Part shown: positions 1 to 64,000 of the stretch, piece after piece
Numbering within the stretch: the first letter of the stretch is position 1
How the letters are laid out: each line of letters starts with the position of its first letter
Assembly: GCA_964570315.1 (NCBI GenBank)
Contig: CAZMXX010000001.1
Coordinates: 3,649-67,648 of the forward strand
Source: an uncultured Anaerolineaceae bacterium
Lineage (GTDB): Bacteria; Chloroflexota; Anaerolineae; 4572-78
DNA length: 64,000 bases
Direction of reading: 5' to 3'
Program-made: the position numbers and the translations under genes
The notes under the pieces: model-generated
The model's input: the letters and a program-made list of their open reading frames with translations, nothing else
What the model was told of the DNA's origin: nothing
The model's database searches: none

Positions 1-1125
1 ACGATTGCCGTTTCCACGGTGGTCATCGCCTGCCCCGACGCGCTGGCGCTGGCAACCCCCGCCGCCATCACCACCGGCATGGGGCTGGGCGCGCGCAATG
101 GCGTGCTCATCAAAGATGCGCCCTCGCTGGAAAGTGTCGCCACGCTGGACACTATTGTGCTGGACAAAACCGGCACGCTCACCGAAGGGAAACCCTCCGT
201 CACCGACATCATCACCACGTCGAACATAACGGAAGACACTCTGCTGGCACGGGTCGCGGCGTTGGAAGCAGACTCGGAGCATCCGCTGGCACGGGCGATT
301 GTGGACTCCGCCGTTGAACGCGGGTTGAACGTCTCTGAAAATATCACCGGCTTTGAAACGATACCCGGTCACGGGGCGCTGGCGATGGTTGGCGGCAGCC
401 GGTTGGCTATCGGCAACGATAAAATGATGGTAAAAGAAGGTTTGACGGTGGACGACGTGCAGACGGACGTGCAACGGCTGTCATCGCAGGGGAAAACGGT
501 CACCTTTGTGGCAATAGATGGCAAACTGGCGGGCTTAATTGCGCTGGCAGACAAACCGAAAGCCTCCGCTGCCGAAGCCATCGAAGAGTTGCACAAACTG
601 GGGCTGGAAGTGGCGATGCTCACCGGTGACGCCCGTAAAACCGCCGAAGCTGTCGCCGCGCAGTTGGGCATTGACACCGTGATTGCGGACGTGCTACCCG
701 ACCAGAAAGCGGCGAAAGTTGCCGCCTTGCAAGGCGAAAAGAAAAAAGTGGCAATGGTCGGCGACGGGGTGAACGATGCGCCCGCGCTGGCAACCGCCGA
801 TGTCGGCATCGCCATCGGCGCGGGGACGGATGTCGCCATTGACACCGCCGATGTGGTGCTGATGCGCAGCGATCCCTTCGATATTGTGAAGGCAATTGTA
901 CTTGCCCGGAAGGTTCGTGGTAAAATAAAACAGAATCTGTTCTGGGCGGCAATCTACAACGTCATTTCCATCCCCATTGCCGCCGGGGTGCTGTATACTT
1001 CCTTCGGCATTCTGTTGCGCCCCGAATGGGCGGCGCTGGCGATGGCAGCCAGCACCATCACCGTGACCTTGAATGCACTGGTGTTGAATTTGGCAGGATT
1101 GCCCAAACCCAAATCAGCGGCGTAG
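1..1125 (+). CDS. P1B-type heavy-metal-translocating ATPase, C-terminal part (5' end lies upstream of the window)
   Basis: Frame 1 is open from base 1. It carries the DKTGTLT phosphorylation motif, the GDGVNDAPALA hinge, TM6 IACPDALALATP (CPD instead of CPC/CPH/SPC), and downstream TM motifs YN and MAAST. Confidence 0.9.
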   Translation, partial: TIAVSTVVIACPDALALATPAAITTGMGLGARNGVLIKDAPSLESVATLDTIVLDKTGTLTEGKPSVTDIITTSNITEDTLLARVAALEADSEHPLARAIVDSAVERGLNVSENITGFETIPGHGALAMVGGSRLAIGNDKMMVKEGLTVDDVQTDVQRLSSQGKTVTFVAIDGKLAGLIALADKPKASAAEAIEELHKLGLEVAMLTGDARKTAEAVAAQLGIDTVIADVLPDQKAAKVAALQGEKKKVAMVGDGVNDAPALATADVGIAIGAGTDVAIDTADVVLMRSDPFDIVKAIVLARKVRGKIKQNLFWAAIYNVISIPIAAGVLYTSFGILLRPEWAALAMAASTITVTLNALVLNLAGLPKPKSAA

Positions 1126-1145
1126 ATAATACCCCCTCTCCCTAT

Positions 1146-1168
1146 CCCTCTCCCCCGTGGGGAGAGGG
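1146..1168 (+). terminator. GC-rich hairpin after the ATPase stop (no clear T-tract)
   Basis: ccctctcccc / ggggagaggg form a 9-10 bp perfect stem with a 3-5 nt loop, 21 nt after the TAG at 1123-1125. Confidence 0.4.
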
Positions 1169-1208
1169 GATTAAAAGGGGGAAAATACATTTAACTCAGG
1201 ATTGATTT

Positions 1209-1877
1209 ATGGCAAAAAAAATCCGGGTAGTTTTGGCAGATGACCATGCGGTGGTGCGCAAGGGCATCCGAGAATTTTTGGAAGACGAAGACGATATCGA
1301 AGTGGTGGCAGAAGCCGAAAACGGTGCGCAGGCGGTCGCATTGGCAGAGACACATCACCCCGATGTGCTGGTGCTGGACATTCAAATGCCGGAAATGACG
1401 GGCATTGAAGCCGCGCGGCAAATCAAAGCCGTTGACCCGCGCGCGCATATTCTGGTACTCACCGCGTATGACGACGACCCCTACATTTTTGCGATGTTGC
1501 AGGCGGGCGCGAACGGCTATGTGCTGAAAAACGCGCCGTCCGATGAGCTGGTGCGGGCGGTGCGAGCGGTTTCCCGCGGGGAATCTGCACTCGACCCCGC
1601 CGTCACCGCCAAAGTGATGAGCCAGATTGCCACCGGCAAACCAGCGGGCGCGCAGGAGGTCATCGAAAGTTTGACCCCACGCGAACTGGACGTGTTGCGA
1701 TTGGCGGCAAAAGGGCTGACCAACCGCGCCATCGGACAGAATCTCGGCATTAGCAACCGCACCGTGCAGGGGCATCTGGCGAATATTTTCGGCAAACTGA
1801 ATGTGACCACCCGCACCGAAGCGGTTCTGCTGGCAATGAAACAAGGCTGGCTCACTCTGGATGAGGCGGTTGATTAG
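1209..1877 (+). CDS. NarL/FixJ (LuxR)-family response regulator
   Basis: REC domain (VVLADDH, LVLDIQMPEMTG, LTAYDD) plus a C-terminal LuxR HTH (LTPRELDVLRLAAKGLTNRAIGQNLGISNRTVQGHLANIFGKL). Confidence 0.92.
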   Translation: MAKKIRVVLADDHAVVRKGIREFLEDEDDIEVVAEAENGAQAVALAETHHPDVLVLDIQMPEMTGIEAARQIKAVDPRAHILVLTAYDDDPYIFAMLQAGANGYVLKNAPSDELVRAVRAVSRGESALDPAVTAKVMSQIATGKPAGAQEVIESLTPRELDVLRLAAKGLTNRAIGQNLGISNRTVQGHLANIFGKLNVTTRTEAVLLAMKQGWLTLDEAVD

Positions 1878-1880
1878 CCG

Positions 1881-3614
1881 ATGCGTTTTGGCAGTGTGCG
1901 CGGATTGCGGGTTCAACTTTTACTGTGGACGGTGTTGCCACTGACATTTATGTTGGTGGCAATCGCTGTATGGGGCATCAATATCCACGAAGCCGCCATG
2001 CGTGAATTGGTGGCGAAGATGGACGCTCGCGCCGCCCGGCTGGCAGCGGGACACCTGAGCGACCAACTCTCGAATCGGCTGGTGGTGCTGGATTCGCTGA
2101 TTGACGGCGCGACCTCCGCCAGTGACGGCACGCTCGATGCGCTGTTTGATGGCGGCATCGCCTTTTTTGCCGCCGATGGCTCTCTGAAAGAAGCCTTCCC
2201 GTCAACCGAAAACTGGGATGTCCGCCCCGTCAACAAAATGCAAGCCGGACAATCCGTGCTGTCAATGTCCCACGCCCGACAAGCCCTCTATTCCCCCCTA
2301 TTCATCGACCCCGCTTCCGGCAACGAAATGCTACTGGTGGGTTTGGCAGAAGAGGACGGGCAAATGGTGATGGGCGCGGTATCGCTGGCTCGGTTGGGTG
2401 AACCGGGGGTGCTGCAATTGACCAATACGCCCTCGGAAATCCCCCGAAATAATGGCTCGCAGTCGCTCAATGTGCTGATTTCATTTCTGGTTGACCCGCA
2501 GGGAACGGTCATCTATCACCCCGACCCCACCCAAATCGGGCTGGATTACCGTCCGCATGAAGGTGTTATCGCCGTGACACAGGGGCTTTCCGGTGCAACC
2601 TTCCACCGCGAGGAAAACGGGCAGGAAATGGTTGCCGGATACGCGCCCGTGGCGGGTCCCGGTTGGGGCTTGGTGGTGCAGGAGCCGTGGGAAACGCTGA
2701 TTGCCCCCAATTTGCGGCTTTCTCTGCTCACCCCTTTGGTGGTGGTGGTTGCCGCACTCATTTCCGGCGCAGCCGTGACCTTTGGATTGCGCAACATCGT
2801 TTATCCCCTGCAAGCGTTAGACAAACAAGCCACCGCCGTCGCCTGGGGCGATTTTTCAGCAGTGGATCAACCCGTGGGCGGCGTGCAGGAAATTGATGAC
2901 CTGCGCCGTACGCTCGAAGGGATGACCCGGCAGATTCAACGCTACCAAACCGGCATGCGCGATTACATCGCCGCCGTAACCGCCGCGCAGGAAGACGAGC
3001 GTCGCCGTTTGGCGCGGGAATTGCACGATGAAACGATTCAATCGCTGATTGCGTTGGGGCATCGGGTGGAAATGGCGCAAAAAGCGCTCGACAAAAACCC
3101 GGAACGGGCGCGGGAACGGCTGGAACAACTGCGAGCGATGGTGCTGGACACACAAACCGAGTTGCGCCGTTTTGTCCGCGCGTTGCGCCCGCTGTATCTG
3201 GAAGATTTGGGGCTGGTCACCGCGCTGGAAATGCTGGCGAAAGAAGTTTCGGCGGCGAGCGGGCTGGATGTGACCGTGCGGATTCAGGAAGCGCCGCGCC
3301 GCCTGCCCGCCGACATTGAATTGACGGCGTATCGCATCGCGCAAGAGGGATTGAGCAATGTGGTGCGGCACGCACAGGCGCAATCGGCGGTGCTGACCGT
3401 CACCTTCGCCCAAAAAGGGGTGCATCTGTGGCTGAAAGATGACGGCATCGGTTTTGACCCGCCCGTCAACCCCGCCGATATGGCAAATGAAGGACACTTC
3501 GGGCTGATGGGCATCCATGAACGCGCGTTGCTCTTCGGTGGCTGGCTCACCATTCATGCCCAACCGGGCGAAGGTTCGGAATTGGAAATTTTTCTCCCCG
3601 CAGCAAAGGAATGA
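1881..3614 (+). CDS. Sensor histidine kinase, HisKA_3 (NarX/DegS-type) family, with a large extracytoplasmic sensor domain
   Basis: Layout: N-terminal TM, about 270-aa loop, second TM, HAMP-like linker, H-box ARELHDETIQSL, then HATPase_c (NVVRHA, DDGIGF, GLMGIHERA). Starts 3 nt after the preceding regulator. Confidence 0.9.
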   Translation: MRFGSVRGLRVQLLLWTVLPLTFMLVAIAVWGINIHEAAMRELVAKMDARAARLAAGHLSDQLSNRLVVLDSLIDGATSASDGTLDALFDGGIAFFAADGSLKEAFPSTENWDVRPVNKMQAGQSVLSMSHARQALYSPLFIDPASGNEMLLVGLAEEDGQMVMGAVSLARLGEPGVLQLTNTPSEIPRNNGSQSLNVLISFLVDPQGTVIYHPDPTQIGLDYRPHEGVIAVTQGLSGATFHREENGQEMVAGYAPVAGPGWGLVVQEPWETLIAPNLRLSLLTPLVVVVAALISGAAVTFGLRNIVYPLQALDKQATAVAWGDFSAVDQPVGGVQEIDDLRRTLEGMTRQIQRYQTGMRDYIAAVTAAQEDERRRLARELHDETIQSLIALGHRVEMAQKALDKNPERARERLEQLRAMVLDTQTELRRFVRALRPLYLEDLGLVTALEMLAKEVSAASGLDVTVRIQEAPRRLPADIELTAYRIAQEGLSNVVRHAQAQSAVLTVTFAQKGVHLWLKDDGIGFDPPVNPADMANEGHFGLMGIHERALLFGGWLTIHAQPGEGSELEIFLPAAKE

Positions 3615-3620
3615 TTCCCT

Positions 3621-4310
3621 ATGACCACGATTTTGATTGTTGATGACGAAGAAAACATCCGCAATTTGGTATCGGCGTATTTGCGCGCCGAAGGCTACAC
3701 CGTCCACGCGGCGGAAGATGGACCCGGCGCACTGAAAGCCGCGCGCGCCTTCAAGCCCAAGCTGATTGTGCTGGATGTGATGCTCCCCGGCATGGACGGG
3801 CTGGAAGTTTTGCAGACCTTGCGCCGCGAATCGGACGTGTATGTCATCCTGCTCACCGCCAAATCGGAAGAGACCGACAAAATCATCGGGTTGTCGGTGG
3901 GCGCGGACGACTATTTGACCAAACCCTTCAGCCCCCGTGAGCTGGTGGCGCGCATCAAAGCCGCCTTGCGCCGCTACGGGCACACATCATCCCCCGAAAA
4001 TGCCGTACTGGTTTTTGAACACATTCGCATTGACGGCGACGCTCGCCGGGTGTGGGTGGACGATGAAGAAATCGCCCTGACCGCCATCGAATTCGACCTG
4101 CTGTATGCGTTGGCACGCCGCCACGGACGGGCGCTCAGCCGTGAGCAGTTGCTGCAAGACGTGTGGGGTTACGATTTCTATGGCGAAGACCGCGTGGTTG
4201 ATGTGCATTTGGGGCGCATCCGCAAAAAAATTGAACCCGACCCCACTCACCCCCGGCTGATTGTCACCGTGCGCGGGGTGGGCTACCGATTTGAGGATAC
4301 GCCCCAATGA
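3621..4310 (+). CDS. OmpR/PhoB-family response regulator
   Basis: REC (ILIVDDEE, IVLDVMLPGMDG, LTAKSEE, KPF) plus a winged-helix Trans_reg_C (LTAIEFDLLYAL, VDVHLGRIRKKI, TVRGVGYRF). Confidence 0.93.
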   Translation: MTTILIVDDEENIRNLVSAYLRAEGYTVHAAEDGPGALKAARAFKPKLIVLDVMLPGMDGLEVLQTLRRESDVYVILLTAKSEETDKIIGLSVGADDYLTKPFSPRELVARIKAALRRYGHTSSPENAVLVFEHIRIDGDARRVWVDDEEIALTAIEFDLLYALARRHGRALSREQLLQDVWGYDFYGEDRVVDVHLGRIRKKIEPDPTHPRLIVTVRGVGYRFEDTPQ

Positions 4311-5464
4311 GAGCGAAACTCGGACAATGGCAATTGAAATTATGGCACTCGCGTTTGGGTTGGAAGTTGATGGCTTCCTACCTGATTGTGATTTTGGTGG
4401 GCGTGCTCACCCTCGCGATGGCGGCGGAATCGGTGGTTCCGAGCACGTTTGACCGCCATATGGTTGATATGTCGCAAATGATGATGGGCGGACAGATGAT
4501 GGGTGACGATTTGAGCCAGATGGAAATTGACCTTTTCACCAGTTATCGCGCCGCCTTCACCGAAGCGCTCACCCTCGCGGCAACCGCCGCGCTCATCAGT
4601 GCCATCATCGTCAGTTTTTTGGTGTCACAGCGAGTGATCACGCCCGTGCAACGGCTGATGCTCGCCAGCCGGCGCATCGCCGCCGGACATTATGATGACC
4701 GGGTGGACGCGGTGGGTGACGATGAACTGGGGGAATTGGGGCGCAGTTTCAACCAGATGGCGGAAGCATTAAACCGCACCGAAGTGATGCGCCGCGATTT
4801 GATAGCCAATGTCACCCATGAATTGCGCACGCCGCTCACCAGCATCAAAGGGTATATGGAAGGGTTGATTGACGGCGTGCTGCCCGCGAATCCGGACACA
4901 TTCCAGCAAATATACCGGGAAGCTGACCGTCTGCAACGGCTGGTGAACGATTTGCAGGAACTCAGCCGGGTGGAAGCCAACGCCGTCGAATTGCATCGCC
5001 AGCCCCTCGACCCCGAAAAACTCATCCGCCAAACCGCCGACCGGCTATTGCCGCAATTTGAAGGCAAACACGTCACCCTTTCGCTCGATATTCCCCCTGC
5101 CCTGCCGCGCATCTGGGCGGATGAAGACCGCATGAGCCAAATATTAGTCAATCTGATGGGCAACGCGCTGCAATACACCCCCACGGACGGGCGTGTCACC
5201 GTATCCGCCGCGAAAACGGACAATATGGTGACCATCTCCATCACCGATACCGGCATCGGCATCCCCGTTGAGCATCTGGCGCACCTGTTCACCCGCTTCT
5301 ACCGCGTGGACAAATCGCGCAGTCGCGCCGGTGGCGGCAGCGGCATCGGATTAACCATCGCCCGCCATCTGGTGGAGGCACACGGCGGTGAAATTCGGGC
5401 GCACAGCGACGGCACCGGCAAAGGGAGTACCTTCCGGTTCACCATCCCCGTCTATCACGATTGA
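4307..5464 (+). CDS. Sensor histidine kinase (HAMP-HisKA-HATPase_c, BaeS/PhoR-like)
   Basis: ATGA start/stop overlap with the OmpR-type regulator. Two TM segments, HAMP, H-box VTHELRTPLTSIKGY, N-box NLMGNALQYT, G-boxes DTGIGI and GGSGIGLTIA. Confidence 0.92.
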   Translation: MRAKLGQWQLKLWHSRLGWKLMASYLIVILVGVLTLAMAAESVVPSTFDRHMVDMSQMMMGGQMMGDDLSQMEIDLFTSYRAAFTEALTLAATAALISAIIVSFLVSQRVITPVQRLMLASRRIAAGHYDDRVDAVGDDELGELGRSFNQMAEALNRTEVMRRDLIANVTHELRTPLTSIKGYMEGLIDGVLPANPDTFQQIYREADRLQRLVNDLQELSRVEANAVELHRQPLDPEKLIRQTADRLLPQFEGKHVTLSLDIPPALPRIWADEDRMSQILVNLMGNALQYTPTDGRVTVSAAKTDNMVTISITDTGIGIPVEHLAHLFTRFYRVDKSRSRAGGGSGIGLTIARHLVEAHGGEIRAHSDGTGKGSTFRFTIPVYHD

Positions 5465-5495
5465 ATCTCCTGCCACAACATGAAAGGAAGGTCTG

Positions 5496-6683
5496 ATGTC
5501 GATTTGGTCTGAACAGCCACTCCAAGTTCGGGTGCGCCAATTGCGCTTTGTCCTGCCGCCGGTGCTGATATTGCTGGTTGTCGGGTATCAATTGGGATTT
5601 GCACGCCTGGTGGAAGCAATTTACGGGCACGCCGGACATTACGGGGTTGAAATCGGATTTTATAGCCTGATTGGTCCACTGGTCACTTGGTTGACTCTGG
5701 TTTGGATGGAACGCCAGCTCACGGAAAAAGAAATCCTCGAATCGAGCGTCCATGCCCACGAACAATTGCTGGCAAAACTCACCGCTTTTTCCGCCGACGC
5801 CATCATCAGTCTGGATGAAAACAACACCATCACCAGTTGGAACCGCGGCGCGGAATACATGTTCGGATACACCGCATCTGAAATCCTGCAACAACCTTTG
5901 CGGAAAATCCTGCCAGAATTGCCCGCGGCAACAGACACCGAAACCACCGTCATCACCGCCGAGGGGCGGCGCATCCCCGTCAGTTTCACCCAAACGCAAA
6001 TTGCGACGGCGGCAGACGAGCCGCCCATCACCTCGCTGATTCTGCGGGACATCACCGCCCAACGGGAACGCGCCGCCATCATTGAGGAAGAACGGGCGCG
6101 CATCGCCCGCGATTTGCACGATGGCGTCGCGCAGACGCTCTATTTTCTGGCGCTCAACGCCGATATGGCGTCCCAGCAACTTTCATCCAACCCAGACAGC
6201 GTGGCGAACGCGCTGCGGGACATCGGACAAAAAGCCCGCGCCGCCATTCAGGATGTTCGTCGCACCATTTTTTCCCTGCGTCCGCTGGACTGGACGACCG
6301 GTGGATTCTTGCCCGCCATGAAACGATTCGTCCATGAATTCGCCGAACAAGCCGGGTGGCGCATCACTATTGACCTGCCGGAAACGCTCACCATTCCCCC
6401 TCGGCTGGAGCCGACCATCTTTCGGCTCATACAGGAATCGCTGAACAATGTTGCCAAACACGCCAAAGCCTCGCGGGTGCGCATCACTATCCAACCCGAT
6501 GCGCCCGCATCAATCCTGCGGCTGACCATCACCGATGACGGCATCGGATTTTCCGCGCCGACATCCAATGGCGGATTGGGCATCCAACAGATGAAACAGC
6601 GCGTGCTAGCGCTCAACGGAGAATTTTCTATTGATAGCCAATTGGGGCAAGGCACAATTGTCTCTGTATCGTTACCCGTATAG
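5496..6683 (+). CDS. PAS-domain sensor histidine kinase, HisKA_3 family
   Basis: Two N-terminal TM segments, PAS-like segment (IISLDENNTITSWNRGAEYMFGY), H-box ARDLHDGVAQTL, and HATPase_c (NNVAKHA, DDGIGF, GLGIQQMKQR). Confidence 0.88.
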   Translation: MSIWSEQPLQVRVRQLRFVLPPVLILLVVGYQLGFARLVEAIYGHAGHYGVEIGFYSLIGPLVTWLTLVWMERQLTEKEILESSVHAHEQLLAKLTAFSADAIISLDENNTITSWNRGAEYMFGYTASEILQQPLRKILPELPAATDTETTVITAEGRRIPVSFTQTQIATAADEPPITSLILRDITAQRERAAIIEEERARIARDLHDGVAQTLYFLALNADMASQQLSSNPDSVANALRDIGQKARAAIQDVRRTIFSLRPLDWTTGGFLPAMKRFVHEFAEQAGWRITIDLPETLTIPPRLEPTIFRLIQESLNNVAKHAKASRVRITIQPDAPASILRLTITDDGIGFSAPTSNGGLGIQQMKQRVLALNGEFSIDSQLGQGTIVSVSLPV

Positions 6684-6692
6684 GAGCAAATT

Positions 6693-7364
6693 ATGTCAAA
6701 AATTATCCGCATATTGCTGGCAGATGACCACAATCTGTTGCGACAGGGTATCGCGCAAATGCTGTCGCTTCAGCCGGATATGACCGTGGTGGCGCAGGCG
6801 CAAAACGGCGTGGAGGCACTGGAACTGGTCGCCGAGCATAAACCCGATGTGGCATTAATGGACATCAACATGCCCGAAATGGATGGCGTTGCGGCAACCA
6901 AAGAAATCACCACCCGTTTCCCGGAAACGCAGGTGCTCATTTTGACGATGTACCGGCGCGATGATTATGTTTTTGACGCCATCAAAGCCGGGGCAAACGG
7001 GTATCTGCTGAAAGAAGTGGGGCTGGATGAACTGCTGGCATCGGTGCGCGCCGTCGCTCGCGGGGAAGCGGTCATCTCGCCCGCCATTGCCGGACGGGTG
7101 CTGCTGGAATTGCGCACCCCGTCGCAGAAAGACGCCCCTGAACCGGAACCCATTCCGGAACGGGACGCGGAAATATTGCAGTTGCTTGCGCAGGGCATGT
7201 CGAATCAAGACATCGCCGACCGTCTCTTTCTCTCGGAAAAAACAATCCGCAACCGGCTGTCACTGATTTTCAAACGGCTGCATCTGAAAAACCGCACCGA
7301 AGCCGCGCTGTACGCCATCAAACGCGGATTCGCCCCGCCGGACGAAGACTCAACCGGCGAATAA
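6693..7364 (+). CDS. NarL/FixJ (LuxR)-family response regulator
   Basis: REC (ILLADDH, ALMDINMPEMDG, LTMYRRDD) plus a LuxR HTH (ERDAEILQLLAQGMSNQDIADRLFLSEKTIRNRLSLIFKRL). Confidence 0.92.
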   Translation: MSKIIRILLADDHNLLRQGIAQMLSLQPDMTVVAQAQNGVEALELVAEHKPDVALMDINMPEMDGVAATKEITTRFPETQVLILTMYRRDDYVFDAIKAGANGYLLKEVGLDELLASVRAVARGEAVISPAIAGRVLLELRTPSQKDAPEPEPIPERDAEILQLLAQGMSNQDIADRLFLSEKTIRNRLSLIFKRLHLKNRTEAALYAIKRGFAPPDEDSTGE

Positions 7365-7369
7365 CCCCC

Positions 7370-7393
7370 ATTTCGGGACAAATGTCCCGAAAT
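7370..7393 (+). terminator. Perfect 10-bp hairpin 6 nt after the regulator stop (no T-tract)
   Basis: atttcgggac-aaat-gtcccgaaat. All 10 pairs are Watson-Crick. It overlaps the TGTCCCGA repeat array. Confidence 0.35.
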
Positions 7394-7422
7394 TGTCCCG
7401 ACAATCAACACAATTGTCCCGA
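7373..7422 (+). promoter_or_regulatory. Array of four copies of the octamer TGTCCCGA (one inverted, three direct): candidate operator
   Basis: tcgggaca at 7373-7380. tgtcccga at 7383-7390, 7394-7401 and 7415-7422. The 11-mer aattgtcccga is exact at 7391-7401 and 7412-7422. The direct copies start 11 and 21 bp apart. A further hairpin ccgattgt/acaatcgg lies at 7419-7439. Confidence 0.5.
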
Positions 7423-7510
7423 TTGTCAGTTACAATCGGCACTATCCACATTGAGTACATTTTGATAAACTGAATGAAAATGATTTATTGCCTGAAGGAG
7501 TTGGTTCCCC

Positions 7511-8233
7511 ATGAAATATCCGAAACTTATTTTATTCGTTGTGATGCTCACAGCCGCACTGATTGTCTCTGCCTGCGGCGGCGCGTCCACAACCACAAAA
7601 AATGATCCCCCCGCCGCCACATCACAGCCGGACACTACTGAAAAAGATTCGCAATCTGCCGTAAACGTCATCGAAACCAATGTAGAAAGCTCGGAAACAG
7701 AAACCGGCGATGAACACAGCGACGGTGACGAACACGCCGCCGAAGCACTACCCGCCGGTGATGCCGAACACAGCGATGGCGACGAACACGCCGCCACAGA
7801 AGCCCCCGCCACCGATGCCGAACACAGCGACGGCGATGAACATGCCGCCGCCGCCACCGAAGGCGAACACAACGACACCGAACACGAACACGAAACGCTA
7901 CCGGACGAATACGCGAGCAAAACCAATCCGTTCGCCAGCGGGGACGCTAATGCCCTTGCCGCCGGGGAACAGGTTTACACCGCCACCTGCGCCAGTTGTC
8001 ACGGTGCGGAAGGCAAAGGGGACGGTCCGGCTGCCGCTGCATTAGACCCGCATCCCGCAGACTTCACCAACGCCGAAATCATGAATGGCATGTCCGACAA
8101 TTATCTGTTCTGGCGAATTAGCGAAGGCGGCATGATGGCTCCGTTTAATTCATCAATGCCAGCGTGGAAACAAGCGCTCACCGAAGAACAACGCTGGCAG
8201 GCGATTTTATATCTGCGTACCTTTACGCAATAA
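7511..8233 (+). CDS. Lipoprotein class I cytochrome c with an N-terminal His/Asp/Glu-rich repeat region
   Basis: AAGGAG RBS 10 nt upstream. Signal peptide plus lipobox (LIVSAC). Single CASCH heme motif with a distal Met region (MMAPFNSSMPAW). Three copies of EHSDGDEHAA. Confidence 0.88.
   Translation: MKYPKLILFVVMLTAALIVSACGGASTTTKNDPPAATSQPDTTEKDSQSAVNVIETNVESSETETGDEHSDGDEHAAEALPAGDAEHSDGDEHAATEAPATDAEHSDGDEHAAAATEGEHNDTEHEHETLPDEYASKTNPFASGDANALAAGEQVYTATCASCHGAEGKGDGPAAAALDPHPADFTNAEIMNGMSDNYLFWRISEGGMMAPFNSSMPAWKQALTEEQRWQAILYLRTFTQ
7709..7894 (+). repeat. In-frame tandem repeat (about 45 bp x 3 plus a degenerate tail) encoding (A/D)EHSDGDEHAA-x-EAPA-x-D units
   Basis: GDEHSDGDEHAAEALPAGDAEHSDGDEHAATEAPATDAEHSDGDEHAAAATEGEHNDTEHEHE, read directly from the translation and the DNA. 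Confidence 0.85.
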
Positions 8234-8260
8234 ACAGTCTCTCCTTAACCTCCTCTCCCC

Positions 8261-8300
8261 GCAAGCCCGACAATGTAACGCTGTCGGGCTTGCATTTTTT
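8261..8300 (+). terminator. Rho-independent terminator
   Basis: 12-bp perfect stem gcaagcccgaca/tgtcgggcttgc, 9-nt loop, then a-tttttt. Confidence 0.88.
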
Positions 8301-8325
8301 AAATCAACAGGCAGAATAATATAGT

Positions 8326-9954
8326 ATGAATCGTTCAGGAAAATGGTTTCTATTGTTTTTGGGGTGGGCGCTGGTTTTGACCTTCCCGCTCATCCGAAAT
8401 TTTAATTCGGCAATTCCGTTGGGCAGCGAACATAGCGGCACAGTCCCGTTTTTCAACCTCTGGACGCTGCAATGGAATATCGAGCAAGCCTTGCGCGGGT
8501 TTCCGAATTACTGGAATCCGCCCTTTTTCGCGCCGTCGGTGGGAGTGTTCGCCTATTCGGAACTTGAGCCGGTGACGGCATTTCTGGCGCTCCCACTGTG
8601 GAAAGCCGTCAGTCCGGCGGCGGGATATAATAGCGTGGTCATTCTGTTTTTAACGCTAAACGGATGGTTCGCCTTCTGTCTGCTCAAACTATGGCGAATC
8701 CCGTCGCTCGCCGCCGGTGGCGCCGCCCTGCTGATGCAATCGCTGCCGTTTGTGGCGCAGGAAATGGGCGTTTTGCAATTGACAGCAATTTTCGGGTTTC
8801 TGTGGTTGCTGGTTTTTCTGCAACGGTTTTTGAAACAGCCGACCCCGGTAAACGGCATCGGGCTGGCGCTTGGTGTGCCGCTGATATTCTTCACATGCAG
8901 TTATTATGGATTGTTCAGCGTGGTATTTTTACCGCTGGCGTTTCTGGGGATGCGGTCTCCGGCGCAAAAATCGAAAGCGTTGTTGATTCGATTGGGGCTG
9001 GCATTGCTGATGGGCACACTGCTCACCCTGCCCCCGTTGCTGGTACAGCGCAAAATTCTGGCTGAACACAATTTCACGCGCTCGGAAAAAACCATCCGCG
9101 AAAATTCGGCGCACCCGGAAGATTATCTCAAAACGCTGGATTACAATATCGTCACCAAAAAAATAAACCCGCGTCCATCGCCGCGCGGGCAACGACTCTT
9201 TCCCGGCTGGGGATTGCTGGCGCTCGCCGCGCTCGGCTTTGCAGTTCCGTCGAAACACGTCCGCTGGCGGCTAAAATTGTTTTTACTCGCCGCGATTTTG
9301 CTCTCGTATATTCTCTCGCTGGGGTTGAACCTCACCGTGGGAGACTGGCAGCCCTATCAATCGTTCCGGCAAATTGTGCCCGGCTTCAAAACCTTGCGCA
9401 GTCCGTTCCGATTCGCCGTGATGGGGCAAATTCATCTGGCGTTGCTGAGCGGGTTGGGGCTGGCGGCAATCATGCGTCTGCCGCGCAAATCAACCGCGAT
9501 TGCCGGCATCATCACCGTGCTGGCAGTGTTTGAAGCGCTGGCGTTGCCGCTCCCCCTGCACCCCGTACCGCCATTTGAAGGAACGCAACCCTGGCAACAA
9601 TGGATCCAACAGCACACCGAGAATCCCCGCATCGTGCTGCTCCCCTTTGCCGCCAACGGCAAAACCGCCGCCTTCGAGCAAACCACCATCTGGATGCTGG
9701 AAAATTCATCCCTACCGGCAACCATGCTGAACGGATATTCCGGGTTTTTTCCCCGGGCGCAAAGTTTTCTGCGCACAGAACTGACAACCTTCCCCTCGGC
9801 AGAAAGTATCTTTTTGCTGGGAAAATATCAGACCGATTACGTGATTGTTTTCCACGCCCTGAAAAATGCCCCCACACGCGACACAATAACTACATATTTA
9901 TCGCCGGTATATTTTGACGCCGAAAATCAAGTATCCATTTTTGCGCTGAATTGA
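8326..9954 (+). CDS. Polytopic integral membrane protein of unknown function (possibly GT-C-fold glycosyltransferase/YfhO-like)
   Basis: 542-aa ORF with many hydrophobic segments over the first about 400 aa and a soluble C-terminal domain. No motif I can name with confidence. Confidence 0.65.
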   Translation: MNRSGKWFLLFLGWALVLTFPLIRNFNSAIPLGSEHSGTVPFFNLWTLQWNIEQALRGFPNYWNPPFFAPSVGVFAYSELEPVTAFLALPLWKAVSPAAGYNSVVILFLTLNGWFAFCLLKLWRIPSLAAGGAALLMQSLPFVAQEMGVLQLTAIFGFLWLLVFLQRFLKQPTPVNGIGLALGVPLIFFTCSYYGLFSVVFLPLAFLGMRSPAQKSKALLIRLGLALLMGTLLTLPPLLVQRKILAEHNFTRSEKTIRENSAHPEDYLKTLDYNIVTKKINPRPSPRGQRLFPGWGLLALAALGFAVPSKHVRWRLKLFLLAAILLSYILSLGLNLTVGDWQPYQSFRQIVPGFKTLRSPFRFAVMGQIHLALLSGLGLAAIMRLPRKSTAIAGIITVLAVFEALALPLPLHPVPPFEGTQPWQQWIQQHTENPRIVLLPFAANGKTAAFEQTTIWMLENSSLPATMLNGYSGFFPRAQSFLRTELTTFPSAESIFLLGKYQTDYVIVFHALKNAPTRDTITTYLSPVYFDAENQVSIFALN

Positions 9955-9961
9955 TGCTGTT

Positions 9962-9992
9962 GGCAGTTGCGTCACTGCCGTGCATCTTTTTT
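9962..9992 (+). terminator. Terminator-like hairpin plus T-tract; a second hairpin follows at 9999-10020
   Basis: ggcagt-tgcgtc-actgcc followed by gtgcatctttttt. Then aaccgggcaa-tatt-gcctggtt followed by ttaatt. Confidence 0.5.
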
Positions 9993-10096
9993 CACAAGAA
10001 CCGGGCAATATTGCCTGGTTTTAATTGCGTCACATGGCGCTGATACCCATCCATGTAATCCGTTATACTCTTTTTAGTATGACGGAGTGGCGGATA

Positions 10097-10465
10097 ATGG
10101 GTGAATACACCATCGAACTGGCGCAGCCCAGCAACACAATCGAATCAATATTGGTGAATCAACTGCAAACCGCAGGCATCAACGTGACCGTCAGTTTTGA
10201 TTTGCAATCCGCGCGCACCAACCATCCGCAATGTGCATGTCCGTATCATGGCACGGATGATTGTACCTGCCAGTATGAGGTTTTGCTGGTGAGCGACCAG
10301 AGAAATTTTCCGGGTGAAACCTTCACAATCACCCTGCACGGGCGAGACGAACACACTTGGATGAGTCTGGTGTCGCCGCAATCTGCGCACACACCGATGG
10401 CAGAACGTATGAGCCGCAAACTCCGCCGATTATTGGTCAAAGCTTTGTCAAAAGAAACATTATAA
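10097..10465 (+). CDS. Hypothetical small Cys/His-motif protein
   Basis: ATG at 10097 preceded by GGAG at 10084-10087; the ORF track begins at an upstream TTG at 10025. Contains CACPYHGTDDCTC. No family recognised. Confidence 0.5.
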   Translation: MGEYTIELAQPSNTIESILVNQLQTAGINVTVSFDLQSARTNHPQCACPYHGTDDCTCQYEVLLVSDQRNFPGETFTITLHGRDEHTWMSLVSPQSAHTPMAERMSRKLRRLLVKALSKETL

Positions 10466-10485
10466 TTATTTCAGGAGGCTGAAAA

Positions 10486-10677
10486 ATGATTAAAGATCCT
10501 GTATGTGGTATGGAAGTAAAACCGAGCGAAGCCGCCGGCACAGTGGAATATAACGGCGAAACGTATTATTTCTGTGCTCCCGGATGCAAAAAAGCGTTTG
10601 AAAAAGACCCGGAACAATTTTTATCATCTTCTGATGACAGCCATGATGCCCACGAACATGGTCATCATCACCATTAA
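10486..10677 (+). CDS. YHS/TRASH-domain metal-binding protein with a His-rich C-terminus
   Basis: DPVCGMEV...[19 protein letters not shown] is a textbook YHS domain. The tail is [20 protein letters not shown]. Confidence 0.88.
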
Positions 10678-10780
10678 TTAGCCAACCATCCTTCCTCTCT
10701 TTGTGTGGGCGGGGAGTTTACCCTCCTCGCCCATACACAACCCTATTTCACCTCTTTTAATTTAAAGGAGATTTAAGCAT

Positions 10781-11353
10781 ATGACAGTATTGTCAGACCT
10801 CAACGATGAGTTACAAACGCCACAACAAGAGCCCCCTGCGAAAAAATCGTTGGGGCGATGGGTGACCGTTATCTTGTTGCTTGCGCTTTTGGCGTTGCTG
10901 GCATGGGGACTGCGTGCCAAAGCGGGCGGACCGCTATCGGAAGGTCCCGCTCCGGATTTCACCCTGAATACATTCACCGGCGAAACAATCACCTTGAGCG
11001 AGTTGCGCGGGCAGGTCGTTATCATCAATTTTTGGGCGAGCTGGTGTCCGCCGTGCCGGGATGAAGCGCCATATTTGGAACAAACATGGCGAAAATATAA
11101 AGATAAGGGTGTGGTATTCATCGGGGTTGATTATGTGGACGCGGAACCCAATGCGCTGGCATACATCGAAGAATTCGATATTACCTACCCCAACGGACCC
11201 GACATCGGCGAAAAAATAGCCGATGCTTTCCGCATTAAAGGTGTGCCGGAAACTTTCTACATCGACAAAACAGGGCAGGTACGCGGTGTCCATATCGGTC
11301 CACTGGTTCCCCCAATTCTTGATAACGAAATTGACGCCCTGTTGGCGGAATAA
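10781..11353 (+). CDS. TlpA/ResA/CcmG-like membrane-anchored thiol:disulfide oxidoreductase
   Basis: N-terminal TM and thioredoxin fold with the WASWCPPC active site. AAGGAG RBS. Located next to ccmF. Confidence 0.9.
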   Translation: MTVLSDLNDELQTPQQEPPAKKSLGRWVTVILLLALLALLAWGLRAKAGGPLSEGPAPDFTLNTFTGETITLSELRGQVVIINFWASWCPPCRDEAPYLEQTWRKYKDKGVVFIGVDYVDAEPNALAYIEEFDITYPNGPDIGEKIADAFRIKGVPETFYIDKTGQVRGVHIGPLVPPILDNEIDALLAE

Positions 11354-11369
11354 ATAGAGGATAATTACC

Positions 11370-13439
11370 ATGATTAATGATTTAGGTTTCTTCACGCTGG
11401 TTTTTGCCACGCTAGCAACCATTTTCGCGATATTCGCCGCTCTAAAAGCCCGAAAAACCTTCGATGTCACATGGCTGTCCGGTTCGCGGCGGGCGGTTAT
11501 CATCACTTTTGTGCTCCTGACGGTTTCCTCTGCGGTAACAATTTACAACCTTGTTTCCGGAAACTATCAGGTTCGCTACGCCTATGAAACATCCGCCAAA
11601 GCAATGCCGCTGTTGCTGAAAGTGACCGCGTTTTGGGGCGGGCAGCAAGGTTCCATTTTGTTCTGGACGTGGCTGATGGCGGGATTTGTGGCGATATTGA
11701 TGTTCCGCAAATGGCACGAAGACCGAGAATTGATGCCGTGGGTCATTGTGGTTTCAATGGGAACGGTATTGTTTTTCCTGCTGGTGGCATTATTCATTTC
11801 CAACCCGTTTGAACGAATGTGGTTCCTGGGGGAAGAATTGGTCTACGCCGTATGGCAACCCGCCGGAACAATGCCCGCCATTCCCCGCAATGGCGAAGGG
11901 TTGAACCCCCTGCTTCGCCACCCCGGGATGATTGGACATCCACCGACACTGTATCTGGGTTTTGTGGGTTTCGTCATCCCCTACGCCTACGCAATTGCCG
12001 CGCTCATCACCGGCAAAGCCGGCGACGATGTGTGGATCCGCACCACTCGCCGCTGGACGCTGGTCGCCTGGGTTTTCCTGTCGATGGGTTTGGTGCTCGG
12101 CGGACGCTGGGCATATGACGTCCTCGGCTGGGGCGGTTTCTGGGGATGGGACCCCGTTGAAAATGCCAGCTTCATGCCCTGGCTCACCGGCACTGCATTT
12201 TTGCACTCGGTGATGATTCAGGAAAAACGGGGGATGTTGAAAGTCTGGAACATCATCCTCATTATTTTAACGTATAGTTTGGTACTCTTCGGCACATTCA
12301 TCACCCGCAGCGGGGTAATTTCATCGGTTCACTCTTTCGGGAACACGCTCATCGGTCCCGCATTCTTCGCTTTCATCGGCGTGACGCTGTTTGCATCGCT
12401 GTACGTGTTGTTCAAACGGCTCGACACCCTGAAAAGTGACCACGAAATGGATTCACTCCTGTCCAGAGAGGCGATTTTCCTGCTGCAAAACCTTCTTTTC
12501 ATCGCCATCACATTTGCCACATTCTGGGGCACGGTTTTCCCGATGATTTCCGAATTGTTCACCGGCACAAAAATCACGGTGGGACCGCCGTATTACAACA
12601 AAGTCAACGGACCTCTCTTCGGGATTTTGGTGCTGACGATGGGGATTGCCCCGTTATTCGCATGGCGAAAGCAATCGGCGAAACGGCTGGGAAAATCGTT
12701 GTGGATTCCGTTTGCCGTTGCCGTCGGTATCGCGGCGGTGCTGTTTGTCGCCGGTATGCACAGTGTCGGGGCGTTGATTGGCTTCTGGCTGGTCTCTTTT
12801 GTCGGGTTTGCCATCCTCTTTGAATTCGGTAAAGGGGCAAAAGCCCGCATGAAACACGGTGAATCGCTGATTGTGGCGCTGGGGCATCTGATTGCCCGCA
12901 ACCGCCGCCGTTATGGCGGGTATATCATCCATTTGGGAGTGGTGATGATTGCGCTGGGCGCAATCGGTACACATTATTTCCAACAGGAAACGCAGGGGAT
13001 GCTTCGCCCCGGTGAAAGTCTGACCGTCGGAGAATATACGCTGACGTTTGAATCTTTGCGGCAGTACAGCCTTGAAGGCGGCGACCGTCAGGTGACGGAA
13101 GCGACCACCAGTTTGTACAAAAACGGCGAGTTTATCCGCACCATGAAACCACGCAAAGACTTCTTTGTGAGCAGCGGGCAACCAATGAGCCTCGCCTCAG
13201 TGTATAGTTTGCCCGGTGAAGATGTGTATGTCTTGCTGGTAGCATGGGAAGAAGTCGGGTTGACCGGTTCAACATTCAAGATATATCTGAACCCGTTGAT
13301 AAACTGGGTCTGGCTCGGCGGGATAACCTTTATTTTTGGAACGCTGGTGGCGGCGTGGCCCAACCGAAAACCGGTGGCAAGTTGGACGGACGCGCGGCGG
13401 GCAGTACGCACCCCGGCAATAGGAGCAACGGTAAAATGA
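11370..13439 (+). CDS. ccmF: Cytochrome c-type biogenesis protein CcmF (heme lyase)
   Basis: 689-aa polytopic protein with the WWD motif WGGFWGWDPVENASFMPWL. Confidence 0.92.
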   Translation: MINDLGFFTLVFATLATIFAIFAALKARKTFDVTWLSGSRRAVIITFVLLTVSSAVTIYNLVSGNYQVRYAYETSAKAMPLLLKVTAFWGGQQGSILFWTWLMAGFVAILMFRKWHEDRELMPWVIVVSMGTVLFFLLVALFISNPFERMWFLGEELVYAVWQPAGTMPAIPRNGEGLNPLLRHPGMIGHPPTLYLGFVGFVIPYAYAIAALITGKAGDDVWIRTTRRWTLVAWVFLSMGLVLGGRWAYDVLGWGGFWGWDPVENASFMPWLTGTAFLHSVMIQEKRGMLKVWNIILIILTYSLVLFGTFITRSGVISSVHSFGNTLIGPAFFAFIGVTLFASLYVLFKRLDTLKSDHEMDSLLSREAIFLLQNLLFIAITFATFWGTVFPMISELFTGTKITVGPPYYNKVNGPLFGILVLTMGIAPLFAWRKQSAKRLGKSLWIPFAVAVGIAAVLFVAGMHSVGALIGFWLVSFVGFAILFEFGKGAKARMKHGESLIVALGHLIARNRRRYGGYIIHLGVVMIALGAIGTHYFQQETQGMLRPGESLTVGEYTLTFESLRQYSLEGGDRQVTEATTSLYKNGEFIRTMKPRKDFFVSSGQPMSLASVYSLPGEDVYVLLVAWEEVGLTGSTFKIYLNPLINWVWLGGITFIFGTLVAAWPNRKPVASWTDARRAVRTPAIGATVK

Positions 13440-13954
13440 AACGATGGATAATCATCACCCTGACGTTGGTATTGTTTTTCGCGGTGGCAAGCATCTTTGT
13501 GGAAGCGCAAGCGCCGAATACCGGCGGCTCGGATGCGCCTGCCCGCGTCATCACGGACGATGAAGTCAATGCAATCGCCAAACAACTCTACTGTCCCGTC
13601 TGCGAAAACACTCCGCTGGATGTGTGCCCCACCCAAGCCTGCAAAGACTGGCGCGAATTAATTCGGCAGCAATTGAGCGACGGCTGGACAGAGCAGCAAA
13701 TCAAAGATTATTTTGTGGCAAGCTTCGGACCGCGGGTGTTGGCAAATCCACCAAATAGAGGATTCACATCGCTGGTGTGGCTGCTACCCATTGCGGCACT
13801 GCTGGCAGGGGGCGCATTCGTCTGGCGGCTTCTGCGGCAGTGGCAGATACAGCACCGCACCAACGCCGATACCGTTGAGCCGATAGATGAAGCTCCGGAT
13901 ATTCCACCTTCGTTATTGGAACAAATAGAAAAAGACGTTGAAGCCAAGTTTTAA
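13436..13954 (+). CDS. ccmH: Cytochrome c-type biogenesis protein CcmH
   Basis: ATGA overlap with the ccmF stop. Signal/TM segment, LYCPVCENTPLDVC (CcmH CxxC motif), C-terminal TM. The upstream part of ORF 13244-13954 overlaps ccmF and is discounted. Confidence 0.85.
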   Translation: MKRWIIITLTLVLFFAVASIFVEAQAPNTGGSDAPARVITDDEVNAIAKQLYCPVCENTPLDVCPTQACKDWRELIRQQLSDGWTEQQIKDYFVASFGPRVLANPPNRGFTSLVWLLPIAALLAGGAFVWRLLRQWQIQHRTNADTVEPIDEAPDIPPSLLEQIEKDVEAKF

Positions 13955-13972
13955 AAAAGGACAATCACTATT

Positions 13973-14503
13973 ATGGACAGCGCATCGTTTTTAATCAGTA
14001 TGGCAATTCTGGCGGGGGTGATGGGATATATTGTGTGGCCCTGGTTCAAAGCCAGAGAACTGGCGGCGCAAGGTTTGGCGCCGGAAGAACCCGCATTTCT
14101 CGCCGGTGAGGTTGACCTGAATACAAAAAGAGAGAAGCTGGTTGCAGCCCTGCGTGACCTTGAATTTGATTACGTGGTAGAAAAAGTTACCCCCGCCGAC
14201 TATGAATCATTGCGCAATCACTTGCTTTCACAGGTGGCGGAAGTTATGACCCAGCAGGAAGCCAGCACAGACGCCGCAATTGACGCGCTGTTGAATCGGG
14301 CGCGAGCGAAAACGTCTGCAACTGCCACCGAAATATGCACGCACTGCGGCGAGAGCGTCCGCGCCGGCGCGCGCTTCTGCGTCTACTGCGGCGAGAAACT
14401 CTCCCAGCAACATTGCCCGGATTGCGGCAGTCCGGCTAATGCGGACGACCAATTTTGCAGCATTTGCGGGTTCAATTTAGAAACACTCACTATGGTAAAT
14501 TAG
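13973..14503 (+). CDS. Membrane-anchored double zinc-ribbon protein (function unknown; sits in the ccm cluster)
   Basis: N-terminal TM (ISMAILAGVMGYIVWPWF). C-terminal CTHCG...FCVYCG...CPDCG...FCSICG. Confidence 0.7.
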   Translation: MDSASFLISMAILAGVMGYIVWPWFKARELAAQGLAPEEPAFLAGEVDLNTKREKLVAALRDLEFDYVVEKVTPADYESLRNHLLSQVAEVMTQQEASTDAAIDALLNRARAKTSATATEICTHCGESVRAGARFCVYCGEKLSQQHCPDCGSPANADDQFCSICGFNLETLTMVN

Positions 14504-14518
14504 CACAGGACAACCCCC

Positions 14519-15241
14519 ATGCCATCCATTACCTATCCGCTGGCGCTTGCCGCGGGCATCCTATCCTTTATTTCACCCTGCGTTTTACCGCTTGTACCCG
14601 TGTATTTGGGATACCTATCGGGCGGCAGCATCACCGGCGCTGCCGCTATTCCCCGCCGCATTGTATTCAAACACGCCCTCTATTTTGTGGGCGGGTTCTC
14701 AGCCATCTTCATCATCCTGTTCGGACTGCCGGCTACCATACTGGGCAGCGCGCTGCAAGATTACAGCAGTTGGATAGCCAAAATCGGCGGGGTGGTGGTC
14801 ATTATCTTCGGCTTGCATGTTTGGGGGGTCATCACCATTCCGTGGTTGAACATGACCCGCCAAATCGAGCTGGGCACCGGATTGCAACCGGGCTTCATGC
14901 GTTCCACCCTGTTCGGCGTGACCTTCGCCGCCGGTTGGACACCGTGCATCGGACCGTTGCTCGGTGCAGTGATGACTATGGCGTTCACCGACCCTTCCCG
15001 CGCGGTCAGCTTTGTTGCCGTCTACGCTCTGGGGCTGGCAATCCCGTTCCTGCTCTCCGCGTTGATGCTCACCCGCGCCAGCAACGCCCTGCGCCGCCTC
15101 AACCGCTATATGCGGGTGGTGGAATACGCCAGCGGCGCACTGATGATCACCGTCGGCATCCTGCTCATCACCGGAATGTTCACCATTATGAACAGCTATT
15201 TCATCCAAATAACCCCGCCGTGGCTGCTGCGCTATCTTTAA
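14519..15241 (+). CDS. ccdA: CcdA/DsbD-family cytochrome c biogenesis thiol-reductant transporter
   Basis: Six TM segments, with conserved Cys in ISPCVLPLVPVY and WTPCIGPLLG. Confidence 0.9.
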   Translation: MPSITYPLALAAGILSFISPCVLPLVPVYLGYLSGGSITGAAAIPRRIVFKHALYFVGGFSAIFIILFGLPATILGSALQDYSSWIAKIGGVVVIIFGLHVWGVITIPWLNMTRQIELGTGLQPGFMRSTLFGVTFAAGWTPCIGPLLGAVMTMAFTDPSRAVSFVAVYALGLAIPFLLSALMLTRASNALRRLNRYMRVVEYASGALMITVGILLITGMFTIMNSYFIQITPPWLLRYL

Positions 15242-15261
15242 AATAAAGGATGTTTCAAGTT

Positions 15262-16032
15262 ATGCTGAACACGCACTCCCAAACCGACACCCCGCTCTTG
15301 GCGGTCACGCTCAATATTGACGGGATGACCTGCAACCACTGTGTCGCCGCCATTCAATCCGGCGTGAGACAGCTTGCGGGCGTGAAATCCGTACAGGTGA
15401 GTTTACGAAAACGCACCGCTCGCATCACCTTCAACCCGGAAAAAACGTCCGTGCCCGCGCTGAAAGCGGCGGTCATTGAGGCGGGATACTTCATCGCCGG
15501 AGAAGATACGCCAACCGCCGTCCTGCCATCCGCCTCAAAAAGTCTTTTCCGGTATTGGCAATTTCGGGTGATTTTTTTCGGCTTGCTCGGCACATTCGGG
15601 CTGATGGCGATCTATCTCGGCTTGGTCAGTTGGGCGGAGGGTTGGGCGCACGCCGTTGAATTAATGCTGGAAGACGCCTGGATTGTGGGACCCATTTTAG
15701 CCGGGTTCGGCATCCAAGTGGGACTGTACACCTATTTAAAAACCGTGGTGCACGCCGCCGGACACGGAACCGGCGCGATGGCGGGCGCGGGCGGCGGCAC
15801 ATCCACCGTGGCGATGGTCGCCTGCTGCGCCCACCACGTCACCGATGTGTTGCCGCTGCTGGGGCTTTCTGCGGCGGCAACATTTTTAGCCGATTACCGC
15901 ATCCCGTTCATGGTCGTGGGGTTGGTCACCAACCTCATCGGCATTGGCGTCATGATTTATGTGATTTTCAAAGAACGCAATCGAATGCGGCAGTTGATGG
16001 TCGCCGTTCCCGCAGAAATGAACACCCATTAA
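15262..16032 (+). CDS. HMA (heavy-metal-associated) domain fused to a multi-TM membrane domain
   Basis: GMTCNHCV metal-binding loop and ferredoxin-like HMA fold, then about 4 TM segments including VACCAHHVTDVLP. ATG 15262 is preferred over 15250 on RBS spacing. Confidence 0.8.
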   Translation: MLNTHSQTDTPLLAVTLNIDGMTCNHCVAAIQSGVRQLAGVKSVQVSLRKRTARITFNPEKTSVPALKAAVIEAGYFIAGEDTPTAVLPSASKSLFRYWQFRVIFFGLLGTFGLMAIYLGLVSWAEGWAHAVELMLEDAWIVGPILAGFGIQVGLYTYLKTVVHAAGHGTGAMAGAGGGTSTVAMVACCAHHVTDVLPLLGLSAAATFLADYRIPFMVVGLVTNLIGIGVMIYVIFKERNRMRQLMVAVPAEMNTH

Positions 16033-16101
16033 TGCCGCAACACTTTGGGGCATCGCCGCCATCCGATGCCCCGACAAAAAAATTATCGCGAGGAATTCAT
16101 A

Positions 16102-16581
16102 ATGAAACGTTGGATTTTAACCCTGTTGGTGGTCAGCATCGGGCTGATAGCAACGGCATGCGGCAACAGCGCCGCCCCCGCCGAAGCCTCAAAACCGGCT
16201 CAGCAACCCGCGCCCGTCTCCGCACCGGCACAAGCAAGCGCACCGGCTGCCGCCGAGTTTGCGCCGCAAACAAACGATGAAAATTCGGTGACCGTGGAAG
16301 TAACACCGCTGAACATCACCGACACCGGCATGGACGTGAAACTCGCTTTCAACACCCACTCCGTGCCGCTGGATTTTGACCCCACCCAAATCATCGTCCT
16401 GCGTGATGCCAACGGCACGGACATCCATCCCGTCAGTTGGGATGGCAGTGGACCCGGCGGGCATCACCGGAAAGGCACGTTGCATTTTGAGCTGGACTCA
16501 CACCCCCAGCAATTCATCGAGCTGGTGGTGCATGATGTTGCCGACATCCCGGCGCGCACATTCCGTTGGGATTTGCAATAA
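16102..16581 (+). CDS. Hypothetical lipoprotein
   Basis: MKRWILTLLVVSIGLIATACG lipobox, Ala/Pro-rich linker, about 100-aa beta-rich domain containing GGHHRKG. The upstream part of ORF 16045 is discounted. Confidence 0.65.
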   Translation: MKRWILTLLVVSIGLIATACGNSAAPAEASKPAQQPAPVSAPAQASAPAAAEFAPQTNDENSVTVEVTPLNITDTGMDVKLAFNTHSVPLDFDPTQIIVLRDANGTDIHPVSWDGSGPGGHHRKGTLHFELDSHPQQFIELVVHDVADIPARTFRWDLQ

Positions 16582-16607
16582 TTTCATTTTAAAGGGGAGA
16601 CAACTGC

Positions 16608-17615
16608 ATGGAGAATCTAACACCACTACCGGAAACGCCGGAGGAAGCACCCGTCATCGCACCGGAACCGGCGCTTCCGGCATCAAAACCCGGCAAACCG
16701 CCGACGCTGAGCCTCCGCGCAAAAGCAATTATCCTGCTGGCAACATACGCCATCGGGTTGCTGAGCGGATTTTTAGTGTGGGGCTGGAAACCGCTCACCG
16801 CGAACACGCCGGAAATCGTCGCCGTACCGACGGTTGCGCCAACCGCAACGCCGGTTCCCGTTTTGCCCACCGAATACACCCTGCCGGTATCTTTCGGCGA
16901 TTTGGGTCCCCAATTAATCGAAGCGGGCGCAATTGACTATGAAAAATTCATCCAAATATACCAGCGTTCCGGCAATCCGCTCTCGGATGAACAGCTCACC
17001 ATCCTGTCAAAGGGCAGCGATGCCCCCATCGTCTTCAACCGTCAGAACGCCTATTTCCTGCTGAACTTCTTCTGGGCATTGGGATTGACCAACGAAAACA
17101 CCTTGCTCACCGACGGTCCGATGGTGCAAAACAGCGGTGGCAACGTGGCGCGATTCGCCTCAACCGGCGGCTGGACGGTCGGCACCAAACCCGTGACCGA
17201 ACTATACGCCAGCACCCCCCTCGTCCCGCTCACCTCGGAGCAGGCGGGCATTCTGGCGACGGTCGCCTCGGCGGTGTATCGTCCATGCTGCAACAACCCC
17301 ACCGCTTTCCCGGACTGCAACCACGGGATGGCAATGCTGGGTATGCTGGAACTGCTGGCGGCAAACGGCGCCACGGAAGACGAACTTTTTGAAGCGGCAA
17401 AATATGCCAACACCTTCTGGTTCCCCCAGCAGAGCGAAGAAATCGCCACCTTTTTCCGCAATGCCAAAAACGTGACCTTCGAGCAGGCGGATGCGCGCGA
17501 TTTTGTGGGACCGTACGTGGCATCCGCCAGCGGTTTCCAAGCCGTACATCAATGGCTCATCGAAAACAACCTTCTGCCGCAAGCGCCTTCCAGCGGCAAT
17601 AGCTGTGGAGTGTAA
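16608..17615 (+). CDS. Hypothetical membrane-anchored protein with a conserved Cys cluster
   Basis: N-terminal Pro-rich region, one TM, soluble domain with YRPCCNNPTAFPDCNHGMA. No family recognised. Confidence 0.7.
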   Translation: MENLTPLPETPEEAPVIAPEPALPASKPGKPPTLSLRAKAIILLATYAIGLLSGFLVWGWKPLTANTPEIVAVPTVAPTATPVPVLPTEYTLPVSFGDLGPQLIEAGAIDYEKFIQIYQRSGNPLSDEQLTILSKGSDAPIVFNRQNAYFLLNFFWALGLTNENTLLTDGPMVQNSGGNVARFASTGGWTVGTKPVTELYASTPLVPLTSEQAGILATVASAVYRPCCNNPTAFPDCNHGMAMLGMLELLAANGATEDELFEAAKYANTFWFPQQSEEIATFFRNAKNVTFEQADARDFVGPYVASASGFQAVHQWLIENNLLPQAPSSGNSCGV

Positions 17616-17616
17616 C

Positions 17617-18039
17617 ATGAAACGAGTACGCATTTTCGGGGTATTCGGGGCTGTTTTTTTGCTGATACTTCTCTCGGCATGCACGGGCAAAGCGCCGCAA
17701 GCCGTCGCCTCGCCCACCAGTTTCGATTTTGGGGAAATTGGACCGATAGACCCCGTTTCCACCACTTTCACCATTTCAAACACCGGTACCGCCCCGCTCA
17801 TCATAGAGGGCATCACCACCTCATGCAGTTGCACCGCCGCCGAAATCAGCGAGGACACCATCGCCCCCGATGGCTCCGCGACGCTGACCGTCACATTTGA
17901 CCCGCAGGTACATGACGGCGCAACCGGACACTTTTTGCGATATGCCTATCTGCAAACCAACGACCCGGAGAACCCGGAATTAAAGGTGGAAATCACCCTT
18001 GATGTCGTTGAAAATAAATCTACACAGGAGACAAACTAA
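17617..18039 (+). CDS. DUF1573-family protein (lipoprotein-like)
   Basis: Signal peptide with LLSAC. FDFGEI...FTISNTGTAPLII...SCSCT...TNDP matches the DUF1573 pattern (F-x-FG, N-x-G, CxC). Confidence 0.75.
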   Translation: MKRVRIFGVFGAVFLLILLSACTGKAPQAVASPTSFDFGEIGPIDPVSTTFTISNTGTAPLIIEGITTSCSCTAAEISEDTIAPDGSATLTVTFDPQVHDGATGHFLRYAYLQTNDPENPELKVEITLDVVENKSTQETN

Positions 18040-18650
18040 TGGGTACAGCCACATACAAAAAACGGAAAAAAAGCTCTAAAAGCCGACGCCGGCAGAAAAA
18101 CAACAGCTCATTCTGGCTGATTGCCGTGGGCGCGTTGATATTGGTTTTGGGCGGCATCATCATCATTCTGAGTGGACAAAGCGGCGGGGGCGGCAATACC
18201 GACCCGATGTCGGCAAAAAATTTACTGCCGCTCACCGACCCGGTCAACCCGATTGAGGGCTGGCATGACATGGAAAATCCGGTTAACCCCAACCAACCCA
18301 AAGATTCCCTGCCCGCCGGCACCCCACAACCCAACATCGATATTCCCATCACCTATTTTGATTTCGGCACAATTCCCGCCGCGCCCGACAACGCCGTTCA
18401 AACCTTCCCCATTCAAAACACCGGCGATGAACCGCTCATCATCAAGCGGATTGTGACTTCATGTGCCTGCACCACCGCCGAACTCACCAGCAGCGTGATT
18501 GAACCGGGCAAACGTGCCGACCTGACCGTCATCTTCGACCCCGATTTTCACGATACACAGGGTCCCGTAAAACGAATTGTGTGGATGGAAACCAACGACC
18601 CGGATATGCCCGTGGCTGAAGTCTCCATCACCGCCAACGTGCAAAAATAG
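18039..18650 (+). CDS. DUF1573-family protein with an N-terminal TM anchor
   Basis: TAATG overlap with the previous gene. Basic N-terminus, TM, FDFGTI...FPIQNTGDEPLII...SCACT...TNDP. Confidence 0.75.
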   Translation: MGTATYKKRKKSSKSRRRQKNNSSFWLIAVGALILVLGGIIIILSGQSGGGGNTDPMSAKNLLPLTDPVNPIEGWHDMENPVNPNQPKDSLPAGTPQPNIDIPITYFDFGTIPAAPDNAVQTFPIQNTGDEPLIIKRIVTSCACTTAELTSSVIEPGKRADLTVIFDPDFHDTQGPVKRIVWMETNDPDMPVAEVSITANVQK

Positions 18651-18687
18651 CTGAATTGCACGCTCATACATTGTAAGCATCGAATAG

Positions 18688-18706
18688 CCCGCTCTCGCGG
18701 GTTTTT
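18688..18706 (+). terminator. Weak terminator-like hairpin plus T-tract
   Basis: cccgc-tctc-gcggg followed by ttttt. Confidence 0.4.
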
Positions 18707-18801
18707 CGATTGTAGCAACACCAGGCAACCACGAAGGTTGCCCCAACCAACATATCAGCAAGTAAATGTGCGCTCTTGAGTATACAAAGGACAAATTTCT
18801 T

Positions 18802-19437
18802 ATGGACACTCATAGATATGTCTTGCACGTGGCGGTGTTGGGTGGCTCACGATTGTGGCGGCTGGGATTGCAGGCGCTGCTCACCAACCAACCGGGGATA
18901 AAAACCGTCAGTCACACCACAACCGTTGATGGCATCGCCGGGAACCCGGACGTTTTTTTGATTGACGGTTCGGTGGCAGATGCCCTGCTGGTTGGCGTTG
19001 GCGTCGCCTTCCCCGGCACGCCGACCATCATCATCACCCAAGCCCAAGACCTTCCGCGCCTTTCCCGGTGGCTTGAGCAAGGGGCATTGGGCATTGTTGA
19101 CCAGGACACCTCGCTGGCTGATTTGCTCAGCGCCTTGCGGCAAGTAACCACCGGCGAATTGAGCCTCCCTCCCCAATTGGCGGTACGGTTGGTGCAGACA
19201 ATGGCAAGCCGCGCCCCCACGGAAACACCCCTCACCGAACCCCTTTCCACCCGCGAGAAAGATGTCCTCACCCTTTTGGCACAGGGGCTGAGCAACAAAG
19301 CCATTGCGCAACAAATATACGTCAGCGTGCGCACGGTGGAGGGGCATCTGGCAAATATTTACGGCAAGCTGGGCGTTCATTCCCGCACGGAAGCCGCGCT
19401 GATTGCCGTTCGCAATGGTTGGGTATCCGCAAAATAA
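18802..19437 (+). CDS. LuxR-family regulator with an atypical receiver-like N-terminal domain (no adjacent kinase)
   Basis: C-terminal LuxR HTH (LSTREKDVLTLLAQGLSNKAIAQQIYVSVRTVEGHLANIYGKL). The N-terminal domain lacks the DD acidic pocket (VAVLGGSRL). The ATG at 18802 has an AAAGGA RBS. Confidence 0.75.
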   Translation: MDTHRYVLHVAVLGGSRLWRLGLQALLTNQPGIKTVSHTTTVDGIAGNPDVFLIDGSVADALLVGVGVAFPGTPTIIITQAQDLPRLSRWLEQGALGIVDQDTSLADLLSALRQVTTGELSLPPQLAVRLVQTMASRAPTETPLTEPLSTREKDVLTLLAQGLSNKAIAQQIYVSVRTVEGHLANIYGKLGVHSRTEAALIAVRNGWVSAK

Positions 19438-19535
19438 ACACGTAAAACTACCTATACCCACCCGGTAATTCACCCCTATTACCCTACTCTGATTTATGAT
19501 ATGCTTCATTTAGCTTGAGGCTGATTGGAAATGTT

Positions 19536-20144
19536 ATGGCGCTTAAAACTCGTTTAGCTCTTTTAAGTACATTAGCGGAAACTCACACGGAAGCGATTCA
19601 ATATAACCTGAAAGCACTGGCAAAAGTGATTGAATACCTGAATCCGGATATGCTGTGCGTCGAATTGCCACGCCGGCACTGGGAACTCCATGACTTGTCG
19701 CACGCTTCCATTGAAGTGCGCGAAAGTTTGCTCCCCATCGCCGATTTAACGGACGTGGTGGTACTGCCCATGATGTCGCAGGACACCCGTCAATTTTCCG
19801 ATTTTATGCCCAAAAGCGGCTGGCGTGGCTGGTGTGCCGACTCATTGAGCCGCGCTTTGGTGCGGGCACAACGCGCCGCCAACGACATTGACACCATCCA
19901 CGCTAAAACGTACCAAAATATGTGTCACACCCTCTGTCTCACCAGCGAAATGTTCTGGACGGCAGAAGCTCGCCGCGAATGGCACGAGCAGAATCACGCC
20001 ATGCTGGAAAATATTCTGCTCGCCATCCGCCAAGACCCGGGGCGACGGGTGCTGGTGGCGCTGCAATGTCAGCGCGTCCATTGGCTGGAACCGAAACTCA
20101 AAAAAATTCCGGATATTGACTTGGTAGACTTTCGAGATTTGTAA
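19536..20144 (+). CDS. Hypothetical protein
   Basis: About 200-aa ORF with no recognisable motif. First ATG in an ORF that the track starts at a TTG (19515). Confidence 0.55.
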   Translation: MALKTRLALLSTLAETHTEAIQYNLKALAKVIEYLNPDMLCVELPRRHWELHDLSHASIEVRESLLPIADLTDVVVLPMMSQDTRQFSDFMPKSGWRGWCADSLSRALVRAQRAANDIDTIHAKTYQNMCHTLCLTSEMFWTAEARREWHEQNHAMLENILLAIRQDPGRRVLVALQCQRVHWLEPKLKKIPDIDLVDFRDL

Positions 20145-20167
20145 TTCATATATCGAGGCGCAAACCG

Positions 20168-22096
20168 ATGATCCACGCCACACAACTAACCAAATCGTAC
20201 AAAAAAACACCCGCCGTCCGAGGCATTGATTTGGCGGTGAAACAGGGAGAAATCTTCGGGCTGGTGGGTCCCGACGGCGCGGGCAAAACAACCACCATCC
20301 AACTTCTCACCGGCATTCTCACCCCCACCTCCGGCACGGCGACGGTCGCCGGTATTGATGTCATCAATGAGCCGGATCGTCTCGGCGGGAAAATCGGCTA
20401 TATGTCCGAGGGGTTCACACTGTACGGCGCGTTGAGCGTGGAGGAAAATCTGGACTTTTTCGCCGATTTGTACGGCGTCCCTTTCTCCGTCCGCAAAAAA
20501 CGAAAAGCGGAACTGCTGGCATTCGCCCGGTTGGAAGAAGCCCGCCACCGCCGCGCAGAACACCTCTCCGGCGGGATGAAAAAGAAGCTGGCGCTGGCAT
20601 GCACGCTGATGTATTCGCCGCAGATTTTGTTTCTGGATGAACCGACCACCGGGGTTGACCCCGTTTCCCGCCGCGATTTCTGGAAAATCCTGTTTGAATG
20701 GATGCAATCCAATGAGGGGTTGACGATTTTTGTTTCCACCCCGTATCTGGACGAAGCGGAACGGTTTGACCGCGTGGCGTTGATGCATAAAGGCAAGTTC
20801 ATCGCAGTGGATACCCCTGCCGCGCTGAAAAAGCAACTGACCGGCACGATGATTGACCTGAAAGCCGAACCGCAATTCACCGCGCTGGCGCATCTGAAAG
20901 AGACGCCCGGCGTGTCGCACGTGCAGGTTTTTGGCGAGCGGCTGCGGTTGCTGCTGGCGGAAAACAGCACCCTCAATTTGGAAGAGACGCTGAAAAACGC
21001 GGGCGCACGGGTCATTGATGCCCGCCCCACTTCCCCCACGCTGGAAGACGTGTTCGTCAGTTCCATCGAAGCGGCAACCCCCGGCGACGCCATCCACACC
21101 AATAAACAGCCGCCGCTGGGAGCCGTGGAACCCATTACGGACAAATATGCCGTGACGGTAGAAAATCTGACCAAAAAATTCGGAAATTTCACCGCCGTGA
21201 ACGGCATCAGTTTCACGGTGCGACCGGGGGAAATTTTCGGGTTTTTGGGACCGAACGGTTCCGGAAAAACCACCACCATTCGTATGCTGACGGGGCTGCT
21301 GCCCGCCACCGCCGGGTCGGGGACGGTTGCCGGGTTCGATATTCTGCGCCAGCAGAAACGCATCAAGCCGCACATCGGCTATATGAGCCAGAAATTTTCG
21401 CTGTATAACGATTTGACGGTGGTGGAAAACATTGATTTTTACGCGGGAGTGTACAATGTGCCGCGCAAAATTCGGGGGGAGCGAAAAGCGTGGGTGCTGG
21501 AAATGGCGGGGCTGCGCGGGAAAGAACGCACGCTCACCGGCTCGCTGTCCGGCGGGTGGAAACAACGGCTGGCGCTGGGATGCGCCATTCTGCACCAACC
21601 GCAAATTTTGTTTCTGGATGAGCCGACCTCGGGCGTAGACCCGATTTCCCGCCGCGCTTTCTGGGATTTGATTTTCGAGCTTTCGGCGCAGGGGGTGACC
21701 ATTTTCATCACCACCCATTACATGGATGAGGCGGAACATTGCCATACGCTGGGGTTGCTGTATTACGGCGACATCATCGCTATGGGCGCGCCCACCGAGG
21801 TGAAACGGAACATGAAAGCCGGTGAAATGGTTGAAATTGATGTGGCGCATCCGCTCCGCGCCGCCGGTATTGTGGAAGCGCTGCCCGCCGTTCACAGCGC
21901 CGCGCCATACGGCGACAAATTGCACGTGATGGTGTGGGGGCACGCCGCCGAGTACATCGAAACGCTGGAAAAAACATTGCGCGCCGCCGAGTTGCCCCCC
22001 CGTCGCATCAATACCATTGACTTTTCGCTGGAAGATTTGTTTGTGATATTCATTGAGATGAAAGAAGCCGGTCGCCGTGCCCGTATGGAGGATTGA
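20168..22096 (+). CDS. ABC transporter ATP-binding protein with two fused NBDs (YbhF-like)
   Basis: Two full sets of motifs: Walker A GPDGAGKTT/GPNGSGKTT, signature LSGGMKKK/LSGGWKQR, Walker B ILFLDEPT (twice). Confidence 0.93.
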   Translation: MIHATQLTKSYKKTPAVRGIDLAVKQGEIFGLVGPDGAGKTTTIQLLTGILTPTSGTATVAGIDVINEPDRLGGKIGYMSEGFTLYGALSVEENLDFFADLYGVPFSVRKKRKAELLAFARLEEARHRRAEHLSGGMKKKLALACTLMYSPQILFLDEPTTGVDPVSRRDFWKILFEWMQSNEGLTIFVSTPYLDEAERFDRVALMHKGKFIAVDTPAALKKQLTGTMIDLKAEPQFTALAHLKETPGVSHVQVFGERLRLLLAENSTLNLEETLKNAGARVIDARPTSPTLEDVFVSSIEAATPGDAIHTNKQPPLGAVEPITDKYAVTVENLTKKFGNFTAVNGISFTVRPGEIFGFLGPNGSGKTTTIRMLTGLLPATAGSGTVAGFDILRQQKRIKPHIGYMSQKFSLYNDLTVVENIDFYAGVYNVPRKIRGERKAWVLEMAGLRGKERTLTGSLSGGWKQRLALGCAILHQPQILFLDEPTSGVDPISRRAFWDLIFELSAQGVTIFITTHYMDEAEHCHTLGLLYYGDIIAMGAPTEVKRNMKAGEMVEIDVAHPLRAAGIVEALPAVHSAAPYGDKLHVMVWGHAAEYIETLEKTLRAAELPPRRINTIDFSLEDLFVIFIEMKEAGRRARMED

Positions 22097-22097
22097 C

Positions 22098-23219
22098 ATG
22101 AATCGACGTTTTATCGCTGTGCTGATAAAAGAAACCCGCGAAATCTGGCGCGACCCGTACACGCTTGGGATGGCAATCGGGTTGCCGTTTGTGATGCTGC
22201 TGCTCTTCGCCTACTCCACCAATCTGGACGTGAAAAATATGTCGCTGGCAGTGTTCGATCAAGATAAATCCGCGCTCAGCCGGTTGTACATCACCCAATT
22301 CACCACCGATGACACCTTCTATTTGAAAGGGTATGCGAGCAGCTACGATGAATTGAACCAATGGATGGAAAACGACACCGTGGACACGGCGCTGGTCATC
22401 CCCCCGAACTTTGGGCAGACACTCGCCGCGCGTCGCCCGGAAACGGTGCAAATCTGGGTGGACGGCTCATTCCCGCCCACGGCAAATGTCGCCATCAATT
22501 ATATGCAAGCGTTCAATGCGCGGTTCAATTACGCCCAACTCGCCGCCATTGTCGGTGAGCAGAATTTGAAGCCCGCCATTGACGTGCAACCCAGCGTATG
22601 GTTCAACCCCGGTCTGAAAAGCATCAATTATGTTGTGCCGGGATTGTACGCCGTGATTTTGCTGGCGTTTCCGCCCCTGCTGTCGGCGTTGTCCATTGTG
22701 AAGGAAAAGGAACAGGGGAGCATCCAGCAGGTTTTTGTCTCACCCATCCGTTCCGCCGAACTGATTTTGGGGAAACTCATTCCTTACGGGGTCATAGCCT
22801 TCATCGAAATGCTGGTGATTCTGGCGATGGGGATATGGGGGTTTCGCGTGCCGTTTGAAGGTAGCATCTGGTTGCTATTGTTCGCCGCGCTGATATACGT
22901 CTTCGGCGCGGTGGGCATCGGGTTGCTGGTCAGCACCGTCACCGAGACACAGGTAGCGGCGATGCTGGCGGCAATTGTGCTGACCATGATGCCCGCGCTC
23001 ATCTTTTCAGGGTTCATTTACCCCATCTTCAACATGCCGGAAATTATGCAATGGTACACCTATCTGTTCCCCGCGCGTCATTTTGTGGACATCTCTCGCA
23101 GCATCGTTCTGAAGGGTGCGGATTTGCGCACCCTCTGGTTCCAAATGGGCTTGATGATTGCCTATGTCGCCGCGATTTTCGCCATTGCTGCGCTCCGTTT
23201 CAAGAAAAAAGTCGGATAA
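22098..23219 (+). CDS. ABC-2 type transporter permease (YbhS/YbhR-like)
   Basis: Starts 1 nt after the ATPase stop. N-terminal TM, large extracytoplasmic loop, 5 C-terminal TM segments. Confidence 0.85.
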   Translation: MNRRFIAVLIKETREIWRDPYTLGMAIGLPFVMLLLFAYSTNLDVKNMSLAVFDQDKSALSRLYITQFTTDDTFYLKGYASSYDELNQWMENDTVDTALVIPPNFGQTLAARRPETVQIWVDGSFPPTANVAINYMQAFNARFNYAQLAAIVGEQNLKPAIDVQPSVWFNPGLKSINYVVPGLYAVILLAFPPLLSALSIVKEKEQGSIQQVFVSPIRSAELILGKLIPYGVIAFIEMLVILAMGIWGFRVPFEGSIWLLLFAALIYVFGAVGIGLLVSTVTETQVAAMLAAIVLTMMPALIFSGFIYPIFNMPEIMQWYTYLFPARHFVDISRSIVLKGADLRTLWFQMGLMIAYVAAIFAIAALRFKKKVG

Positions 23220-23235
23220 CCGGAAAGGAAGCCCT

Positions 23236-24363
23236 ATGATTAGCCGAATGTCATCCCTGATGCGGAAAGAATTCCTTCAGTTTTTTCGGGATAAAATGCT
23301 GGTGATGTTGATTCTATATACGTTTGCCGAACCCGTTTTGTGCGGCGTATCACTGTTCATCGCGGTCAATAATATGCCGCTCGCCATCATTGACGGCGAC
23401 CGCACCGTCGCCAGCCGGGAACTGGTGGGCACTTTGGCACGCTCGGAGCATTTTGAGGTGTACGACTCGGTTGGCTCGGTGGCAGAGGCGCGCCCGTTGC
23501 TGCAACGCGGCGACGTGCAAATTGCGCTCGTCATCCCCGCCGGATACGAAGCCGCGCTCGATGGGGGGAAATCATCGCCCGTGCAGCTCATTGTGGATGG
23601 TTCCACCGGCAACACCGCCCAGCAAGCCATCGGTTACGCCCAACTGCACATCGCCAAACTTTCCCGCAATATTGAGCTGGCGCGCTTCGGCATGACCGCC
23701 GCCGATGTTGTCAACCTGCCGGTGGTTGAAAGTCGGCTGAACGTGCTGTATGACCCCGATCTACGGTTCACCAATTTTGTGATGCTGGCAATGGTTGCCT
23801 TTGCCGCGCCGGTGTTGGGCATTCTGCTCGGCGCGGTGACAATTGTCCGTGAAAAAGAAAAGGGGACGCTGGAACAGTTGATGGTGACGCCCATCAACGC
23901 CGCCGAATTAATCACCGCCAAACTCCTCCCAATGGCGGTGGTGAAGATGGGGGGGCTGGCAATCGGCATCGCCATCGCCGTCTGGGGGTTCGGCGTGCCG
24001 GTGCGCGGCAGTTTGCTACTGTATTTTGCCGTTTCCACCCTCATCTTCATTGTGGGTATGGGCATCGGGGTCGCCATCGGAACCATTGCCAACACCATGC
24101 AACAATCGCTCCTGCTGGCGTTTTTCGTCATCTTCCCCATGAGCTTTTTATCGGGGATGTTATCGCCGGTGGAAAACATGCCGCTGGTACTGCAATGGCT
24201 CTCCCTGCTCAGTCCGTTTCGCTATTATCTCACCATCACCATGGATATTTTCCTGAAGGGGGTCGGGATGTCGGTTATTTACCCGCAGGTACTGAGTTTA
24301 GCCGTGTTGGGCGTGGCCATTCTCGGTTTGAGCTTGGCTCGTTTCCAAAAAAGTTTAGCCTAA
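23236..24363 (+). CDS. ABC-2 type transporter permease (second paralog)
   Basis: Same architecture as the preceding gene, with RKEFLQFFRDKM at the N-terminus. The upstream part of ORF 23158 overlaps the previous gene. Confidence 0.85.
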   Translation: MISRMSSLMRKEFLQFFRDKMLVMLILYTFAEPVLCGVSLFIAVNNMPLAIIDGDRTVASRELVGTLARSEHFEVYDSVGSVAEARPLLQRGDVQIALVIPAGYEAALDGGKSSPVQLIVDGSTGNTAQQAIGYAQLHIAKLSRNIELARFGMTAADVVNLPVVESRLNVLYDPDLRFTNFVMLAMVAFAAPVLGILLGAVTIVREKEKGTLEQLMVTPINAAELITAKLLPMAVVKMGGLAIGIAIAVWGFGVPVRGSLLLYFAVSTLIFIVGMGIGVAIGTIANTMQQSLLLAFFVIFPMSFLSGMLSPVENMPLVLQWLSLLSPFRYYLTITMDIFLKGVGMSVIYPQVLSLAVLGVAILGLSLARFQKSLA

Positions 24364-24471
24364 AATATAGGCAATATTGCCCGTTTTCATCTGCGCTATC
24401 ATGCCCTGTCGGGACATTGCAACTTATTTTACAATGTATCGTGTGTATCTTTTTTAGAGGGGAGAAAGTCT

Positions 24472-25227
24472 ATGGTTCCGTTGCTGACCGCGAAAGAATT
24501 ACAAGCCATGTTGCAAGTAGACCGTTCAACCATCTATCGCATGGCAGAATCACAGAATATCCCCGCCATCAAAGTTGGCAAACAATGGCGCTTCCCGGCA
24601 GACCGGGTGGAACTTTGGCTGAAAACACAATCGTCCGGTACAACCGCCCCGCCGCCCGCGCCGACACAACACCCCCAACCGACAACCGTTTCCGCGCCGT
24701 TATTGCCGCCGGTGCAGTTGAAACTCATTCAGGATGGTTTCGCGCTGGCATTGGGCGCAATGGTGCAAATCACCGACATCAACGGGCATCCATTGGTTGA
24801 GCCGAGCAAACCGTTCGGCTTGTTTCTGGCGTTGCAGCCCTACCCTTCGGCAAAACAACGCTACGAAACGGAATGGCGGCGGCTGGCGCAATTGCCCGCA
24901 CTGAAGCCGCAATTCACCCGCACGGGGCTGGGTTTGCTGGCGACGCGCGGCATCGTGCGCGTCGGTTCGGCGTTGCAGGGCATGGTGGTGATTGATGGCA
25001 TCGCCCCGAACGATTGGACGCCGGACGTGGTTGCGCTCGCCGAATATTATGGCGTGCCCGCCGAAACACTCTCCCCCCATTTGGACGATGTGTACTTTAT
25101 GGATAGCGTAAAACAGACATTGGTGCTATCATTGGCGCAACATATCGCTGATATTGTGGCGCATTTGGCAACAGAACGCGCCACAATGGCGGGCAAACTC
25201 AATGCGATTGCTCAATTGGTGGGGTAA
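24472..25227 (+). CDS. Excisionase/MerR-superfamily HTH regulator with a C-terminal sensor domain (PocR-like, tentative)
   Basis: LLTAKELQAMLQVDRSTIYRMAESQNIPAIKVGKQWRFPADRVELWL is a typical excisionase-family HTH. A Pro-rich linker and an about 170-aa C-terminal domain follow. Confidence 0.75.
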   Translation: MVPLLTAKELQAMLQVDRSTIYRMAESQNIPAIKVGKQWRFPADRVELWLKTQSSGTTAPPPAPTQHPQPTTVSAPLLPPVQLKLIQDGFALALGAMVQITDINGHPLVEPSKPFGLFLALQPYPSAKQRYETEWRRLAQLPALKPQFTRTGLGLLATRGIVRVGSALQGMVVIDGIAPNDWTPDVVALAEYYGVPAETLSPHLDDVYFMDSVKQTLVLSLAQHIADIVAHLATERATMAGKLNAIAQLVG

Positions 25228-25280
25228 TATGGCGTTGCGGCGCACATCCCTCCCCCCCCCGCCATATGGCGTGTTTTGCT

Positions 25281-25302
25281 CCCGCCGAATGGCGGGTTTT
25301 TT
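25281..25302 (+). terminator. Rho-independent terminator
   Basis: cccgcc-gaat-ggcggg followed by tttttt. Confidence 0.7.
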
Positions 25303-25406
25303 ATTGCGCCAAGTGGCGCTATCAGCACGATAGTATTTCAGGTAAACTATTGGCAATTGGTTCTCGTACCAATCATCACAAGCCAAAAATGATATGGGAG
25401 CATTTG

Positions 25407-26021
25407 ATGAAACTTCGTTCAATTTCGTTAATCGTTGTCGTTTTTCTTCTCCTCGCCTCCAGCCTCAGCGCGTGCGGCGGCAGTGCCTCCGACCCGTTGA
25501 CGTTGGCGCCGAAAGATATTCTGCCCGATGAAGTGAAAACGGCATCAACCTCGGTGCAGGAAGCGTACCGCTTCGCCGCCGCCAACCCCGATGTGCTGGC
25601 ACAATATCCCTGCTACTGCGGCTGCGGCAACATGGGACACCAAAGCAACCGCGACTGTTTTATTAAAAACATCAATCCCGATGGCACAATTGAATTTGAT
25701 AATCACGCCAATGGCTGCACCCTCTGCGTGGACATCGCCCAAGATGTGATGCGTTTGATGCGTGAGGGGAAAGATGCCGTCACCATCCGGGATTATATTG
25801 ACACAACCTACAGCCCGTTTGGTCCCGGCACGGATACGCCCCCCGTTGGCAGTGTGAACAGCACCAGCAGCGTGAGCAGCACCGGCGCCGCCAACGACGG
25901 CAGCGCAATCGAAGCCTGCACCAAAGAAGTTCCCACCTGCGGCGAAGATACCGGCGGCTCCGCGCCCGCGCTCAACCTTGACGGCGCGCCGCAATCCGCC
26001 GCGCCCGCACCCGGAAAATAA
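25407..26021 (+). CDS. PCYCGC-motif lipoprotein
   Basis: Signal peptide plus lipobox (LSAC). YPCYCGCGNMGHQSNRDCF and a later GCTLC. Ser/Gly/Ala-rich tail. Confidence 0.8.
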   Translation: MKLRSISLIVVVFLLLASSLSACGGSASDPLTLAPKDILPDEVKTASTSVQEAYRFAAANPDVLAQYPCYCGCGNMGHQSNRDCFIKNINPDGTIEFDNHANGCTLCVDIAQDVMRLMREGKDAVTIRDYIDTTYSPFGPGTDTPPVGSVNSTSSVSSTGAANDGSAIEACTKEVPTCGEDTGGSAPALNLDGAPQSAAPAPGK

Positions 26022-26027
26022 TTGCCC

Positions 26028-26483
26028 ATGAAACGCCGACTGCTGTTTTTGCTTCCGTTTTTAGTGCTGGCGCTGGTCATCGCGCTGGTTCCCGTACCGG
26101 CGCTGGCAGAACCGACCACCCGTTACATCACCGTCACCGCCCGCCAATTCGCGTACGACCCGCCCGTGTTGCGCGTCAATCGCGGCGACCGCATCATCAT
26201 CACCCTGCAAGCGGCGGATGTGATGCACGGGTTCTATCTGGACGGGTACGGAATTGATGAACAGGTTGAACCGGGGCAAACCCGCCAAATCGAGTTCATC
26301 GCCGACCGTACCGGCAAATATCGCTATCGGTGTTCCGTCAGTTGCGGACCGCTGCATCCGTTTATGATTGGCGAATTGGTGGTTGAACCCAACCTCACTT
26401 TTGCCCGCGCTATCGGGCTGATGGGCGTGGCTGTCGCCGGAACATTCATGTATTTACGACGGAATTCCGTTGAAATAAATTAA
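26028..26483 (+). CDS. CuA-type cupredoxin domain protein with a C-terminal TM anchor
   Basis: Signal peptide, then VMHGFY-(34 residues from H to C)-CSVSCGPLHPFM. This is H-x34-C-x3-C-x3-H-x2-M, the classical CuA ligand spacing. C-terminal TM IGLMGVAVAGTFMYL. Confidence 0.8.
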   Translation: MKRRLLFLLPFLVLALVIALVPVPALAEPTTRYITVTARQFAYDPPVLRVNRGDRIIITLQAADVMHGFYLDGYGIDEQVEPGQTRQIEFIADRTGKYRYRCSVSCGPLHPFMIGELVVEPNLTFARAIGLMGVAVAGTFMYLRRNSVEIN

Positions 26484-26505
26484 TTTTTTTGAGAGAGGAT
26501 ATGTT

Positions 26506-26997
26506 ATGAGTAAAAAAGTTCGCCGCAAAAAGACTGTGGCTCGCAAAAAAAACCCGTCGTGGGTGTGGGCGGCAGTTGCCGGCGCCGTACTGATTGTCAT
26601 CGGCGGGCTGGCGCTACTGTTCACCTCAAACCAGTCCGATTACGTCCCGGAAGTGACCGGCGCACCCGCGCTGAAAGTTGACCGCGAGCAGATTGATGAA
26701 GGCGACGTGAAGTTGGGCGTCACCAAACGCACGGTTTTCCGGCTGAAAAACGTCGGGGATAAAACGCTGGAAATTTTGGATGAACCGCAAGTTCAGGTTG
26801 TGGAGGGGTGTTGACCGCCCCGCGCCGTCGTCGGTTCGATGACACTCAAACCCGGACAAGAAACTACTTTGACTATGAGCTACCTGATGCACGGAGTTGA
26901 AATGGGGGGGCAACATCAGTTTGATGTCCACGTGAAAACCAATGACCCTGCCCACCCGGAACAGTTATTGGTTGTCCGTTCAAACTGGGTAGAATAA
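26506..26997 (+). CDS. DUF1573-like protein interrupted by one in-frame TGA (codon 103): candidate selenoprotein or recent pseudogene
   Basis: GAGAGAGGA RBS. TM anchor, then FRLKNVGDKTLEI...VVEGC-TGA-PPRAVVGSMTLKPGQETTLTMSY...HVKTNDPAHPE...SNWVE-TAA. The frame stays open for 60 codons after the TGA and keeps family features (PG turn, TNDP) seen in the paralogs at 17617 and 18039. Confidence 0.55.
26827..26843 (+). promoter_or_regulatory. SECIS-like stem-loop 12 nt downstream of the in-frame TGA
   Basis: GUCGUCGGUUCGAUGAC forms a 6-7 bp stem (one G-U pair) with a GGUUC/GUU apical loop. Its size and distance from the UGA resemble the minimal bacterial SECIS upper stem-loop. Confidence 0.35.
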
Positions 26998-27046
26998 TTC
27001 CACTTCGCCCCCGCCGAAAACACTCGGTGGGGGCGCAAAGGTTTTC

Positions 27047-28423
27047 ATGATGCAAAACCGTTTTGAACTCACCCGATACCGCTGGCTTAAAAAAATGTTG
27101 CAGTGGCGCGGCTTTCAGCCGGTATTGATGCTCTTCACCCTGTTCTTTTTCGTCATTGCCATCCTCACCGGCTTTTTCGGCACACCCGCCGGCAGTCATA
27201 ATTTCGGCATTATTTTTGTGTGGATTGTCTGGTGGGCGTTGCTCATGATTGTGATGGTGCCTTTCTTCGCGCGGTTGTGGTGCACCATCTGCCCCATCCC
27301 CGCCCCCGGCGAATGGCTTCAACGGCGTTCGCTCATTCGGCGCAGACCGGGCAAACTGTACACCCTGCGCCGACGCTGGCCCCGAAAATTACGCAACATC
27401 TGGATGCAAAACTTCGGGTTTTTGGCGGTGGCGCTCTTCAGCACCATCATCCTCACCCGCCCGTCGGTGAGCGCCTGGGTTTTACTGGGGATGATTCTCG
27501 TCGCCATTGCGCTCAGTATTCTGTATGAAAATCGCATCTTTTGCCGGTATGTCTGCCCCGTCGGGGGATTTATCGGACTGTATTCGCTCACCTCCACCCT
27601 TGAATTGCGAGTGAAAGATGCGCAAATCTGCAAAGACCACAAAACCAAAGATTGCGTCACCGGCAACGAGCTGGGCTACGGTTGCCCGTGGCTGGTTTAC
27701 CCCGGCAAACTGGAGCGCAACACCTACTGCGGCATGTGTACCGCCTGCCTCACCACTTGCACCCAAGATAACATCGCCATCAACCTGCGTCCGTTTGGCG
27801 CGGATTTGCTGGTAGAAAAAGGTCGCTCACTCGATGAAGCCTTCAAAGCGCTCATTATGCTGGCGTGCGCCATGCTGTACAGCGCCGTTCTGCTCGGTCC
27901 GTGGGGCTGGGTGAAAGATTGGGCGAATATGGACACCCTGCCCCATTGGGCAATTTATGCCGTTTCATTCATTGCGGTGAACTTGCTGGCGCTGCCGGGC
28001 ATCTTCTGGCTCACCGCCGCCGCTGCCCGCAAACTCGCCCGGCTGGAAATCCCCCTGAAAAAAGTATTTGTAGATGTGGCATACAGTCTGGTGCCGATGG
28101 GTCTCATCGGTTGGATTGCCTTCAGCTTCAGTTTCGTCTTTGTGAACGGCAGTTACGCCCTCTCCGTCCTCAGCGACCCCTTCGGCTGGGGCTGGGATTT
28201 GTTCGGCACACGCAGTTTCCCGTGGACACCCATTCTGCCCGACATGGTTGCCGGGCTACAAATTCTGCTGTTGCTGGCAGGGCTGATATATGCTATCATC
28301 ATCGCCTATCGCATTATTCGCCGCCGCGCCGCCACCGACAATCTGGCATGGCGGGGGACGCTCCCGGTGGCGGGCTTCCTTTCTGCGGTCACATTCACAT
28401 TTTTGAGGTTATACATCGGATGA
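27047..28423 (+). CDS. NapH/NosH/MauN-like integral membrane polyferredoxin (4Fe-4S binding)
   Basis: About 8-10 TM segments. CxxxCP-type motifs LWCTICPIP and FCRYVCPVGG. Ferredoxin motif YCGMCTACLTTCTQDNI plus a KDC...GYGCP half-site. Confidence 0.85.
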   Translation: MMQNRFELTRYRWLKKMLQWRGFQPVLMLFTLFFFVIAILTGFFGTPAGSHNFGIIFVWIVWWALLMIVMVPFFARLWCTICPIPAPGEWLQRRSLIRRRPGKLYTLRRRWPRKLRNIWMQNFGFLAVALFSTIILTRPSVSAWVLLGMILVAIALSILYENRIFCRYVCPVGGFIGLYSLTSTLELRVKDAQICKDHKTKDCVTGNELGYGCPWLVYPGKLERNTYCGMCTACLTTCTQDNIAINLRPFGADLLVEKGRSLDEAFKALIMLACAMLYSAVLLGPWGWVKDWANMDTLPHWAIYAVSFIAVNLLALPGIFWLTAAAARKLARLEIPLKKVFVDVAYSLVPMGLIGWIAFSFSFVFVNGSYALSVLSDPFGWGWDLFGTRSFPWTPILPDMVAGLQILLLLAGLIYAIIIAYRIIRRRAATDNLAWRGTLPVAGFLSAVTFTFLRLYIG

Positions 28424-29412
28424 AATTTCTTGCCGACCGCGCCGAACAACGCGCCATCATCGCTCTGATATTCATTCTCATCGGGGTTCCGGTGATAATT
28501 TTGGGCTACCAATTCGGTATCCGCCCGCGCTTAAACACCATCCGCACCATTGATATTGTTGCCGCCGCGCCGGAAAACGGTGGATTCCAACCGGCGGCTT
28601 TTGAAGTAAACGCGGGCGAAACCATCCGCCTGCGGGTTTCCTCGCCCGATGTGGTTCACGGGCTGGCAATTGGACCCGGCGAAGGGTGGGATTTCGGCAT
28701 CGTCAAACCCGGCGAGGTGAAGGAAATTGAAATTACGTTTCCGGAAGCGGGACGATACACGCTCTATTGCAACGTGTGGTGCAGCCCCTCCCACTGGCGC
28801 ATGCGCGCCGCCATTGATGTATTCGGGGATGCACTCGCCACAACCCCCGACCCCATCATTGAACGGTTGACGGCACAGGGCATTGACATTGATGCCCCCC
28901 ACCCCGCCGAGAACGCCCCCGCAGAAAAGCCGTCGGTGGCGCGCGGAAAGACGCTGCTGGCAGACGTTCAATCCACTCTCCCCCCGGAGGTGCTGTCCGC
29001 AGCATGGCGGCAGTCGCACAGCCCGGCAGAGGCGCGAGCATTGCTCATCAATTTAAATGATGCCGAAGCGTGGGATATTGTGGCGGCGCTGTGGCTGGCA
29101 GACGCCGACCCCGTGCAATTGGATGAATCGCAGGTGTTGTATGCGAAAAATTGCGCGGCGTGTCACGGCGCAACCGGCATCGGCGACGGCATCGGCGCGG
29201 CGACGTTGATTGAGCAGGGGTACATGGGCGACGGTCCCGCCGCCTTCGCCGACCCGACGACGATGCTCGGCGCGAGCAGCGATATTCTGTATGGCAAGCT
29301 TCGGCGGGGCGGTATGGGCACGGGGATGCCGGGATTCGGCACGGTGTTCACCCGCGAACAATCGGCGCAGATGATTGATTATCTGTGGACATTTGTCTTC
29401 AGCACGGAATGA
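28420..29412 (+). CDS. CuA-type cupredoxin fused to a class I cytochrome c (caa3 subunit II-like, but orphan)
   Basis: ATGA overlap with the polyferredoxin stop. One TM. VVHGLA-(36 residues from H to C)-CNVWCSPSHWRM gives C-x3-C-x3-H-x2-M. C-terminal CAACHG with a downstream GMGTGMPGF Met region. The 5' part of ORF 27865 overlaps the previous gene in another frame. Confidence 0.8.
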   Translation: MKFLADRAEQRAIIALIFILIGVPVIILGYQFGIRPRLNTIRTIDIVAAAPENGGFQPAAFEVNAGETIRLRVSSPDVVHGLAIGPGEGWDFGIVKPGEVKEIEITFPEAGRYTLYCNVWCSPSHWRMRAAIDVFGDALATTPDPIIERLTAQGIDIDAPHPAENAPAEKPSVARGKTLLADVQSTLPPEVLSAAWRQSHSPAEARALLINLNDAEAWDIVAALWLADADPVQLDESQVLYAKNCAACHGATGIGDGIGAATLIEQGYMGDGPAAFADPTTMLGASSDILYGKLRRGGMGTGMPGFGTVFTREQSAQMIDYLWTFVFSTE

Positions 29413-29469
29413 TACCCGCTGTATCCTCGCACTATTATATGACGCACGCCCCATTGCCCGCATTTATCT

Positions 29470-29498
29470 TTGTTTTTCCGCCCGAAAATAAGTATAAT
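29470..29498 (+). promoter_or_regulatory. Sigma-70-like promoter candidate upstream of the NarX-like kinase
   Basis: TTGTTT-N17-TATAAT. The perfect -10 lies at 29493-29498, about 130 nt upstream of the ATG. Confidence 0.35.
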
Positions 29499-29629
29499 CG
29501 GCACAACACTTTGCGCCGTTTGCACCCCACCGCGATAAGCCTGCGCTTCCGATGCCCACACCATGCCGTCACGCCGAACTCGGGTGCATGTCCACAGTGT
29601 CTTTTTGAGCGGTGAAGGAGAGAGCGGGA

Positions 29630-31564
29630 ATGAAGTTGTTCAACACCTTCCAAAAACGAATCGGGTTGATATTTCTGGCGTTCTTTCTGCTGGTTTCCAC
29701 GTCTGTGGTCGCCAGTTATTTGATTATTGAGACACAAAAACAAGATGCGTTGGTCATTAACCTTGCCGGACGGCAACGCATGTTGATTCAATCAATGACC
29801 AAAGATGTGCTGGAAATTGAACGCGACACCGGAAATATGCGTTTGGAACATATCAACTCATTGGGGAACAGCGTCGCCAAGTTTGACGCAACCCTGACCG
29901 CGCTCATACAAGGGGGCAATGTCCCCTACCCGCCATACCCCTCGGTGTACCTGCCCGCCACCAGAACACCCGTGATTCTGACCCAGTTGCAGGAAATTTC
30001 GGACACGTGGCAGTTATTCCGCCTGACGCTCCAGCCCATCACCGCCCCGCAAACGTCGGATGAAGAGATTGCCACGGCAATTGTATCGCTGCGAGACCTT
30101 TCGCCGGTACTCCTTCAGCAAGCCGATGAAATTGTGCGGTTGTACGAAAACAATTCCAACCAAAAAGTTCTGTACCTACAACGCATTCAAGTGGTGTTTT
30201 TTCTCAGCGCCCTGATTTTGCTTGCCGTCGGTGTTGCCGTCACCCAAAAGGCGATTGCGCCGCTGCACATATTGGGCAAAACCGCCAAACGCATCGGCGA
30301 TGGCGATTTGAACACGCCGGTTGCGGTTACCGGGGTGGACGAGATTCAATTGCTGGCGCGCACGCTCGACAGTATGCGCCGGCAATTGCATGCCTCGCAA
30401 TCCCGACTGGAGGAGCGGGTTTCGCAACAAGCCTCGGAGCTTGCCACCGCGTTTGAATTGAGTCAGGAAATTGTCGCCGAATTGGATATTGACCACTTGC
30501 TGACTTCGGTGACGAACCGCGCCAAATCGCTTGCCAAAGCCGACGTGGCGAGTTTATGTTTGCTCACCCCGGCGGGGAAAACGCTGCGACTGGTTGCCAA
30601 CAGCAACGGCTTCATCCCCCCGCAAGATATGGAACATCCCGTTGAGAACGGGTTAGCCGGTGATGTGGTTTTTGGAGATAAAACAGTCAGCACGGAAACG
30701 GCATGCGCCAACTGCACCTTTATGCAGCATACGGACGGCTTCTGTGTGGCAACCCCCTTGAAAGCCGGAGAAAAAACGCTGGGCGCGCTGTGTGTCATCA
30801 CCGGCAACCCCAACCATGTCAATTCAGGACACTCGCGTGCGCTGTCGTTATTGGCGAACTCGGCGGCAATTGCCATCACCAACGCGCAACTGGTCAAAGA
30901 GAAACAGATACAGGCGCAACAATCGGCATCGCTGGCGGAACGGGAGCGATTGGCGGCAGAGTTGCATGACAATTTGGCGCAAACGTTAAGTTTCCTGAAC
31001 CTGAAAACCGACCACGTGACCGGGTTGCTGCACCATGAAAAATACGGCGACACGCTGGCAGAACTGCAAGCCATGCAATCCGCGATACAATTGGCATACG
31101 GGCAAGTCCGCGCCGCGCTGGTTGGGCTGCGCGAACCCCTTTCCGCACCGGGCGACATCACCCAGAAGATACAATCCATCATCGCCGATTTTTCCGATGC
31201 CACCCGGCTCCCCGTTCAATTGACGCATTCAAGCCCGAACACACTGACGCTTCCCCGCACAGTGCAGACGCAAGCGCTCCACATCATCAAAGAAGCGTTG
31301 GCGAACATCCGCCGCCATGCTCACGCCACCCATGTTCACATCACCGTGGCGCGTAACGACGCCTCGGTTCGAGTTTCCATCACAGATGACGGCATCGGTT
31401 TTGACACAACGCGCGCCGGCGACGAAAATCATTTAGGGTTGATGATTATGCACACCCGCGCCAAACGCAGCGGCGGGCAATTAGCCGTGCAATCGGCGCC
31501 GGGAGAAGGAACAACCATCACCGCAACCTTCCCGTTAGTGACTGCGGACAAAAACTCACGCTAG
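29630..31564 (+). CDS. NarX/NarQ-like nitrate/nitrite sensor histidine kinase (PilJ/NarX N-terminal sensor, HAMP, GAF, HisKA_3, HATPase_c)
   Basis: P-box-like INLAGRQRMLIQSMTKD in the periplasmic domain. Second TM, HAMP, GAF-like region, H-box AAELHDNLAQTL, NIRRHA, DDGIGF, GLMIMHTRA. GAAGGAG RBS. Confidence 0.85.
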   Translation: MKLFNTFQKRIGLIFLAFFLLVSTSVVASYLIIETQKQDALVINLAGRQRMLIQSMTKDVLEIERDTGNMRLEHINSLGNSVAKFDATLTALIQGGNVPYPPYPSVYLPATRTPVILTQLQEISDTWQLFRLTLQPITAPQTSDEEIATAIVSLRDLSPVLLQQADEIVRLYENNSNQKVLYLQRIQVVFFLSALILLAVGVAVTQKAIAPLHILGKTAKRIGDGDLNTPVAVTGVDEIQLLARTLDSMRRQLHASQSRLEERVSQQASELATAFELSQEIVAELDIDHLLTSVTNRAKSLAKADVASLCLLTPAGKTLRLVANSNGFIPPQDMEHPVENGLAGDVVFGDKTVSTETACANCTFMQHTDGFCVATPLKAGEKTLGALCVITGNPNHVNSGHSRALSLLANSAAIAITNAQLVKEKQIQAQQSASLAERERLAAELHDNLAQTLSFLNLKTDHVTGLLHHEKYGDTLAELQAMQSAIQLAYGQVRAALVGLREPLSAPGDITQKIQSIIADFSDATRLPVQLTHSSPNTLTLPRTVQTQALHIIKEALANIRRHAHATHVHITVARNDASVRVSITDDGIGFDTTRAGDENHLGLMIMHTRAKRSGGQLAVQSAPGEGTTITATFPLVTADKNSR

Positions 31565-31574
31565 GCAAAAAGTT

Positions 31575-32249
31575 ATGGCAGACATTTCAATTTTATTGGC
31601 AGACGACCATGAACTTTTCAGAGAAGGGTTAGCCGGGCTGATTAACGCCCAGCCGGACATGAAAGTGGTGGGGCAAGCCGGGGACGGGCTGGAAGCGCTC
31701 ACGATGGTGCGCGATTTGCAGCCGACTCTGCTGGTGATGGACATCAGTATGCCGGTGTGTACCGGCTTGGAGGCAACGCGGCTCATCCGAGAAACGCCCG
31801 GCATCGCCCAGCCCATCATCGTGATTTTAACCGTGCATGACGAAGGGGAAGAGCTGTTTGAAGCCATCAAATCAGGCGCGGACGGTTATCTGCTCAAAAG
31901 CGGCAACTCGGCTGATTTTTTGCAGGGTATCCGCGCCGCCCTCAACGGCGAGGCAACCCTCGCCCCTAAATTGACCACCCGCCTGATGCACGAATTTTCG
32001 CGCATTTCAACGCAGCGTCGCCCCCGCTCCAACCCGGATGCCGTTTCATACAACTTAACCTTCCGCGAAACGGATGTGCTCAAGCTCATTGCCGCCGGCG
32101 CAACCGACAAAGAGATTGCCACCGAATTGACCATCAGCCTGCACACCGTCAAAACCCACGTCCGAAATATCCTGAGCAAATTGCAGGTCACCAGCCGCTG
32201 GCACGCCGTTCGCGTTGCCCACCAACACGGATTAATCCCCGAAAAGTAA
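31575..32249 (+). CDS. NarL-like (LuxR-family) response regulator
   Basis: REC (ILLADDH, LVMDISMP, LTVHDE) plus LuxR HTH (FRETDVLKLIAAGATDKEIATELTISLHTVKTHVRNILSKL). Confidence 0.9.
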   Translation: MADISILLADDHELFREGLAGLINAQPDMKVVGQAGDGLEALTMVRDLQPTLLVMDISMPVCTGLEATRLIRETPGIAQPIIVILTVHDEGEELFEAIKSGADGYLLKSGNSADFLQGIRAALNGEATLAPKLTTRLMHEFSRISTQRRPRSNPDAVSYNLTFRETDVLKLIAAGATDKEIATELTISLHTVKTHVRNILSKLQVTSRWHAVRVAHQHGLIPEK

Positions 32250-32448
32250 TGCCCACCCCATAACTACCCGGAAGACCTAATTCCTCCCCCCATTTGCCGT
32301 ATATTTTCATCCCTCTTTTTTCACTCTCCATGTAACAACCGAGTGATATTTTTTCCCATCTCTTTGTTGTATCATTTTTAACAAACAGAGACCCACTTCG
32401 TCCGGAATGGTGATTTTTCGTCATTCTGCAACTCACCCCTATTTGTGA

Positions 32449-32826
32449 ATGGTAACTATGCGTGAACATCGGGCGTTCATTATTGGAAGTTCATTATTTG
32501 CGGAGACCCTGAAACAATTGCTGACCAATGCCGCCGCCGTTTCCGTGGTGGGGCATGCCTTCAACATTGAAGAGAGCCTTCCGTTTTTAAATACGCTGGC
32601 TATTGACGTGCTCATTGTTGCCAACCATGAGTACGAATCCGGGCAAGGCGATTTCATTCGCCTTCTGTCCGATTATCCCGGCTTGCCCATATTGTACGTG
32701 TCGCTCAGCACCAATACCGTGCAGGTCATCACCAGCCAGCAGGTTCACGCCAATCTCACTAATTTATTGGATATATTAGCTGCATTGCCCGATTCATCGC
32801 ATACAGACCATCACTCAAATCTATAA
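32449..32826 (+). CDS. Stand-alone receiver-like (pseudo-receiver) protein, hypothetical
   Basis: 125-aa ORF with alternating beta/alpha receiver-like periodicity. It lacks the DD pocket (FIIGSSLF), and the phospho-Asp position reads VLIVANHE. Confidence 0.5.
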   Translation: MVTMREHRAFIIGSSLFAETLKQLLTNAAAVSVVGHAFNIEESLPFLNTLAIDVLIVANHEYESGQGDFIRLLSDYPGLPILYVSLSTNTVQVITSQQVHANLTNLLDILAALPDSSHTDHHSNL

Positions 32827-32844
32827 CCTTGGAGGAAATAGCCT

Positions 32845-33714
32845 ATGACTGGCACAACTGTTGTATCCACATTAATGGTCAGAAAATGGATGGCGGTTTT
32901 CTGCTTAACCGGCATCCTGCTGACCGTGTTCGTTGTTGGCGTTGGTGCGGCTCCCCCCCGGCAACAAGGCGGAGAAGCCATATTTCAACAAAAGTGCGCG
33001 GCATGTCACACCATCGGAGGCGGGGCATTGGTTGGACCGGACTTGAGCGGCGTGACCAACCTGCGCGACGTAGATTGGCTCACGCGCTGGATTTCAGCCC
33101 CGGACAAAATGCTGGCTGACGGCGACCCCATCGCCACCGATTTGCTTCAGCAGTTCAACAACATCCCGATGCCCAATCTGGGGTTGACTGACGCGGAAGT
33201 TGCCGCCCTGATTGCGTACATGCAAGCGCAGGACGGAGGTGGCACTGCCGCAGCCGAACCGGCGGCGCAACCGGAAGCCATTGCCGCCACACCCCCCGGC
33301 GACCCCGATATCGGCAGCCAATTGTTCATCGGGGAACGCGCCCTGGCAAACGGCGGACCCGCCTGCATTTCGTGCCACTCGGTTGATACCGTCCGCGGAT
33401 TGGGCGGCGGCACGCTCGGACCCAACCTCACGCACGTATATGGGCGTTTCGGCGACGCCGGACTGAGCGCGTCGCTGAAAGGATTGCCCTTCCCCACCAT
33501 GCAGGGCGTCTTCTCCGCAAAACCGCTCACCGATAATGAAGTTGCCGATTTGCACGCATTCTTCAGCCAAGCCGACCGAACCACCCAAAAACCCATCAGC
33601 AGCACCGGCTTTCTCATCCTCGGTATTTTGGGAACGCTGGTATTTCTTGGGCTGAGTCAACTCATTTGGATAAAACGATTAAACGGGGTGCGCAAACCCC
33701 TGGTAGGGAGATAA
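32845..33714 (+). CDS. Membrane-anchored diheme cytochrome c, NarC-like
   Basis: GGAGGA RBS. N-terminal TM, CAACH and CISCH heme motifs, C-terminal TM. Lies immediately upstream of narG, as in the Thermus thermophilus narCGHJI operon. Confidence 0.8.
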   Translation: MTGTTVVSTLMVRKWMAVFCLTGILLTVFVVGVGAAPPRQQGGEAIFQQKCAACHTIGGGALVGPDLSGVTNLRDVDWLTRWISAPDKMLADGDPIATDLLQQFNNIPMPNLGLTDAEVAALIAYMQAQDGGGTAAAEPAAQPEAIAATPPGDPDIGSQLFIGERALANGGPACISCHSVDTVRGLGGGTLGPNLTHVYGRFGDAGLSASLKGLPFPTMQGVFSAKPLTDNEVADLHAFFSQADRTTQKPISSTGFLILGILGTLVFLGLSQLIWIKRLNGVRKPLVGR

Positions 33715-33717
33715 ACT

Positions 33718-37344
<3,627 letters not shown>

Positions 37345-37372
37345 GCAACCATAAAACAGAAGGAGCAATTAA

Positions 37373-38869
37373 ATGAATGTAAGAGCACAAGTTTCGATGA
37401 TGTTTCATTTGGATAAATGTATCGGTTGCCACACATGCAGTCTCGCTTGTAAAAACATTTGGACAGACCGCGAAGGCACTGAATATATGTGGTGGAACAA
37501 CGTGGAAACCAAACCGGGCACGGGCTATCCCACCCGTTGGGAAGACCAAGACAAATACCGGGGCGGCTGGCAAAAGAACGGCAAAGGCAGCGTCCACCTC
37601 CGCGCCACCGATAAACTGCGCGGCTTCACCAACATCTTCCATCAACCGTATCTGCCCACCATTGATGACTATTACGAGCCGTGGACATACCGCTACAGCG
37701 ACCTGTTCGACGCCCCTCCCGGCGACGACCAGCCCACCGCCCGCCCCATCTCGCTCATCACCGGCGCACCGATGGACATCGAAGCCGGTCCCATCTGGGA
37801 TGATGACATGGGCGGCTCGAACATCTACGCCGCCAATGACCCCGACTTCGCCGACCTGACCGAGCCGGAAAAACAAGCCTTCTTCGAGATGGAACGGATG
37901 GTATTCTTCTACCTGCCGCGCATCTGCAACCACTGCCTCAACCCCGGTTGTGTGGCGGCATGTCCCTCCGGCGCGCTGTACAAACGCGGCGAAGACGGCA
38001 TCGTGCTGGTGAATCAAAATGTGTGCCGGGCATGGCGCTACTGTGTTTCGGCGTGCCCGTACAAAAAAGTGTATTACAACTGGAAATCGGGCAAATCGGA
38101 AAAATGTATCCTCTGCTACCCCCGATTGGAAAGCGGGCAAGCGCCGGCGTGCTTCCATTCCTGCGTCGGACGCATCCGCTACCTCGGCGTGGTGCTGTAT
38201 GATGCCGACCTGATTGAAGAAACCGCCGCCGCCCCCGACGATGAACTGGTGCAGCGTCAGCGGGAGATGATTTTAGACCCCTTCGACCCCGCCGTCATCG
38301 CCCAAGCGAAAAAAGACGGCGTGCATCACTCGGTCGTTGAAGCCGCGCAGAAATCGCCGGTATACCGCTTCGTGAAAGAATGGCAACTGGCATTGCCGCT
38401 GCATCCGGAATTCCGCACCCTGCCAATGTTGTTTTACATTCCGCCATTGTTGCCGGTGCTGGCACGCATGGAAGATGGCGACACCTACAACGTGGATGCC
38501 ACCGATTATTTCGGTTCGCTGGAAAAAGCCCGCGTCCCCATCAAATACATGGCAAACCTGTTCACCGGCGGGAATGAAGGGCATCTGGTGGAAACGTTTG
38601 AAAAATTGCTCACCGTGCGCATGTTCAAACGTTCCGGTGAAGTGGGCGATGTCAGCCTTGAAAAAGTGAAAGAAATGATGGCAGCAACGGGACTCACCGC
38701 CGAAGCCTGCGAAGAAATCTACCGGCTCACCTCCATTCCCACCTTCGATGAACGGTTCGTCATTCCGCCCATGCACCGCGAATACGCCACCGAACTCATG
38801 GGCGACCCGTACACCTTCAAAGCCGAAACCGGCATCGGGTTCCGCGGCAAACCTACCAGGGGGTTATAA
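37373..38869 (+). CDS. narH: Respiratory nitrate reductase beta subunit NarH
   Basis: MFHLDKCIGCHTCSLACKNIW, CNHCLNPGCVAACP, CRAWRYCVSACPY, KCILCYPR: the four Fe-S cluster motifs of NarH. Confidence 0.97.
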   Translation: MNVRAQVSMMFHLDKCIGCHTCSLACKNIWTDREGTEYMWWNNVETKPGTGYPTRWEDQDKYRGGWQKNGKGSVHLRATDKLRGFTNIFHQPYLPTIDDYYEPWTYRYSDLFDAPPGDDQPTARPISLITGAPMDIEAGPIWDDDMGGSNIYAANDPDFADLTEPEKQAFFEMERMVFFYLPRICNHCLNPGCVAACPSGALYKRGEDGIVLVNQNVCRAWRYCVSACPYKKVYYNWKSGKSEKCILCYPRLESGQAPACFHSCVGRIRYLGVVLYDADLIEETAAAPDDELVQRQREMILDPFDPAVIAQAKKDGVHHSVVEAAQKSPVYRFVKEWQLALPLHPEFRTLPMLFYIPPLLPVLARMEDGDTYNVDATDYFGSLEKARVPIKYMANLFTGGNEGHLVETFEKLLTVRMFKRSGEVGDVSLEKVKEMMAATGLTAEACEEIYRLTSIPTFDERFVIPPMHREYATELMGDPYTFKAETGIGFRGKPTRGL

Positions 38870-38871
38870 CC

Positions 38872-39408
38872 ATGCAGCAACAAAAATTTTACCGCTATTG
38901 CAGTGAACTGCTCAACTATCCGACAGAACAGTTGGAAAATCAGGCTCGCACATGTGTGACGCTGCTGGTGGTAGATTACCCTGAAGCGGCACAATCCATG
39001 CAAAAATTCCTCGATGGCATCAAAGGTATTTCTTTGGGCAGGCTGGAAGAAATTTACACCGGCACGTTCGATGTCAGCCCCACCTGTTTCATCTACGCCG
39101 GGTACATCTTGTTTGGCGAAAGTTTCAAACGGGGCAGATTCATGGTTCGGTTGCAGGAAGAATATTACAAATACGGGTTCGACCGGGGAAAAGAGCTTGC
39201 CGACCATCTGGCGGTGATTATGCGGTTTTTGAGCAACATAGAAACAGACGACGAATTCACCCAATCGCTGAAAACTGATTGTCTCATTCCCGTATACACC
39301 AAAATGCTTGCCGGGTTCAATCAGGGCGGGCAAAATCCGTATTTCCATCTGCTGCATGCCATCATCAACGTGCTGGAGAAAACACAAGTAACGGTACCTG
39401 CCGGTTAA
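38872..39408 (+). CDS. narJ: Nitrate reductase assembly chaperone NarJ
   Basis: 178 aa at the canonical position between narH and narI. TorD/NarJ-like helical protein (YTGTFD..., ADHLAVIMRFL). Confidence 0.85.
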   Translation: MQQQKFYRYCSELLNYPTEQLENQARTCVTLLVVDYPEAAQSMQKFLDGIKGISLGRLEEIYTGTFDVSPTCFIYAGYILFGESFKRGRFMVRLQEEYYKYGFDRGKELADHLAVIMRFLSNIETDDEFTQSLKTDCLIPVYTKMLAGFNQGGQNPYFHLLHAIINVLEKTQVTVPAG

Positions 39409-39440
39409 CACAACCGGCGCACACCAATTGGAGGAATGTT

Positions 39441-40130
39441 ATGACTGTTGCGCAATTACTTTTTGGCGTATTTCCATACGTCGCCATCATATTGGCGGTG
39501 GTGGGGACAATTTGGCGGTATCGGAGCGATAAATTCTCATACTCCAGCCTGTCATCGCAATTTCTGGAAACCAAACAACTATTCTGGGGGTCTGTCCCCT
39601 GGCATTACGGAATTTTAACGGTGCTGACCGGGCATCTGGTGGCATTTCTGGTTCCCCGTTCAATTCTGGGCTGGAACGGTGTCCCCATCCGGCTGTACAT
39701 CTTGGAAGGGATGGCGCTGATAGCCGGCATTTTGGCGCTGGTGGGGCTGGTACTGCTCATCATCCGCCGTCTGAACAGCCCTCGTCTGTGGCACATCACC
39801 TCGGTGATGGACAGCATTCTGCTGCTGGCGCTGCTGGTACAGGTTGTCGCGGGCGTGTGGACTGCCATCTTCTACCGCTGGGGGTCGTCGTGGTTCGCCG
39901 CCTTTGCCACGCCGTACCTGTGGTCAATCTTAATATTCAAACCGGATATTGCTTTGGTGAGCAATATGCCGTGGGTGGTGCAAACGCACATTGTGGGCGG
40001 CTTCGTGCTGTTGGCGCTGTTGCCGTTCACCCGGCTGGTTCACCTGTTGTCGTTCCCATATGCGTATTTATGGCGTCCGCCGCAAGTGGTCATCTGGTAT
40101 CGGCGGTCACGTCTGGGCGGTTCGCGGTAA
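39441..40130 (+). CDS. narI: Respiratory nitrate reductase gamma subunit NarI (diheme cytochrome b)
   Basis: Five TM segments, conserved His (WHYG, GHLVAF, VQTHIVGG, RLVHLLS). GGAGGA RBS. The 5' part of ORF 39279 overlaps narJ. Confidence 0.9.
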   Translation: MTVAQLLFGVFPYVAIILAVVGTIWRYRSDKFSYSSLSSQFLETKQLFWGSVPWHYGILTVLTGHLVAFLVPRSILGWNGVPIRLYILEGMALIAGILALVGLVLLIIRRLNSPRLWHITSVMDSILLLALLVQVVAGVWTAIFYRWGSSWFAAFATPYLWSILIFKPDIALVSNMPWVVQTHIVGGFVLLALLPFTRLVHLLSFPYAYLWRPPQVVIWYRRSRLGGSR

Positions 40131-40175
40131 CATCAAACTATTTTTGCAAATTTTTATTGATAGGAGAACAAAACA

Positions 40176-41516
40176 ATGGACAAACAAGGCACAAAGGTAG
40201 GGCAACTTATCTTGGCGGCATCGGGGTTTTTGACAAGCTTCATTATGTGGTTTGCCACCGCCGCCTTCTCTGTTGCCATCATGCAAGAATACGGGCTGGA
40301 AAAGGCACAGCTCGCCATTCTGGCTAGCTCCGCGATGTGGTTGCAACCCTTCTTCCGGCAGTATGCGGGGGTGGTTGCGGACAAAATCGGCGCGCCCAAA
40401 GCGGCGGCGATTGCGCTGACTTATACCGGCGTTTTCAGCATTCTTTCGTCGTTTGGACACAACTACACTTGGTTATTCATCACCCGATTGGTGGTAGCAA
40501 CCGCAGGTATCTTCTTCGTGATTGGGATTCAGCATGTTGCCCAATGGTTCAACAAACAGGAAATGGGGCTGGCGCAGGGCATTTACGCCGGCACCGGCAA
40601 CGTCGGCGCGGGGTTGGGGGCGTTGATGCTCCCTCGCATTTACGGGCTGGATTATCGCAGCGCATTTCTGCACCTCGGTATTCTGGCGTTGGTGCTGGCG
40701 GTTGTGTACTATCGCTTCGGCGTGGCGGCAGTAGACCAGAAACGGGCAATTCAAGCGAAGAAAACCGCAACCCTGCGCGATACGTTGTACGTTGTCACCA
40801 GATACGCCTCCATCGCGCTGATGCTGCAATATGCTATGACCTTCGGGTTGGAGATTGGGCTGAATGCCTGGTTGCCGGGCTATTACCGGCTGGCGTTCAA
40901 AGGACAGTTTGAAGCCATCGGGTATACATCACTGGAGGCGTTGGCAATTGCCGCCGGAACGGTGGCGGCGGTGCAGTCTTTCAACGCCTCGCTGTGGCGA
41001 CCGTTCTCCGGCTACGTCTCCGATATTTTCCTACGGAAGCGATGGACACCGTGGCCCTTCCTCACCCAGCACCAACACATTTCGCCGCGCATTCACTGGG
41101 TGTTCACGGCAATGGTCGCGGTATCTGTGATGATGGTTCTGCTGACCTTCGCCGGACTGAGCGGCAATCTCACCCTCTCGGTGACGATATTGGCAATTTT
41201 AGGGTTCACCATCGCCTTTGGCACGGGCAGCAACTTCGGGTTGACACCCGTTTTATTCCACAAAAATCCGGGGGTTGCCACCGGCTTCATCGGCGGTATA
41301 TCCACCATAGGCGGGATTATCTATCCGCTGGTATTCGGACTGGTTCCCAACATTCATATGGGATATGCCACCGTCGCCGTGCTGATGTTCATTCCCTTCA
41401 TGCTCATCTTCATTGTTGCCTTCAAACGGGGTCAGCAAATTGACGTTGATGCCGGGTTGGGCACTTGGGAAAAATACGGCGTAGCAGGTCCATTGGAAGA
41501 CGCAAAACTCCAGTAA
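40176..41516 (+). CDS. narK: MFS nitrate/nitrite porter (NNP family, NarK-type)
   Basis: 12-TM MFS protein with the NNP signature AGTGNVGAGLG. Sits in the nar operon. Confidence 0.85.
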   Translation: MDKQGTKVGQLILAASGFLTSFIMWFATAAFSVAIMQEYGLEKAQLAILASSAMWLQPFFRQYAGVVADKIGAPKAAAIALTYTGVFSILSSFGHNYTWLFITRLVVATAGIFFVIGIQHVAQWFNKQEMGLAQGIYAGTGNVGAGLGALMLPRIYGLDYRSAFLHLGILALVLAVVYYRFGVAAVDQKRAIQAKKTATLRDTLYVVTRYASIALMLQYAMTFGLEIGLNAWLPGYYRLAFKGQFEAIGYTSLEALAIAAGTVAAVQSFNASLWRPFSGYVSDIFLRKRWTPWPFLTQHQHISPRIHWVFTAMVAVSVMMVLLTFAGLSGNLTLSVTILAILGFTIAFGTGSNFGLTPVLFHKNPGVATGFIGGISTIGGIIYPLVFGLVPNIHMGYATVAVLMFIPFMLIFIVAFKRGQQIDVDAGLGTWEKYGVAGPLEDAKLQ

Positions 41517-41548
41517 ATTCACACACACAGAGTATTGTGGAGGAACAC

Positions 41549-41692
41549 ATGAATAACGTAGAAAAAGTCGAACACGAAAAACAAGAAGGCTGGTACAAAT
41601 ACGGGATGATGTTCATCTTTTTTGAGGCACTGATTGCGGTGGCACAAACCATCTTCGCGCTGTTTTCCACCCTTTCAGGCTCGGCAGGGTAA
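41549..41692 (+). CDS. Possible small membrane protein (47 aa)
   Basis: GGAGGA RBS 7 nt upstream of the ATG, one hydrophobic helix (MMFIFFEALIAVAQTIFALF). No homology evidence. Confidence 0.3.
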   Translation: MNNVEKVEHEKQEGWYKYGMMFIFFEALIAVAQTIFALFSTLSGSAG

Positions 41693-41700
41693 TAACGATT

Positions 41701-41979
41701 ATGTCACAGAAAAGAAAATCATCGAAAACAAAAAACAACACCCGGAAACCGAAAGAAGAAACCGCTCAAAAACCGCGACTCATCGATGCGGTGTCCACAG
41801 CTGTTCCCAGTGCGCTTCTGTTTATTGGGCTGATTATGCTTTCCGTCGCCAACCCTTACGGAGAATACCTCATTGGCGCAGGCGTTGTGTTGCAATTGGC
41901 GTTTCTGATATTCCGAGTCCCAAAACTTTTTAACCAAACCACACCTTCTCAGCCTCAATCCAACACAAAAGATTTGTAA
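41701..41979 (+). CDS. Possible small two-TM membrane protein with a Lys-rich N-terminus (92 aa)
   Basis: ORF between the two narK genes. Two hydrophobic helices. Weak RBS. Confidence 0.4.
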   Translation: MSQKRKSSKTKNNTRKPKEETAQKPRLIDAVSTAVPSALLFIGLIMLSVANPYGEYLIGAGVVLQLAFLIFRVPKLFNQTTPSQPQSNTKDL

Positions 41980-41989
41980 AGGAGCTGTC

Positions 41990-43540
41990 ATGTCAACCTA
42001 TATTGAAAAATGGGACGTTGAAGACGAAGAATTTTGGGAGAGTACCGGGAAGAAGATTGCCTACCGCAACCTATGGATTTCCATTCCCAGTTTGTTGTGC
42101 GCCTTTGCCGTCTGGCTGTACTGGAGCATCATCACCGTACAAATGAAGAACCTCGGTTTCCCGTTTGATACGGCACAACTGTTCACCCTGTCTGCCATTG
42201 CCGGGCTGGTGGGGGCAACCTTGCGCATCCCGAACGCCTTCCTCATCTCTATTGCCGGTGGGAGAAACGTCATCGCCCTGACGACGGGACTGCTCATCAT
42301 TCCCGCGCTGGGCGTGGGCATCGCGCTGCAAAACCCTTCCACCCCGTACATCACCTTTGCCATTTTGGCGGCGCTGTCCGGTTTGGGCGGCGGAAACTTC
42401 TCGTCCTCGATGTCCAATATCAGTTTCTTTTTCCCCAAACGGATGCAAGGAACATCACTGGGGTTGAATGCCGGATTGGGGAACATCGGGGTGAGTGTGA
42501 TGCAGGTGTTGCTACCCTTTGTGATGACCTTCGCGCTGTTTGGCGCGTTGGGCGGCGACCCGCGTCCCCTGCCGACCGATGTGGGCGATAAAGTTGCGGG
42601 CACGCTGGTTTACATTCAAAACAGCGGGTTGGTCTGGGTTCCGATTCTATTCATTTTAGCCATCGCGGCATGGTTTGGCATGAATAACCTGTCAACCGCT
42701 TCCCCCAATTTAGGGTCAACCGCATCGGCACTGATGAAAATACTGGGACTGCTCCTGATTGGTTTCATCAGCGCCGCTGCGGGACTGTACCTGCTGCTGG
42801 GCTTAAAAGTCAGTATGTGGATTGTATTGCCCATCACCATTGTCCTCACGGTATATTTGATGAAGGCTGTACCGGGGGACATCAAAACCAACCTGAAAAA
42901 ACAGTTTGCCATCTTCAACAACAAGCACAACTGGATTATGACCTATCTGTACACCATGACTTTCGGGTCGTTCATCGGTTATTCGGCGGCGTTCCCGCTG
43001 CTCATCCGAGTGGTATTCGGCGAGTTGCCGAACGGCAGCATCAATCCCAACGCGCCCAACCCATTCGCGTACGCATGGTTGGGTCCGCTCGTCGGTTCCG
43101 TCGCCCGTCCCATCGGCGGGTGGGTATCCGATAAAATCGGCGGGGCGAAAGTCACCCAATGGGATACGGTCATCATGATTCTGTCGGCGTTGGGGGTGGC
43201 GTATTTTGTCAAACAAGCCGGCGCCTCGCCACAACCGGAACAATATTTCACGCCGTTCCTGATTCTGTTCCTGATTTTGTTCATCACCACCGGCGTGGGG
43301 AACGGCTCCACCTACCGCATGGTTCCCATCATCTTTGAACCGGCGCAAGCCGGACCGGTCTTGGGGTGGATTGCCGCCGTCGCCGCCTATGGCGCGTTCA
43401 TCATCCCCCGCGTCTTTGGACAACAAGTGAAAGCCGGTACGCCCGAATACGCGCTGTACGGGTTCGCAATTTATTACTTCACGTGTCTGGCGCTCAACTG
43501 GTATTATTACGCCCGCAAAAACGCCGAAATTGAGTGCTGA
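41990..43540 (+). CDS. narK: MFS nitrate/nitrite antiporter (NNP family, NarK2/NarT-type)
   Basis: 516 aa, 12+ TM, NNP signatures GLGGGNFSSSM and AGLGNIGVSVMQ. AAGGAG RBS. Confidence 0.9.
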   Translation: MSTYIEKWDVEDEEFWESTGKKIAYRNLWISIPSLLCAFAVWLYWSIITVQMKNLGFPFDTAQLFTLSAIAGLVGATLRIPNAFLISIAGGRNVIALTTGLLIIPALGVGIALQNPSTPYITFAILAALSGLGGGNFSSSMSNISFFFPKRMQGTSLGLNAGLGNIGVSVMQVLLPFVMTFALFGALGGDPRPLPTDVGDKVAGTLVYIQNSGLVWVPILFILAIAAWFGMNNLSTASPNLGSTASALMKILGLLLIGFISAAAGLYLLLGLKVSMWIVLPITIVLTVYLMKAVPGDIKTNLKKQFAIFNNKHNWIMTYLYTMTFGSFIGYSAAFPLLIRVVFGELPNGSINPNAPNPFAYAWLGPLVGSVARPIGGWVSDKIGGAKVTQWDTVIMILSALGVAYFVKQAGASPQPEQYFTPFLILFLILFITTGVGNGSTYRMVPIIFEPAQAGPVLGWIAAVAAYGAFIIPRVFGQQVKAGTPEYALYGFAIYYFTCLALNWYYYARKNAEIEC

Positions 43541-43562
43541 CCAATCATCCGTCTAATCAAAG

Positions 43563-43590
43563 AACCGGCAACATTGTTTGCCGGTTTTTT
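43563..43590 (+). terminator. Rho-independent terminator ending the nar locus
   Basis: aaccggcaa-cattgt-ttgccggtt (9-bp stem) followed by a T-run. Confidence 0.82.
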
Positions 43591-43686
43591 GGTACAAGAC
43601 AAAAGAGAATACCGATTAAGATTTTGTATCTGTGCCTATCCGTATTATAGTTGCTATTAATCTGCTATAATATTCCTGAGGATAGC

Positions 43687-45813
43687 ATGGCATACATAAC
43701 CGCGTTTTTTGAACAGAAACAGAATATCATCATCGTATTCTTTCTGTACGGGCTGGCATTTTATTCGATGGGGCTAGCGCTGATGCTCGCCAGCCGCCGT
43801 GCTTCAAAATTCCGCCTCGCCGATGCCATTCAGCCGCTGGCAGGTTTCGCCCTGCTGCACAGCGCCAACGAGTGGCTGCAAATGCTGGAAAAAATTCTCC
43901 AGCTAGCCGGTTCCACCCCGATGCCCCTCGTGTTCCACATCTTGCGAGTATCGCTGTTGGTCGCATCATTTGTGATGCTGGTGATTTTCGGGGTGATGCT
44001 CTCCACGCCCGCCGATGTCACCCTGCGGCAGGTGTGGGGCTCCATCTCGGTGCTGTTTGGTTTCTGGGTGCTGAACGTGTTGATTGTCACCGTCGTTTAT
44101 CAATTGAGCCTGTCGGACGTGCTCGTTGTGAGCGACATTTTAGCCCGTTACATTCTGGCTATTCCCGGTTCGCTGTTCAGCGCTTGGGCATTGCTCAAAC
44201 AGCGCAGAACCTTCCGCTTGCATCAACTGCCGCAATTCGGGCGGGATTTGGCAATTTGCGCCTTTGCGCTCATCGGATACGGGGTGGTGGGACAGTTTTT
44301 TGTGGAAAAAACATTCCTGTTCCCGTCAAACGTCATCAACAGCGCCTTGCTCTTCAGTTGGGTGGGCATTCCGGTTCAACTTTTGCGCGGTGGCTTCGTC
44401 ACCATTATTGCGATTTTCATGGTGCGGGCGCTCAACATTTTTGAAATTGAGCAGCAACATAAATTACACGAAGCACAACAGGCGAAAATAGATGCACAGC
44501 GGGCAGCAATCGACAGCGAACGCCGCCGCAACCACGAAAAAGATGCGCTGAATCAAGCCTTGCAGTTGAAAACGCAGGAACTTTCAGTCCTGCTGGAAGT
44601 CTCGACCCTGCTGGCATTGCCGCTTTCCCCGGCAGAAAAGCGCCGGCAGGTCTTGCAAGCCATCATTGATAGTCTCACCTTCCCTGACGCGGGTATGCTG
44701 ATTTTGAGCACAACGCCGCCGTCGGAAATCTCGGTGGATACAACCATCGGCTTTTCGCCCCCCGACACCGGCTCGGCATTGTACGACACCGCCAAAACGC
44801 TCGGCGCGCAGTGCATCGAATCGGGCAAGGTAATATGCCATCATCACAATGAGCGGCAATGGTTGTTCGACCCGCACAACATCGAGAAGCAAAACGCCTG
44901 TCGACAGGCAGCATCGCCGCTGGTGATTCTGGGATTGCCGCTCCGTTCCAAAAAAGGCATCATCGGTAGTTTGGTGCTGGCGCAGATTGAACCGGAACCG
45001 GCTCAAAGCCTACCGGCGGCGGAATTCAATCTGATGCTGAGCATCAGCCAACAACTGGGCATGTCGATTGAAAATGTCCGCTTGCGGCAGGACATTGAGC
45101 AGCATGAAGAAATCTTGAGCGCCCTGCTCGACCGGGTGGTGGAGGCGCAGGAGCATGAGCGCAAGCGCATCGCGCGGGAATTGCATGATGCCACCGGGCA
45201 ATCACTCTCTGCCATTGGGATGGGGTTGCGCGGGGTTGAAGCCATGCTCGAACAAAAACCGGATGTGGCAATGTCACATCTGCAACAACTGAAAAAATAC
45301 AGCGCCGATGCGCTGGGAGAACTGCGGCGTATCATCGCCAACCTGCGCCCATCACAATTGGATGATTTGGGACTGGAACCGACAATTCGCTGGTATGTCC
45401 ACAAATTTGAAGCGCAATACACCCTCCCGGTGCAAATGGAAATTGCCTATACGCCGCAGGCACTATCCGCCGATGAGGAAACCGCGCTCTTCCGCATCAT
45501 GCAAGAGGCGCTCACCAACATCGCCAAGCACGCGCAAGCGCAATCCGTATTCGTCTCACTGCAAGAAGATGACGAAACCATCTCGCTGGTGGTCGCCGAC
45601 GATGGCATCGGCTTCAATACCGATGACATTCTGCACTGCATCGGAGGGGGCAACGGATGGGGGCTGTTGGGCATTCAAGAACGGGTGCAATTGCTGGGCG
45701 GTGACTGCCGAATTATCTCCGCGCCGGAGCGTGGCACACAATTGCACGTGGATATTCCACTGGAAAAGAAGGCACACACATCATATGTCAAACATAAAAT
45801 TATTATTGGTTGA
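43687..45813 (+). CDS. Sensor histidine kinase with a 6-7 TM N-terminal domain, GAF, HisKA_3 and HATPase_c
   Basis: Polytopic N-terminus, coiled-coil, GAF-like region, H-box ARELHDATGQSL, NIAKHA, DDGIGF, GLLGIQERV. Confidence 0.85.
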   Translation: MAYITAFFEQKQNIIIVFFLYGLAFYSMGLALMLASRRASKFRLADAIQPLAGFALLHSANEWLQMLEKILQLAGSTPMPLVFHILRVSLLVASFVMLVIFGVMLSTPADVTLRQVWGSISVLFGFWVLNVLIVTVVYQLSLSDVLVVSDILARYILAIPGSLFSAWALLKQRRTFRLHQLPQFGRDLAICAFALIGYGVVGQFFVEKTFLFPSNVINSALLFSWVGIPVQLLRGGFVTIIAIFMVRALNIFEIEQQHKLHEAQQAKIDAQRAAIDSERRRNHEKDALNQALQLKTQELSVLLEVSTLLALPLSPAEKRRQVLQAIIDSLTFPDAGMLILSTTPPSEISVDTTIGFSPPDTGSALYDTAKTLGAQCIESGKVICHHHNERQWLFDPHNIEKQNACRQAASPLVILGLPLRSKKGIIGSLVLAQIEPEPAQSLPAAEFNLMLSISQQLGMSIENVRLRQDIEQHEEILSALLDRVVEAQEHERKRIARELHDATGQSLSAIGMGLRGVEAMLEQKPDVAMSHLQQLKKYSADALGELRRIIANLRPSQLDDLGLEPTIRWYVHKFEAQYTLPVQMEIAYTPQALSADEETALFRIMQEALTNIAKHAQAQSVFVSLQEDDETISLVVADDGIGFNTDDILHCIGGGNGWGLLGIQERVQLLGGDCRIISAPERGTQLHVDIPLEKKAHTSYVKHKIIIG

Positions 45814-46447
45814 TGATCACGATATTGTCCGCGCCGGACTGCGAATGTTGTTTGAAGCGGAAACTGATATTGAAATTGTGGGGGAAGCGAACAGCGGCAC
45901 GCGCGCGCTGGCGCTTTTGGAACACATCCAACCGGATGTGGTGGTTATGGACGTGGTGATGGACGATATGAACGGAATTGAAGCCACCCGGCGCATCAAA
46001 GCGCTGTATCCGTCCATCGTGGTTTTAGGGTTGACCATGCATGAAGCCCCGCAATATTTGTTTGAAATGCTGCAAGCCGGGGCGTCGGGCTATGTGCCCA
46101 AACGCGCCGCACCCGATGATTTGGTGAATGCCATCCACGTGGTGCATCGCGGAGAAGTCTTTTTGTATCCGCGCATGGCGGAATATTTGGTCAACGATTT
46201 CCTCAACCGCTCAACAACATCGGCGCCGAAACCGGCGAAGCGAAAAATCAACCTAACCCCCAGAGAGCATGAAATTCTGGTGAAAATCGCAGAAGGCAAT
46301 ACCAACCGTGAAATCGCGGAAATGCTGGCTATCAGCGTGAAAACGGTTGACCGTCACCGCGAGAATATCATGCACAAACTTCAAATCCACAGCCGCGTCG
46401 AACTCGTGAAATACGCCATCAGCAAAGGACTCATCTCGGTAGATTAA
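45785..46447 (+). CDS. NarL/FixJ (LuxR)-family response regulator
   Basis: Overlaps the kinase 3' end by 29 nt. REC (LLLVDDHD, VVMDVVMDDMNG, LTMHE) plus LuxR HTH (LTPREHEILVKIAEGNTNREIAEMLAISVKTVDRHRENIMHKL). Confidence 0.9.
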   Translation: MSNIKLLLVDDHDIVRAGLRMLFEAETDIEIVGEANSGTRALALLEHIQPDVVVMDVVMDDMNGIEATRRIKALYPSIVVLGLTMHEAPQYLFEMLQAGASGYVPKRAAPDDLVNAIHVVHRGEVFLYPRMAEYLVNDFLNRSTTSAPKPAKRKINLTPREHEILVKIAEGNTNREIAEMLAISVKTVDRHRENIMHKLQIHSRVELVKYAISKGLISVD

Positions 46448-46616
46448 ACGCCCCCATCCTGATATTTCCCCTTTCTCACCCACACCTTCTATGTGCCTGC
46501 CGCTACTTGCGCGCGCCATATAAACTTCTTCGCCTCTCCAAAACTTGAAACACCATCCATCATATGACATTTATCCTGAAATTGCGCGACAAATGTCACA
46601 AATCCGTATGTGAATA

Positions 46617-46645
46617 TTTACCCAACCGAAGAAATGGGTTATAAT
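46617..46645 (+). promoter_or_regulatory. Sigma-70-like promoter candidate for the multiheme cytochrome genes
   Basis: TTTACC-N17-TATAAT, with the perfect -10 at 46640-46645, about 155 nt upstream of the ATG at 46799. Inverted repeats TGACATTT-N18-AAATGTCA (46565-46598) and TCACA-N8-TGTGA (46596-46613) lie just upstream. Confidence 0.4.
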
Positions 46646-46798
46646 ACCCATATCAGTGGGTAAAAGTGCCCGCGAGATAGTGTCATGTGTATTTCTGATG
46701 GAGGTGTTTATTGAAAAAAACCCGGAAATAACTGTACCATATGTACTCTGCCACGTATTTATGCCACATTTCTCAACATGGAGGTTAGAGGGATAAAA

Positions 46799-48049
46799 AT
46801 GAAAAAAGTGTTAGTGTTAGCGGTAATTTTAGTATTGGCGCTGGTTGCAGCACAATGCGCTGCCGGACCTGCCGGACCACAAGGACCCGAAGGACCACAA
46901 GGACCTCCCGGACCCGCCGGTCCCCAAGGCGATGTAGGACCGCAAGGACCCGAAGGACCACAAGGACCCGCCGGTCCCGCCGGTGAAGATGGCGCGAGCT
47001 TTGAAGCCGCCACATACGTTGGACGAGAGGCGTGTCAAGAATGCCACCAAGACACCTACGACTCCTTCCTGAAAACCGGTCACCCCTACAAGCTGAACAA
47101 AGTTGTGGACGGCAAACCGCCGACATACCCGTTCTCCGAAGTTACCACTCCCCCTGAAGGCTACACCTGGGATGACATCAGCTACGTGATTGGCGGCTAC
47201 GGCTGGAAAGCCCGTTTCATCGACAAAAACGGCTACATCATCACCGGCGATGAAAACGCAAAAACCCAATACAACTTCTACAACGAAGATTTGGATATGG
47301 GTGACAACTGGGTTCCGTACCATGCCGGTGAACAAAAAGCCTACAATTGCGGGACATGCCACACCACCGGCTACAGCCCCGAAGGAAACCAGGATGGTCT
47401 GGAAGGGTTAATCGGCACATGGTCTGAACCGGGCATCAACTGTGAAGAATGCCACGGTCCCGGCAGCAACCACGTGAACGACCCCGTCGGCTTCCCGTTG
47501 AAAGTTGACCGCTCATCCGAAGCTTGCGGCGACTGCCACTACCGCAGCGACAAAACCGAGATTGATGCCAGCAGCGGCTTCATCAAGCATCATGAGCAGT
47601 TTGAAACGATGGCGCAAAGCAAACACAACGCCCTTGAATGCGTTGACTGCCACGACCCGCACAAGCCGGTCAAATACGCCAAAGGGAACGAAGGCACCAA
47701 AGTTCAGTGCGAAAGCTGCCACTTCAAACAGGTGGATTACCAAAAAATCACCGACCGCCAACACGCTGATTGTGTGGAATGCCACATGGCGCGAGCCTCG
47801 AAGAGCGCTCTGGGCGATATAGACCGCTTCACCGGCGACTTGCGGACACACCTGTTCGCCATCAACCCACTGGCAACCGAACAGTTCACTGAAGACGGCA
47901 GTTTCTCAATGCCGTACCTCACGCTGGACTACGCTTGCCGCAGTTGCCACTATGATGGCGGTCCCGCCAGTAACCTCACCGCCGAAGAACTCAAAGACAT
48001 GGCGGTTGGGTATCACGACCGAGACCTTGCCGGTAGTATGAACAAATAA
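46799..48049 (+). CDS. Octaheme c-type cytochrome with an N-terminal collagen-like (Gly-X-Y)14 region
   Basis: Signal peptide [20 protein letters not shown], 14 uninterrupted GXY triplets, then 8 CxxCH motifs (CQECH, CGTCH, CEECH, CGDCH, CVDCH, CESCH, CVECH, CRSCH). Confidence 0.87.
46865..46993 (+). repeat. Collagen-like triplet repeat coding region ([43 protein letters not shown])
   Basis: Read directly. The DNA is a 9/18-bp periodic repeat (ggaccacaaggacccgaa and similar). Confidence 0.9.
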
Positions 48050-48075
48050 TCACCCCATAAATTCAACGCAAGATG

Positions 48076-48103
48076 GGTAAGCCCGGTGCAAATCGGGCTT
48101 GCC
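48076..48103 (+). other. Intercistronic hairpin between cytochrome genes (no T-tract)
   Basis: ggtaagcccg-gtgcaaat-cgggcttgcc, a 10-bp stem with one G-U pair. Confidence 0.4.
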
Positions 48104-48131
48104 CTATCCTATTAGAGGGAGACCCTGACGC

Positions 48132-49943
48132 ATGCATTCAGCAAAATCAATGGCGTTTTTTGCTATCATAGCGTTCATTTTCTTAAACGCATTTAACATT
48201 GTTTATGCCGATAGACCCGTGCTGGATGCCCAGTGCCGACAATGCCACCGCGACAGTCGGCACACACTCACCTTCCCATCCGGCGATGAAGTATCATTGA
48301 AAATATCGTTGGATGCGTATGACCAATCGCCCCACGGTGCAAACGCCGACGCGCCGCTGCGCTGTACCGATTGTCATCGCCCCAGAAGCAATTATTTGTT
48401 CCCCCACGAACCTAATCAAACCCAATCTCTCCGGGAGTTTTCCAACGCGATAGCGCAAAATTGCGAACGGTGTCACTACCCGCACAACCCGTTTCATGCC
48501 ATCGAAACACAACAAAAAGCCGATTTGCCGACCTGCGTTGATTGCCACGGCGACCACAACATCACCCCGGTTGATGAAATTCCGGCGACAATGCCCTCGG
48601 CGTGCGTTGCCTGCCACGCCGACCAAACCGAAGATTGGGCAATTGATTTGATTCCGGCGCGCGAAGGTGTGGGCAATTCACCGGCAGCAGGGTACATCGG
48701 CAGTGACCGCTGCGGCGGATGTCATGAAGACATGTACGCCTCATGGCAAAACACCCTGCACGCAAAAATGATTCAGAACGTGACGAAAAACCCCAAAGTT
48801 GTTGTGGGGAACTTCACTCATGATGACCCTAATTTACCCTTTGGTCTCGATGATGTCCGTTACACCATCGGCAGTAAATGGAAACAACGTTACCTCACCC
48901 AAACCGATACGGGCGAGTTTTACATTTTGCCCGCCCAGTGGAATGTGGAAACGGGCGAATGGGTTCCCTATCATGCCGAAGATTGGCAAACCCGCGAATG
49001 GCGACAAACGTGCGGCTCATGCCATGTGACCGGGCTGAATACCGACACCTGGGATTTTGTGGAATTCGGCATCGGGTGCGAAAGCTGCCACGGTCCCGGC
49101 GCGGAACACGCCGCCGCCCCGAAAAACATTCAACTGTACCAAGAAGTGGACGACCAAGTGTGCGGCGCCTGCCACAGCCGGGGCAAATCGCCCGACGGAT
49201 ACAGCTTCCCCGCCACCTATCGCCCCGGTGACTCCCTCGCCGACCATTTCACCGCCACCACCGCCGACACGGCTGTGTGGGCGGATGGCAGCGCGAAAGA
49301 GCACCATCAGCAATATATGGATTGGCAATTGGGCAGCAAGATGCAGCAATCGGGCAAAGTGAACTGCACCACCTGCCACAGCACTCACGACGACGGACAG
49401 GCGGACGGACAATTGAACGCCCCGCTCAACGATTTGTGCCTGCAATGCCACACCGATAAAACCCGGCTCATCGAACACATCCCCTACCATCAACAAGCCA
49501 GCCAAAAACACACTTTCATCTGCTCGGATTGCCACATGCCCAAAATGGCGAAAAGCGCCGTCGCCTACGACATCCGCAACCACAGTTTCCTGCAACCCAA
49601 CCCGGATGCCTCCGTGGCGCACGGCGGCTTTGAAGCCATGCCGAATGCGTGCAACACCTGCCACACCGCTCCGGCGGAAACCGCGCAATGGGCGGCGGAA
49701 ACCATCGCCTATGCCCAAACGCAGAAACCCGCCTTCGGAACCATCTCGCTGGTGGACGCAGACGTGCCACCCCCACCCACCCCCATCCCCTCGGTGGGGC
49801 AAAAAGCCGATGTGGAATCCTATAAAGTCGAGACCGGACGCTGGATTCGAGTGTCATTTTATGTTGTGGTGATACTGCTTGTATTGTGGGGATTTTATGC
49901 GGCATATCGAACCATCACTTCCCGGAGGTCGCGCAATGCGTAA
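48132..49943 (+). CDS. 13-heme c-type cytochrome with a C-terminal TM anchor
   Basis: Signal peptide, 13 CxxCH motifs, a PPPPTP linker, and C-terminal TM VSFYVVVILLVLWGFYAAY followed by basic residues. Confidence 0.9.
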   Translation: MHSAKSMAFFAIIAFIFLNAFNIVYADRPVLDAQCRQCHRDSRHTLTFPSGDEVSLKISLDAYDQSPHGANADAPLRCTDCHRPRSNYLFPHEPNQTQSLREFSNAIAQNCERCHYPHNPFHAIETQQKADLPTCVDCHGDHNITPVDEIPATMPSACVACHADQTEDWAIDLIPAREGVGNSPAAGYIGSDRCGGCHEDMYASWQNTLHAKMIQNVTKNPKVVVGNFTHDDPNLPFGLDDVRYTIGSKWKQRYLTQTDTGEFYILPAQWNVETGEWVPYHAEDWQTREWRQTCGSCHVTGLNTDTWDFVEFGIGCESCHGPGAEHAAAPKNIQLYQEVDDQVCGACHSRGKSPDGYSFPATYRPGDSLADHFTATTADTAVWADGSAKEHHQQYMDWQLGSKMQQSGKVNCTTCHSTHDDGQADGQLNAPLNDLCLQCHTDKTRLIEHIPYHQQASQKHTFICSDCHMPKMAKSAVAYDIRNHSFLQPNPDASVAHGGFEAMPNACNTCHTAPAETAQWAAETIAYAQTQKPAFGTISLVDADVPPPPTPIPSVGQKADVESYKVETGRWIRVSFYVVVILLVLWGFYAAYRTITSRRSRNA

Positions 49944-51624
49944 ACTCACTAGCCTGAAAGACCGTATCAGCAATTTCATCACGCCGGAGCGCACCGCACC
50001 CCGTTGGACGCGGGCATTGCCGTATCTCACCCTGATTGCGTTCGGCGTGTTGTTGTTCATTTTGGCGGGCGCGGGATGGGAATATACCAACAGCTCGGAG
50101 TTTTGCGGCACGGCGTGCCACACCATGCCGCCGGAATACGCCTCCTACAAAGCTTCACCGCACGCCAACGTAAAATGCGTGGAATGTCACATCGGGCGCG
50201 GATACATCGCCACCCAATTCACCCGCAAAGCCGGCGACATGACCCATGTGTTCAAATATATCGGCGCGGAATATGAAGTGCCCATCTACATCAAAAGTAT
50301 GCGCCCCGCCGAGCAGATTTGCGAAAAGTGCCACAACGCGCAAAAATATTCGGATGACAGTCTGCGCCAAATTCAGCATTTTGATGCCGAAAACAATAAC
50401 GCTATGACCACCACTTTTTTGGCGTTCAAAACCGGGGGCGGCACGTCAACGCAGGGGCAGGGAAAGGGCATCCACTGGCACACCGAAAACACCGTGGAAT
50501 ACATCGCGGTGGATGCACCCTACCTTGAGCAGAAAATTCCCTGGGTGCGGGTGACCTATGCCGACACCGGCGAAACGGCTGAATTCGTGGACATCACCGC
50601 AGACCTGCCCGCCGATTTTCAACCCCAAAACGCCGCGCGGATGAAAACCATGGACTGCACCACCTGCCACAATCGCATCGCCCACACCTTCCCCAACCCG
50701 TCGGATGCGCTGGATGACGCGATGGCGCGCGGCATCATTTCGCCGCAAATTCCATACATCAAAAAGAACGCCGTCGCCGTGATTGAGCGCGAATACCCCA
50801 CCATCGAAGATGCGCTTTTCGCCATAAAAGGCTTGAAAGATTATTACGCCGAAAATTGGTCGGAATATTACGCCGAAAATCAGGTAGTGGTTGATGCTGC
50901 CGTGGACAATCTGGCGGTGATGTACAAAAATATGGTCTTCCCCACCATGGACATCACTTGGGATACCCACCCCGACAACGTGGGGCACGATGAATCGGCG
51001 GGCTGTTTCCGCTGCCATGACGGGAAACATCTGAAAGTGAACAGCGACACCGACGTCATCTCCGCCGAATGCAACTTGTGTCACACTATCCCCGCCACCA
51101 CCACCGCCGACGGAACCATCCCCCCGCTCGCCGTCGCCGATGCCTTCCAGCCGGAATCGCACGCCGACAGCTTGTGGATTGCCCGCCATCGCTTCACATT
51201 CGATGACACCTGCGAAGGCTGCCACACCATTGAAAACCCCGGCGGCGCGGATAACACCGGCTTCTGCGCCAACAGCGCGTGCCACGCCTCGGAATTCAAG
51301 TATGCCGGGTTCAACACGTCGAGCATTCTGGCAATGGTCAATCGTTTGGACGACGGCTTGCCGCGCTATCCGGGGGCAAACCTCACGTGGGATGACCTCA
51401 TTTCGCCCATCATGCAAAATCGGTGTGTGGTCTGCCACAATGAAAACACAACCCTCAATTTGAGCGATTATACTTCGGTGATGGATAGCGGGACGGTTAT
51501 ACCGGGCAATGCTGCGGAAAGCGCGCTGGTGACGGTTCAATCTGCCGGACACACCAACGCCCTCCCCGCCGATGCCACAGACTGGCTGAAGGCATGGATT
51601 GACGCCGGTGCGCCGGAAAAATAA
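49936..51624 (+). CDS. NapC/NirT/NrfH-like membrane-anchored multiheme cytochrome with an extended C-terminal heme domain
   Basis: 8-nt overlap with the upstream gene. N-terminal TM followed by TNSSEFCGTACHTMPPEY (NapC/NirT-like first heme site, but CX3CH). 7 canonical CxxCH motifs plus CANSACH (CX4CH). The C-terminal CVVCHN...VIPGNAAESAL resembles a PSCyt1-type domain. Confidence 0.85.
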   Translation: MRKLTSLKDRISNFITPERTAPRWTRALPYLTLIAFGVLLFILAGAGWEYTNSSEFCGTACHTMPPEYASYKASPHANVKCVECHIGRGYIATQFTRKAGDMTHVFKYIGAEYEVPIYIKSMRPAEQICEKCHNAQKYSDDSLRQIQHFDAENNNAMTTTFLAFKTGGGTSTQGQGKGIHWHTENTVEYIAVDAPYLEQKIPWVRVTYADTGETAEFVDITADLPADFQPQNAARMKTMDCTTCHNRIAHTFPNPSDALDDAMARGIISPQIPYIKKNAVAVIEREYPTIEDALFAIKGLKDYYAENWSEYYAENQVVVDAAVDNLAVMYKNMVFPTMDITWDTHPDNVGHDESAGCFRCHDGKHLKVNSDTDVISAECNLCHTIPATTTADGTIPPLAVADAFQPESHADSLWIARHRFTFDDTCEGCHTIENPGGADNTGFCANSACHASEFKYAGFNTSSILAMVNRLDDGLPRYPGANLTWDDLISPIMQNRCVVCHNENTTLNLSDYTSVMDSGTVIPGNAAESALVTVQSAGHTNALPADATDWLKAWIDAGAPEK

Positions 51625-51651
51625 TTCCTCGTTCCATCATAATTCCTCCCA

Positions 51652-51681
51652 AGCCACCATCTGCGGATGGTGGCTTTTTTT
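51652..51681 (+). terminator. Rho-independent terminator ending the cytochrome cluster
   Basis: agccaccatc-tgcg-gatggtggct (10-bp perfect stem) followed by tttttt. Confidence 0.88.
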
Positions 51682-52013
51682 GTTCTCCGCCAATTTCGTA
51701 TCTTTCGGCAACTTCTTCCGTCAAACATAAAGGCAAGATTCACCGTGCCGCATCGGCATCCGACATTCACGTTATTTTTACGCTATTTTTACGAAAGATT
51801 CACCGCGCACCATATCTTCAACGTAAAAACCACGTCATTAGCAGCAACAAACAAATAACCGGCTTAAAAAAGATTTAAGGTTCCTTAACCTTGTTTTAAA
51901 TACAGTTCCTCAGCTTTTTGTTATTGTTGGTATCACGACATACCTGCATTCTCACCACTCCGACAATGAGCCGTCCCAAGTTCTTCAAGTTTGTGAAAGG
52001 TAATATTTCAAAT

Positions 52014-53285
52014 ATGGTTCGCATACTCTCAACCCTTCTCTCCTCCATTGCGCTGGCTGTTGCCGCAATGTTTGTGGCATCAATGAGTTTGCGCCCGGTG
52101 CAGGCGCAAGCGCCGACCGCCACCGCCGGCAATTCGCTGATTTGGCCACTCTCCGGCACAACCACCCCCGATGTCGCTTCATCGCCGTTTGGTCCGCGCT
52201 GGCAAGCTTCGCAAAACCGTTACGATTATCACCCCGGCATGGATTTACCCGCGCCGCAAAACGACCCCGTTTATGCCGTCGCCGACGGGGTGGTGACAGA
52301 AGTGGGTTGGCTTTCGGCGAGCGCGGGGTTGGGCGTGGTGATATATCATCCCACACAGAATTTATATTCCGCCTATCTGCATTTGAATAGCACTTCGGTG
52401 GCGGTCAGCGATGCCGTCACGCAGGGGCAGGTCATCGGCGCGGTGGGCGATACCGGCATCACCGATTTTATGCACGTGCATTTTGAAATCCGGTTGACCG
52501 CCACAAACTATCCGACCTCCACGCGCAATCCGGTGGGGTATCTGCCCATTGCCGATGTCTCCACCCCAACCATCCGCATCGGCAGTTTGAACAGCAATCC
52601 TTTCGACAGCGCCACTGTTTCGCTGGTGATTACCGCCGCCCGCACCGAGTTGGACGTGAACGCCATCACCGTGACCGTGCGCGACAAAGCGACGGGCGCA
52701 GTGGTGGACACCCACTCGGTTGATTTGAATCAACGCATCCCCACCGGCTCGGACACGCTGACAACCGCCGATGTCACGCTGCAACCCGCGCGATTCAATA
52801 CTTCCACCACAGAATATGAGTTGACAGCGAATTTCAATTTGCATGCGAATGACAGTTTCACGCTCACCGCAGAGGTCGCCGATGTGGCGGGACACACGGC
52901 GTCGGTGTCGCAGGTGGCGTATGATACCACGCCCCCCGCGCAAATTGATTCGCTTTCCGCCCTGTGGCGCACCGATGGCGGGGTGGATTTGCGCTGGACG
53001 GCGCCGGGCGACAACGGGATGGTCGGGATGGCGGTGCAGTATGATATTCGATACAGCGGTTCACCCATCGACAGTTTTTCATGGTACGGCGCAACGTCCA
53101 TCACCTCGCCGCCGACGCCGGTGACGGGGGGCACAGCGCAAACGTTCACCGTGCCCAGCCCCCTGCCCGACCCGGTATACTTCGCCATTAAAACCACCGA
53201 CAATGAAGGCAACCAATCGCTATTGTCCAATTCGGCGCAGGCGCACGCTGTATGGCGCGTCTTTTTGCCCCTAATTGTCAAATGA
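52014..53285 (+). CDS. Secreted M23 (LytM-type) metallopeptidase with Ig/FN3-like C-terminal domains and an FLPLIVK C-terminal tail
   Basis: Signal peptide (ALAVAAMFVASMSLRPVQAQA). M23 motifs YHPGMD (HxxxD) and MHVHFE (HxH). FN3-like segment (DLRWTAPGDNG...YDIRYS). Ends VWRVFLPLIVK. Confidence 0.85.
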   Translation: MVRILSTLLSSIALAVAAMFVASMSLRPVQAQAPTATAGNSLIWPLSGTTTPDVASSPFGPRWQASQNRYDYHPGMDLPAPQNDPVYAVADGVVTEVGWLSASAGLGVVIYHPTQNLYSAYLHLNSTSVAVSDAVTQGQVIGAVGDTGITDFMHVHFEIRLTATNYPTSTRNPVGYLPIADVSTPTIRIGSLNSNPFDSATVSLVITAARTELDVNAITVTVRDKATGAVVDTHSVDLNQRIPTGSDTLTTADVTLQPARFNTSTTEYELTANFNLHANDSFTLTAEVADVAGHTASVSQVAYDTTPPAQIDSLSALWRTDGGVDLRWTAPGDNGMVGMAVQYDIRYSGSPIDSFSWYGATSITSPPTPVTGGTAQTFTVPSPLPDPVYFAIKTTDNEGNQSLLSNSAQAHAVWRVFLPLIVK

Positions 53286-53372
53286 TTTTCAACCTGAACG
53301 GACAGTGTTTTCCGACACGCCCGCAGCAAATTATTTTCAGCAATCTATGTATTTAATTCGGAGGAAACTTAT

Positions 53373-56099
53373 ATGAAAGTATCTACATTCACCCCCGTTG
53401 CATCCCGCCTGAAATCTCTGGTATGGGTTTTGGTGGCTGCCATCGCTCTGACCGGCGGATTGTTGGCGGCACTGGCAGCGACAGCGGTCGCATCCGCGCC
53501 ACAAGAAGCGCAAGCGGTGACGGGCGGCGCGCGGAGCGTCGCCACAATTTCCCTGCCCAACCAAAGCGGGCTGGAACCCTACGCAATGGCATACAATTCA
53601 TCAAACGGGTACATTTACGTGACCAACAACAACACCAACGATGTCTCGGTCATCGCCGGGTCAACCGTCATCGCCCGCATTCCGGTGGGGAGCGGTCCGC
53701 GCGGCATCACCTATAATACGGGGAACGGGCGAATGTATATCGCCAATAAATCCTCCGACAGCGTCAGCGTGATTAATGGCACCACCAAAGAAGCCGACAT
53801 TCCCGTCGGCAATCGCCCGTCGAATATCAAATTCAACCCGGCAAACAATTACGTGTATGTCGCCGACACATTGAGCGACACCGTGACCATCATTGATGGA
53901 CCCAACGTCATTGCGACCGTGCCGGTGGGCAATCACCCCAGTGTGCTGGTGGTGAACGACAACGCCGCTTCGCCAAATTACGGCGACGTGTATGTGACCA
54001 ATCTTTTGAGCGATACCGTGACCATCATCGGCGGGGCGAATGGCAAAACGGTGCTTGGCACGCTGCCCACGGGCGGCATCCGCCCCACCGACCTGACCTT
54101 CAACCCGAACAGCGGGTATGTGTATGTGGTGAACACCTATAGCGACACGCTGACCACCAAAGGGAGCGTGACGGTGATTGACAGCGCCACCCGCGCGGTG
54201 AAGCGCGTTTTTTCGGTCAACACCCGCCCCACCGCCATCACCGCCGACCGGGGGAACGATAACGCCTATGTGCTGAACACCGGCGGCGACAGCGTGAATG
54301 TTCTGCGCCGTTCCGGGCGCGCCCTGCCCCAAAGCTGGTTCCGGGTGGGGAATTATCCGCGCCGCGTGCGGGTAGACCCGGTGACGCATATGGTGTACAT
54401 CGCCAACGCATACAGCGATACCGTCACCGTGTTGGACGGCAACGCCCCCGACAGCACCGTCGCGGTGAGCGTCGCCGGGACGGTGAATGTGGGCGATGCG
54501 CCGCAAGCCATCCAAATTGACCCGACGAATCACAACGTGTATGTGGGTAATCGCGGGGGCAATACCATTTCCATATTGAACGGCACATCGCTGGTGGGAA
54601 CTATTCCCGCGCAGTATTACCCCACCCACATCGCCATCAATCCGAACAACGGTTACGCCTACGTGCCCATGCGCGGCGGCAATGTGGTGCGAATTTACAA
54701 CGGCACATCGCTGGTGAAAGAAGTGCCGGTGCGCCACAACCCGCGCGCGGTCGCCATCAACCCCGCCACCAACATCGCCTATGTCGCCAATTTCGACAGC
54801 AAATCCATCTCGGTGATTGATGCCGCATACAACCCGATTGCACGCATCAAACTGGGGCAAAAGGGTCCCATCCATGTGGCGGTTGACAGCGCCAACAATC
54901 TGGTTTATGCCGCCAACTGGTACAGCGACACCGTCAGCGTGATAAACACTTCAACCAACGCGGTCATCGGGGCGGTAGCAGTGGGCGCAAACCCCCGCTA
55001 CATTGCCATTGACCCCAATACCGGCTTCGCCTACGTGGCGAATACCTATGGCAACACGGTATCCGTGTTGCAGGGAACCACCGTGAAAGCGACGCTCGCG
55101 CCGGGATTGGAACCCCGTTTCGCCCTGTACAATCCGGTGAACGGCAATATTTACGTCAGCAATAAAACCGATGGCACGGTCAGCGTATTCAACGGGCTGA
55201 GCAAACTCGGTGACGTGACCGTCGGGGCGCAACCGGAAGATATGGCAGTGGATGCCGCCGGGCGGGTGTATGTCTCCAATTATGCGGGTAATTCCGTTTC
55301 CATCATTGATGGAACCGGCTTGGTCGCCACCGTTGCGGTGGGGCAAGGACCCGAAGGCATCACGGCGGGCAGCAATGGGCAGGTTTTTGTCAGCAACACG
55401 CTGGACAACACCGTGAGCGTCATCGAAGGAACATCCGTTGTTGCCACCTATGCCGTGGGCGCGAGACCCCGTTCCGTCGCTTACAGCCCCACCACCGACC
55501 AAGTTTTCGTCGCTAATTACGATGGCGCATCCATCTCGGTGCTGAGTACCGAACCCCCGCGCGGCGATTTCTCCGGCACACCGCGCAGTAACGCCGCCGC
55601 GCCCGCCGGCGTCAGCTTCAGCAGCGTCGTCACCGGCGCGGTGACAGGCTATGCGTGGACATTCGGCGACGGCACGACCGCCACCGCCGCCAATCCGAGC
55701 CACACCTACACCACCCCCGGCAATTACGGCGTCTCGCTCACCGTGAGCGGTCCCGGCGGCTCGACGGTCATCTCCAAAACGGATTACATTTTCGTCGCCG
55801 CGCCCACCGCCGGACCGGAAGCCAATTTCTCCGCGAACCAAGTTGCGGGCGAAGTGCCTTTCACCGTCACCTTCACCGCCGTCACCACCAACACCGTGGA
55901 CACCTGGGCATGGGATTTCGGCGATGGCAGTACCGCTACCACCGGACCCACCGTTCAGCACACCTACACCGCCGTCGGCGATTATGAAGTGCGCCTGACC
56001 GTCGGCAACAGCACCGACAACTTCATCGTCGATAAACCGGCATACATTCACGCCAGCAATCCGGTATTCTATGTGTTCCTGCCGTTGGTGTTGAAGTAA
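53373..56099 (+). CDS. YVTN-family beta-propeller repeat protein with two C-terminal PKD domains and an FLPLVLK C-terminal tail
   Basis: Signal peptide. About 15 repeats of the pattern P-x-x-I-x-x-N-P-x-x-G-x-V-Y-V-x-N-x-x-S-D-T-V-S-V-I. Two PKD-like units (WTFGDGTTA..., WDFGDGSTA...). Ends NPVFYVFLPLVLK. Confidence 0.87.
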   Translation: MKVSTFTPVASRLKSLVWVLVAAIALTGGLLAALAATAVASAPQEAQAVTGGARSVATISLPNQSGLEPYAMAYNSSNGYIYVTNNNTNDVSVIAGSTVIARIPVGSGPRGITYNTGNGRMYIANKSSDSVSVINGTTKEADIPVGNRPSNIKFNPANNYVYVADTLSDTVTIIDGPNVIATVPVGNHPSVLVVNDNAASPNYGDVYVTNLLSDTVTIIGGANGKTVLGTLPTGGIRPTDLTFNPNSGYVYVVNTYSDTLTTKGSVTVIDSATRAVKRVFSVNTRPTAITADRGNDNAYVLNTGGDSVNVLRRSGRALPQSWFRVGNYPRRVRVDPVTHMVYIANAYSDTVTVLDGNAPDSTVAVSVAGTVNVGDAPQAIQIDPTNHNVYVGNRGGNTISILNGTSLVGTIPAQYYPTHIAINPNNGYAYVPMRGGNVVRIYNGTSLVKEVPVRHNPRAVAINPATNIAYVANFDSKSISVIDAAYNPIARIKLGQKGPIHVAVDSANNLVYAANWYSDTVSVINTSTNAVIGAVAVGANPRYIAIDPNTGFAYVANTYGNTVSVLQGTTVKATLAPGLEPRFALYNPVNGNIYVSNKTDGTVSVFNGLSKLGDVTVGAQPEDMAVDAAGRVYVSNYAGNSVSIIDGTGLVATVAVGQGPEGITAGSNGQVFVSNTLDNTVSVIEGTSVVATYAVGARPRSVAYSPTTDQVFVANYDGASISVLSTEPPRGDFSGTPRSNAAAPAGVSFSSVVTGAVTGYAWTFGDGTTATAANPSHTYTTPGNYGVSLTVSGPGGSTVISKTDYIFVAAPTAGPEANFSANQVAGEVPFTVTFTAVTTNTVDTWAWDFGDGSTATTGPTVQHTYTAVGDYEVRLTVGNSTDNFIVDKPAYIHASNPVFYVFLPLVLK

Positions 56100-56121
56100 C
56101 TTATTTTCGGAGATTCTGGGT

Positions 56122-59100
56122 ATGGTTCCCTTGCGTAGCGGGTTAAAAACAAAACCACAGAGAAACAGAGAAACTGAGAAAACCGGGAAATATTTTGCCC
56201 GCTGTTCCTCTGCGTCTTTGCGGTTAAACATCAACAAATGCATTTATCTACCGATGCTGCTACTACTGGCGTGGACACTGGCGGCATGCGGCACATCCGC
56301 CGCACCGGCGCAACCGAGCGCGCAATCTCTCTTCGCCAATGGCTATGCCGCCGCGCGCAAAGGCGACTGGGCGGCAGCGGAAACGGCATTCTCGGCGGGG
56401 CTGGCGCAAAACCAAAACCACGGCGAACCCTTCACCGGGCGCGGCTGGGCGCGGCTGAAACAGAATAAATTCGCCGCCGCGCTGGATGATTTCCGGCAAG
56501 CTATCGCCCTCACCCCCGATGATGCATCGGCGTGGGCGGGGCTGGGACGCGCCCAACTCAAATTGGGCGATTACACCTCGGCGCGGGAAAGCTTGACCCA
56601 AGCCGTCACCCTGTCTCCCTTCCGTTCCGGGGCATTCATTGACCGGGGATTGACTTTTTACAAACAGGGCGATTACGAATCCGCCATCGCCGATTTCAGC
56701 CGGGGCATCCGCGCCAACAATCGCACCCAACGCGGATTTTACAATCGCGGGCTGGCATACATGAAACTGGGGCAAACCGCCACCGCCATCGCCGATTTTT
56801 CCGCCGTGATTGAGCGCAACCCGCAATATGCCGCCGCCTACCTGCAACGCGCCGCCGCATATCAGGCGCGGGGAGATTTCGCGCCCGCGCAAGCCGATTT
56901 GGATGCGGCGCTGGCGCAAAACCCCGCCGATGCCGCCGGGTATGTCACCCGTGGCACGCTCTTCGCCGCGCAAAAAGATTACGCCCGCGCGCTGGATGAT
57001 TTCACCCGCGCAGTGGAACTTTCGCCCGCCGATGCCAAAATCCGGCGCGAACGGGGCAAGGTTTTTTATGCCCGGGGCGATTACGTTTCCGCGCTGGATG
57101 ATTTCCGGCAAGCCCTGACGCTGAACCCCAACGATGCCTCCGCCCAATATTGGCAGGGGCTGGCACACTACCGGCGCGGCAATTATGCGGAAGCCATCGC
57201 CGCGATGGACGCCGCTTTTAACCTCACCCCGCCGACGCCCACCCGGCAATACCAACGGGGATTGGCGTTTTATCGCACCGGCGATTTTCCATCCGCCCAA
57301 AAAGATTTTGATGCCGCCATCACCGCCGGGCTGGATACCGCCAACGGCTACTATTATCGCGGGCTGGCGCAGTATCATCAGCAAAATTATGCCGCCGCCG
57401 CAGACGATTTCAGTGCGGCGATTGCCCGCGCCGAAAGTTTCACCAATGCGTATCGCCAACGCGGTTGGGCAAAATACCGGCTGGGCGAATATACCGCCGC
57501 CCGCGCCGATTTCGAGCAGGCGCGCGCGCTCGGCGCGGGGGATGCGGTGGCATACCCGCTGGGGCTGGTCGCGTACCGGCTGGGCAATTATCCGCAAGCC
57601 ATCGCCGAGATGAACGCCGCGTTTGAGGTTTCCGCGCCGACGCCCGCCCGGCAATACCAACGGGGACTGGCGTTTTATCGCAACGGCGATTTTGAATCGG
57701 CGCTGGCGGACATTGAAGCCGCCATCAACAACGGCTATGATTCTGCCAACGCCTTTTATTATCATGGCTTGGCGGCATACCATTTGGATAATTTCCCACG
57801 CGCGGTGGTGGATTTCAGTCAGGCAGTCGAACGGTCGCCCGATATGAGCGGGGCGTATCGCCAGCGCGGGCTGGCGGAATACCGGCTGGGACAGCTCGAT
57901 TTGGCGCAGAAAGATTTTGCCGTCGCCGCCAACCTTTCCGCCGATGCGCCCGCCGAATATGCGCTGGGGCTGGTGCAGTATCACGCGCAGGAATACCGGC
58001 AAGCGGTGGAAAATATGAGCGTCGCTTTTGAGAAAGCCGCCCCCACGCCCGCACAGCGCTATCAGCGCGGGCTGGCGTTTTATCAATTGGGCGATTATGA
58101 ATCGGCGCGGGCGGATTTTGATGCCGCTATCGCCGCCGGGCTGGACACCGCCAACGGCTATTATTATCGGGGACTGACGGCGTACCATCTGAATGATGAT
58201 GAAGCCGCCCGGGCAGATTTTGATGCCGCCATCGCCCGCGCGCCCGACTTCGGCAGCGCGTACCGTCAACGCGGGCTGATTGCGTACCGGCAGGGCGATT
58301 ATACTGCCGCCACCGCCGACTTGGAGACCGCCCAACAATTGGGGAAGGGTATCGCTTCGGCGTATACGCTGGGGCTGGCGGCATACCGGCAGGGTGATTA
58401 CGAGCAAGCCGCGCAGGCGATGACTCTCGCATTTGAAGCCGCGCCGCCCACCCCCGCCCAACGCTATCAGCGCGGGCTGGCATACTACCGGCAGGGCGAT
58501 TATCAAGCCGCTTATGATGACATTTCCACCGCGATAGCGGACGGATACAGCACGGCATACGGCTTCTATTATGCCGGATTGAGCGCCTATCATTTGAAAA
58601 AATACGCCCGCGCCGTCGACTATTTCACCGACTCGCTGAAGCAGGATGGTGCGCCGACGGCCGCCTATCGCCAGCGCGGATTGGCGCGATACAAAGCGGG
58701 ACAGGTGCAACTCGCCCGCGCCGATTTGGACTTGGCAATCAAGCTTCGCCCGTATGACGCCCGCGTCTACTTTTATCGGGGGCTGCTCATCCGCGACGAG
58801 GGCGATTTACCCGCCGCCATTCAGGATTTCAACCGCGCACTGGAAATTGCGCCGAACGATACGATCATTTTGTACACGCGCGGACGCGCCTATTATGCCC
58901 GCGCCGATTTCGCCGCCGCCGCCGCCGATTTCGCCCGCGTGCGGACACTCGACCCCGCCCACAGCGGCGCCAGCTATTATTTGGGGCTGACACAGTACAA
59001 AACCAACGACTATGCCGACGCGGTGCAAAGTTTCTCCACCGCGATTCAACTTGTGCCGACCAACGGCTGGGCGCTCTACTATCGCGGGCTGGCGTACCGG

Positions 59101-59208
59101 CGATTGGGGCAATTCACCGCCGCCAAAGCCGATTTACAGCGCGTGCTAGAAGTCGCGCCGGGGTCTCGCGCCGCTACCCGCGCCGCGCGGGTGCTGAAGA
59201 AATTGTAG
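56122..59208 (+). CDS. Large TPR-repeat protein (about 28-30 TPR units)
   Basis: 34-aa TPR periodicity throughout (xxYxxRGxAxxxxGDYxxAxxDFxxAIxLxP). The start is uncertain: ATG 56122, or ATG 56254 which gives MLLLLAWTLAACG (lipobox-like). Confidence 0.85.
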   Translation: MVPLRSGLKTKPQRNRETEKTGKYFARCSSASLRLNINKCIYLPMLLLLAWTLAACGTSAAPAQPSAQSLFANGYAAARKGDWAAAETAFSAGLAQNQNHGEPFTGRGWARLKQNKFAAALDDFRQAIALTPDDASAWAGLGRAQLKLGDYTSARESLTQAVTLSPFRSGAFIDRGLTFYKQGDYESAIADFSRGIRANNRTQRGFYNRGLAYMKLGQTATAIADFSAVIERNPQYAAAYLQRAAAYQARGDFAPAQADLDAALAQNPADAAGYVTRGTLFAAQKDYARALDDFTRAVELSPADAKIRRERGKVFYARGDYVSALDDFRQALTLNPNDASAQYWQGLAHYRRGNYAEAIAAMDAAFNLTPPTPTRQYQRGLAFYRTGDFPSAQKDFDAAITAGLDTANGYYYRGLAQYHQQNYAAAADDFSAAIARAESFTNAYRQRGWAKYRLGEYTAARADFEQARALGAGDAVAYPLGLVAYRLGNYPQAIAEMNAAFEVSAPTPARQYQRGLAFYRNGDFESALADIEAAINNGYDSANAFYYHGLAAYHLDNFPRAVVDFSQAVERSPDMSGAYRQRGLAEYRLGQLDLAQKDFAVAANLSADAPAEYALGLVQYHAQEYRQAVENMSVAFEKAAPTPAQRYQRGLAFYQLGDYESARADFDAAIAAGLDTANGYYYRGLTAYHLNDDEAARADFDAAIARAPDFGSAYRQRGLIAYRQGDYTAATADLETAQQLGKGIASAYTLGLAAYRQGDYEQAAQAMTLAFEAAPPTPAQRYQRGLAYYRQGDYQAAYDDISTAIADGYSTAYGFYYAGLSAYHLKKYARAVDYFTDSLKQDGAPTAAYRQRGLARYKAGQVQLARADLDLAIKLRPYDARVYFYRGLLIRDEGDLPAAIQDFNRALEIAPNDTIILYTRGRAYYARADFAAAAADFARVRTLDPAHSGASYYLGLTQYKTNDYADAVQSFSTAIQLVPTNGWALYYRGLAYRRLGQFTAAKADLQRVLEVAPGSRAATRAARVLKKL
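57193..58812 (+). repeat. Four tandem 405-bp (135-aa, four-TPR) super-repeats inside the TPR gene
   Basis: Units start at 57193, 57598, 58003 and 58408. Each begins A(I/V/A)xxMxxAF-x4-PTPxxxYQRGLA(F/Y)Y and shares the DTANGYYYRGL and AYRQRGL landmarks. Confidence 0.85.
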
Positions 59209-59283
59209 CTGAAACGCCCCCGTCCAAACTTGGGCGACCACAAGGGTCGCCCCTGTAACAGCGGGGAATTAAAGGAATGTTTT

Positions 59284-61335
59284 ATGCGTTACCGTCTTTT
59301 TTTGCTGATAATTTTCATCCTGCTGATACCCGCTACCGCGCGCGCCGACGACCCCGCCGCGCCGAAAAATCGGGTGCAAGCCAGCGTCACATTTAAAGAG
59401 CTGGGGGAAAAAACGCTCACGCTCAAAACCATTTACGACCAATCGTCCGTCTCGTTCAGTCTGCCCGCCGGGCGAAAAATTGAACGGGCAACACTGAATA
59501 TGGAATTTTCGCACGGGAAAAAGCTGCTGTCCGCCGCCTCCGACCTGACCATTGTTTTGAATGCCGAGCCGGTGGCGAATATCATCCTTTCGCCGGAAAA
59601 CGCCGACCGCAACATCATCCCCATCCCCTTGCCCGCCGAAGCGTTCATCCCCGGCGAAAATACCCTCACCTTCCGCCTGAATCAACGTTTGCGCACCAAA
59701 GGTTGCGGTGATGTGGGCGACAGCCGCTTGTGGACCAAAATCTATTCCGCCAGTTTTCTGGAATTGGAAACGGTGGACGAACCCATCCCCGCCGATTTGG
59801 GGCAGTATCCCCGCCCCTTCACCAGTTTGACCCCGCTAGCGGACAGCCCGCAGGTATTGTTCGTCCTGCCCGATGCACCCACCGCCACCGAATTGACCGC
59901 CGCCGCCGCGATTGCCGCCGCGCTGGGGCAATCCGCCGCGTGGAAACAGCCGCCATTGCAGGCGGTCACGGTAAGTCGGCTCAACACCGCCGACACGGTG
60001 AACAACCATCTGCTCGCCATCGGCAGCGCCGAACGCAACCCGCTGGCGCAAAATGCCGCCCCCGGTCTCACCATTGCCCCTTCCCCGTACAATGCCAACC
60101 GGCTGCTGTTGACGGTCTCCGGCGCTACCGAGGCGGAATTGGCGCAGGCGGGCAACATGCTCGCCACCCCATCGGCGTGGGCAGATTTTTCCGGCGCCAC
60201 CATCCCCCCCGCCGATGTTTCGCCGCGCCCTGTGCCCGTGCGCACCACTCGCGCCACCTTCGCGGAACTGGGTTTCTCCGACCGCCGTGTGCGGGGTATC
60301 GGCGCGCATGACATCTATTTCCCGATTGATATTCCGTACAATTGGAAACCGACCAGCGACGCTTCCATCGAAGTGCGCTTCAGCCACGCCTCGGTGCAGT
60401 TGGACGCCGCCACCTCGAAAATGAGCGCCTTCATCAACGGTTTCAAAGTGGCGGATGTAGCGTTGACCAAGCGGAACGACATCAACGGGCGGCTGGTGAT
60501 TCAACTTTCGCCGCGCCAGATTCATCCGGGGCGAAATTGGCTCCATCTCTCCTTCGATTTGCACGTGCAAAAAGAAGATTGCAACTTCCGCTATTTGCAG
60601 GAGGCGTGGGCAACCGTTTCGGCGGAGAAATCAACGCTGAATTTGGCGCACGTCAACAGCGAGCCGCCGTTGGAATTGCGCTATCTGCCCTCGCCGTTGG
60701 TGACGCCGGAAGATTTGAGCGCGGACATTTTTGTGCTGGCATCGCAACCCACCGCCGCCGAATTGACCGCGCTGGTGCGCACCGCCGCCAAACTGGGCAC
60801 GTATGTGTCGGTGGACGGGTTGCGCCCCCGCGCCACCACCGCCGACGCATTCAACCCCGCCGACGCGCCCGACAGCCATGTCATCGCCATTGGTGCGCCG
60901 GAAACCAATGCCCTGCTGGCGAAATATGATTCGGCGCTGCCGCAACATCTCATCCGTTCCCCGGAAAACGAGCCGGCATCCAATCAGGAAATTTTGGAAC
61001 CGTTGCCCGCGTCCATCGAATACAGTTCCGGTTACATTCAGGTTTTGCCCGCCCCGTGGGACTCGCGGGGGACGCTGATGGTGTTGAGCGCATTTGAAGA
61101 ACCCTTGCTGGCAAAAGCGGTGGACGCGCTCCCCACGCTGGGGAAACGGCTCAAAATACAGGGAAATGTGGCGGTCATCATGCCCGACCAAATCATCGGG
61201 CTGAACATCGGCAGCTTGGCGGAAGCGCAACTGCCCGACAATATGCGGCGACTGCTGGCGGCAATTCTCATCGGCGGATTTGCGCTCATCGGCGGATTCA
61301 GTTGGTGGGCATCCCGTCGCAGAAATGGAAAGTAG
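59284..61335 (+). CDS. BcsB-like (cellulose synthase regulatory subunit-like) protein with a C-terminal TM anchor (tentative)
   Basis: Signal peptide MRYRLFLLIIFILLIPATARA. Two internally similar modules (SVSFSLPAGRKIERATLNMEFSH...LTIVLNAEPVANI... and IYFPIDIPYNW...IEVRFSH...SAFINGFKVADV...), each followed by a linker domain. C-terminal TM LLAAILIGGFALIGGFSWW. This is the duplicated architecture of BcsB. Confidence 0.65.
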   Translation: MRYRLFLLIIFILLIPATARADDPAAPKNRVQASVTFKELGEKTLTLKTIYDQSSVSFSLPAGRKIERATLNMEFSHGKKLLSAASDLTIVLNAEPVANIILSPENADRNIIPIPLPAEAFIPGENTLTFRLNQRLRTKGCGDVGDSRLWTKIYSASFLELETVDEPIPADLGQYPRPFTSLTPLADSPQVLFVLPDAPTATELTAAAAIAAALGQSAAWKQPPLQAVTVSRLNTADTVNNHLLAIGSAERNPLAQNAAPGLTIAPSPYNANRLLLTVSGATEAELAQAGNMLATPSAWADFSGATIPPADVSPRPVPVRTTRATFAELGFSDRRVRGIGAHDIYFPIDIPYNWKPTSDASIEVRFSHASVQLDAATSKMSAFINGFKVADVALTKRNDINGRLVIQLSPRQIHPGRNWLHLSFDLHVQKEDCNFRYLQEAWATVSAEKSTLNLAHVNSEPPLELRYLPSPLVTPEDLSADIFVLASQPTAAELTALVRTAAKLGTYVSVDGLRPRATTADAFNPADAPDSHVIAIGAPETNALLAKYDSALPQHLIRSPENEPASNQEILEPLPASIEYSSGYIQVLPAPWDSRGTLMVLSAFEEPLLAKAVDALPTLGKRLKIQGNVAVIMPDQIIGLNIGSLAEAQLPDNMRRLLAAILIGGFALIGGFSWWASRRRNGK

Positions 61336-61344
61336 GAGAACGAC

Positions 61345-62202
61345 ATGCAAAAAAACACCCTCTGGCTCAAATTGTGGGCATTCGGTTTAACCCTGGCGAT
61401 ACTCGCCGCAACCTATCTCATCATCGCCGTCAACCCCATCGAAATTGCGCCGGTCTACTTGGGCTTGCTGGCAATCGTCGCCGGCATCGGGCTGGTGACC
61501 AACGTGCTGGGCGGCAGTATCGCCTCGGTGGGCGCAGTGTTCGCCATCGTGTTCATCAATCAACTCAGCGGCATTTATCCCCGAGAGAGTCTGTTCATCA
61601 ATGTCGCCACCGAATTGATTGCCCTGCTGCTGGTGGGACCGCTGGCGGGGCGCACCGCCGCGCTGATTGACCGCATCTATCGCCGCGCCGTCCACTGGCG
61701 CACCCGCGCCCGCGAACTTTCGGCGCACGATGAAACCTTCGGCGTGCTGAAACCGGATTTCGCCAAAACGCGGCTCGACGAAGAAATTTTACGCGCCAAA
61801 ACTTTCAACCGCCCCCTTTCGGTGGTGATGATGGACATCGTTCCCCGCCATGCCCCCGCCGACGGCAACGGCTCGGCGCACGTTTTGCAGGCGATGGTGC
61901 GCGTGGCACGCTCGCTCACCGCCCCGCCCGCCGTGGTCGCCCGCACCGGCGAAAATCAACTCTCGCTCATTCTGCCCGAATACACCGCCGAAAGGGCAGC
62001 GGAACTTTCGCACCGACTGATGCGCCATGCCGAACAGACTCCCTTCTTCCCCCCGGAAGATTCGGCGTCGCTGGGGAACCCCATCAGCAGTTGGGGAACG
62101 CTCCGCGCGGGAATTGCCGCGCTGAACGGACAACCCGAAACGGGCGAAAGTTTGCTGGCACGGGCGCAAACCGCGCTGAACGGAGAAAACGCGCATGTTT
62201 GA
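61345..62202 (+). CDS. Membrane protein with a degenerate GGDEF-like domain
   Basis: Four N-terminal TM segments. The C-terminal domain aligns with the GGDEF fold, but the signature reads ARTGENQLSLIL instead of R-x-GGDEF, and the upstream D-x-FK-x-x-ND/GH-x-x-GD motifs are missing. Confidence 0.7.
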   Translation: MQKNTLWLKLWAFGLTLAILAATYLIIAVNPIEIAPVYLGLLAIVAGIGLVTNVLGGSIASVGAVFAIVFINQLSGIYPRESLFINVATELIALLLVGPLAGRTAALIDRIYRRAVHWRTRARELSAHDETFGVLKPDFAKTRLDEEILRAKTFNRPLSVVMMDIVPRHAPADGNGSAHVLQAMVRVARSLTAPPAVVARTGENQLSLILPEYTAERAAELSHRLMRHAEQTPFFPPEDSASLGNPISSWGTLRAGIAALNGQPETGESLLARAQTALNGENAHV

Positions 62203-63469
62203 ACTGCTTCTGGTCATTGCCCTTTATCTCATCTTCATTGTTTATTGGCGCATCCGGCAAATTAATCACGAGCGCCGCATCCACGCCTACGATGTTCGCA
62301 TCCACGTGAACGGCATTCGCGGCAAAAGTACCGTCACCCGGCTGGTGGCGGGCGCACTGCGCAACGCGGGCTACCGCACCGTGGCGAAAACAACCGGCTC
62401 GGCGGCGGTGACGATTGATTTGGACGGGCGCGACATCCCCATTGAGCGACGGGGCGCGCCCAACGTGAAAGAACAGCAGGACATCATCGCCGAATGGGAA
62501 CCCCTGCACGCCGAAGCGATGGTGATTGAGTGTATGGCGCTCCAGCCGAAATATCAGGAATGGACGGAAAAGATGGTGCTGCAAGCGCACATCGGGGTGA
62601 TAACCAACGTGCGGGAAGACCATCAGGATGTGATGGGCGAGACCCTGCCCGAAATCGCGGTCAGTTTGGCGCACATGTGCCCGTTCAACGGCTATCTCGT
62701 CACCGCGGAATACGACCCCGAATTGCAGGCAATTCTGCGCGCCGAAGCGGAAAAGCGCGGCTCGAAATTAATTGTCGCCGACCCCGCCCGCGTGCGCGAC
62801 GATGAAATCGCGCAATTCGATTACCTTTCTTTCAAAGACAATCTCGCCATCGGGCTGGCAATTGCCGATTTGCTGGGCATTGACCGCGATGTGGCAATGG
62901 ATGGGATGATCCATTCCCAGCCGGACATCGGCGTGGTGCGCCTGCAAAACACCGAAATTCGCGGCAAGCCGGTGATGTGGGCGAATCTGTTCGCCGTGAA
63001 TGACCGCGAATCGATGATCATCAGCATGGATATGCTCAACGCCTATTGCGACGAAAAGACGCTGAAAATCGGCATTCTGAATAACCGTTATGACCGCGAA
63101 CGCCGCGCGGAACAGTTCGGCGATATTGCGGTGAAAGATTTGTCCTTCGATTGGCTCATCACCTTTGGCGCGTTTGAAGATTTGGTGACCCGTAAATTGA
63201 AGGAAAACGGTTTCCCCGCCGAGTACATCGTCAATTTGGGGTTCAGCGTCAATCCCTCGCTGAATGAAATTCTGGACGCCATCGCCGGGATGATTCCCGA
63301 CGGCTACCGCGCCATGCTGGTCGGGTTCGTCAATATTCACACCCCGCAGGCGGAATTGATGATGGAACACTTTGAAGGGCTGGACAGCGCACATCACACC
63401 GCCACCACAGACACGGCGTATGCCCTCGGCTATTGGCAACGGCAACGATTTGAAATGGCACATCTTTAG
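62195..63469 (+). CDS. pgsB: Poly-gamma-glutamate synthase PgsB/CapB (Mur-ligase family)
   Basis: N-terminal TM, then IHVNGIRGKSTVTRLVAGALRNAGYRTVAKTTGS...ECMALQP...GVITNVREDHQDVMGETL. This follows the remembered Bacillus subtilis PgsB sequence closely. 8-nt overlap with the upstream gene. Confidence 0.9.
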   Translation: MFELLLVIALYLIFIVYWRIRQINHERRIHAYDVRIHVNGIRGKSTVTRLVAGALRNAGYRTVAKTTGSAAVTIDLDGRDIPIERRGAPNVKEQQDIIAEWEPLHAEAMVIECMALQPKYQEWTEKMVLQAHIGVITNVREDHQDVMGETLPEIAVSLAHMCPFNGYLVTAEYDPELQAILRAEAEKRGSKLIVADPARVRDDEIAQFDYLSFKDNLAIGLAIADLLGIDRDVAMDGMIHSQPDIGVVRLQNTEIRGKPVMWANLFAVNDRESMIISMDMLNAYCDEKTLKIGILNNRYDRERRAEQFGDIAVKDLSFDWLITFGAFEDLVTRKLKENGFPAEYIVNLGFSVNPSLNEILDAIAGMIPDGYRAMLVGFVNIHTPQAELMMEHFEGLDSAHHTATTDTAYALGYWQRQRFEMAHL

Positions 63470-63579
63470 TTCTTGGTAGTCAGTTTTTGGTTATCAGTTT
63501 TCAGTTTTACGGCAAGCAACGCCCCCTCTCTGATAACTGATTACTGAAAACCAACCGCTGTTTTTCGGGAGAAAAAAGC

Positions 63580-64000
63580 ATGCATAATTACGGTATCCCC
63601 ACCGAAGTTGTCCGGCTGGTGTTGGCATTGGGCATCATCGTCAGTATATTAATCTATGAACGTTTCCGGCTAACGGGCGGCGCGGCAGTGGTTGCCGGGT
63701 ATCTGGGCATTTTTGTCAATCGCCCGCTGTATATCATCACCACCATCGGCATTGCGCTCATCACCTATTTTGTCGTGCAGCGGTTCATCGCCCGCCGCAT
63801 GTTTCTGTACGGACGGCGGCGGCTGGTGGTGATGGTGATGGTCGGCATGGTATTTGAGGGCATCGCCGGGACGGTGGCATATTTCACCGCCTCGGATGTC
63901 GCTTGGCTCATCGGGCTGTACGGGGTGGGGTTTGTGCTGCCGGGACTCATCGCGCAGGATATGGAACGGCAGGGCGTGTGGCGCACCGTCTTCACCACGC
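63580..64000 (+). CDS. pgsC: Poly-gamma-glutamate synthase component PgsC/CapC (3' end beyond the window)
   Basis: My own translation from the ATG at 63580 (GGGAG RBS): MHNYGIPTEVVRLVLALGIIVSILIYERFRLTGGAAVVAGYLGIFVNRP...MFLYGRRR...VLPGLIAQDMERQG. It matches the PgsC landmarks GYLG-x-x-FN-x-P, LYGRR and VPGLIA. Absent from the ORF track because no stop falls in the window. Confidence 0.85.
   Translation, partial: MHNYGIPTEVVRLVLALGIIVSILIYERFRLTGGAAVVAGYLGIFVNRPLYIITTIGIALITYFVVQRFIARRMFLYGRRRLVVMVMVGMVFEGIAGTVAYFTASDVAWLIGLYGVGFVLPGLIAQDMERQGVWRTVFTT

Follow-up and report, generated by a model that had tools for sequence, protein, structure and literature searches.

Within the 64-kb window (the whole stretch of DNA analysed, 64,000 nt in length), positions 25407–29412 hold five genes of the same direction, g1 to g5, separated by gaps of 6, 22 and 49 nt and, finally, a 4-nt ATGA overlap through which g5 is translationally coupled to g4. 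All five open reading frames of a preliminary description of this DNA were reproduced with their coordinates and gaps. The genes and elements are:

25281..25306, + strand: intrinsic terminator, CCCGCC-GAAT-GGCGGG hairpin (25281–25296) followed by the T-run TTTTTTATT
25407..26021, + strand: g1, PCYCGC-domain lipoprotein with a CxxC motif (C104-T-L-C107); PF13798 at 1.4e-30, lipobox
26028..26483, + strand: g2, secreted CuA cupredoxin with a membrane anchor at the C-terminus; Pfam COX2 at 6e-10, ba3 CuA matches
26506..26997, + strand: g3, membrane-anchored DUF1573-like Ig-fold protein, predicted selenoprotein with the motif G-C-U-P-P; DUF1573 and Ig-like matches
26812..26814, + strand: predicted selenocysteine codon TGA of g3; TGA or Cys in aligned orthologues
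26827..26843, + strand: SECIS-like hairpin GUCGUCG-GUU-CGAUGAC, beginning 15 nt past the U of the UGA
27047..28423, + strand: g4, polytopic polyferredoxin, ~9 predicted TM helices, N-terminus inside; Fer4_5 at 31 bits, NapH/MauN at 3e-6
28420..29412, + strand: g5, CuA cupredoxin fused to a class I cytochrome c, N-terminal anchor; Cytochrom_C at 5e-12, ba3 CuA at 1.7e-10

The previously noted upstream terminator is a clean intrinsic one, which closes the gene of an upstream PocR/HTH_17 regulator and delimits the operon at its 5′ end. The promoter-like element described downstream has a perfect –10 box, but its –35 box matches at only 3/6 positions and promoter-like matches in this region are no commoner than in shuffled sequences. 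No + strand terminator was found between g5 and the histidine kinase gene at 29612.

A scan of species-representative genomes identified 413 matching loci, nearly all in Chloroflexota. Across the 83 loci analysed, the order g1-g2-(g3)-g4-g5 is kept, bearing out the single operon proposed earlier, and the unit occurs whether or not haem-copper oxidase, NorB or NosZ genes are near. Among 60 well-flanked loci, g2 was present in all 60, the CuA domain of g5 in 59 and its cytochrome c in 57, g1 in 55 and g3 in 36. The five-gene operon is real, widely conserved in Chloroflexota and apparently undescribed.

Sequence alignment upheld the two complete CuA ligand sets attributed to g2 and g5, including their spacings. 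The ligands of g2 (H67-x34-C102-x3-C106-x3-H110-x2-M113) are invariant in 81/81 orthologues, and its best PDB matches are the CuA domains of Thermus ba3 subunit II together with engineered variants (4e-17 for a variant, ~1e-13 for the wild type); each ligand of g2 aligns with its counterpart in the Thermus domain. In g5, H80-x36-C117-x3-C121-x3-H125-x2-M128 is accompanied by the CAACH motif of the fused cytochrome c, as had been claimed. C117, C121 and H125 are conserved in 82/82 aligned orthologues, M128 in 76/76 and H80 in 82/83, and the haem ligands C245, C248, H249 and M303 are invariant (71/71). This fusion resembles caa3 subunit II, yet both g2 and g5 are devoid of the two-helix N-terminal hairpin that subunit II has, and score far under the CoxB cut-off (43.7 and 28.3 vs. 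147.7 bits).

In line with the earlier statement that the window encodes no catalytic partner for CuA, neither a CyoB-like sequence (best E 0.86) nor a third CuA domain was detected in the whole 64 kb. Neighbourhood counts covering 83 loci and 10 kb around the module likewise revealed no CyoB-like gene or other haem-copper oxidase subunit I (0/83), and none of the neighbours with ≥380 residues and ≥8 hydrophobic segments, g4 aside, all of them identified by or scanned with Pfam, is COX1. NarGHI was near the module in none of the 83 loci, and the window's histidine kinase has only the kinase core in common with the Cache-type kinase usual beside the module; the location upstream of a nitrate sensor pair and nar, to which the preliminary description had drawn attention, is thus incidental.

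The product of g4 had been described as a NapH-like polyferredoxin with CxxxCP motifs. The Fer4_5 match and a weak but specific NapH/MauN match, spanning the N-terminal 250 residues and far under the cut-off, agree with this class, but the first motif is CxxCP (C79-T-I-C82-P) and only the second CxxxCP. No CcoG match was obtained in NCBIfam, g4 scoring nearer to NapH/MauN. Twelve Cys residues are invariant, and members of the family possess 8–9 hydrophobic segments. Positive-inside counts place the Fe-S domain, with both motifs and further Cys motifs for two [4Fe-4S] clusters, in the cytoplasm, while the C-terminal half comprises a further 200 residues with five TM segments and Trp-rich outer loops. 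No sequence relatives of g4 were found in the PDB, and its AF2 model (pLDDT 52) is too poor to use. Since neither obvious sites for cofactors within the membrane nor conserved His pairs are seen in g4, outward electron transfer would proceed without a visible path.

Many relatives of g4, distant ones included, are fused to domains of the module, Rosetta-stone evidence of physical coupling. Among the best 150 of the 50%-identity representatives, 69 had at least 560 residues, and 24 of these 69 had at their N-terminus a cupredoxin bearing the g2-type motif C-x3-C-G-x-L-H-P-F-M. Pfam confirmed fusions of COX2/Cupredoxin_1 with Fer4_5, of two cupredoxins with g4, of cytochrome c with g4, and of an AhpC-TSA/thioredoxin-like domain with cupredoxin and g4, the AhpC-TSA domain being N-terminal to the cupredoxin (P0249, P0255). 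Fused forms from Chloroflexota are 60–66% identical to a Caldilineae g4 query (e.g. P0439, from an Ardenticatenaceae MAG), and of 58 long relatives examined, five were fused to YHS and one to NosL, both copper-binding domains. In P0253, P0255 and P0261, a Fer4_20 plus Pyr_redox_2 (GltD-like NAD(P)H) module is inserted exactly in the cytoplasmic Fe-S domain, and in L094 and L095 two or one GltD-like genes lie 3′ of a g2::g4 fusion and a cytochrome c gene in the same orientation; none of the 83 unfused five-gene loci contains GltD-like genes. The proposed role of g4 as a quinol-linked entry point was not supported: because the Fe-S domain is predicted to be cytoplasmic, a NapG-like partner does not recur and relatives carry the GltD-like flavoprotein, a cytoplasmic electron source appears more likely.

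The remaining two products, g1 and g3, are Cys/Sec proteins. As proposed, g1 is a PCYCGC lipoprotein, scoring 74.5 bits, under the 90-bit cut-off, against the NCBIfam CYCXC (seleno)protein family. Its invariant residues are C69, C71, C73, H78, C84, H100, C104/U and C107, with position 104 alternating between TGA (27 orthologues) and Cys (47). The AF2 model of g1 (pLDDT 93) had no fold match in the PDB; together with orthologue comparison, it places the CxxC/UxxC at a helix N-terminus. The DUF1573-like assignment of g3 holds at 29.2 bits (Pfam cut-off 26.1), alongside an Ig-like match of 32.7 bits. The frame of g3 runs through its TGA to 26997, and aligned orthologues read C-TGA-PP in 27 cases and C-C-PP in 25, all 27 in-frame stops being TGA. 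The SECIS-like hairpin is kept in 27/27 Sec loci (99.4% of cells paired, two compensatory pairs), and the region folds more weakly in Cys loci (–10.7 kcal/mol for Sec vs. –7.2 kcal/mol for Cys; p = 3e-4). Given this alternation and hairpin, sequence comparison identifies the TGA, previously flagged as a possible Sec codon, as a true one. Selenocysteine has been catalogued in other metal-handling proteins (PMC13188914).

A Cu P-type ATPase, HMA chaperone, DUF305 or multicopper oxidase gene was located within 10 kb in 33/83 loci; the other 50, many of them short contigs, had no canonical copper gene in this range. In six loci (L028, L035, L043, L056, L058, L085), one or two HMA genes lie immediately 5′ of the five genes in the same orientation, and in L043, L056, L058 and L085 a Cu-ATPase gene directly follows g5. 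CsoR-type repressor, DUF2933, Cupredoxin_1, DUF3105 and CopC-CopD-cytochrome c genes also recur or sit nearby. The earlier suggestion of copper redox handling fits these neighbours and the domain fusions. The nearby exporters could merely serve cofactor supply for the CuA sites, and a cupric reductase within a resistance island is not intuitive.

We give even chances to the operon encoding a single membrane redox complex of a new type, which delivers electrons to CuA and haem c, most likely for copper redox handling. We infer its topology, outward electron flow and copper substrate, the copper role purely from neighbourhoods and fusions. The polyferredoxin g4, of the NapH/NosR/CcoG superfamily, would hold [4Fe-4S] clusters with CxxCP and CxxxCP facing the cytoplasm, and g2 and g5 would be anchored next to it on the outer face. 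As in NosR/CcoG, to which we liken the module, g4 would be a conduit carrying cytoplasmic electrons, supplied in some relatives by NAD(P)H through the GltD-like flavoprotein, through the membrane to CuA and haem c, which would hand them to an extracytoplasmic acceptor. This acceptor would most likely be copper, with Cu(II) reduced at the cell surface and Cu(I) trapped by the thiolates or selenolates of g1 (CxxC/UxxC and PCYCGC) and g3 (CC/CU); equally possibly, g1 and g3 might load and maintain the CuA sites. A precedent is the Fer4_5 polyferredoxin CcoG, whose gene accompanies that of a Cu-ATPase: it is a cupric reductase and bears a periplasmic Ig-like domain with no assigned role (PMC7558416). 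As CuA has a potential of ~+250 mV, its reduction of Cu(II) would need tight Cu(I) trapping, which we assume.

Alternatively, g4 might, like NapH/NosH, be a (mena)quinol dehydrogenase feeding outer CuA/haem c and an oxidase or reductase encoded elsewhere. The accepted route to clade II NosZ in the Wolinella nos system runs from a NapH-type protein via cytochrome c to CuA, and the NapH/MauN similarity, the caa3-style fusion, and the nar and multihaem cytochrome genes adjoining the operon in the window would suit such a branch. A quinol-fed respiratory branch is nevertheless probably not what the module is, and we consider this reading unlikely: besides the predicted cytoplasmic Fe-S domain and the NAD(P)H flavoprotein fused to or encoded with relatives, no NapG/NosG-like periplasmic ferredoxin recurs among the neighbours, which are copper homeostasis rather than respiration genes, nar is never adjacent in other loci, and the two Cys/Sec proteins are left unexplained.

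Decidedly unlikely, too, is a self-contained biogenesis set, in which g4 (as a FixG/CcoG-like cytoplasmic cupric reductase), Cu-ATPase, HMA, g1 and g3 solely metallate the CuA of g2 and g5, these being ordinary electron carriers, while g1 and g3 would stand in functionally for TlpA, Sco and PCuAC. The ccoGHIS precedent, with its polyferredoxin and Cu-ATPase encoded together (PMC7558416, PMC8267372), the flanking HMA and Cu-ATPase genes, the AhpC-TSA domain ahead of the cupredoxin and the helix-capping CxxC/UxxC of g1 speak for such a set. However, the one-to-one fusion of 'client' cupredoxin and 'assembly factor' in many lineages argues for joint catalysis, fusions to cytochrome c, YHS and NosL point, like the NAD(P)H module, to sustained turnover, and g1 has no fold relative among Sco, TlpA and PCuAC structures.

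That the Cys/Sec proteins bind, and the redox chain reduces, another thiophilic element (Se, Hg, Ag or Te) is very unlikely. Selenium-utilisation clusters (YedE, TusA, selenocysteine-lyase-like, Se_S_carrier, SelD) adjoin the module in L007 and L094, as DsrE/H plus AIRS do in L092, rhodanese genes occur in 11 loci, ArsR-type regulators lie beside distant fusions, and many Sec proteins are linked to Hg or As resistance (PMC13188914). Yet selenium-trafficking genes occur in only 1–2 of the 83 five-gene loci and may merely reflect g1 and g3 being selenoproteins, recurrent mer or ars genes were not found in the neighbourhoods, and most of what recurs belongs to copper-specific families (CopA-type ATPase, HMA, multicopper oxidase, CsoR, CopCD, YHS, NosL). 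Finally, despite full CuA ligand sets and the caa3-like fusion, it is extremely improbable that g2 and/or g5 are subunit II of a haem-copper oxidase, CuANOR or NosZ-type enzyme split from its catalytic subunit, given the missing CyoB-like and COX1 neighbours, the absent hairpin and low CoxB scores, the many relatives fusing g2 to the polyferredoxin, and Anaerolineae oxidase operons bringing their own subunit II (PMC8756737).

If the copper-handling redox complex proves true, the module would be a part of copper homeostasis, in detoxification or cuproprotein supply, and neither a terminal oxidase nor a nitrate-linked branch.

The module comprises five tightly packed, co-oriented open reading frames (ORFs; window positions 25407–29412), encoding a PCYCGC lipoprotein (g1), a CuA cupredoxin (g2), a DUF1573-like protein with an in-frame TGA (g3), a NapH-like membrane polyferredoxin (g4) and a fusion of a CuA cupredoxin to cytochrome c (g5). 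As given in the preliminary description, the ORFs are spaced by 6, 22 and 49 nt and end in an ATGA overlap. An intrinsic terminator (25281–25296) with its T-run closes the preceding PocR/HTH_17 regulator gene, and no terminator was found on the + strand between g5 and the histidine kinase gene at 29612. The promoter-like element previously placed downstream of g5 is weak, and promoter-like matches are no more frequent in the operon region than in shuffled sequence. An Rfam search of this region returned no match.

Conservation of the module was assessed through g4, whose best 120 database relatives are 64–100% identical over their full length. Scanning one genome per species revealed 413 loci encoding a g4 relative. 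The 80 loci listed stem nearly all from Chloroflexota (Anaerolineae, Caldilineaceae, Aggregatilineales, Thermoflexus and Ardenticatenales), with one labelled Rokubacteria; together with four loci retrieved by exact look-up, and minus one duplicate, they form the analysed set of 83, across which the gene order g1–g2–(g3)–g4–g5 is kept. Among the 60 loci with enough flanking sequence, g2 was present in 60, the CuA domain of g5 in 59 and its cytochrome c domain in 57, g1 in 55 and g3 in 36. The closest relative (L009, 1568–4527; g4 88% identical) retains only a PocR-type regulator, g2 and g4, without g1, g3 and g5. The gene-presence counts and this reduced locus therefore identify the CuA cupredoxin and the polyferredoxin as the core pair.

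A plasmid search with g4 yielded only homologues of 25–29% identity, lacking the module context. On the Deinococcus ficus plasmid pDFI1 (L090, 5425–8254), a full-length homologue (28% identical) overlaps an upstream 308-residue ORF without family assignment and adjoins a DUF3105 gene, near DUF305 genes. An archaeal contig that encodes Alba (L092, 8001–10457) carries two cupredoxins fused to a polyferredoxin; the g4 family thus extends beyond bacteria. In the literature, we found no description of the five-gene operon or of cupredoxin–polyferredoxin fusions.

For the cupredoxins of both g2 and g5, the Thermus ba3 oxidase subunit II CuA domain gives the best alignment, with every ligand in register. 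g2 matches COX2 in Pfam (6e-10), and g5 is a class I cytochrome c (PF00034, 47.4 bits, 5e-12) with a cupredoxin in front. The preliminary description had named poor ligand conservation as an argument against the module; instead, both the CuA and the haem ligands are kept. In g2, the set H...C-x3-C-x3-H-x2-M is invariant in 81 of 81 orthologues. In g5, C117, C121 and H125 occur in all 82 aligned sequences, M128 in all 76 and H80 in 82 of 83, a single H80-to-Q change being the sole departure; the haem-binding CxxCH (C245/C248/H249) and the distal M303 are invariant in 71 of 71 orthologues.

These proteins thus share with oxidase subunit II the cupredoxin fold and a full binuclear ligand set of the same spacing, and g5 resembles caa3 subunit II in fusing CuA to cytochrome c. 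They differ from it in lacking a subunit I partner, in their membrane anchoring and in their scores against the CoxB model (TIGR02866; 43.7 bits for g2 and 28.3 bits for g5, both below the cut-off of 147.7). COX2_TM, the N-terminal two-helix hairpin, was not matched in either protein in Pfam; as read from the sequence, g2 has a signal peptide and a C-terminal helix, and g5 one N-terminal helix. Faint matches to CopI were seen among the NCBIfam models. CopI, a copper resistance protein, and PmoD, which has a CuA-like site, are small extracytoplasmic cupredoxins found in copper-related gene sets. PmoD resembles g2 in layout, with a cupredoxin followed by a C-terminal helix. The CopI site is mononuclear and the CuA of PmoD forms across a dimer; unlike g2, neither protein is coupled to a polyferredoxin or cytochrome c.

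The likeness to subunit II raises the possibility of a split conventional oxidase operon, which the preliminary description had proposed to check at orthologous clusters. Its statement that neither the operon nor the window holds a catalytic CuA partner was borne out: within the window, neither a CyoB-like sequence (best E 0.86) nor a third CuA domain occurs. Likewise, tblastn with E. coli CyoB found nothing at E < 1e-4 within 10 kb of the module in any of the 83 loci. As this query may miss distant oxidase families, we also compiled all neighbouring ORFs that span at least 380 residues and have eight or more hydrophobic segments. Apart from g4 itself, none of those identified by Pfam or scanned is COX1. 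The families identified were P-type ATPase, YfhO, amino-acid permease, KdpA and YedE-type sulfur transporter, and the other scanned neighbours comprised a sulfate symporter, a Na/H exchanger, FtsX permeases, an acyltransferase, a mannosyltransferase-like protein and a CopC–CopD–cytochrome c fusion. Three neighbours of ~400 residues with eight hydrophobic segments, outside the Pfam scan, have no CyoB match and are too short for subunit I. Additional CuA-like matches near some loci are small stand-alone cupredoxins rather than NosZ, and no nos genes were found among the neighbours.

In the window, the module is followed by a NarX-like kinase (PilJ-type sensor, HAMP, GAF and HisKA_3) and a NarL-type regulator (29612–32249), and these by a cytochrome c gene, NarG, NarH, NarI and two MFS transporters (32845–43540). 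The position upstream of nar, which the preliminary description had pointed out, is incidental: none of the 83 loci has NarGHI near the module, and a link to nitrate respiration was rejected on this count. We also rejected the NarX-like kinase as a dedicated regulator, since the Cache-type kinase present at 39 loci resembles it in the kinase core only.

In g4, Pfam detects Fer4_5 at 31 bits, and NapH/NosH/MauN is the best family-level sequence match, covering residues 67–248 (3e-6 and 2e-5). The scores against NapH/MauN (26.9 bits for TIGR02163, cut-off 213; 23.6 bits for NF007013, cut-off 234) and NosR (14.5 bits for NF046105, cut-off 1000) are far below threshold; no CcoG match was obtained at E < 0.1 in NCBIfam, and neither FixG_C nor FMN_bind was found in Pfam. 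Its cysteine motifs, all of them invariant, are a CxxCP, a CxxxCP, a canonical CxxCxxCxxxC and a degenerate C-x7-C-x9-CP; the earlier motif assignment thus holds except for the first, which is CxxCP and not CxxxCP. With NapH, NosH and MauN, g4 shares the Cys-x3-Cys-Pro and CxxCxxCxxxC motifs. Compared with NapH and MauN, however, it is 170 residues longer, has ~9 rather than 4 transmembrane helices (about five more) and bears CxxCP as its first motif, where those proteins have two CX3CP. Also in contrast to NapH and NosH, it has no NapG/NosG partner, no ferredoxin family recurring among the neighbours in the 83 loci, and the links seen among its relatives are to NAD(P)H flavoproteins instead of quinol.

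The distribution of charged residues predicts about nine transmembrane helices in g4, with the N-terminus inside and the Fe–S domain and both Cys-Pro motifs in the cytoplasm. Lys and Arg together number 6 at the N-terminus, 9 in the loop 80–112, 12 in the 102-residue Fe–S domain and 5 and 3 in the remaining inner segments, in clean alternation with four outer loops containing 0, 1, 1 and 1. This topology agrees with the 8–9 hydrophobic segments counted across the g4 family. No cofactor sites are visible in the membrane part, which shows only a Trp-rich TM2 and Trp-rich outer loops; candidate elements of a transmembrane electron path are this TM2, a putative cluster on the four cysteines of the CxxCP and CxxxCP motifs, or a bound quinone. 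An AF2 model of g4 from a 20-sequence alignment reached a pLDDT of 52, and PDB sequence searches with g4, g1 and g3 gave nothing significant.

Natural fusions tie the polyferredoxin to its partners. An exhaustive search of 1.84 billion cluster representatives yielded 323 g4 relatives at E < 1e-30; among the best 150 of these, 69 are at least 560 residues long, with g4 as their C-terminal part, and 24 of the 69 have at their N-terminus a cupredoxin bearing the g2-type CuA motif C-x3-C-G-x-L-H-P-F-M. By Pfam, g4 is preceded by COX2/Cupredoxin_1, by two cupredoxins, by a cytochrome c or multihaem domain, or by an AhpC-TSA/thioredoxin-like domain plus a cupredoxin; among 58 long relatives, five combine YHS and one NosL with g4. 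Fusion of g2 to g4 also occurs within Chloroflexota, at 60–66% identity to a Caldilineae g4 query, and is topologically consistent because the C-terminal helix of g2 returns the chain to the inside, where g4 starts. In three relatives (P0253, P0255 and P0261), a GltD-like NAD(P)H module (Fer4_20 plus Pyr_redox_2) is inserted within the Fe–S domain, in agreement with the predicted cytoplasmic location of this domain.

A further flavoprotein link is found in an Ardenticatenaceae genome, where an operon encodes a kinase, a regulator, a 126-residue ORF without family assignment, a g2–g4 fusion, a dihaem cytochrome c and two GltD-like proteins with a 92-residue ORF between them. Two loci show this variant, running in one direction from the Cache kinase to the GltD-like genes (L094, 9624–16541; L095, 1759–7704). 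None of the 83 loci has a GltD-like gene near the unfused five-gene form.

The preliminary description had noted a possible selenocysteine (Sec) codon in g3, and comparison across loci supports it. The frame reads V-E-G-C-TGA-P-P and continues for 60 more in-frame codons to a stop at 26995–26997. At the aligned position, a stop occurs in 27 loci, as TGA in every case, and Cys in 25; the protein sequence downstream of the TGA is conserved. Every Sec locus contains a hairpin, GUCGUC(A/G)GUUCGACGAC, starting 15 nt after the U of UGA, with a stem of 6–7 bp and the loop (A/G)GUUC. Pairing holds in 99.4% of cells, with compensatory changes at two pairs, and the hairpin is more stable in Sec loci than its equivalent in Cys loci (–10.7 vs. 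–7.2 kcal/mol; p = 3e-4). By position, stem and G/U apical loop, it is a predicted SECIS-type element. Similarly, the position of C104 in g1, the first Cys of a CxxC, is TGA in 27 of 74 orthologues and Cys in 47; the TGA orthologues carry a conserved hairpin, with an A-U to G-C compensation in four loci. Switching between Sec and Cys in g1 and g3 is independent of each other.

g1 belongs with PF13798 (106.7 bits, cut-off 25; 1e-30) and misses the cut-off of the NCBIfam equivalog (74.5 bits against 90). The C-x-C-x-C cysteines of its PCYCGC motif are invariant in 74 orthologues, the Tyr being replaced by Phe or His in a few. An AF2 model (pLDDT 93) is mostly helical, with the CxxC at a helix N-terminus, and a fold search found no structural relative in the PDB (best E 4.8). 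g3 passes the threshold for DUF1573 (PF07610; 29.2 bits, cut-off 26.1) and reaches 25 of 100 bits against the OS_HP2 model. g3 and its orthologues bear G-C-[U/C]-P-P, not the DUF1573 family motif S-C-G-C-T or its Sec form U-G-C; the S-C-G-C-T of a canonical DUF1573 neighbour aligns to these columns. CYCXC/OS_HP4 (PF13798, UxxC) and DUF1573 (PF07610, UGC) have been catalogued as selenoproteins of unassigned function (PMC13188914, PMC9312934). g1 resembles CYCXC/OS_HP4 in its UxxC/CxxC alternation, whereas g3 differs from the listed DUF1573 selenoprotein in placing Sec one position after the first Cys (C-U), not in U-G-C. No paper found in our literature search assigns a function to either family or describes its operon context.

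A tRNA search of the window found no tRNA at all and hence none for Sec. A SelD gene lies near the module in L007. Genes for selenium/sulfur trafficking occur beside the module or its fused relatives at three loci (L007, 7977–12544; L094, 2290–5609; L092, 10475–12612) and cover a YedE-type transporter, TusA, a cysteine desulfurase or selenocysteine-lyase-like protein, Se_S_carrier, DsrE/H and a SelD-like AIRS protein. They are absent from the other five-gene-type loci, and a general link of the module to such genes was rejected as rare among the 83 loci.

To characterize the genomic context, flanking ORFs of the 83 loci were clustered and recurrent families annotated. The module neighbours include NarL-type response regulators (42 loci), Cache/HisKA_3 kinases (39), Cu P-type ATPases (18, within 10 kb), DUF2085 (14), HMA chaperones (13), DUF305 (13), rhodanese (7, or 11 by tblastn), DUF7482 (7) and multicopper oxidases (6), as well as DUF2933, CsoR-type metal repressors, Cupredoxin_1, DUF3105 and DsbD_TM proteins. 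An ATPase, HMA, DUF305 or multicopper oxidase gene lies within 10 kb in 33 of 83 loci, many of them on short contigs. The five genes g1–g2–g3–g4–g5 have one or two co-oriented HMA genes immediately in front of them at six loci (L028, L035, L043, L056, L058 and L085), and in four of these (L043, L056, L058 and L085) a Cu-ATPase gene directly follows g5. Assuming a handful of such genes per genome, we roughly estimate about 1% by chance. In L034, a CopC–CopD–cytochrome c fusion (14776–17100) lies ~3 kb downstream of the module.

Part of such a copper island is present in the window itself, 7–11 kb upstream of the module, and has homologues beside the module in other genomes.

Cys-rich, copper-type cluster of the window (14519–18650), by position
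14519: CcdA/DsbD_TM protein
15250: HMA domain fused to a membrane domain with a CC pair
16099: lipoprotein
16608: 335-residue Cys-rich protein with a CC-x8-C-x-H motif and no Pfam family
17617 and 18039: two canonical DUF1573 proteins, one carrying SCSCT and the other SCACT

In other genomes, the module adjoins genes homologous to those for the HMA protein, the lipoprotein and the 335-residue protein, often next to Cu-ATPase genes.

Other features of the window were recorded alongside. Upstream of the Cys-rich cluster, CcmF and CcmH for cytochrome c maturation (11370–13954) fit the many c-type cytochromes of the window. Three multihaem cytochromes (46778–51624) bear MtrC/MtrF-like and NapC/NirT-like domains, and one also has collagen-like repeats; they suggest a capacity for extracellular electron transfer. 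A 908-residue protein (53373–56099) has lactonase-type beta-propeller, NHL and PKD domains; it was rejected as a lactonase-type NosZ because a cupredoxin domain is missing. Two ORFs (8326–9951 and 19515–20141), of 542 and 209 residues, belong to no Pfam family.

By curated thresholds, the module is not in the NapH, NosR, CcoG or CoxB families. In function, its closest analogues would be NosR/NirI/RdhC, whose FMN domain is here replaced by a CuA cupredoxin, and CcoG. NosR, NirI and RdhC (PceC) consist of a periplasmic redox domain, membrane segments with CX3CP motifs and a cytoplasmic polyferredoxin, and serve the CuA (copper) of NosZ or another periplasmic enzyme. The module shares with this class the [4Fe–4S] clusters, predicted to be cytoplasmic in g4, the interfacial Cys-Pro motifs and an outer-face redox domain, and the natural g2–g4 fusions reproduce the NosR architecture. 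NosR differs, however, in having an FMN-binding outer domain; in the module this place is taken by a CuA cupredoxin or cytochrome c, g4 has an extra C-terminal half of five transmembrane helices, and no nos genes are nearby.

CcoG, a Fer4_5 polyferredoxin encoded with a Cu-ATPase, has been shown to be a Cu(II) reductase (PMC7558416, PMC8267372). CcoG/FixG and g4 are alike as Fer4_5 membrane polyferredoxins with two [4Fe–4S] clusters and Cys motifs on the cytoplasmic side, as predicted for g4, and the genes of both CcoG (ccoGHIS) and the module are linked to those for a Cu P-type ATPase and CopZ-type chaperones. The Ig-like extracytoplasmic domain is fused in CcoG (PMC7558416), whereas in the module it is a separate protein, g3, which, unlike that of CcoG, bears a Cys-Sec/Cys-Cys pair. 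CcoG, in turn, has no CuA or cytochrome c partners and serves the cbb3 oxidase. All parts of the module come from known superfamilies; new are their assembly, the use of CuA and the selenoprotein pair.

The textbook potentials of CuA and haem c are both near +250 mV. Because CuA and haem c would lie outside and the NAD(P)H-linked Fe–S centres are predicted to be inside, electrons would only sensibly flow outward. This predicted direction, together with the lack of a NapG-like partner and of a respiratory neighbour, argues against the earlier idea of g4 as a quinol dehydrogenase. Instead, the module may form a conduit like that of NosR or CcoG, in which a cytoplasmic reductant would feed the [4Fe–4S] clusters of g4 and electrons would cross the membrane to CuA (g2 and g5), haem c and an outer-face acceptor. 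Copper is the best candidate for this acceptor because of the copper-gene neighbourhood, the associations with YHS, NosL and CopCD–cytochrome c, and the CcoG precedent. The surface reaction would be reduction of Cu(II), which very tight binding of Cu(I) to thiolate/selenolate sites in g1 and g3 would make favourable. Alternatively, g1 and g3 could equally be CuA maturation factors resembling TlpA, Sco or PCuAC, as the thioredoxin-like fusions suggest; the two roles are compatible.

We are largely confident that the module is a copper-linked, oxidase-independent device for transmembrane electron transfer. On the whole explanation, including outward flow and copper as substrate, our judgement is evenly divided. 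Only tentatively do we propose a new class of prokaryotic transmembrane metalloreductase, in which NAD(P)H or ferredoxin would feed a polyferredoxin and a surface CuA/haem c for O2-free reduction of Cu(II), with Cu(I) passed to Sec carriers. If this metalloreductase reading were true, the module would provide the first CuA outside haem-copper oxidases, NOR and N2O reductase through which electrons leave an enzyme, as well as the first copper-trafficking pathway that depends on selenium.

Textbooks describe CuA centres in only a few enzymes; in the present system, spread over hundreds of Chloroflexota species, CuA is paired with or fused to a NosR/NapH-type Fe–S membrane protein, without an oxidase. 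The module is an experimentally tractable new case for transmembrane electron transfer by polyferredoxins, a problem unsolved for NosR, NapH and CcoG, and it places two orphan selenoproteins, PCYCGC/OS_HP4 and the DUF1573 variant, in a defined operon. These Chloroflexota are abundant in wastewater, sediments and the subsurface, and we know of essentially no studies of their copper biology; the module suggests that they have a redox step for copper that is independent of oxygen.

What the first reader, a model, noticed from the sequence alone, without database searches (positions are those of the whole stretch)
26506..26997. In-frame TGA at the Cys-motif position of a DUF1573-like gene, followed by a SECIS-like hairpin: candidate new selenoprotein family member
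The ORF track ends this gene at TGA 26812-26814 (...VQVVEGC-stop). The same frame then stays open for 60 more codons to TAA 26995-26997. The read-through part keeps features shared with the two intact DUF1573 paralogs in this window: LKPGQETTLTMSY against IAPDGSATLTVTF and IEPGKRADLTVIF, and VKTNDPAHPE against QTNDPENPE and ETNDPDMPV.

The TGA falls immediately after a Cys, giving C-U. It aligns within one residue of the second Cys of the family CxC motif (SCSCT/SCACT). Cys-to-Sec substitution in a redox motif is the usual signature of selenoproteins.

Twelve nt after the UGA, GUCGUCGGUUCGAUGAC (26827-26843) can form a 6-7 bp stem with a G/U-containing apical loop (GGUUC). This is similar in size and distance to the minimal SelB-binding upper stem-loop of characterised bacterial SECIS elements. 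Other genes in the window use TGA as an ordinary stop (for example ccmF), so global TGA reassignment is not the explanation.

The alternative is a recent nonsense mutation or a sequencing error.
Basis: partly seen in the sequence, partly recalled or inferred. Interest (0 to 1): 0.72.

Follow-up and report, generated by a model that had tools for sequence, protein, structure and literature searches.

The report
Selenocysteine gene in copper operon
The apparent stop codon in the middle of this small membrane-anchored protein is almost certainly read as selenocysteine, which makes it an unannotated selenoprotein sitting in a conserved copper-protein gene cluster of Chloroflexota bacteria.

Summary

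**Gene.** ORF 26506-26814 ends at TGA after ...VVEGC, and the frame stays open to TAA 26995-26997. The Pfam DUF1573 match spans the TGA and passes its cut-off only for the read-through protein.

**Comparative evidence.**
- 40 related loci (30 distinct DNA sequences, 27-75% identical) carry TGA at exactly this codon, never TAA or TAG.
- 37 other homologues carry Cys there (GC-C-PP against GC-U-PP).
- Downstream codons are under purifying selection (median dN/dS 0.14), and no start codon is conserved after the TGA.

**Hairpin.** A 6-bp hairpin with loop N-G-U-N-N starts 12 nt after the UGA.
- It is paired in 100% of the TGA (Sec) forms.
- Three of its six pairs show compensatory changes.
- Third-codon positions inside it are frozen, but only in Sec forms.

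**Placement.** TGA is an ordinary stop for 12 other genes in the window. DUF1573 is already a listed selenoprotein family (OS_HP2, motif UGC). This clade fails that curated model (25 bits against a cut-off of 100) and places Sec one column later, next to a Cys.

**Context.** The conserved gene order is PCYCGC protein, CuA-type cupredoxin, this gene, NapH/CcoG-like membrane protein, cupredoxin-cytochrome c. This suggests copper handling, which is inferred, not shown.

**Gap.** The Sec machinery of the source genome could not be checked.

The parts
26491..26499 (+). Likely ribosome-binding site (GAGAGAGGA), 6 nt before the ATG
   Evidence: Read directly from the sequence; not tested.
26506..26997 (+). 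Full selenoprotein gene: 163 codons plus TAA, with Sec at codon 103. It encodes an N-terminal Lys/Arg-rich tail, one transmembrane helix and an Ig-like DUF1573 domain.
   Evidence: Translation. Pfam match across the TGA. Orthologues have the same architecture. AlphaFold2 model of the 51%-identical Cys homologue P0002: pLDDT 88.5, helix 23-47 plus a beta-sandwich.
26560..26622 (+). Membrane anchor (residues ~19-39, WVWAAVAGAVLIVIGGLALLF). The preceding K/R-rich tail predicts an N-in orientation with the domain outside the cytoplasm.
   Evidence: Sequence; helix in the model of the homologue. Topology is inferred from the positive-inside rule.
26812..26814 (+). UGA read as selenocysteine (motif G-C-U-P-P); the following base is always C
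   Evidence: TGA at this codon in 40 related loci (30 distinct sequences), never TAA or TAG. TGC/TGT (Cys) at the same codon in 37 homologues.
26827..26843 (+). SECIS-type hairpin inside the coding sequence: stem 26827-26832 / 26838-26843, loop 26833-26837 (GGUUC; the G and U at loop positions 2-3 are invariant)
   Evidence: 100% of cells paired in 29 distinct sequences. Three of six pairs have compensatory changes. With the pairing partner slid by 1-3 columns as a control, only 1-71% are paired. RNAalifold finds the same helix. Third-codon positions of codons +5 to +9 are 100% conserved in Sec forms only.
26887..26916 (+). Invariant Met/His loop (M128 H129 ... M133 . G135 . H137), the probable metal site together with Cys102-Sec103
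   Evidence: Invariant columns in alignments of 14 and 23 homologues. Metal binding is inferred.
26995..26997 (+). True stop codon (TAA) after ...SNWVE
   Evidence: All orthologues end 1-3 residues after the invariant SNW.
25407..26021 (+). Upstream neighbour: PCYCGC-family protein (all Cys here)
   Evidence: Pfam PF13798, E = 2e-30. NCBIfam NF041379 CYCXC (seleno)protein, 73.6 bits, below its cut-off of 90. Present beside the gene in most related loci.
26028..26483 (+). Upstream neighbour: small cupredoxin with a CuA-type motif (H...CSVSCGPLHPFM)
   Evidence: Pfam COX2/Cupredoxin_1; NCBIfam hits to the NosZ/CoxB CuA domains. Motif read from the translation.
27047..28423 (+). Downstream neighbour: polytopic membrane protein with Fer4_5 (NapH/MauN/NosR-like) iron-sulfur motifs
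   Evidence: Pfam PF12801; NCBIfam NapH/MauN, weak. Conserved position in related loci.
28420..29412 (+). Downstream neighbour: cupredoxin (CuA-type motif CNVWCSPSHWRM) fused to a c-type cytochrome
   Evidence: Pfam Cytochrom_C; NCBIfam CoxB/NosZ CuA-domain hits. Motif read from the translation.

Best explanation
Window 26506-26997 is one gene for a 163-residue selenoprotein.

**Recoding.** UGA at 26812-26814 is decoded as selenocysteine by the standard bacterial route. The hairpin that starts 12 nt downstream (6-bp stem, loop N-G-U-N-N) would serve as the SECIS element that recruits SelB carrying Sec-tRNA(Sec). This gives a vicinal Cys102-Sec103 pair in the motif G-C-U-P-P.

**The protein.** It is anchored in the membrane by one N-terminal helix, with its Ig-like DUF1573 domain outside the cytoplasm.

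**Function (inferred, less certain).** The Cys-Sec pair, together with the invariant Met/His loop (M-H-x3-M-x-G-x-H), probably forms a copper(I)-binding and/or thiol-selenol redox site. I propose it serves the two CuA-type cupredoxins encoded on either side. It would be the metal-delivery or site-reducing partner in a conserved five-gene module: PCYCGC protein, CuA cupredoxin, this gene, NapH/CcoG-like membrane Fe-S protein, cupredoxin-cytochrome c.

**Shown and inferred.**
- Shown: the conserved UGA/Cys pair, the translated downstream half, and the conserved and covarying hairpin.
- Inferred: SelB dependence, extracytoplasmic location and copper function.
For: **1. UGA/Cys pair.**
- About 16 database homologues stop at ...GC, while full-length ones read GCCPP.
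- In DNA, 40 loci (30 distinct, 27-75% identical to the window protein) have TGA at this codon.
- 37 loci have TGC or TGT there.

**2. The downstream half is translated.**
- The frame is open to ...SNW-x-stop in every orthologue.
- Median dN/dS is 0.14 over 201 pairs.
- No start codon is conserved after the TGA; only 3 of 30 share the window's ATG.
- The Pfam domain spans the TGA.

**3. Hairpin.**
- It is paired in 100% of 29 distinct sequences.
- Compensatory changes occur at 3 of 6 pairs (G-C to A-U, U-A to C-G).
- With the pairing partner slid by 1-3 columns as a control, only 1-71% are paired.
- Synonymous sites in the hairpin are frozen in Sec forms but not in Cys forms.
- Only 6 of 37 Cys forms keep all six pairs.
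- The Cys form L002, 85% identical to the Sec form L064, has lost the 3' arm.

**4. No reassignment.** TGA ends 12 other genes in the window.

**5. Lineage.** Homologues come from Chloroflexota/Anaerolineae MAGs. Chloroflexi/Chloroflexota include Sec users (PMC1794560, PMC13326102).

**6. Function.**
- The invariant columns are GC[C/U]PP, MH, M, H and SNW.
- Synteny is conserved.
- Both flanking cupredoxins carry CuA-type motifs.
- A membrane helix plus an Ig-like fold is predicted.
Against: - No selA, selB, selD or tRNA-Sec lies in the 64 kb window or in about 610 kb of related loci. The rest of the genome could not be searched.
- No Rfam family matches the hairpin.
- The 70-nt region is not more stable than shuffled sequence.
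- The stem sequence is nearly the same in most orthologues, so covariation rests on four divergent sequences (L003, L051, L068, L071).
- For the copper function there is no direct evidence. The fold search finds only generic ASH/PapD-like Ig domains. The protein matches no known copper-chaperone family.
Confidence: 0.87

Rival explanations
1. Hairpin-stimulated read-through of UGA without selenocysteine. A near-cognate tRNA would insert Trp, Cys, Arg or Gly, and the structure would act only as a read-through enhancer.
For: - The Sec machinery was not found, because it could not be searched for.
- UGA followed by C is a weak termination context (my own knowledge), and every orthologue has TGA-C.
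Against: - The column holds only Cys in the 37 non-TGA homologues, which is the signature of Sec/Cys exchange.
- The hairpin's position and its invariant G-U in the loop fit the SelB-binding type (the SelB specificity is from my own knowledge).
- Sec and Cys forms interchange between close relatives, and the hairpin decays after the change to Cys.
Confidence: 0.06
2. Split gene. Translation ends at the TGA, giving a 102-residue membrane-anchored fragment, and the downstream 52-60 codons are made separately or not at all.
For: - Gene callers annotate exactly this.
- The window has an in-frame ATG at 26839.
Against: - Only 3 of 30 orthologues have a start codon near that place.
- The TGA cuts the beta-sandwich in the middle of a domain that homologues make as one chain.
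- The cut always falls on the invariant Cys-Cys column.
Confidence: 0.04
3. Recent nonsense mutation (pseudogene) or sequencing/assembly error in this contig.
For: None beyond the presence of a stop codon. A single TGT/TGC-to-TGA change would suffice.
Against: - The same TGA occurs in 30 distinct sequences from many samples and assemblies.
- There is strong purifying selection downstream.
- A hairpin is conserved specifically in the TGA forms.
Confidence: 0.01
4. Genome-wide reassignment of UGA to an amino acid.
For: None.
Against: - 12 of the other 52 genes in the window end at TGA, at positions consistent with full-length domains, often with the next gene starting at once.
- No such genetic code is known in Chloroflexota (my own knowledge).
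Confidence: 0.01

Closest known systems
OS_HP2 / DUF1573 domain-containing selenoprotein (Zhang & Gladyshev 2007, PMC1976440; listed with motif UGC in PMC9312934 and PMC13188914; NCBIfam NF041425)
   Same: - Same Pfam superfamily (PF07610).
- Sec lies in the same Cys-bearing loop of the Ig-like domain.
- Cys-containing relatives exist.
- It is a bacterial selenoprotein of unknown function.
   Different: - The window protein scores 25.1 bits against NF041425 (cut-off 100), lower than its own CxC paralogues at 50-55 bits.
- Its motif is a vicinal C-U followed by PP, not U-G-C. Sec sits on the middle column of the family's CxC, and the second Cys is replaced by Pro.
- It has a 5-residue insertion before the motif and an invariant Met/His loop.
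- It comes from Chloroflexota, not Deltaproteobacteria.
Escherichia coli fdhF-type bacterial SECIS (minimal SelB-binding upper stem-loop)
   Same: - A short stem-loop inside the coding sequence.
- It starts 12 nt after the UGA; the E. coli element starts 11 nt after (own knowledge).
- It has an invariant G-U in the apical loop.
   Different: - No bulged U.
- No conserved lower stem was detected.
- There is no Rfam match.
- Binding to SelB is untested.
Vicinal Cys-Sec motifs: mammalian thioredoxin reductase C-terminal G-C-U-G (own knowledge), and bacterial 'CU' selenoproteins such as the CopZ-family form 2 protein and MerB-like SaoL (PMC13188914)
   Same: - Adjacent Cys and Sec after a Gly, able in principle to form a selenenylsulfide or to chelate a soft metal.
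- The bacterial examples are linked to metals.
   Different: - Unrelated folds.
- Here the pair lies in an internal loop of an extracytoplasmic Ig-like domain, not at a C-terminus or in a ferredoxin-like fold.
Periplasmic copper chaperones for CuA sites (PCuAC, Sco)
   Same: - Membrane-anchored or periplasmic small beta-sandwich or redox proteins encoded next to CuA proteins.
- PCuAC uses a Met/His Cu(I) site and Sco a Cys pair plus His (own knowledge).
- Here both kinds of ligand are invariant.
   Different: - No sequence match to those families.
- Function is inferred from context only.

Membership tests
Bacterial SECIS/SelB-dependent selenoprotein | In-frame UGA conserved among diverged orthologues | tested here: met
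   40 loci, 30 distinct sequences, always TGA.
Bacterial SECIS/SelB-dependent selenoprotein | Homologues with Cys aligned to the UGA | tested here: met
   37 loci with TGC/TGT; GCCPP is invariant in 23 full-length proteins.
Bacterial SECIS/SelB-dependent selenoprotein | Sequence after the UGA conserved as protein in the same frame | tested here: met
   Median dN/dS 0.14; the Pfam domain spans the UGA; no conserved restart codon.
Bacterial SECIS/SelB-dependent selenoprotein | [quoted passage not shown] | tested here: met
   6-bp stem, 100% paired, 3 of 6 pairs covary, loop G-U invariant; synonymous sites frozen only in Sec forms.
Bacterial SECIS/SelB-dependent selenoprotein | selA, selB, selC (tRNA-Sec) and selD present in the same genome | not testable with these tools
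   None found in the window or in the fetched loci (and the Pfam scans 5, 38, 39, 56, 57, 79).
Bacterial SECIS/SelB-dependent selenoprotein | Selenium found in the protein | not testable with these tools
   Needs 75Se labelling or mass spectrometry.
DUF1573 (Pfam PF07610) | Score at or above the Pfam gathering cut-off | tested here: met
   29.2 bits against 26.1 for the read-through protein, residues 56-154. hhalign against the window paralogue gives probability 98.4%.
OS_HP2 family (seleno)protein, NCBIfam NF041425 | Score at or above the curated cut-off (100 bits) | tested here: not met
   25.1 bits.
OS_HP2 family (seleno)protein, NCBIfam NF041425 | Sec at the first position of the U-G-C (CxC) motif | tested here: not met
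   Sec aligns with the middle residue of CxC, Cys102 with the first Cys and Pro with the second. No OS_HP2 sequence was in hand, so the comparison uses the published motif and the window's CxC paralogues.
Rfam SECIS families | Covariance-model match | tested here: not met
   No match even at E <= 10. Rfam has no general model for bacterial SECIS elements (own knowledge).
Known CuA/copper chaperones (PCuAC, Sco, CopZ, CopC) | Sequence match to the family model | tested here: not met
   Pfam and NCBIfam scans of the protein list none of them. The resemblance is functional and inferred.

The most novel reading that the evidence does not exclude
This clade would be a selenium-dependent maturation factor for CuA centres. 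An extracytoplasmic Ig-fold protein would use its vicinal Cys-Sec pair and Met/His loop to reduce the CuA-site cysteines of the neighbouring cupredoxins and hand them Cu(I). It would stand in for Sco/PCuAC in Anaerolineae. That would make copper-centre assembly in these bacteria depend on selenium.
Probability: 0.2. Interest if true: 0.65.

Novelty: new member of a known kind. Interest (0 to 1): 0.48.

Why it matters
**Annotation.** In every public record examined, this gene is annotated as a 102-112-residue fragment of unknown function, sometimes with a second small orphan ORF after it. Recognising the UGA as Sec restores a full domain in dozens of Chloroflexota genomes and metagenomes.

**What it adds.**
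- A second, distinct Sec position in the DUF1573 superfamily.
- A clean example of Sec and Cys exchanging repeatedly between close relatives, with the SECIS hairpin decaying, or lingering as a remnant, after the change to Cys.

**Function.** The invariant Cys-Sec/Met/His residues and the fixed neighbourhood of two CuA-type cupredoxins give a testable function for part of a large domain family that has none. They suggest a link between selenium and copper-protein assembly.

Tried and rejected
- **Thermodynamic significance of the region.** Not significant for 70 nt; only the isolated 17-mer stands out. I therefore relied on comparative evidence.
- **Rfam.** Both the gathering-score and the permissive scan found nothing.
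- **tRNA-Sec.** ARAGORN on the window and 48 loci found none.
- **sel genes.** Pfam scans of essentially all window genes found none.
- **Other selenoprotein genes.**
  - A scan of the window for TGA-bridged ORFs gave only off-frame noise.
  - A scan of all 610 kb for 'TGA + 8-19 nt + 6-bp stem with GU in the loop' recovered all 40 GCUPP genes and six unconvincing others.
  - A search for further copies of the hairpin in the window found only the target exactly; the two mismatched hits are within chance.
- **Genome collection scan.** This is why the Sec machinery of a TGA-form genome could not be searched.
- **Structure of the window protein.** Coordinates are not returned, so distances between the Cys pair and the Met/His residues could not be measured.
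- **Fold search.** Only generic Ig/ASH/PapD-like domains, with no functional lead.
- **Source genome.** Attempts to name it gave no names, and the CcmF look-up found nothing on record.
- **Literature.** Searches on the function of DUF1573 and PCYCGC found nothing beyond 'unknown'. One paper on selenoprotein neighbourhoods is not held.

Full report
**1. What is in the sequence**

The ORF starting at ATG 26506 ends at TGA 26812-26814 after ...QVQVVEGC. The same frame continues for 60 codons (PPRAVVGSMTLKPGQETTLTMSYLMHGVEMGGQHQFDVHVKTNDPAHPEQLLVVRSNWVE) to TAA 26995-26997.

With the TGA read through, the protein matches Pfam DUF1573 (PF07610, 29.2 bits, cut-off 26.1) and the related HYDIN/VesB Ig-like family. 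Both matches cover residues 54/56-154/158, so they run straight across the TGA. Either half alone is below threshold.

Two intact paralogues lie at 17491-18039 and 18039-18650, with the motifs SCSCT and SCACT. MAFFT and a profile comparison agree on the placement: Cys102 lies on the first Cys of that CxC, the TGA on the middle residue, and Pro on the second Cys.

The hairpin GUCGUCGGUUCGAUGAC lies at 26827-26843, 12 nt after the UGA.

**2. Is the TGA a sense codon?**

*Protein search.* A search with the read-through sequence returned two classes of relatives.
- About 35 proteins of roughly 160 residues read G-C-C-P-P at this place.
- About 16 proteins of 101-112 residues (38-75% identical) all end at ...(E/T)GC.

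*DNA of relatives.* I fetched DNA for both classes.
- The species-genome collection gave 36 loci, all Cys forms because the tool's search pattern contained GCCPP. Nearly all are from Chloroflexota/Anaerolineae MAGs.
- Look-ups of truncated proteins, and a metagenome scan seeded with the N-terminal halves only, gave the rest.

*Result.*
- 40 loci (30 distinct sequences) have TGA at exactly this codon, never TAA or TAG. The frame then stays open to ...SNW-x-stop.
- 37 loci have TGC or TGT there.
- One MAG contig (L003) carries a Sec form and a Cys form in tandem.

*Downstream half.* Excluding the hairpin region, codons after the TGA evolve with median dN/dS of 0.14 (201 pairs). Only 3 of 30 sequences share the window's in-frame ATG at 26839, so the second half is not a separately initiated gene.

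*Other TGAs.* In the window itself, TGA ends 12 other genes (TAA 30, TAG 10). That excludes reassignment.

A pseudogene, a sequencing error and a split gene are therefore not tenable.

**3. The hairpin**

I aligned the 30 distinct Sec-form sequences without gaps.
- The 6-bp stem (window 26827-26832 with 26838-26843) forms standard pairs in 100% of cells.
- Three of six pairs show changes on both sides that keep pairing:
  - G-C to A-U at two positions, with the window's G-U as an intermediate;
  - U-A to C-G.
- Sliding the 3' partner by 1-3 columns drops pairing to 1-71%.
- RNAalifold predicts the same helix independently.
- The loop is N-G-U-N-N with G and U invariant.

The clearest signal is at synonymous sites.
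- In Sec forms, the third-codon positions of codons +5 to +9 are 100% conserved.
- Elsewhere in the same genes, and in the same codons of Cys forms, they are 40-60% conserved.
- Among Cys forms only 6 of 37 keep six pairs.
  - L027 and L030 carry an intact hairpin, best read as a remnant. Such remnants have been described before (PMC1794560).
  - L002, 85% identical to the Sec form L064, has a decayed 3' arm.
- Sec and Cys forms are interleaved by similarity, so the exchange happened several times.

Caveats:
- Most orthologues share nearly the same stem, so covariation rests on four divergent sequences.
- The 70-nt region is not thermodynamically unusual.
- Rfam has no match.

Position and loop fit the minimal SelB-binding element of E. 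coli fdhF, which is a stem-loop 11 nt after the UGA with G and U in the loop. That comparison is from my own knowledge and was not tested.

**4. What could not be tested**

I found no tRNA-Sec and no selA, selB or selD in the window or in about 610 kb of related loci (Pfam scans 5, 38, 39, 56, 57, 79). This says little, because the rest of the genome is out of reach. Chloroflexi/Chloroflexota do include selenoprotein users, some with very large selenoproteomes (PMC1794560, PMC13326102). The presence of the machinery is therefore inferred from the selection evidence, not shown.

**5. What the protein is and probably does**

*Architecture.* A K/R-rich N-terminus is followed by a single hydrophobic helix and then the domain. 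The AlphaFold2 model of the 51%-identical Cys homologue P0002 is confident (pLDDT 88.5). It shows a membrane helix and an Ig-like sandwich. Its structural neighbours are generic ASH/PapD/HYDIN-type domains and a Porphyromonas gingivalis protein of unknown function, PDB 2qsv. By the positive-inside rule the domain faces outward.

*Invariant residues.* Across the clade these are G-C-[C/U]-P-P, M-H, M, G, H and S-N-W. They amount to a soft-ligand set (Cys, Sec, Met, His) typical of Cu(I) sites.

*Neighbourhood.* The gene order is fixed in both Sec-form and Cys-form loci.
- A PCYCGC-family protein.
- A small cupredoxin.
- This gene.
- A polytopic Fer4_5 (NapH/MauN/NosR-like) membrane protein.
- A cupredoxin fused to cytochrome c.

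Both cupredoxins carry the CuA-type ligand pattern C-x3-C-x3-H-x2-M (CSVSCGPLHPFM and CNVWCSPSHWRM, read). Both also hit the CuA domains of NosZ and CoxB.

*Wider window.* It encodes cytochrome c maturation genes, a CopZ-like HMA protein, the two CxC paralogues, narGHJI and multihaem cytochromes.

*Preferred reading.* The protein is an extracytoplasmic copper-binding and/or thiol-selenol redox partner of the CuA cupredoxins. This is inference from residues and context. I give it about even odds, and roughly 0.2 to the specific idea that it is a CuA maturation factor.

**6. Comparison with what is known**

DUF1573 is already on the published lists of prokaryotic selenoprotein families, with motif UGC. 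It is attributed there to the Olavius symbiont study (PMC9312934, PMC13188914). I take it to be that study's OS_HP2, on the strength of the NCBIfam model name, since the paper itself gives no motif for OS_HP2 (PMC1976440). NCBIfam has a model for it, NF041425.

The window protein is not a member of that curated family.
- It scores 25.1 bits against a cut-off of 100, less than its own CxC paralogues at 50-55 bits.
- Its Sec is one column further on, next to a retained Cys and followed by two prolines.

The neighbouring PCYCGC family is also a known selenoprotein family (OS_HP4, motif UxxC), but it is all-Cys in every locus examined here.

Vicinal Cys-Sec pairs are known elsewhere:
- G-C-U-G of thioredoxin reductase (own knowledge);
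- the 'CU' forms of a CopZ-family protein and of SaoL (PMC13188914).

I found no description of the G-C-U-P-P clade in the reviews and tool papers I could read. Database projects that search by homology may nevertheless already hold it.

**7. Verdict**

This is a real selenoprotein gene read by the ordinary bacterial mechanism, with confidence about 0.87; the remaining doubt is the unverified machinery. It is a new Sec-bearing clade of a superfamily already known to contain selenoproteins, so I rate it a new member of a known kind. The mechanism is not surprising. The value lies in correcting a systematic mis-annotation, in the clear natural experiment on hairpin gain and loss, and in a testable copper-related function for part of DUF1573.

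Noticed in passing
window 26028-26483 and 28420-29412: Both cupredoxins flanking the selenoprotein gene carry a CuA-type ligand pattern (C-x3-C-x3-H-x2-M), and the second is fused to a c-type cytochrome. No oxidase subunit I or NosZ catalytic domain lies nearby, so their redox partner is unknown.
   Followed up: partly
window 25407-26021, and most related loci: The PCYCGC-family neighbour belongs to a family with known Sec members (OS_HP4/CYCXC, motif UxxC). All three motif cysteines are TGC/TGT in every locus examined, including those where the DUF1573 gene uses Sec.
   Followed up: yes
L027 6157-6230 and L030 6247-6320: Two Cys-form genes keep a perfect copy of the SECIS-type hairpin (ACCAUCGGUUCGAUGGU) 12 nt after a TGT Cys codon. 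This is probably a remnant of a recent Sec-to-Cys change. L006 and L008 keep a wobble-rich version.
   Followed up: partly
L003 (JAMDDR010000390.1) 5729 and 6325: One MAG contig carries a Cys form and a Sec form of the gene in tandem, 65% identical to each other.
   Followed up: partly
L009 (JBGAGV010000005.1, labelled Chthoniobacteraceae): The only non-Chloroflexota record holding the gene is 89% identical in this domain to an Anaerolineales MAG from the same study (L011). This suggests a binning or labelling problem, or a recent transfer.
   Followed up: no
window 10781-18650: A cytochrome c maturation block (thioredoxin-like protein, CcmF, CcmH, DsbD-type membrane protein) is followed by a CopZ-like HMA-domain protein. 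That protein also resembles the UxxU metal-binding (seleno)protein family. After it come two proteins with no family match and the two CxC DUF1573 paralogues.
   Followed up: partly
window 33718-40130 and 46778-51624: A narGHJI-type nitrate reductase cluster with two MFS transporters, then three multihaem cytochromes (MtrC/NapC-like). One of them has a collagen-like repeat at its N-terminus.
   Followed up: no
window 27865-29412: The mechanical ORF list extends this gene upstream to a GTG at 27865, inside the preceding gene. The gene as called in related contigs starts at 28420 and overlaps the preceding TGA (ATGA junction).
   Followed up: yes
window 19-1125: The first ORF has only a HAD-type hydrolase domain and begins near the window edge. 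It may be the C-terminal part of a P-type (possibly copper) ATPase cut by the window start.
   Followed up: no

Follow-up and report, generated by a model that had tools for sequence, protein, structure and literature searches.

A three-gene, 30-heme cytochrome cluster as a candidate quinol-to-surface electron conduit in an uncultured Anaerolineaceae bacterium

OcwA of Thermincola potens is a characterised cell-surface terminal reductase that belongs to the NrfA/MccA/c554 structural superfamily and slowly reduces nitrite and hydroxylamine, and the heme complement of MccA equals that of OcwA minus heme 5 (PMC6703420). Among surface cytochromes, OmhA dominates on ferrihydrite, and it is a surface-exposed candidate ferrihydrite reductase (PMC7829351). 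Here we describe a locus related to these systems in a window of 64,000 nucleotides (the whole stretch of DNA that was analysed) from the draft genome of an uncultured Anaerolineaceae bacterium. A first-pass annotation of the window had listed three contiguous multiheme cytochromes with 8 + 13 + 9 heme sites, and the heme motif count agrees with this: three adjacent genes on the plus strand, here called A, B and C, encode 8, 13 and 7+2 heme-binding sites, 30 altogether (Table 1). A published description of this three-gene, 30-heme cluster was not found in the literature.

Table 1. Features of the cytochrome cluster and its upstream region, in positions of the window
Feature	Position	Strand	Description	Basis
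Sensor histidine kinase	43687..45813	+	About seven N-terminal membrane helices, weak GAF match, HisKA_3, HATPase	Pfam, hydropathy
Response regulator	45785..46447	+	NarL/LuxR family, overlapping the end of the kinase gene	NCBIfam
Upstream box 1	46563..46576	.	TATGACATTTATCC, degenerate GTGAC-N4-GTCAC palindrome	Alignment of five genus members
Upstream box 2	46586..46599	.	GCGACAAATGTCAC, one mismatch from GTGAC-N4-GTCAC	Five-species conservation
Promoter-like element	46617..46645	+	-35 TTTACC, 17-nt spacer, -10 TATAAT	Best consensus match (10/12) in 8.8-kb scan
A, whole gene	46799-48049	+	Probable lipoprotein, collagen-like run, octaheme module	
A, signal peptide	46799..46858	+	Ends in lipobox-like VAAQ-C (Cys20)	Conserved Cys, lipobox-like motif in relatives
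A, collagen-like run	46865..46999	+	15 uninterrupted Gly-X-Y triplets, residues 23-67, mostly Gly-Pro-X	Pfam Collagen
A, octaheme module	47000..48049	+	8 CXXCH, OcwA type, without heme 5 and C-terminal helix bundle	6I5B and 6QVM matches
A-B stem-loop	48072..48108	+	Intercistronic, GC-rich, just 5' of the B ribosome site	-31.3 kcal/mol, z-score -3.3
B, whole gene	48132-49943	+	Signal peptide, pentaheme, octaheme, linker, C-terminal membrane helix	
B, signal peptide and pentaheme module	48132..48653	+	Cleavable signal peptide (VYA|DRP), N-terminal pentaheme module	5 CXXCH, 5 invariant extra histidines
B, octaheme module	48654..49706	+	Paralogous to A, homologous to OcwA hemes 1-4 and 6-9	6I5B match
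B, C-terminal part	49707..49943	+	Proline-rich linker (PPPPTPIPSVGQ), single membrane helix, basic cytoplasmic tail	Hydropathy, conservation
C	49936..51624	+	N-terminal membrane helix, NrfH-like hemes 1-4, four further hemes, C-terminal PSCyt1-like monoheme domain	PF03264, 2J7A
Terminator-like hairpin	51651..51686	+	Hairpin (51651-51676, 11 pairs), then TTTTTTTGTT	Strongest terminator-like site of scan

All sites in A (8) and B (13) are CXXCH motifs, while C combines seven CXXCH with one CX3CH (CGTACH) and one CX4CH (CANSACH). Each of the 13 motifs of B is kept in 113-114 of 114 relatives, and both odd motifs of C (CX3CH-x-Met and CX4CH) are invariant in 40/40 relatives. Across the three proteins Cys20 of A is the only cysteine outside a heme motif. 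The three start codons each have a GGAGG-type ribosome site. C overlaps B by 8 nt (ATGCGTAA), as had been noted before, and the overlap keeps the form ATGNNTRA in all nine relatives read, across genera. Judged from this gene layout, B and C are translationally coupled and A is not.

Protein A is probably a lipoprotein. Hydropathy shows a single N-terminal hydrophobic segment, Cys20 is present in 45/48 aligned relatives, a lipobox-like motif occurs in 102/107 related clusters, and both Lgt and LspA are encoded in the genome; the residue before the cysteine is Gln (VAAQC), which is atypical. The collagen-like run begins almost directly after Cys20 and leads into the octaheme module. It scores 32.7 bits against Pfam Collagen PF01391 (curated cut-off 27.2), is also recognised by NCBIfam Scl models and has 10-17 triplets in 100 of 107 related clusters, with a mode of 13-14. 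The first-pass annotation had called A a collagen-stalked octaheme cytochrome, which holds for the stalk and the eight hemes but overlooked the probable lipid anchor. The octaheme module matched OcwA (6I5B) with E-values of 3e-15 as a single sequence and 9e-22 as a profile, and OmhA (6QVM) with E-values of 6e-8 and 3e-11. About 32 residues remain after the last heme motif. A His-His pocket motif is found at residues 264-265 and is conserved in the relatives (His264 in 45/48, His265 in 43/48). Structure models were poor (pLDDT 48.6 for A as monomer and 63.3 for C), and the best Foldseek match of the poor A model was again OmhA 6QVM (E 1e-3), with MccA as a weak match.

The C-terminal two thirds of B and protein A are related: hhalign of A against B residues 179-520 gave a probability of 100 and an E-value of 5e-42, and by this comparison A is a paralogue of that part of B. 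Residues 175-515 of B matched OcwA 6I5B with an E-value of 2e-36, and B matched OmhA 6QVM with 3e-12. In sequence alignment, OcwA segment 264-306 with the fifth motif CLKCH has no counterpart in the octaheme modules of A or B. The His-His pair is retained in B in only 12 of 114 relatives. The pentaheme part aligned in part with models of the DmsE family and of MtrC domain II/IV. The proline-rich linker starts about 35 residues past the last heme motif and leads to a helix at residues 569-596 (hydropathy peak) that is followed by the basic tail; linker, helix and tail are common to 23 aligned relatives. B thus has this C-terminal helix in addition to its N-terminal signal.

The earlier description of C as a NapC/NirT/NrfH-like protein with an N-terminal anchor agrees with our results. 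C scores 36.9 bits against Pfam PF03264 (cut-off 24.1) and matches NrfH (PDB 2J7A) with an E-value of 2e-7, where FCGTACHTM is aligned to FC-TSCHIM and hemes 1-3 correspond. Heme 1 has the invariant NrfH-type CH-x-Met signature, but its binding motif is CX3CH. One helix is found by hydropathy at residues 24-51, with basic residues before it. An insertion of about 100 residues lies within the NrfH-like part before heme 4, the CX4CH site is among the four further hemes, and PF07635 is annotated on relatives of C. Scores were far below the equivalog cut-offs for NrfH, NapC and TorC (e.g. 56 versus 134 bits). By these profile scores C is a member of the NapC/NirT/NrfH superfamily, but not an equivalog.

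The cluster is preceded by a two-component system. A pair at 43687-46447 had been proposed before; the span was right, and it divides into the kinase and regulator genes of Table 1. The kinase has an ATG start with a GAGGA site and matches Pfam HisKA_3 (3e-19) and HATPase_c (6e-16). The regulator matches NarL-type NCBIfam models at 1e-43 to 1e-52, none above the equivalog cut-off. In genomes G002, G003, G004 and G006 a kinase orthologue adjoins the cluster, while the kinase next to it in G015 is shorter, and regulator orthologues with 70-96% identity lie beside the cluster within the same genus. All four relatives read from the genus have the pair next to the cluster, as does one genome from a different family of the order. 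Upstream of A, box 1 is a conserved block in five genus members and a perfect palindrome in G006, and box 2 is conserved in five species and perfect in G002 and G006, with its centre about 59 nt upstream of the inferred transcription start. Similar boxes occur upstream of other cytochrome genes in the same genome. The adjacent regulator would be the protein that binds these GTGAC-N4-GTCAC boxes. The promoter-like element that had been noted at 46617-46645 is the top site of the scan, and five species of the genus keep its -35 and -10 hexamers, with GGGTTATAATACCCATAT as the -10 block. The strong terminator claimed 3' of C was also recovered, as a hairpin followed by a T run. The metatranscriptome runs that were searched contained no sequence from this organism.

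The order A(-A')-B-C was found in all nine relatives that were read through the cluster, which belong to several genera and include Anaerolineales bacterium HSG6 and a Caldilineaceae genome; protein identities to the copies in the window were 52-97%. In HSG6 an orthologue of one of the other multiheme proteins of our genome follows directly after C. One genome (G040) has a collagen-stalked A beside C with no B between them, which indicates that the modules are combinable. The cluster is present in 11 of the 56 genomes of the order and absent from 400 genomes sampled in the rest of the phylum. The genome itself has 17 reading frames with at least three CXXCH motifs, among them two with 33 hemes and two for 12-heme proteins that carry a stalk and a membrane helix at the C-terminus. 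No beta-barrel porin gene was present in the window or flanking the cluster, in line with the first-pass annotation, and a profile search of the genome gave no Omp85/BamA match; the control search matched 7/14 control genomes, all with an outer membrane. The reading given in that annotation is supported in part, namely for the family of C, the gene order, the adjacent two-component pair and the missing porin, whereas its single transcription unit, its relay order and an extracellular acceptor stay candidate features. It had missed, besides the probable lipid anchor, the paralogy of A and B, the A-B stem-loop and the two boxes.

We propose, with moderate confidence, that this Chloroflexota bacterium has no outer membrane and uses A-B-C as an electron conduit from quinol to the surface, acting at the outer face of the cytoplasmic membrane. 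Electrons would enter through C, a membrane-anchored menaquinol dehydrogenase of the NrfH type with the methionine signature at heme 1 and eight further hemes. B, probably in a 1:1 complex with C, would be a 13-heme wire that is tethered by its C-terminal helix and proline-rich linker. The distal module would be A, in which a lipid anchor and a collagen-like segment of about 13 nm, probably a triple helix, carry the octaheme head. Only A retains the His-His pocket, which in OcwA covers the open heme 2, and this suggests that A is the acceptor-facing end. Since a collagen rod is non-conducting, which speaks against the conduit, we assume that the head of A must touch B or C directly. Likely acceptors would be insoluble or bulky extracellular oxidants, e.g. 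Fe(III) or Mn(IV) minerals, humic substances or electrodes, and the chain could also run in reverse. Expression would probably start at the promoter-like element under control of the adjacent kinase and NarL/LuxR-type regulator via the two boxes, and the A-B stem-loop, which possibly has a role in attenuation or transcript stabilisation, may increase A relative to B and C. The patchy distribution in the order and phylum counts against this conduit.

The same pocket in A could also mark a catalytic site for a soluble substrate, since the homologue OcwA belongs to the NrfA/MccA/c554 superfamily and does reduce nitrite and hydroxylamine (PMC6703420). The cluster would then encode an enzyme that draws on quinol to reduce a soluble N- or S-oxide, for instance nitrite, hydroxylamine, NO, sulfite or tetrathionate, with C as the NrfH, B as store or wire and heme 2 of A as the catalytic heme, and it might remove nitrite from the neighbouring nitrate reductase. 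Indeed, narGHI and two narK-type genes lie directly upstream of the cluster and NrfA, NirK and NirS were not detected in the genome (89.5% complete), which counts against the conduit. The octaheme module moreover has the heme complement of MccA (OcwA hemes 1-4 and 6-9), and the A profile gave weak matches to MccA (2e-9, over part of the protein), octaheme nitrite reductase (0.02) and NrfA (0.03). However, we consider such a reductase unlikely. Orthology of A or B to NrfA, octaheme nitrite reductase, HAO, Otr or MccA, which would have spoken for it, was not found; OcwA and OmhA, which are surface iron reductases of Gram-positive bacteria and so of cells with no outer membrane, are the closest characterised relatives. 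CXXCK, the mark of NrfA and octaheme nitrite reductase, was absent from A, B and C in the motif count. The marks of MccA are missing as well, as A and B have no CX15CH, nor any other CX5-20CH motif, and no cysteines are left over to form a copper site. The HAO/epsilon-Hao profile PF13447 is absent from the Pfam matches of A and B, whereas a separate HAO-type octaheme protein on another contig (C25) matches it at 1e-32. That protein comes with an NrfH of its own and is a more obvious choice for the turnover of nitrite or hydroxylamine. In addition, nitrite turnover by OcwA is about one per minute (PMC6703420), and a small diffusible substrate gives little reason for 30 hemes, three distinct anchors in the membrane and a conserved stalk length. 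The adjacency to the nitrate respiration locus, which the first-pass annotation had pointed out, is real in this genome but was otherwise seen only in the closest relative, with a 94% identical B.

That adjacency would also suit a conduit that works mainly in the opposite direction, with extracellular Fe(II), reduced minerals or a cathode as the donor and electrons passing through A, B and C to menaquinone and on to the adjacent nitrate reductase. DNA of this organism occurs in hydrothermal-vent and microbial-mat metagenomes, which suits either direction, and cathodic electron uptake coupled to nitrate reduction was described for the Chloroflexi isolate Ardenticatena maritima (PMC5808234), while a quinone-reducing direction was proposed for a NapC/NirT-family protein in an iron oxidiser (bioRxiv 10.1101/2022.01.10.475773). 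Still, the limited conservation of the nar neighbourhood weighs on this explanation too, the characterised relatives OcwA and OmhA are reductases of external acceptors, and no sequence feature indicates the direction, so that we regard dedicated electron uptake as improbable. Finally, the three proteins may not form a single chain: A could be transcribed alone up to the A-B stem-loop and serve another pathway, with only B and C cooperating. The stem-loop is strong, and hairpins of unrelated sequence lie at the equivalent position in G002, G003, G006, G017 and G023; translational coupling is limited to B and C, and several genomes hold one or two extra A paralogues. But a T run is missing from the stem-loop, the promoter scan gave no promoter-like site in the 82-nt gap between A and B, A lies directly 5' of B on the same strand in 9/9 relatives read, and A directly adjoins C where B is missing. 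A separate function of A therefore seems very improbable.

Within the proposed quinol-to-surface conduit, a more specific arrangement can be imagined, which we put forward tentatively and hold to be rather doubtful. MccA is a homotrimer, and a trimeric state would suit a triple-helical stalk. In this arrangement A would be a homotrimer with three lipid anchors, and its collagen triple helix, about 12-14 nm long as fixed by the gene, would serve with them as a ruler. The 24 hemes of the head would thereby be placed on the outside of the wall and dock on a 22-heme base of B and C, and the stem-loop would set the excess of A. This would represent an undescribed class of reversible wall-spanning conduit in bacteria that lack an outer membrane. 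If true, Caldilineales-type Chloroflexota could respire with minerals as acceptors, or reduce nitrate with electrons that they take up.

Profile comparison with known extracellular electron transfer modules, as had been suggested, connected A and B to OcwA and OmhA, besides the partial matches of the pentaheme part of B to models from the Mtr type. The heme domain of OcwA (6I5B), which functions in the pathway ImdcA-PdcA-CwcA-OcwA, is homologous to the octaheme modules of A and B. The idea of a relay across the cell wall, where outer membrane and porin are both lacking, is common to the two systems, and OcwA and A share the His-His pair over heme 2 and CXXCH at every site. However, OcwA is a nonaheme protein, whereas the modules of A and B have eight hemes and miss the heme 5 segment, and the C-terminal three-helix bundle of OcwA (about 100 residues; chain of 526 with the last motif near 414) is absent from both. 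Furthermore, A has a probable lipid anchor and a collagen-like stalk, the octaheme module of B is joined to a pentaheme module and a membrane helix, the partner on the quinol side is the NrfH-like nonaheme C instead of the Thermincola decahemes, and the three genes follow one another without interruption and overlap in part. OmhA of Carboxydothermus ferrireducens is an undecaheme S-layer cytochrome that matches A and B in sequence, but it has eleven hemes and a different N-terminal part. Its binding to the surface is weak, it has neither a membrane helix nor a lipid anchor nor a collagen stalk, and its gene lies outside any comparable three-gene unit. Compared with MccA, the octaheme sulfite reductase of Wolinella succinogenes (4RKM), A and B are much shorter, and the similarity is confined to parts.

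With NrfH of Desulfovibrio vulgaris (2J7A), NapC, NirT and CymA, C shares the single N-terminal helix, hemes 1-3 and CH-x-Met, and like these proteins it should link the menaquinol pool to a chain of hemes outside the cytoplasm. NrfH has about 160 residues and four hemes, whereas C has 562 residues and nine hemes, a CX3CH heme 1, the insertion, the extra CX4CH heme and the C-terminal PSCyt1-like domain. The stalk of A resembles those of Scl1/Scl2 of Streptococcus and BclA of Bacillus, in which an uninterrupted Gly-X-Y run also lies between an anchor and a globular head, but A has a shorter run of 15 triplets, its anchor is probably an N-terminal lipid instead of LPXTG or exosporium attachment, and the head is a multiheme domain. 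Lastly, while the Mtr and Pcc systems of Shewanella and Geobacter, which are bacteria with two membranes, differ in their porin and in a surface module (MtrC or OmcA) that is unrelated to that of the cluster, the logic is the same, with a quinol dehydrogenase that passes electrons to a multiheme wire and on to a surface reductase.

According to the first-pass annotation, three contiguous multiheme cytochrome genes with 8, 13 and 9 heme sites occupy positions 46799-51624. Three reading frames, here named A, B and C, bear out this layout, and motif counts in the translated proteins gave the same numbers of hemes. All cysteines of the three proteins lie within heme motifs, with Cys20 of A as the single exception, and ribosome binding sites of the GGAGG type precede the start codons of A, B and C alike. 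The 8-nt overlap described earlier is present as well: the last codons of B contain the start of C, ATGCGTAA. The overlap pattern ATGNNTRA was kept in 9/9 relatives, which argues for translational coupling of B and C and for a fixed B:C ratio. In a scan of 8.8 kb, the annotated promoter-like element was the top site of its kind and the annotated terminator (a hairpin followed by a T run) the top terminator-like site. Heme motifs, overlap, membrane anchors and promoter- and terminator-like sites therefore confirm the original observation.

Features of the cytochrome cluster and its upstream region
Feature	Position	Strand	Length (aa)	Remarks
Sensor kinase	43687-45813			
NarL/LuxR-type regulator	45785-46447			
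Box 1	46563-46576			GTGAC-N4-GTCAC, from five-species spacer alignment
Box 2	46586-46599			GTGAC-N4-GTCAC, from five-species spacer alignment
Promoter-like element	46617-46645			
A (octaheme cytochrome)	46799-48049	+	416	ATG at 46799; 8 CXXCH
B (13-heme cytochrome)	48132-49943	+	603	13 CXXCH
C (NrfH-like, nine hemes)	49936-51624	+	562	ATG at 49936; 7 CXXCH, one CX3CH, one CX4CH
Terminator-like hairpin	51651-51676			

The spacer between A and B contains a strong stem-loop (-31 kcal/mol, z-score -3.3). Hairpins of unrelated sequence occur at the same position in five other genomes, and the structure could act in attenuation or in transcript stabilisation in favour of A. An Rfam search of 43000-53000 matched nothing, and three small metatranscriptome runs from a sample containing this DNA yielded no sequence from the cluster region.

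The sensor kinase and regulator upstream of A had been proposed as a dedicated pair, and they adjoin the cluster in each of the four further congeneric species read. In G015, a genome from another family, a shorter kinase/regulator pair is placed after C. When the spacers between the regulator gene and A were aligned for five species, a conserved -35/-10 pair appeared besides the two palindromic boxes. Because regulators of the NarL/DosR type use 5-N4-5 palindromes, the adjacent regulator would be expected to bind boxes 1 and 2. Similar boxes were found on two other contigs of the same genome (G000): one at C25:13078 and two in tandem at C63:10638-10667, each time about 85 nt ahead of cytochrome genes, namely an NrfH/HAO-type octaheme pair on C25 and a triheme cytochrome gene on C63. 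They suggest a shared regulon of respiratory cytochromes. Elsewhere in the window, the perfect palindrome GGGACAAATGTCCC lies at 7375-7388, directly behind another gene for a LuxR-type regulator (6693-7364) and ahead of one for a monoheme cytochrome c (7511-8233), and its 10-nt core is the same as that of box 2.

Protein A has a single hydrophobic segment, which is N-terminal. Cys20 is followed by two residues, 15 uninterrupted Gly-X-Y triplets, which match Pfam Collagen above cut-off, and the octaheme domain. The position of Cys20 is a cysteine in 45/48 aligned relatives, and among 107 A-sized clusters a lipobox-like motif was present in 102 and a collagen run of 10-17 triplets in 100, with a mode of 13-14. 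The genome also codes for Lgt and LspA. A is thus predicted to be a lipoprotein carried on a stalk of conserved length; should it trimerise, 15 triplets in a triple helix would span about 13 nm. The AlphaFold2 monomer of A (48-sequence alignment, mean pLDDT 48.6) was too poor to judge heme geometry or trimerisation, and Foldseek with this model returned weak matches to 6QVM and MccA and nothing else. Four related lipoproteins of about 720 aa (P0242, P0246, P0253 and P0264), one of them labelled candidate division Zixibacteria, carry 16 hemes in a tandem pair of A-type octaheme modules and lack a collagen run.

Protein B consists of a cleavable signal peptide, a pentaheme module with five invariant additional histidines, an octaheme module, a conserved proline-rich linker, a membrane helix and a basic tail; its hydropathy profile agrees with a signal peptide and one C-terminal helix. 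In a profile-profile comparison, residues 65-393 of A aligned with residues 179-520 of B (probability 100, E 5e-42), which makes A paralogous to the last two thirds of B. Protein C has one hydrophobic helix (residues 24-51) and had been called NapC/NirT/NrfH-like, which is supported by a PF03264 match above cut-off and by the alignment of its N-terminus with Desulfovibrio NrfH (2J7A, E 2e-7; FCGTACHTM opposite FC-TSCHIM). It keeps the methionine signature of the quinol-side heme, yet the attachment motif of this heme is CX3CH. An insertion of about 100 residues precedes heme 4, beyond which C has four further hemes, one of them at the CX4CH site, and ends in a PSCyt1-like heme domain. The CX3CH and CX4CH motifs are invariant in 40 relatives. 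The AlphaFold2 monomer of C (40 sequences, mean pLDDT 63.3) was too poor for its extra domains, and Foldseek found no fold match with it (best E 2).

The earlier proposal of a non-classical envelope lacking a porin is in line with a search for Omp85/BamA, which remained unmatched in the 89.5%-complete genome; the same search was positive in 7/14 control genomes, all seven being bacteria with an outer membrane. The genome contains 17 reading frames with at least three CXXCH motifs, and a CcmF gene lies within the window. Two of the 17 encode giant cytochromes with 33 CXXCH each (C44:9312-12011, 899 aa; C178:1182-5603, 1473 aa). Two more, at C179:2823-5651 and C181:3384-5012, represent a second kind of stalked cytochrome, with 12 hemes and, at the C-terminus, an Ala/Glu-rich coiled-coil stalk plus membrane helix. 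In Anaerolineales bacterium HSG6, the gene directly after C encodes a protein with 71% identity to that from C179. Downstream of the cluster, an M23 peptidase and the next YVTN/PKD protein end in the similar tails VWRVFLPLIVK and VFYVFLPLVLK (53244-53285 and 56061-56099), which may be a C-terminal sorting signal. Upstream lie narGHI and two narK-type genes. Beyond this genome and its closest relative, synteny does not support a link of the cluster to nitrate respiration. Although narGHI is present, neither NrfA, NirK nor NirS was detected in the assembly. Contig C25 encodes a separate HAO-type octaheme protein (PF13447, 1e-32) with its own NrfH, and apart from this pair no candidate for nitrite handling is obvious in the genome.

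The octaheme modules of A and B resemble multiheme iron reductases from bacteria without an outer membrane. Residues 175-515 of B matched 6I5B at E 2e-36, the corresponding E values for A were 3e-15 (single sequence) and 9e-22 (profile), and both proteins matched 6QVM. These structures are OcwA, the terminal reductase at the cell surface of Thermincola potens (PMC6703420), and OmhA, an undecaheme S-layer cytochrome of Carboxydothermus ferrireducens (PMC7829351). Hemes 1-4 and 6-9 of OcwA align with the A and B modules, whereas the two modules lack both OcwA segment 264-306, which bears the fifth motif, and the C-terminal helix bundle of OcwA. OcwA without heme 5 has the heme complement of MccA (PMC6703420), and the A and B modules therefore have an MccA-like heme complement. 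The His-His pair over the open heme 2 of OcwA is kept in A (45/48 and 43/48) but relaxed in B, where 12/114 relatives retain it, a pattern consistent with A facing the acceptor and B serving as a wire. Stand-alone octaheme relatives with 26-40% identity occur in many phyla without a curated family, and no NCBIfam model reached cut-off for A, B, C or the octaheme relatives from other phyla. At three loci from Proteobacteria and Desulfobacterota (L032, L034 and L043), the gene after a stand-alone octaheme relative (about 420-470 aa) encodes a conserved triheme protein (about 215-230 aa), which no NCBIfam model matches.

The best-supported reading, which we hold to be somewhat on the probable side, is that A-B-C forms a conduit from quinol to the cell surface. 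C would oxidise menaquinol, the coupled B would receive the electrons, and these would arrive at A, the stalked OcwA-like terminal module, which would reduce an external acceptor. The strongest competing reading is a reductase of soluble N- or S-oxides, in which A would be the catalyst. The superfamily relationship of the octaheme modules, the His-His pocket in A, the nar genes in the neighbourhood and the missing canonical nitrite reductases speak for it. A and B contain no CXXCK, no CX15CH, no spare cysteines and no PF13447 match, and they match MccA, octaheme nitrite reductase and NrfA only weakly and in part. Orthology to catalytic N- or S-oxide reductases, which the first-pass annotation had set against a conduit, was not found on these motifs and profile scores; NrfA, octaheme nitrite reductase, HAO, Otr and MccA were all rejected as orthologues of A or B. 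We consider such a reductase rather unlikely. A variant of the conduit with reversed direction, in which electron uptake would feed nitrate reduction, appears distinctly improbable.

Independent functions of A and of B-C seem very improbable to us. Neighbourhood conservation was examined as proposed earlier, and every relative read through the cluster has the order A-B-C on one strand: four further congeneric species (G002, G003, G004 and G006), three genera (G015, G017 and G023) from a different family of the order, Anaerolineales bacterium HSG6 and a Caldilineaceae genome. Some relatives carry a second, stalkless A paralogue within this order. In genome G040 (locus L022, 2966-6037), a collagen-stalked A homologue adjoins a C homologue with no B between, so the modules can be combined. 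Orthologues of B were found in 11/56 genomes and 6/27 genera of the order, and in 0/400 genomes from a sample of the remaining phylum. A metagenome protein collection contained more than 1500 relatives of B and more than 2000 of A (E up to 1e-10); of the full-length relatives listed, few are named, and these are labelled Caldilineaceae, Anaerolineales or Chloroflexi. This DNA is present in hydrothermal-vent and microbial-mat metagenomes.

Sediments, hot springs, wastewater sludge and anode biofilms abound in filamentous Chloroflexota (Anaerolineae, Caldilineae), which have repeatedly been suspected of extracellular electron transfer; we know of no molecular pathway for it in these organisms. 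Ardenticatena maritima is the one Chloroflexi isolate for which the searchable literature contains work on this trait (PMC5808234, PMC7399161). Its protein ARMA_0580 has 430 aa, 7 CXXCH motifs and an N-terminal signal; filaments were immunostained for it, and its apparent mass is 74 kDa instead of the predicted 48 kDa (PMC5808234). Compared by description only, it resembles the A family in size and layout and could be a member. No paper was found that joins collagen-like sequences with a multiheme cytochrome or OcwA with Chloroflexi, and no title or abstract on multiheme proteins of Anaerolineae or Chloroflexota was found to describe the A-B-C cluster. A-B-C offers a concrete, compact and conserved three-gene candidate pathway for extracellular electron transfer in Chloroflexota and, if the reading as a conduit is true, a marker gene set for mineral respiration of this phylum in metagenomes. 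We assign the cluster to the Thermincola/Carboxydothermus type of multiheme conduit from bacteria without an outer membrane, and it adds a new phylum as well as a new architecture to the OcwA/OmhA family. A non-conducting collagen-like spacer with a terminal heme head, beside a membrane-anchored 13-heme wire, would be a way of spanning the wall that has not been described before and, if true, a third design of envelope-crossing conduit besides porin-cytochrome complexes and the Thermincola relay.
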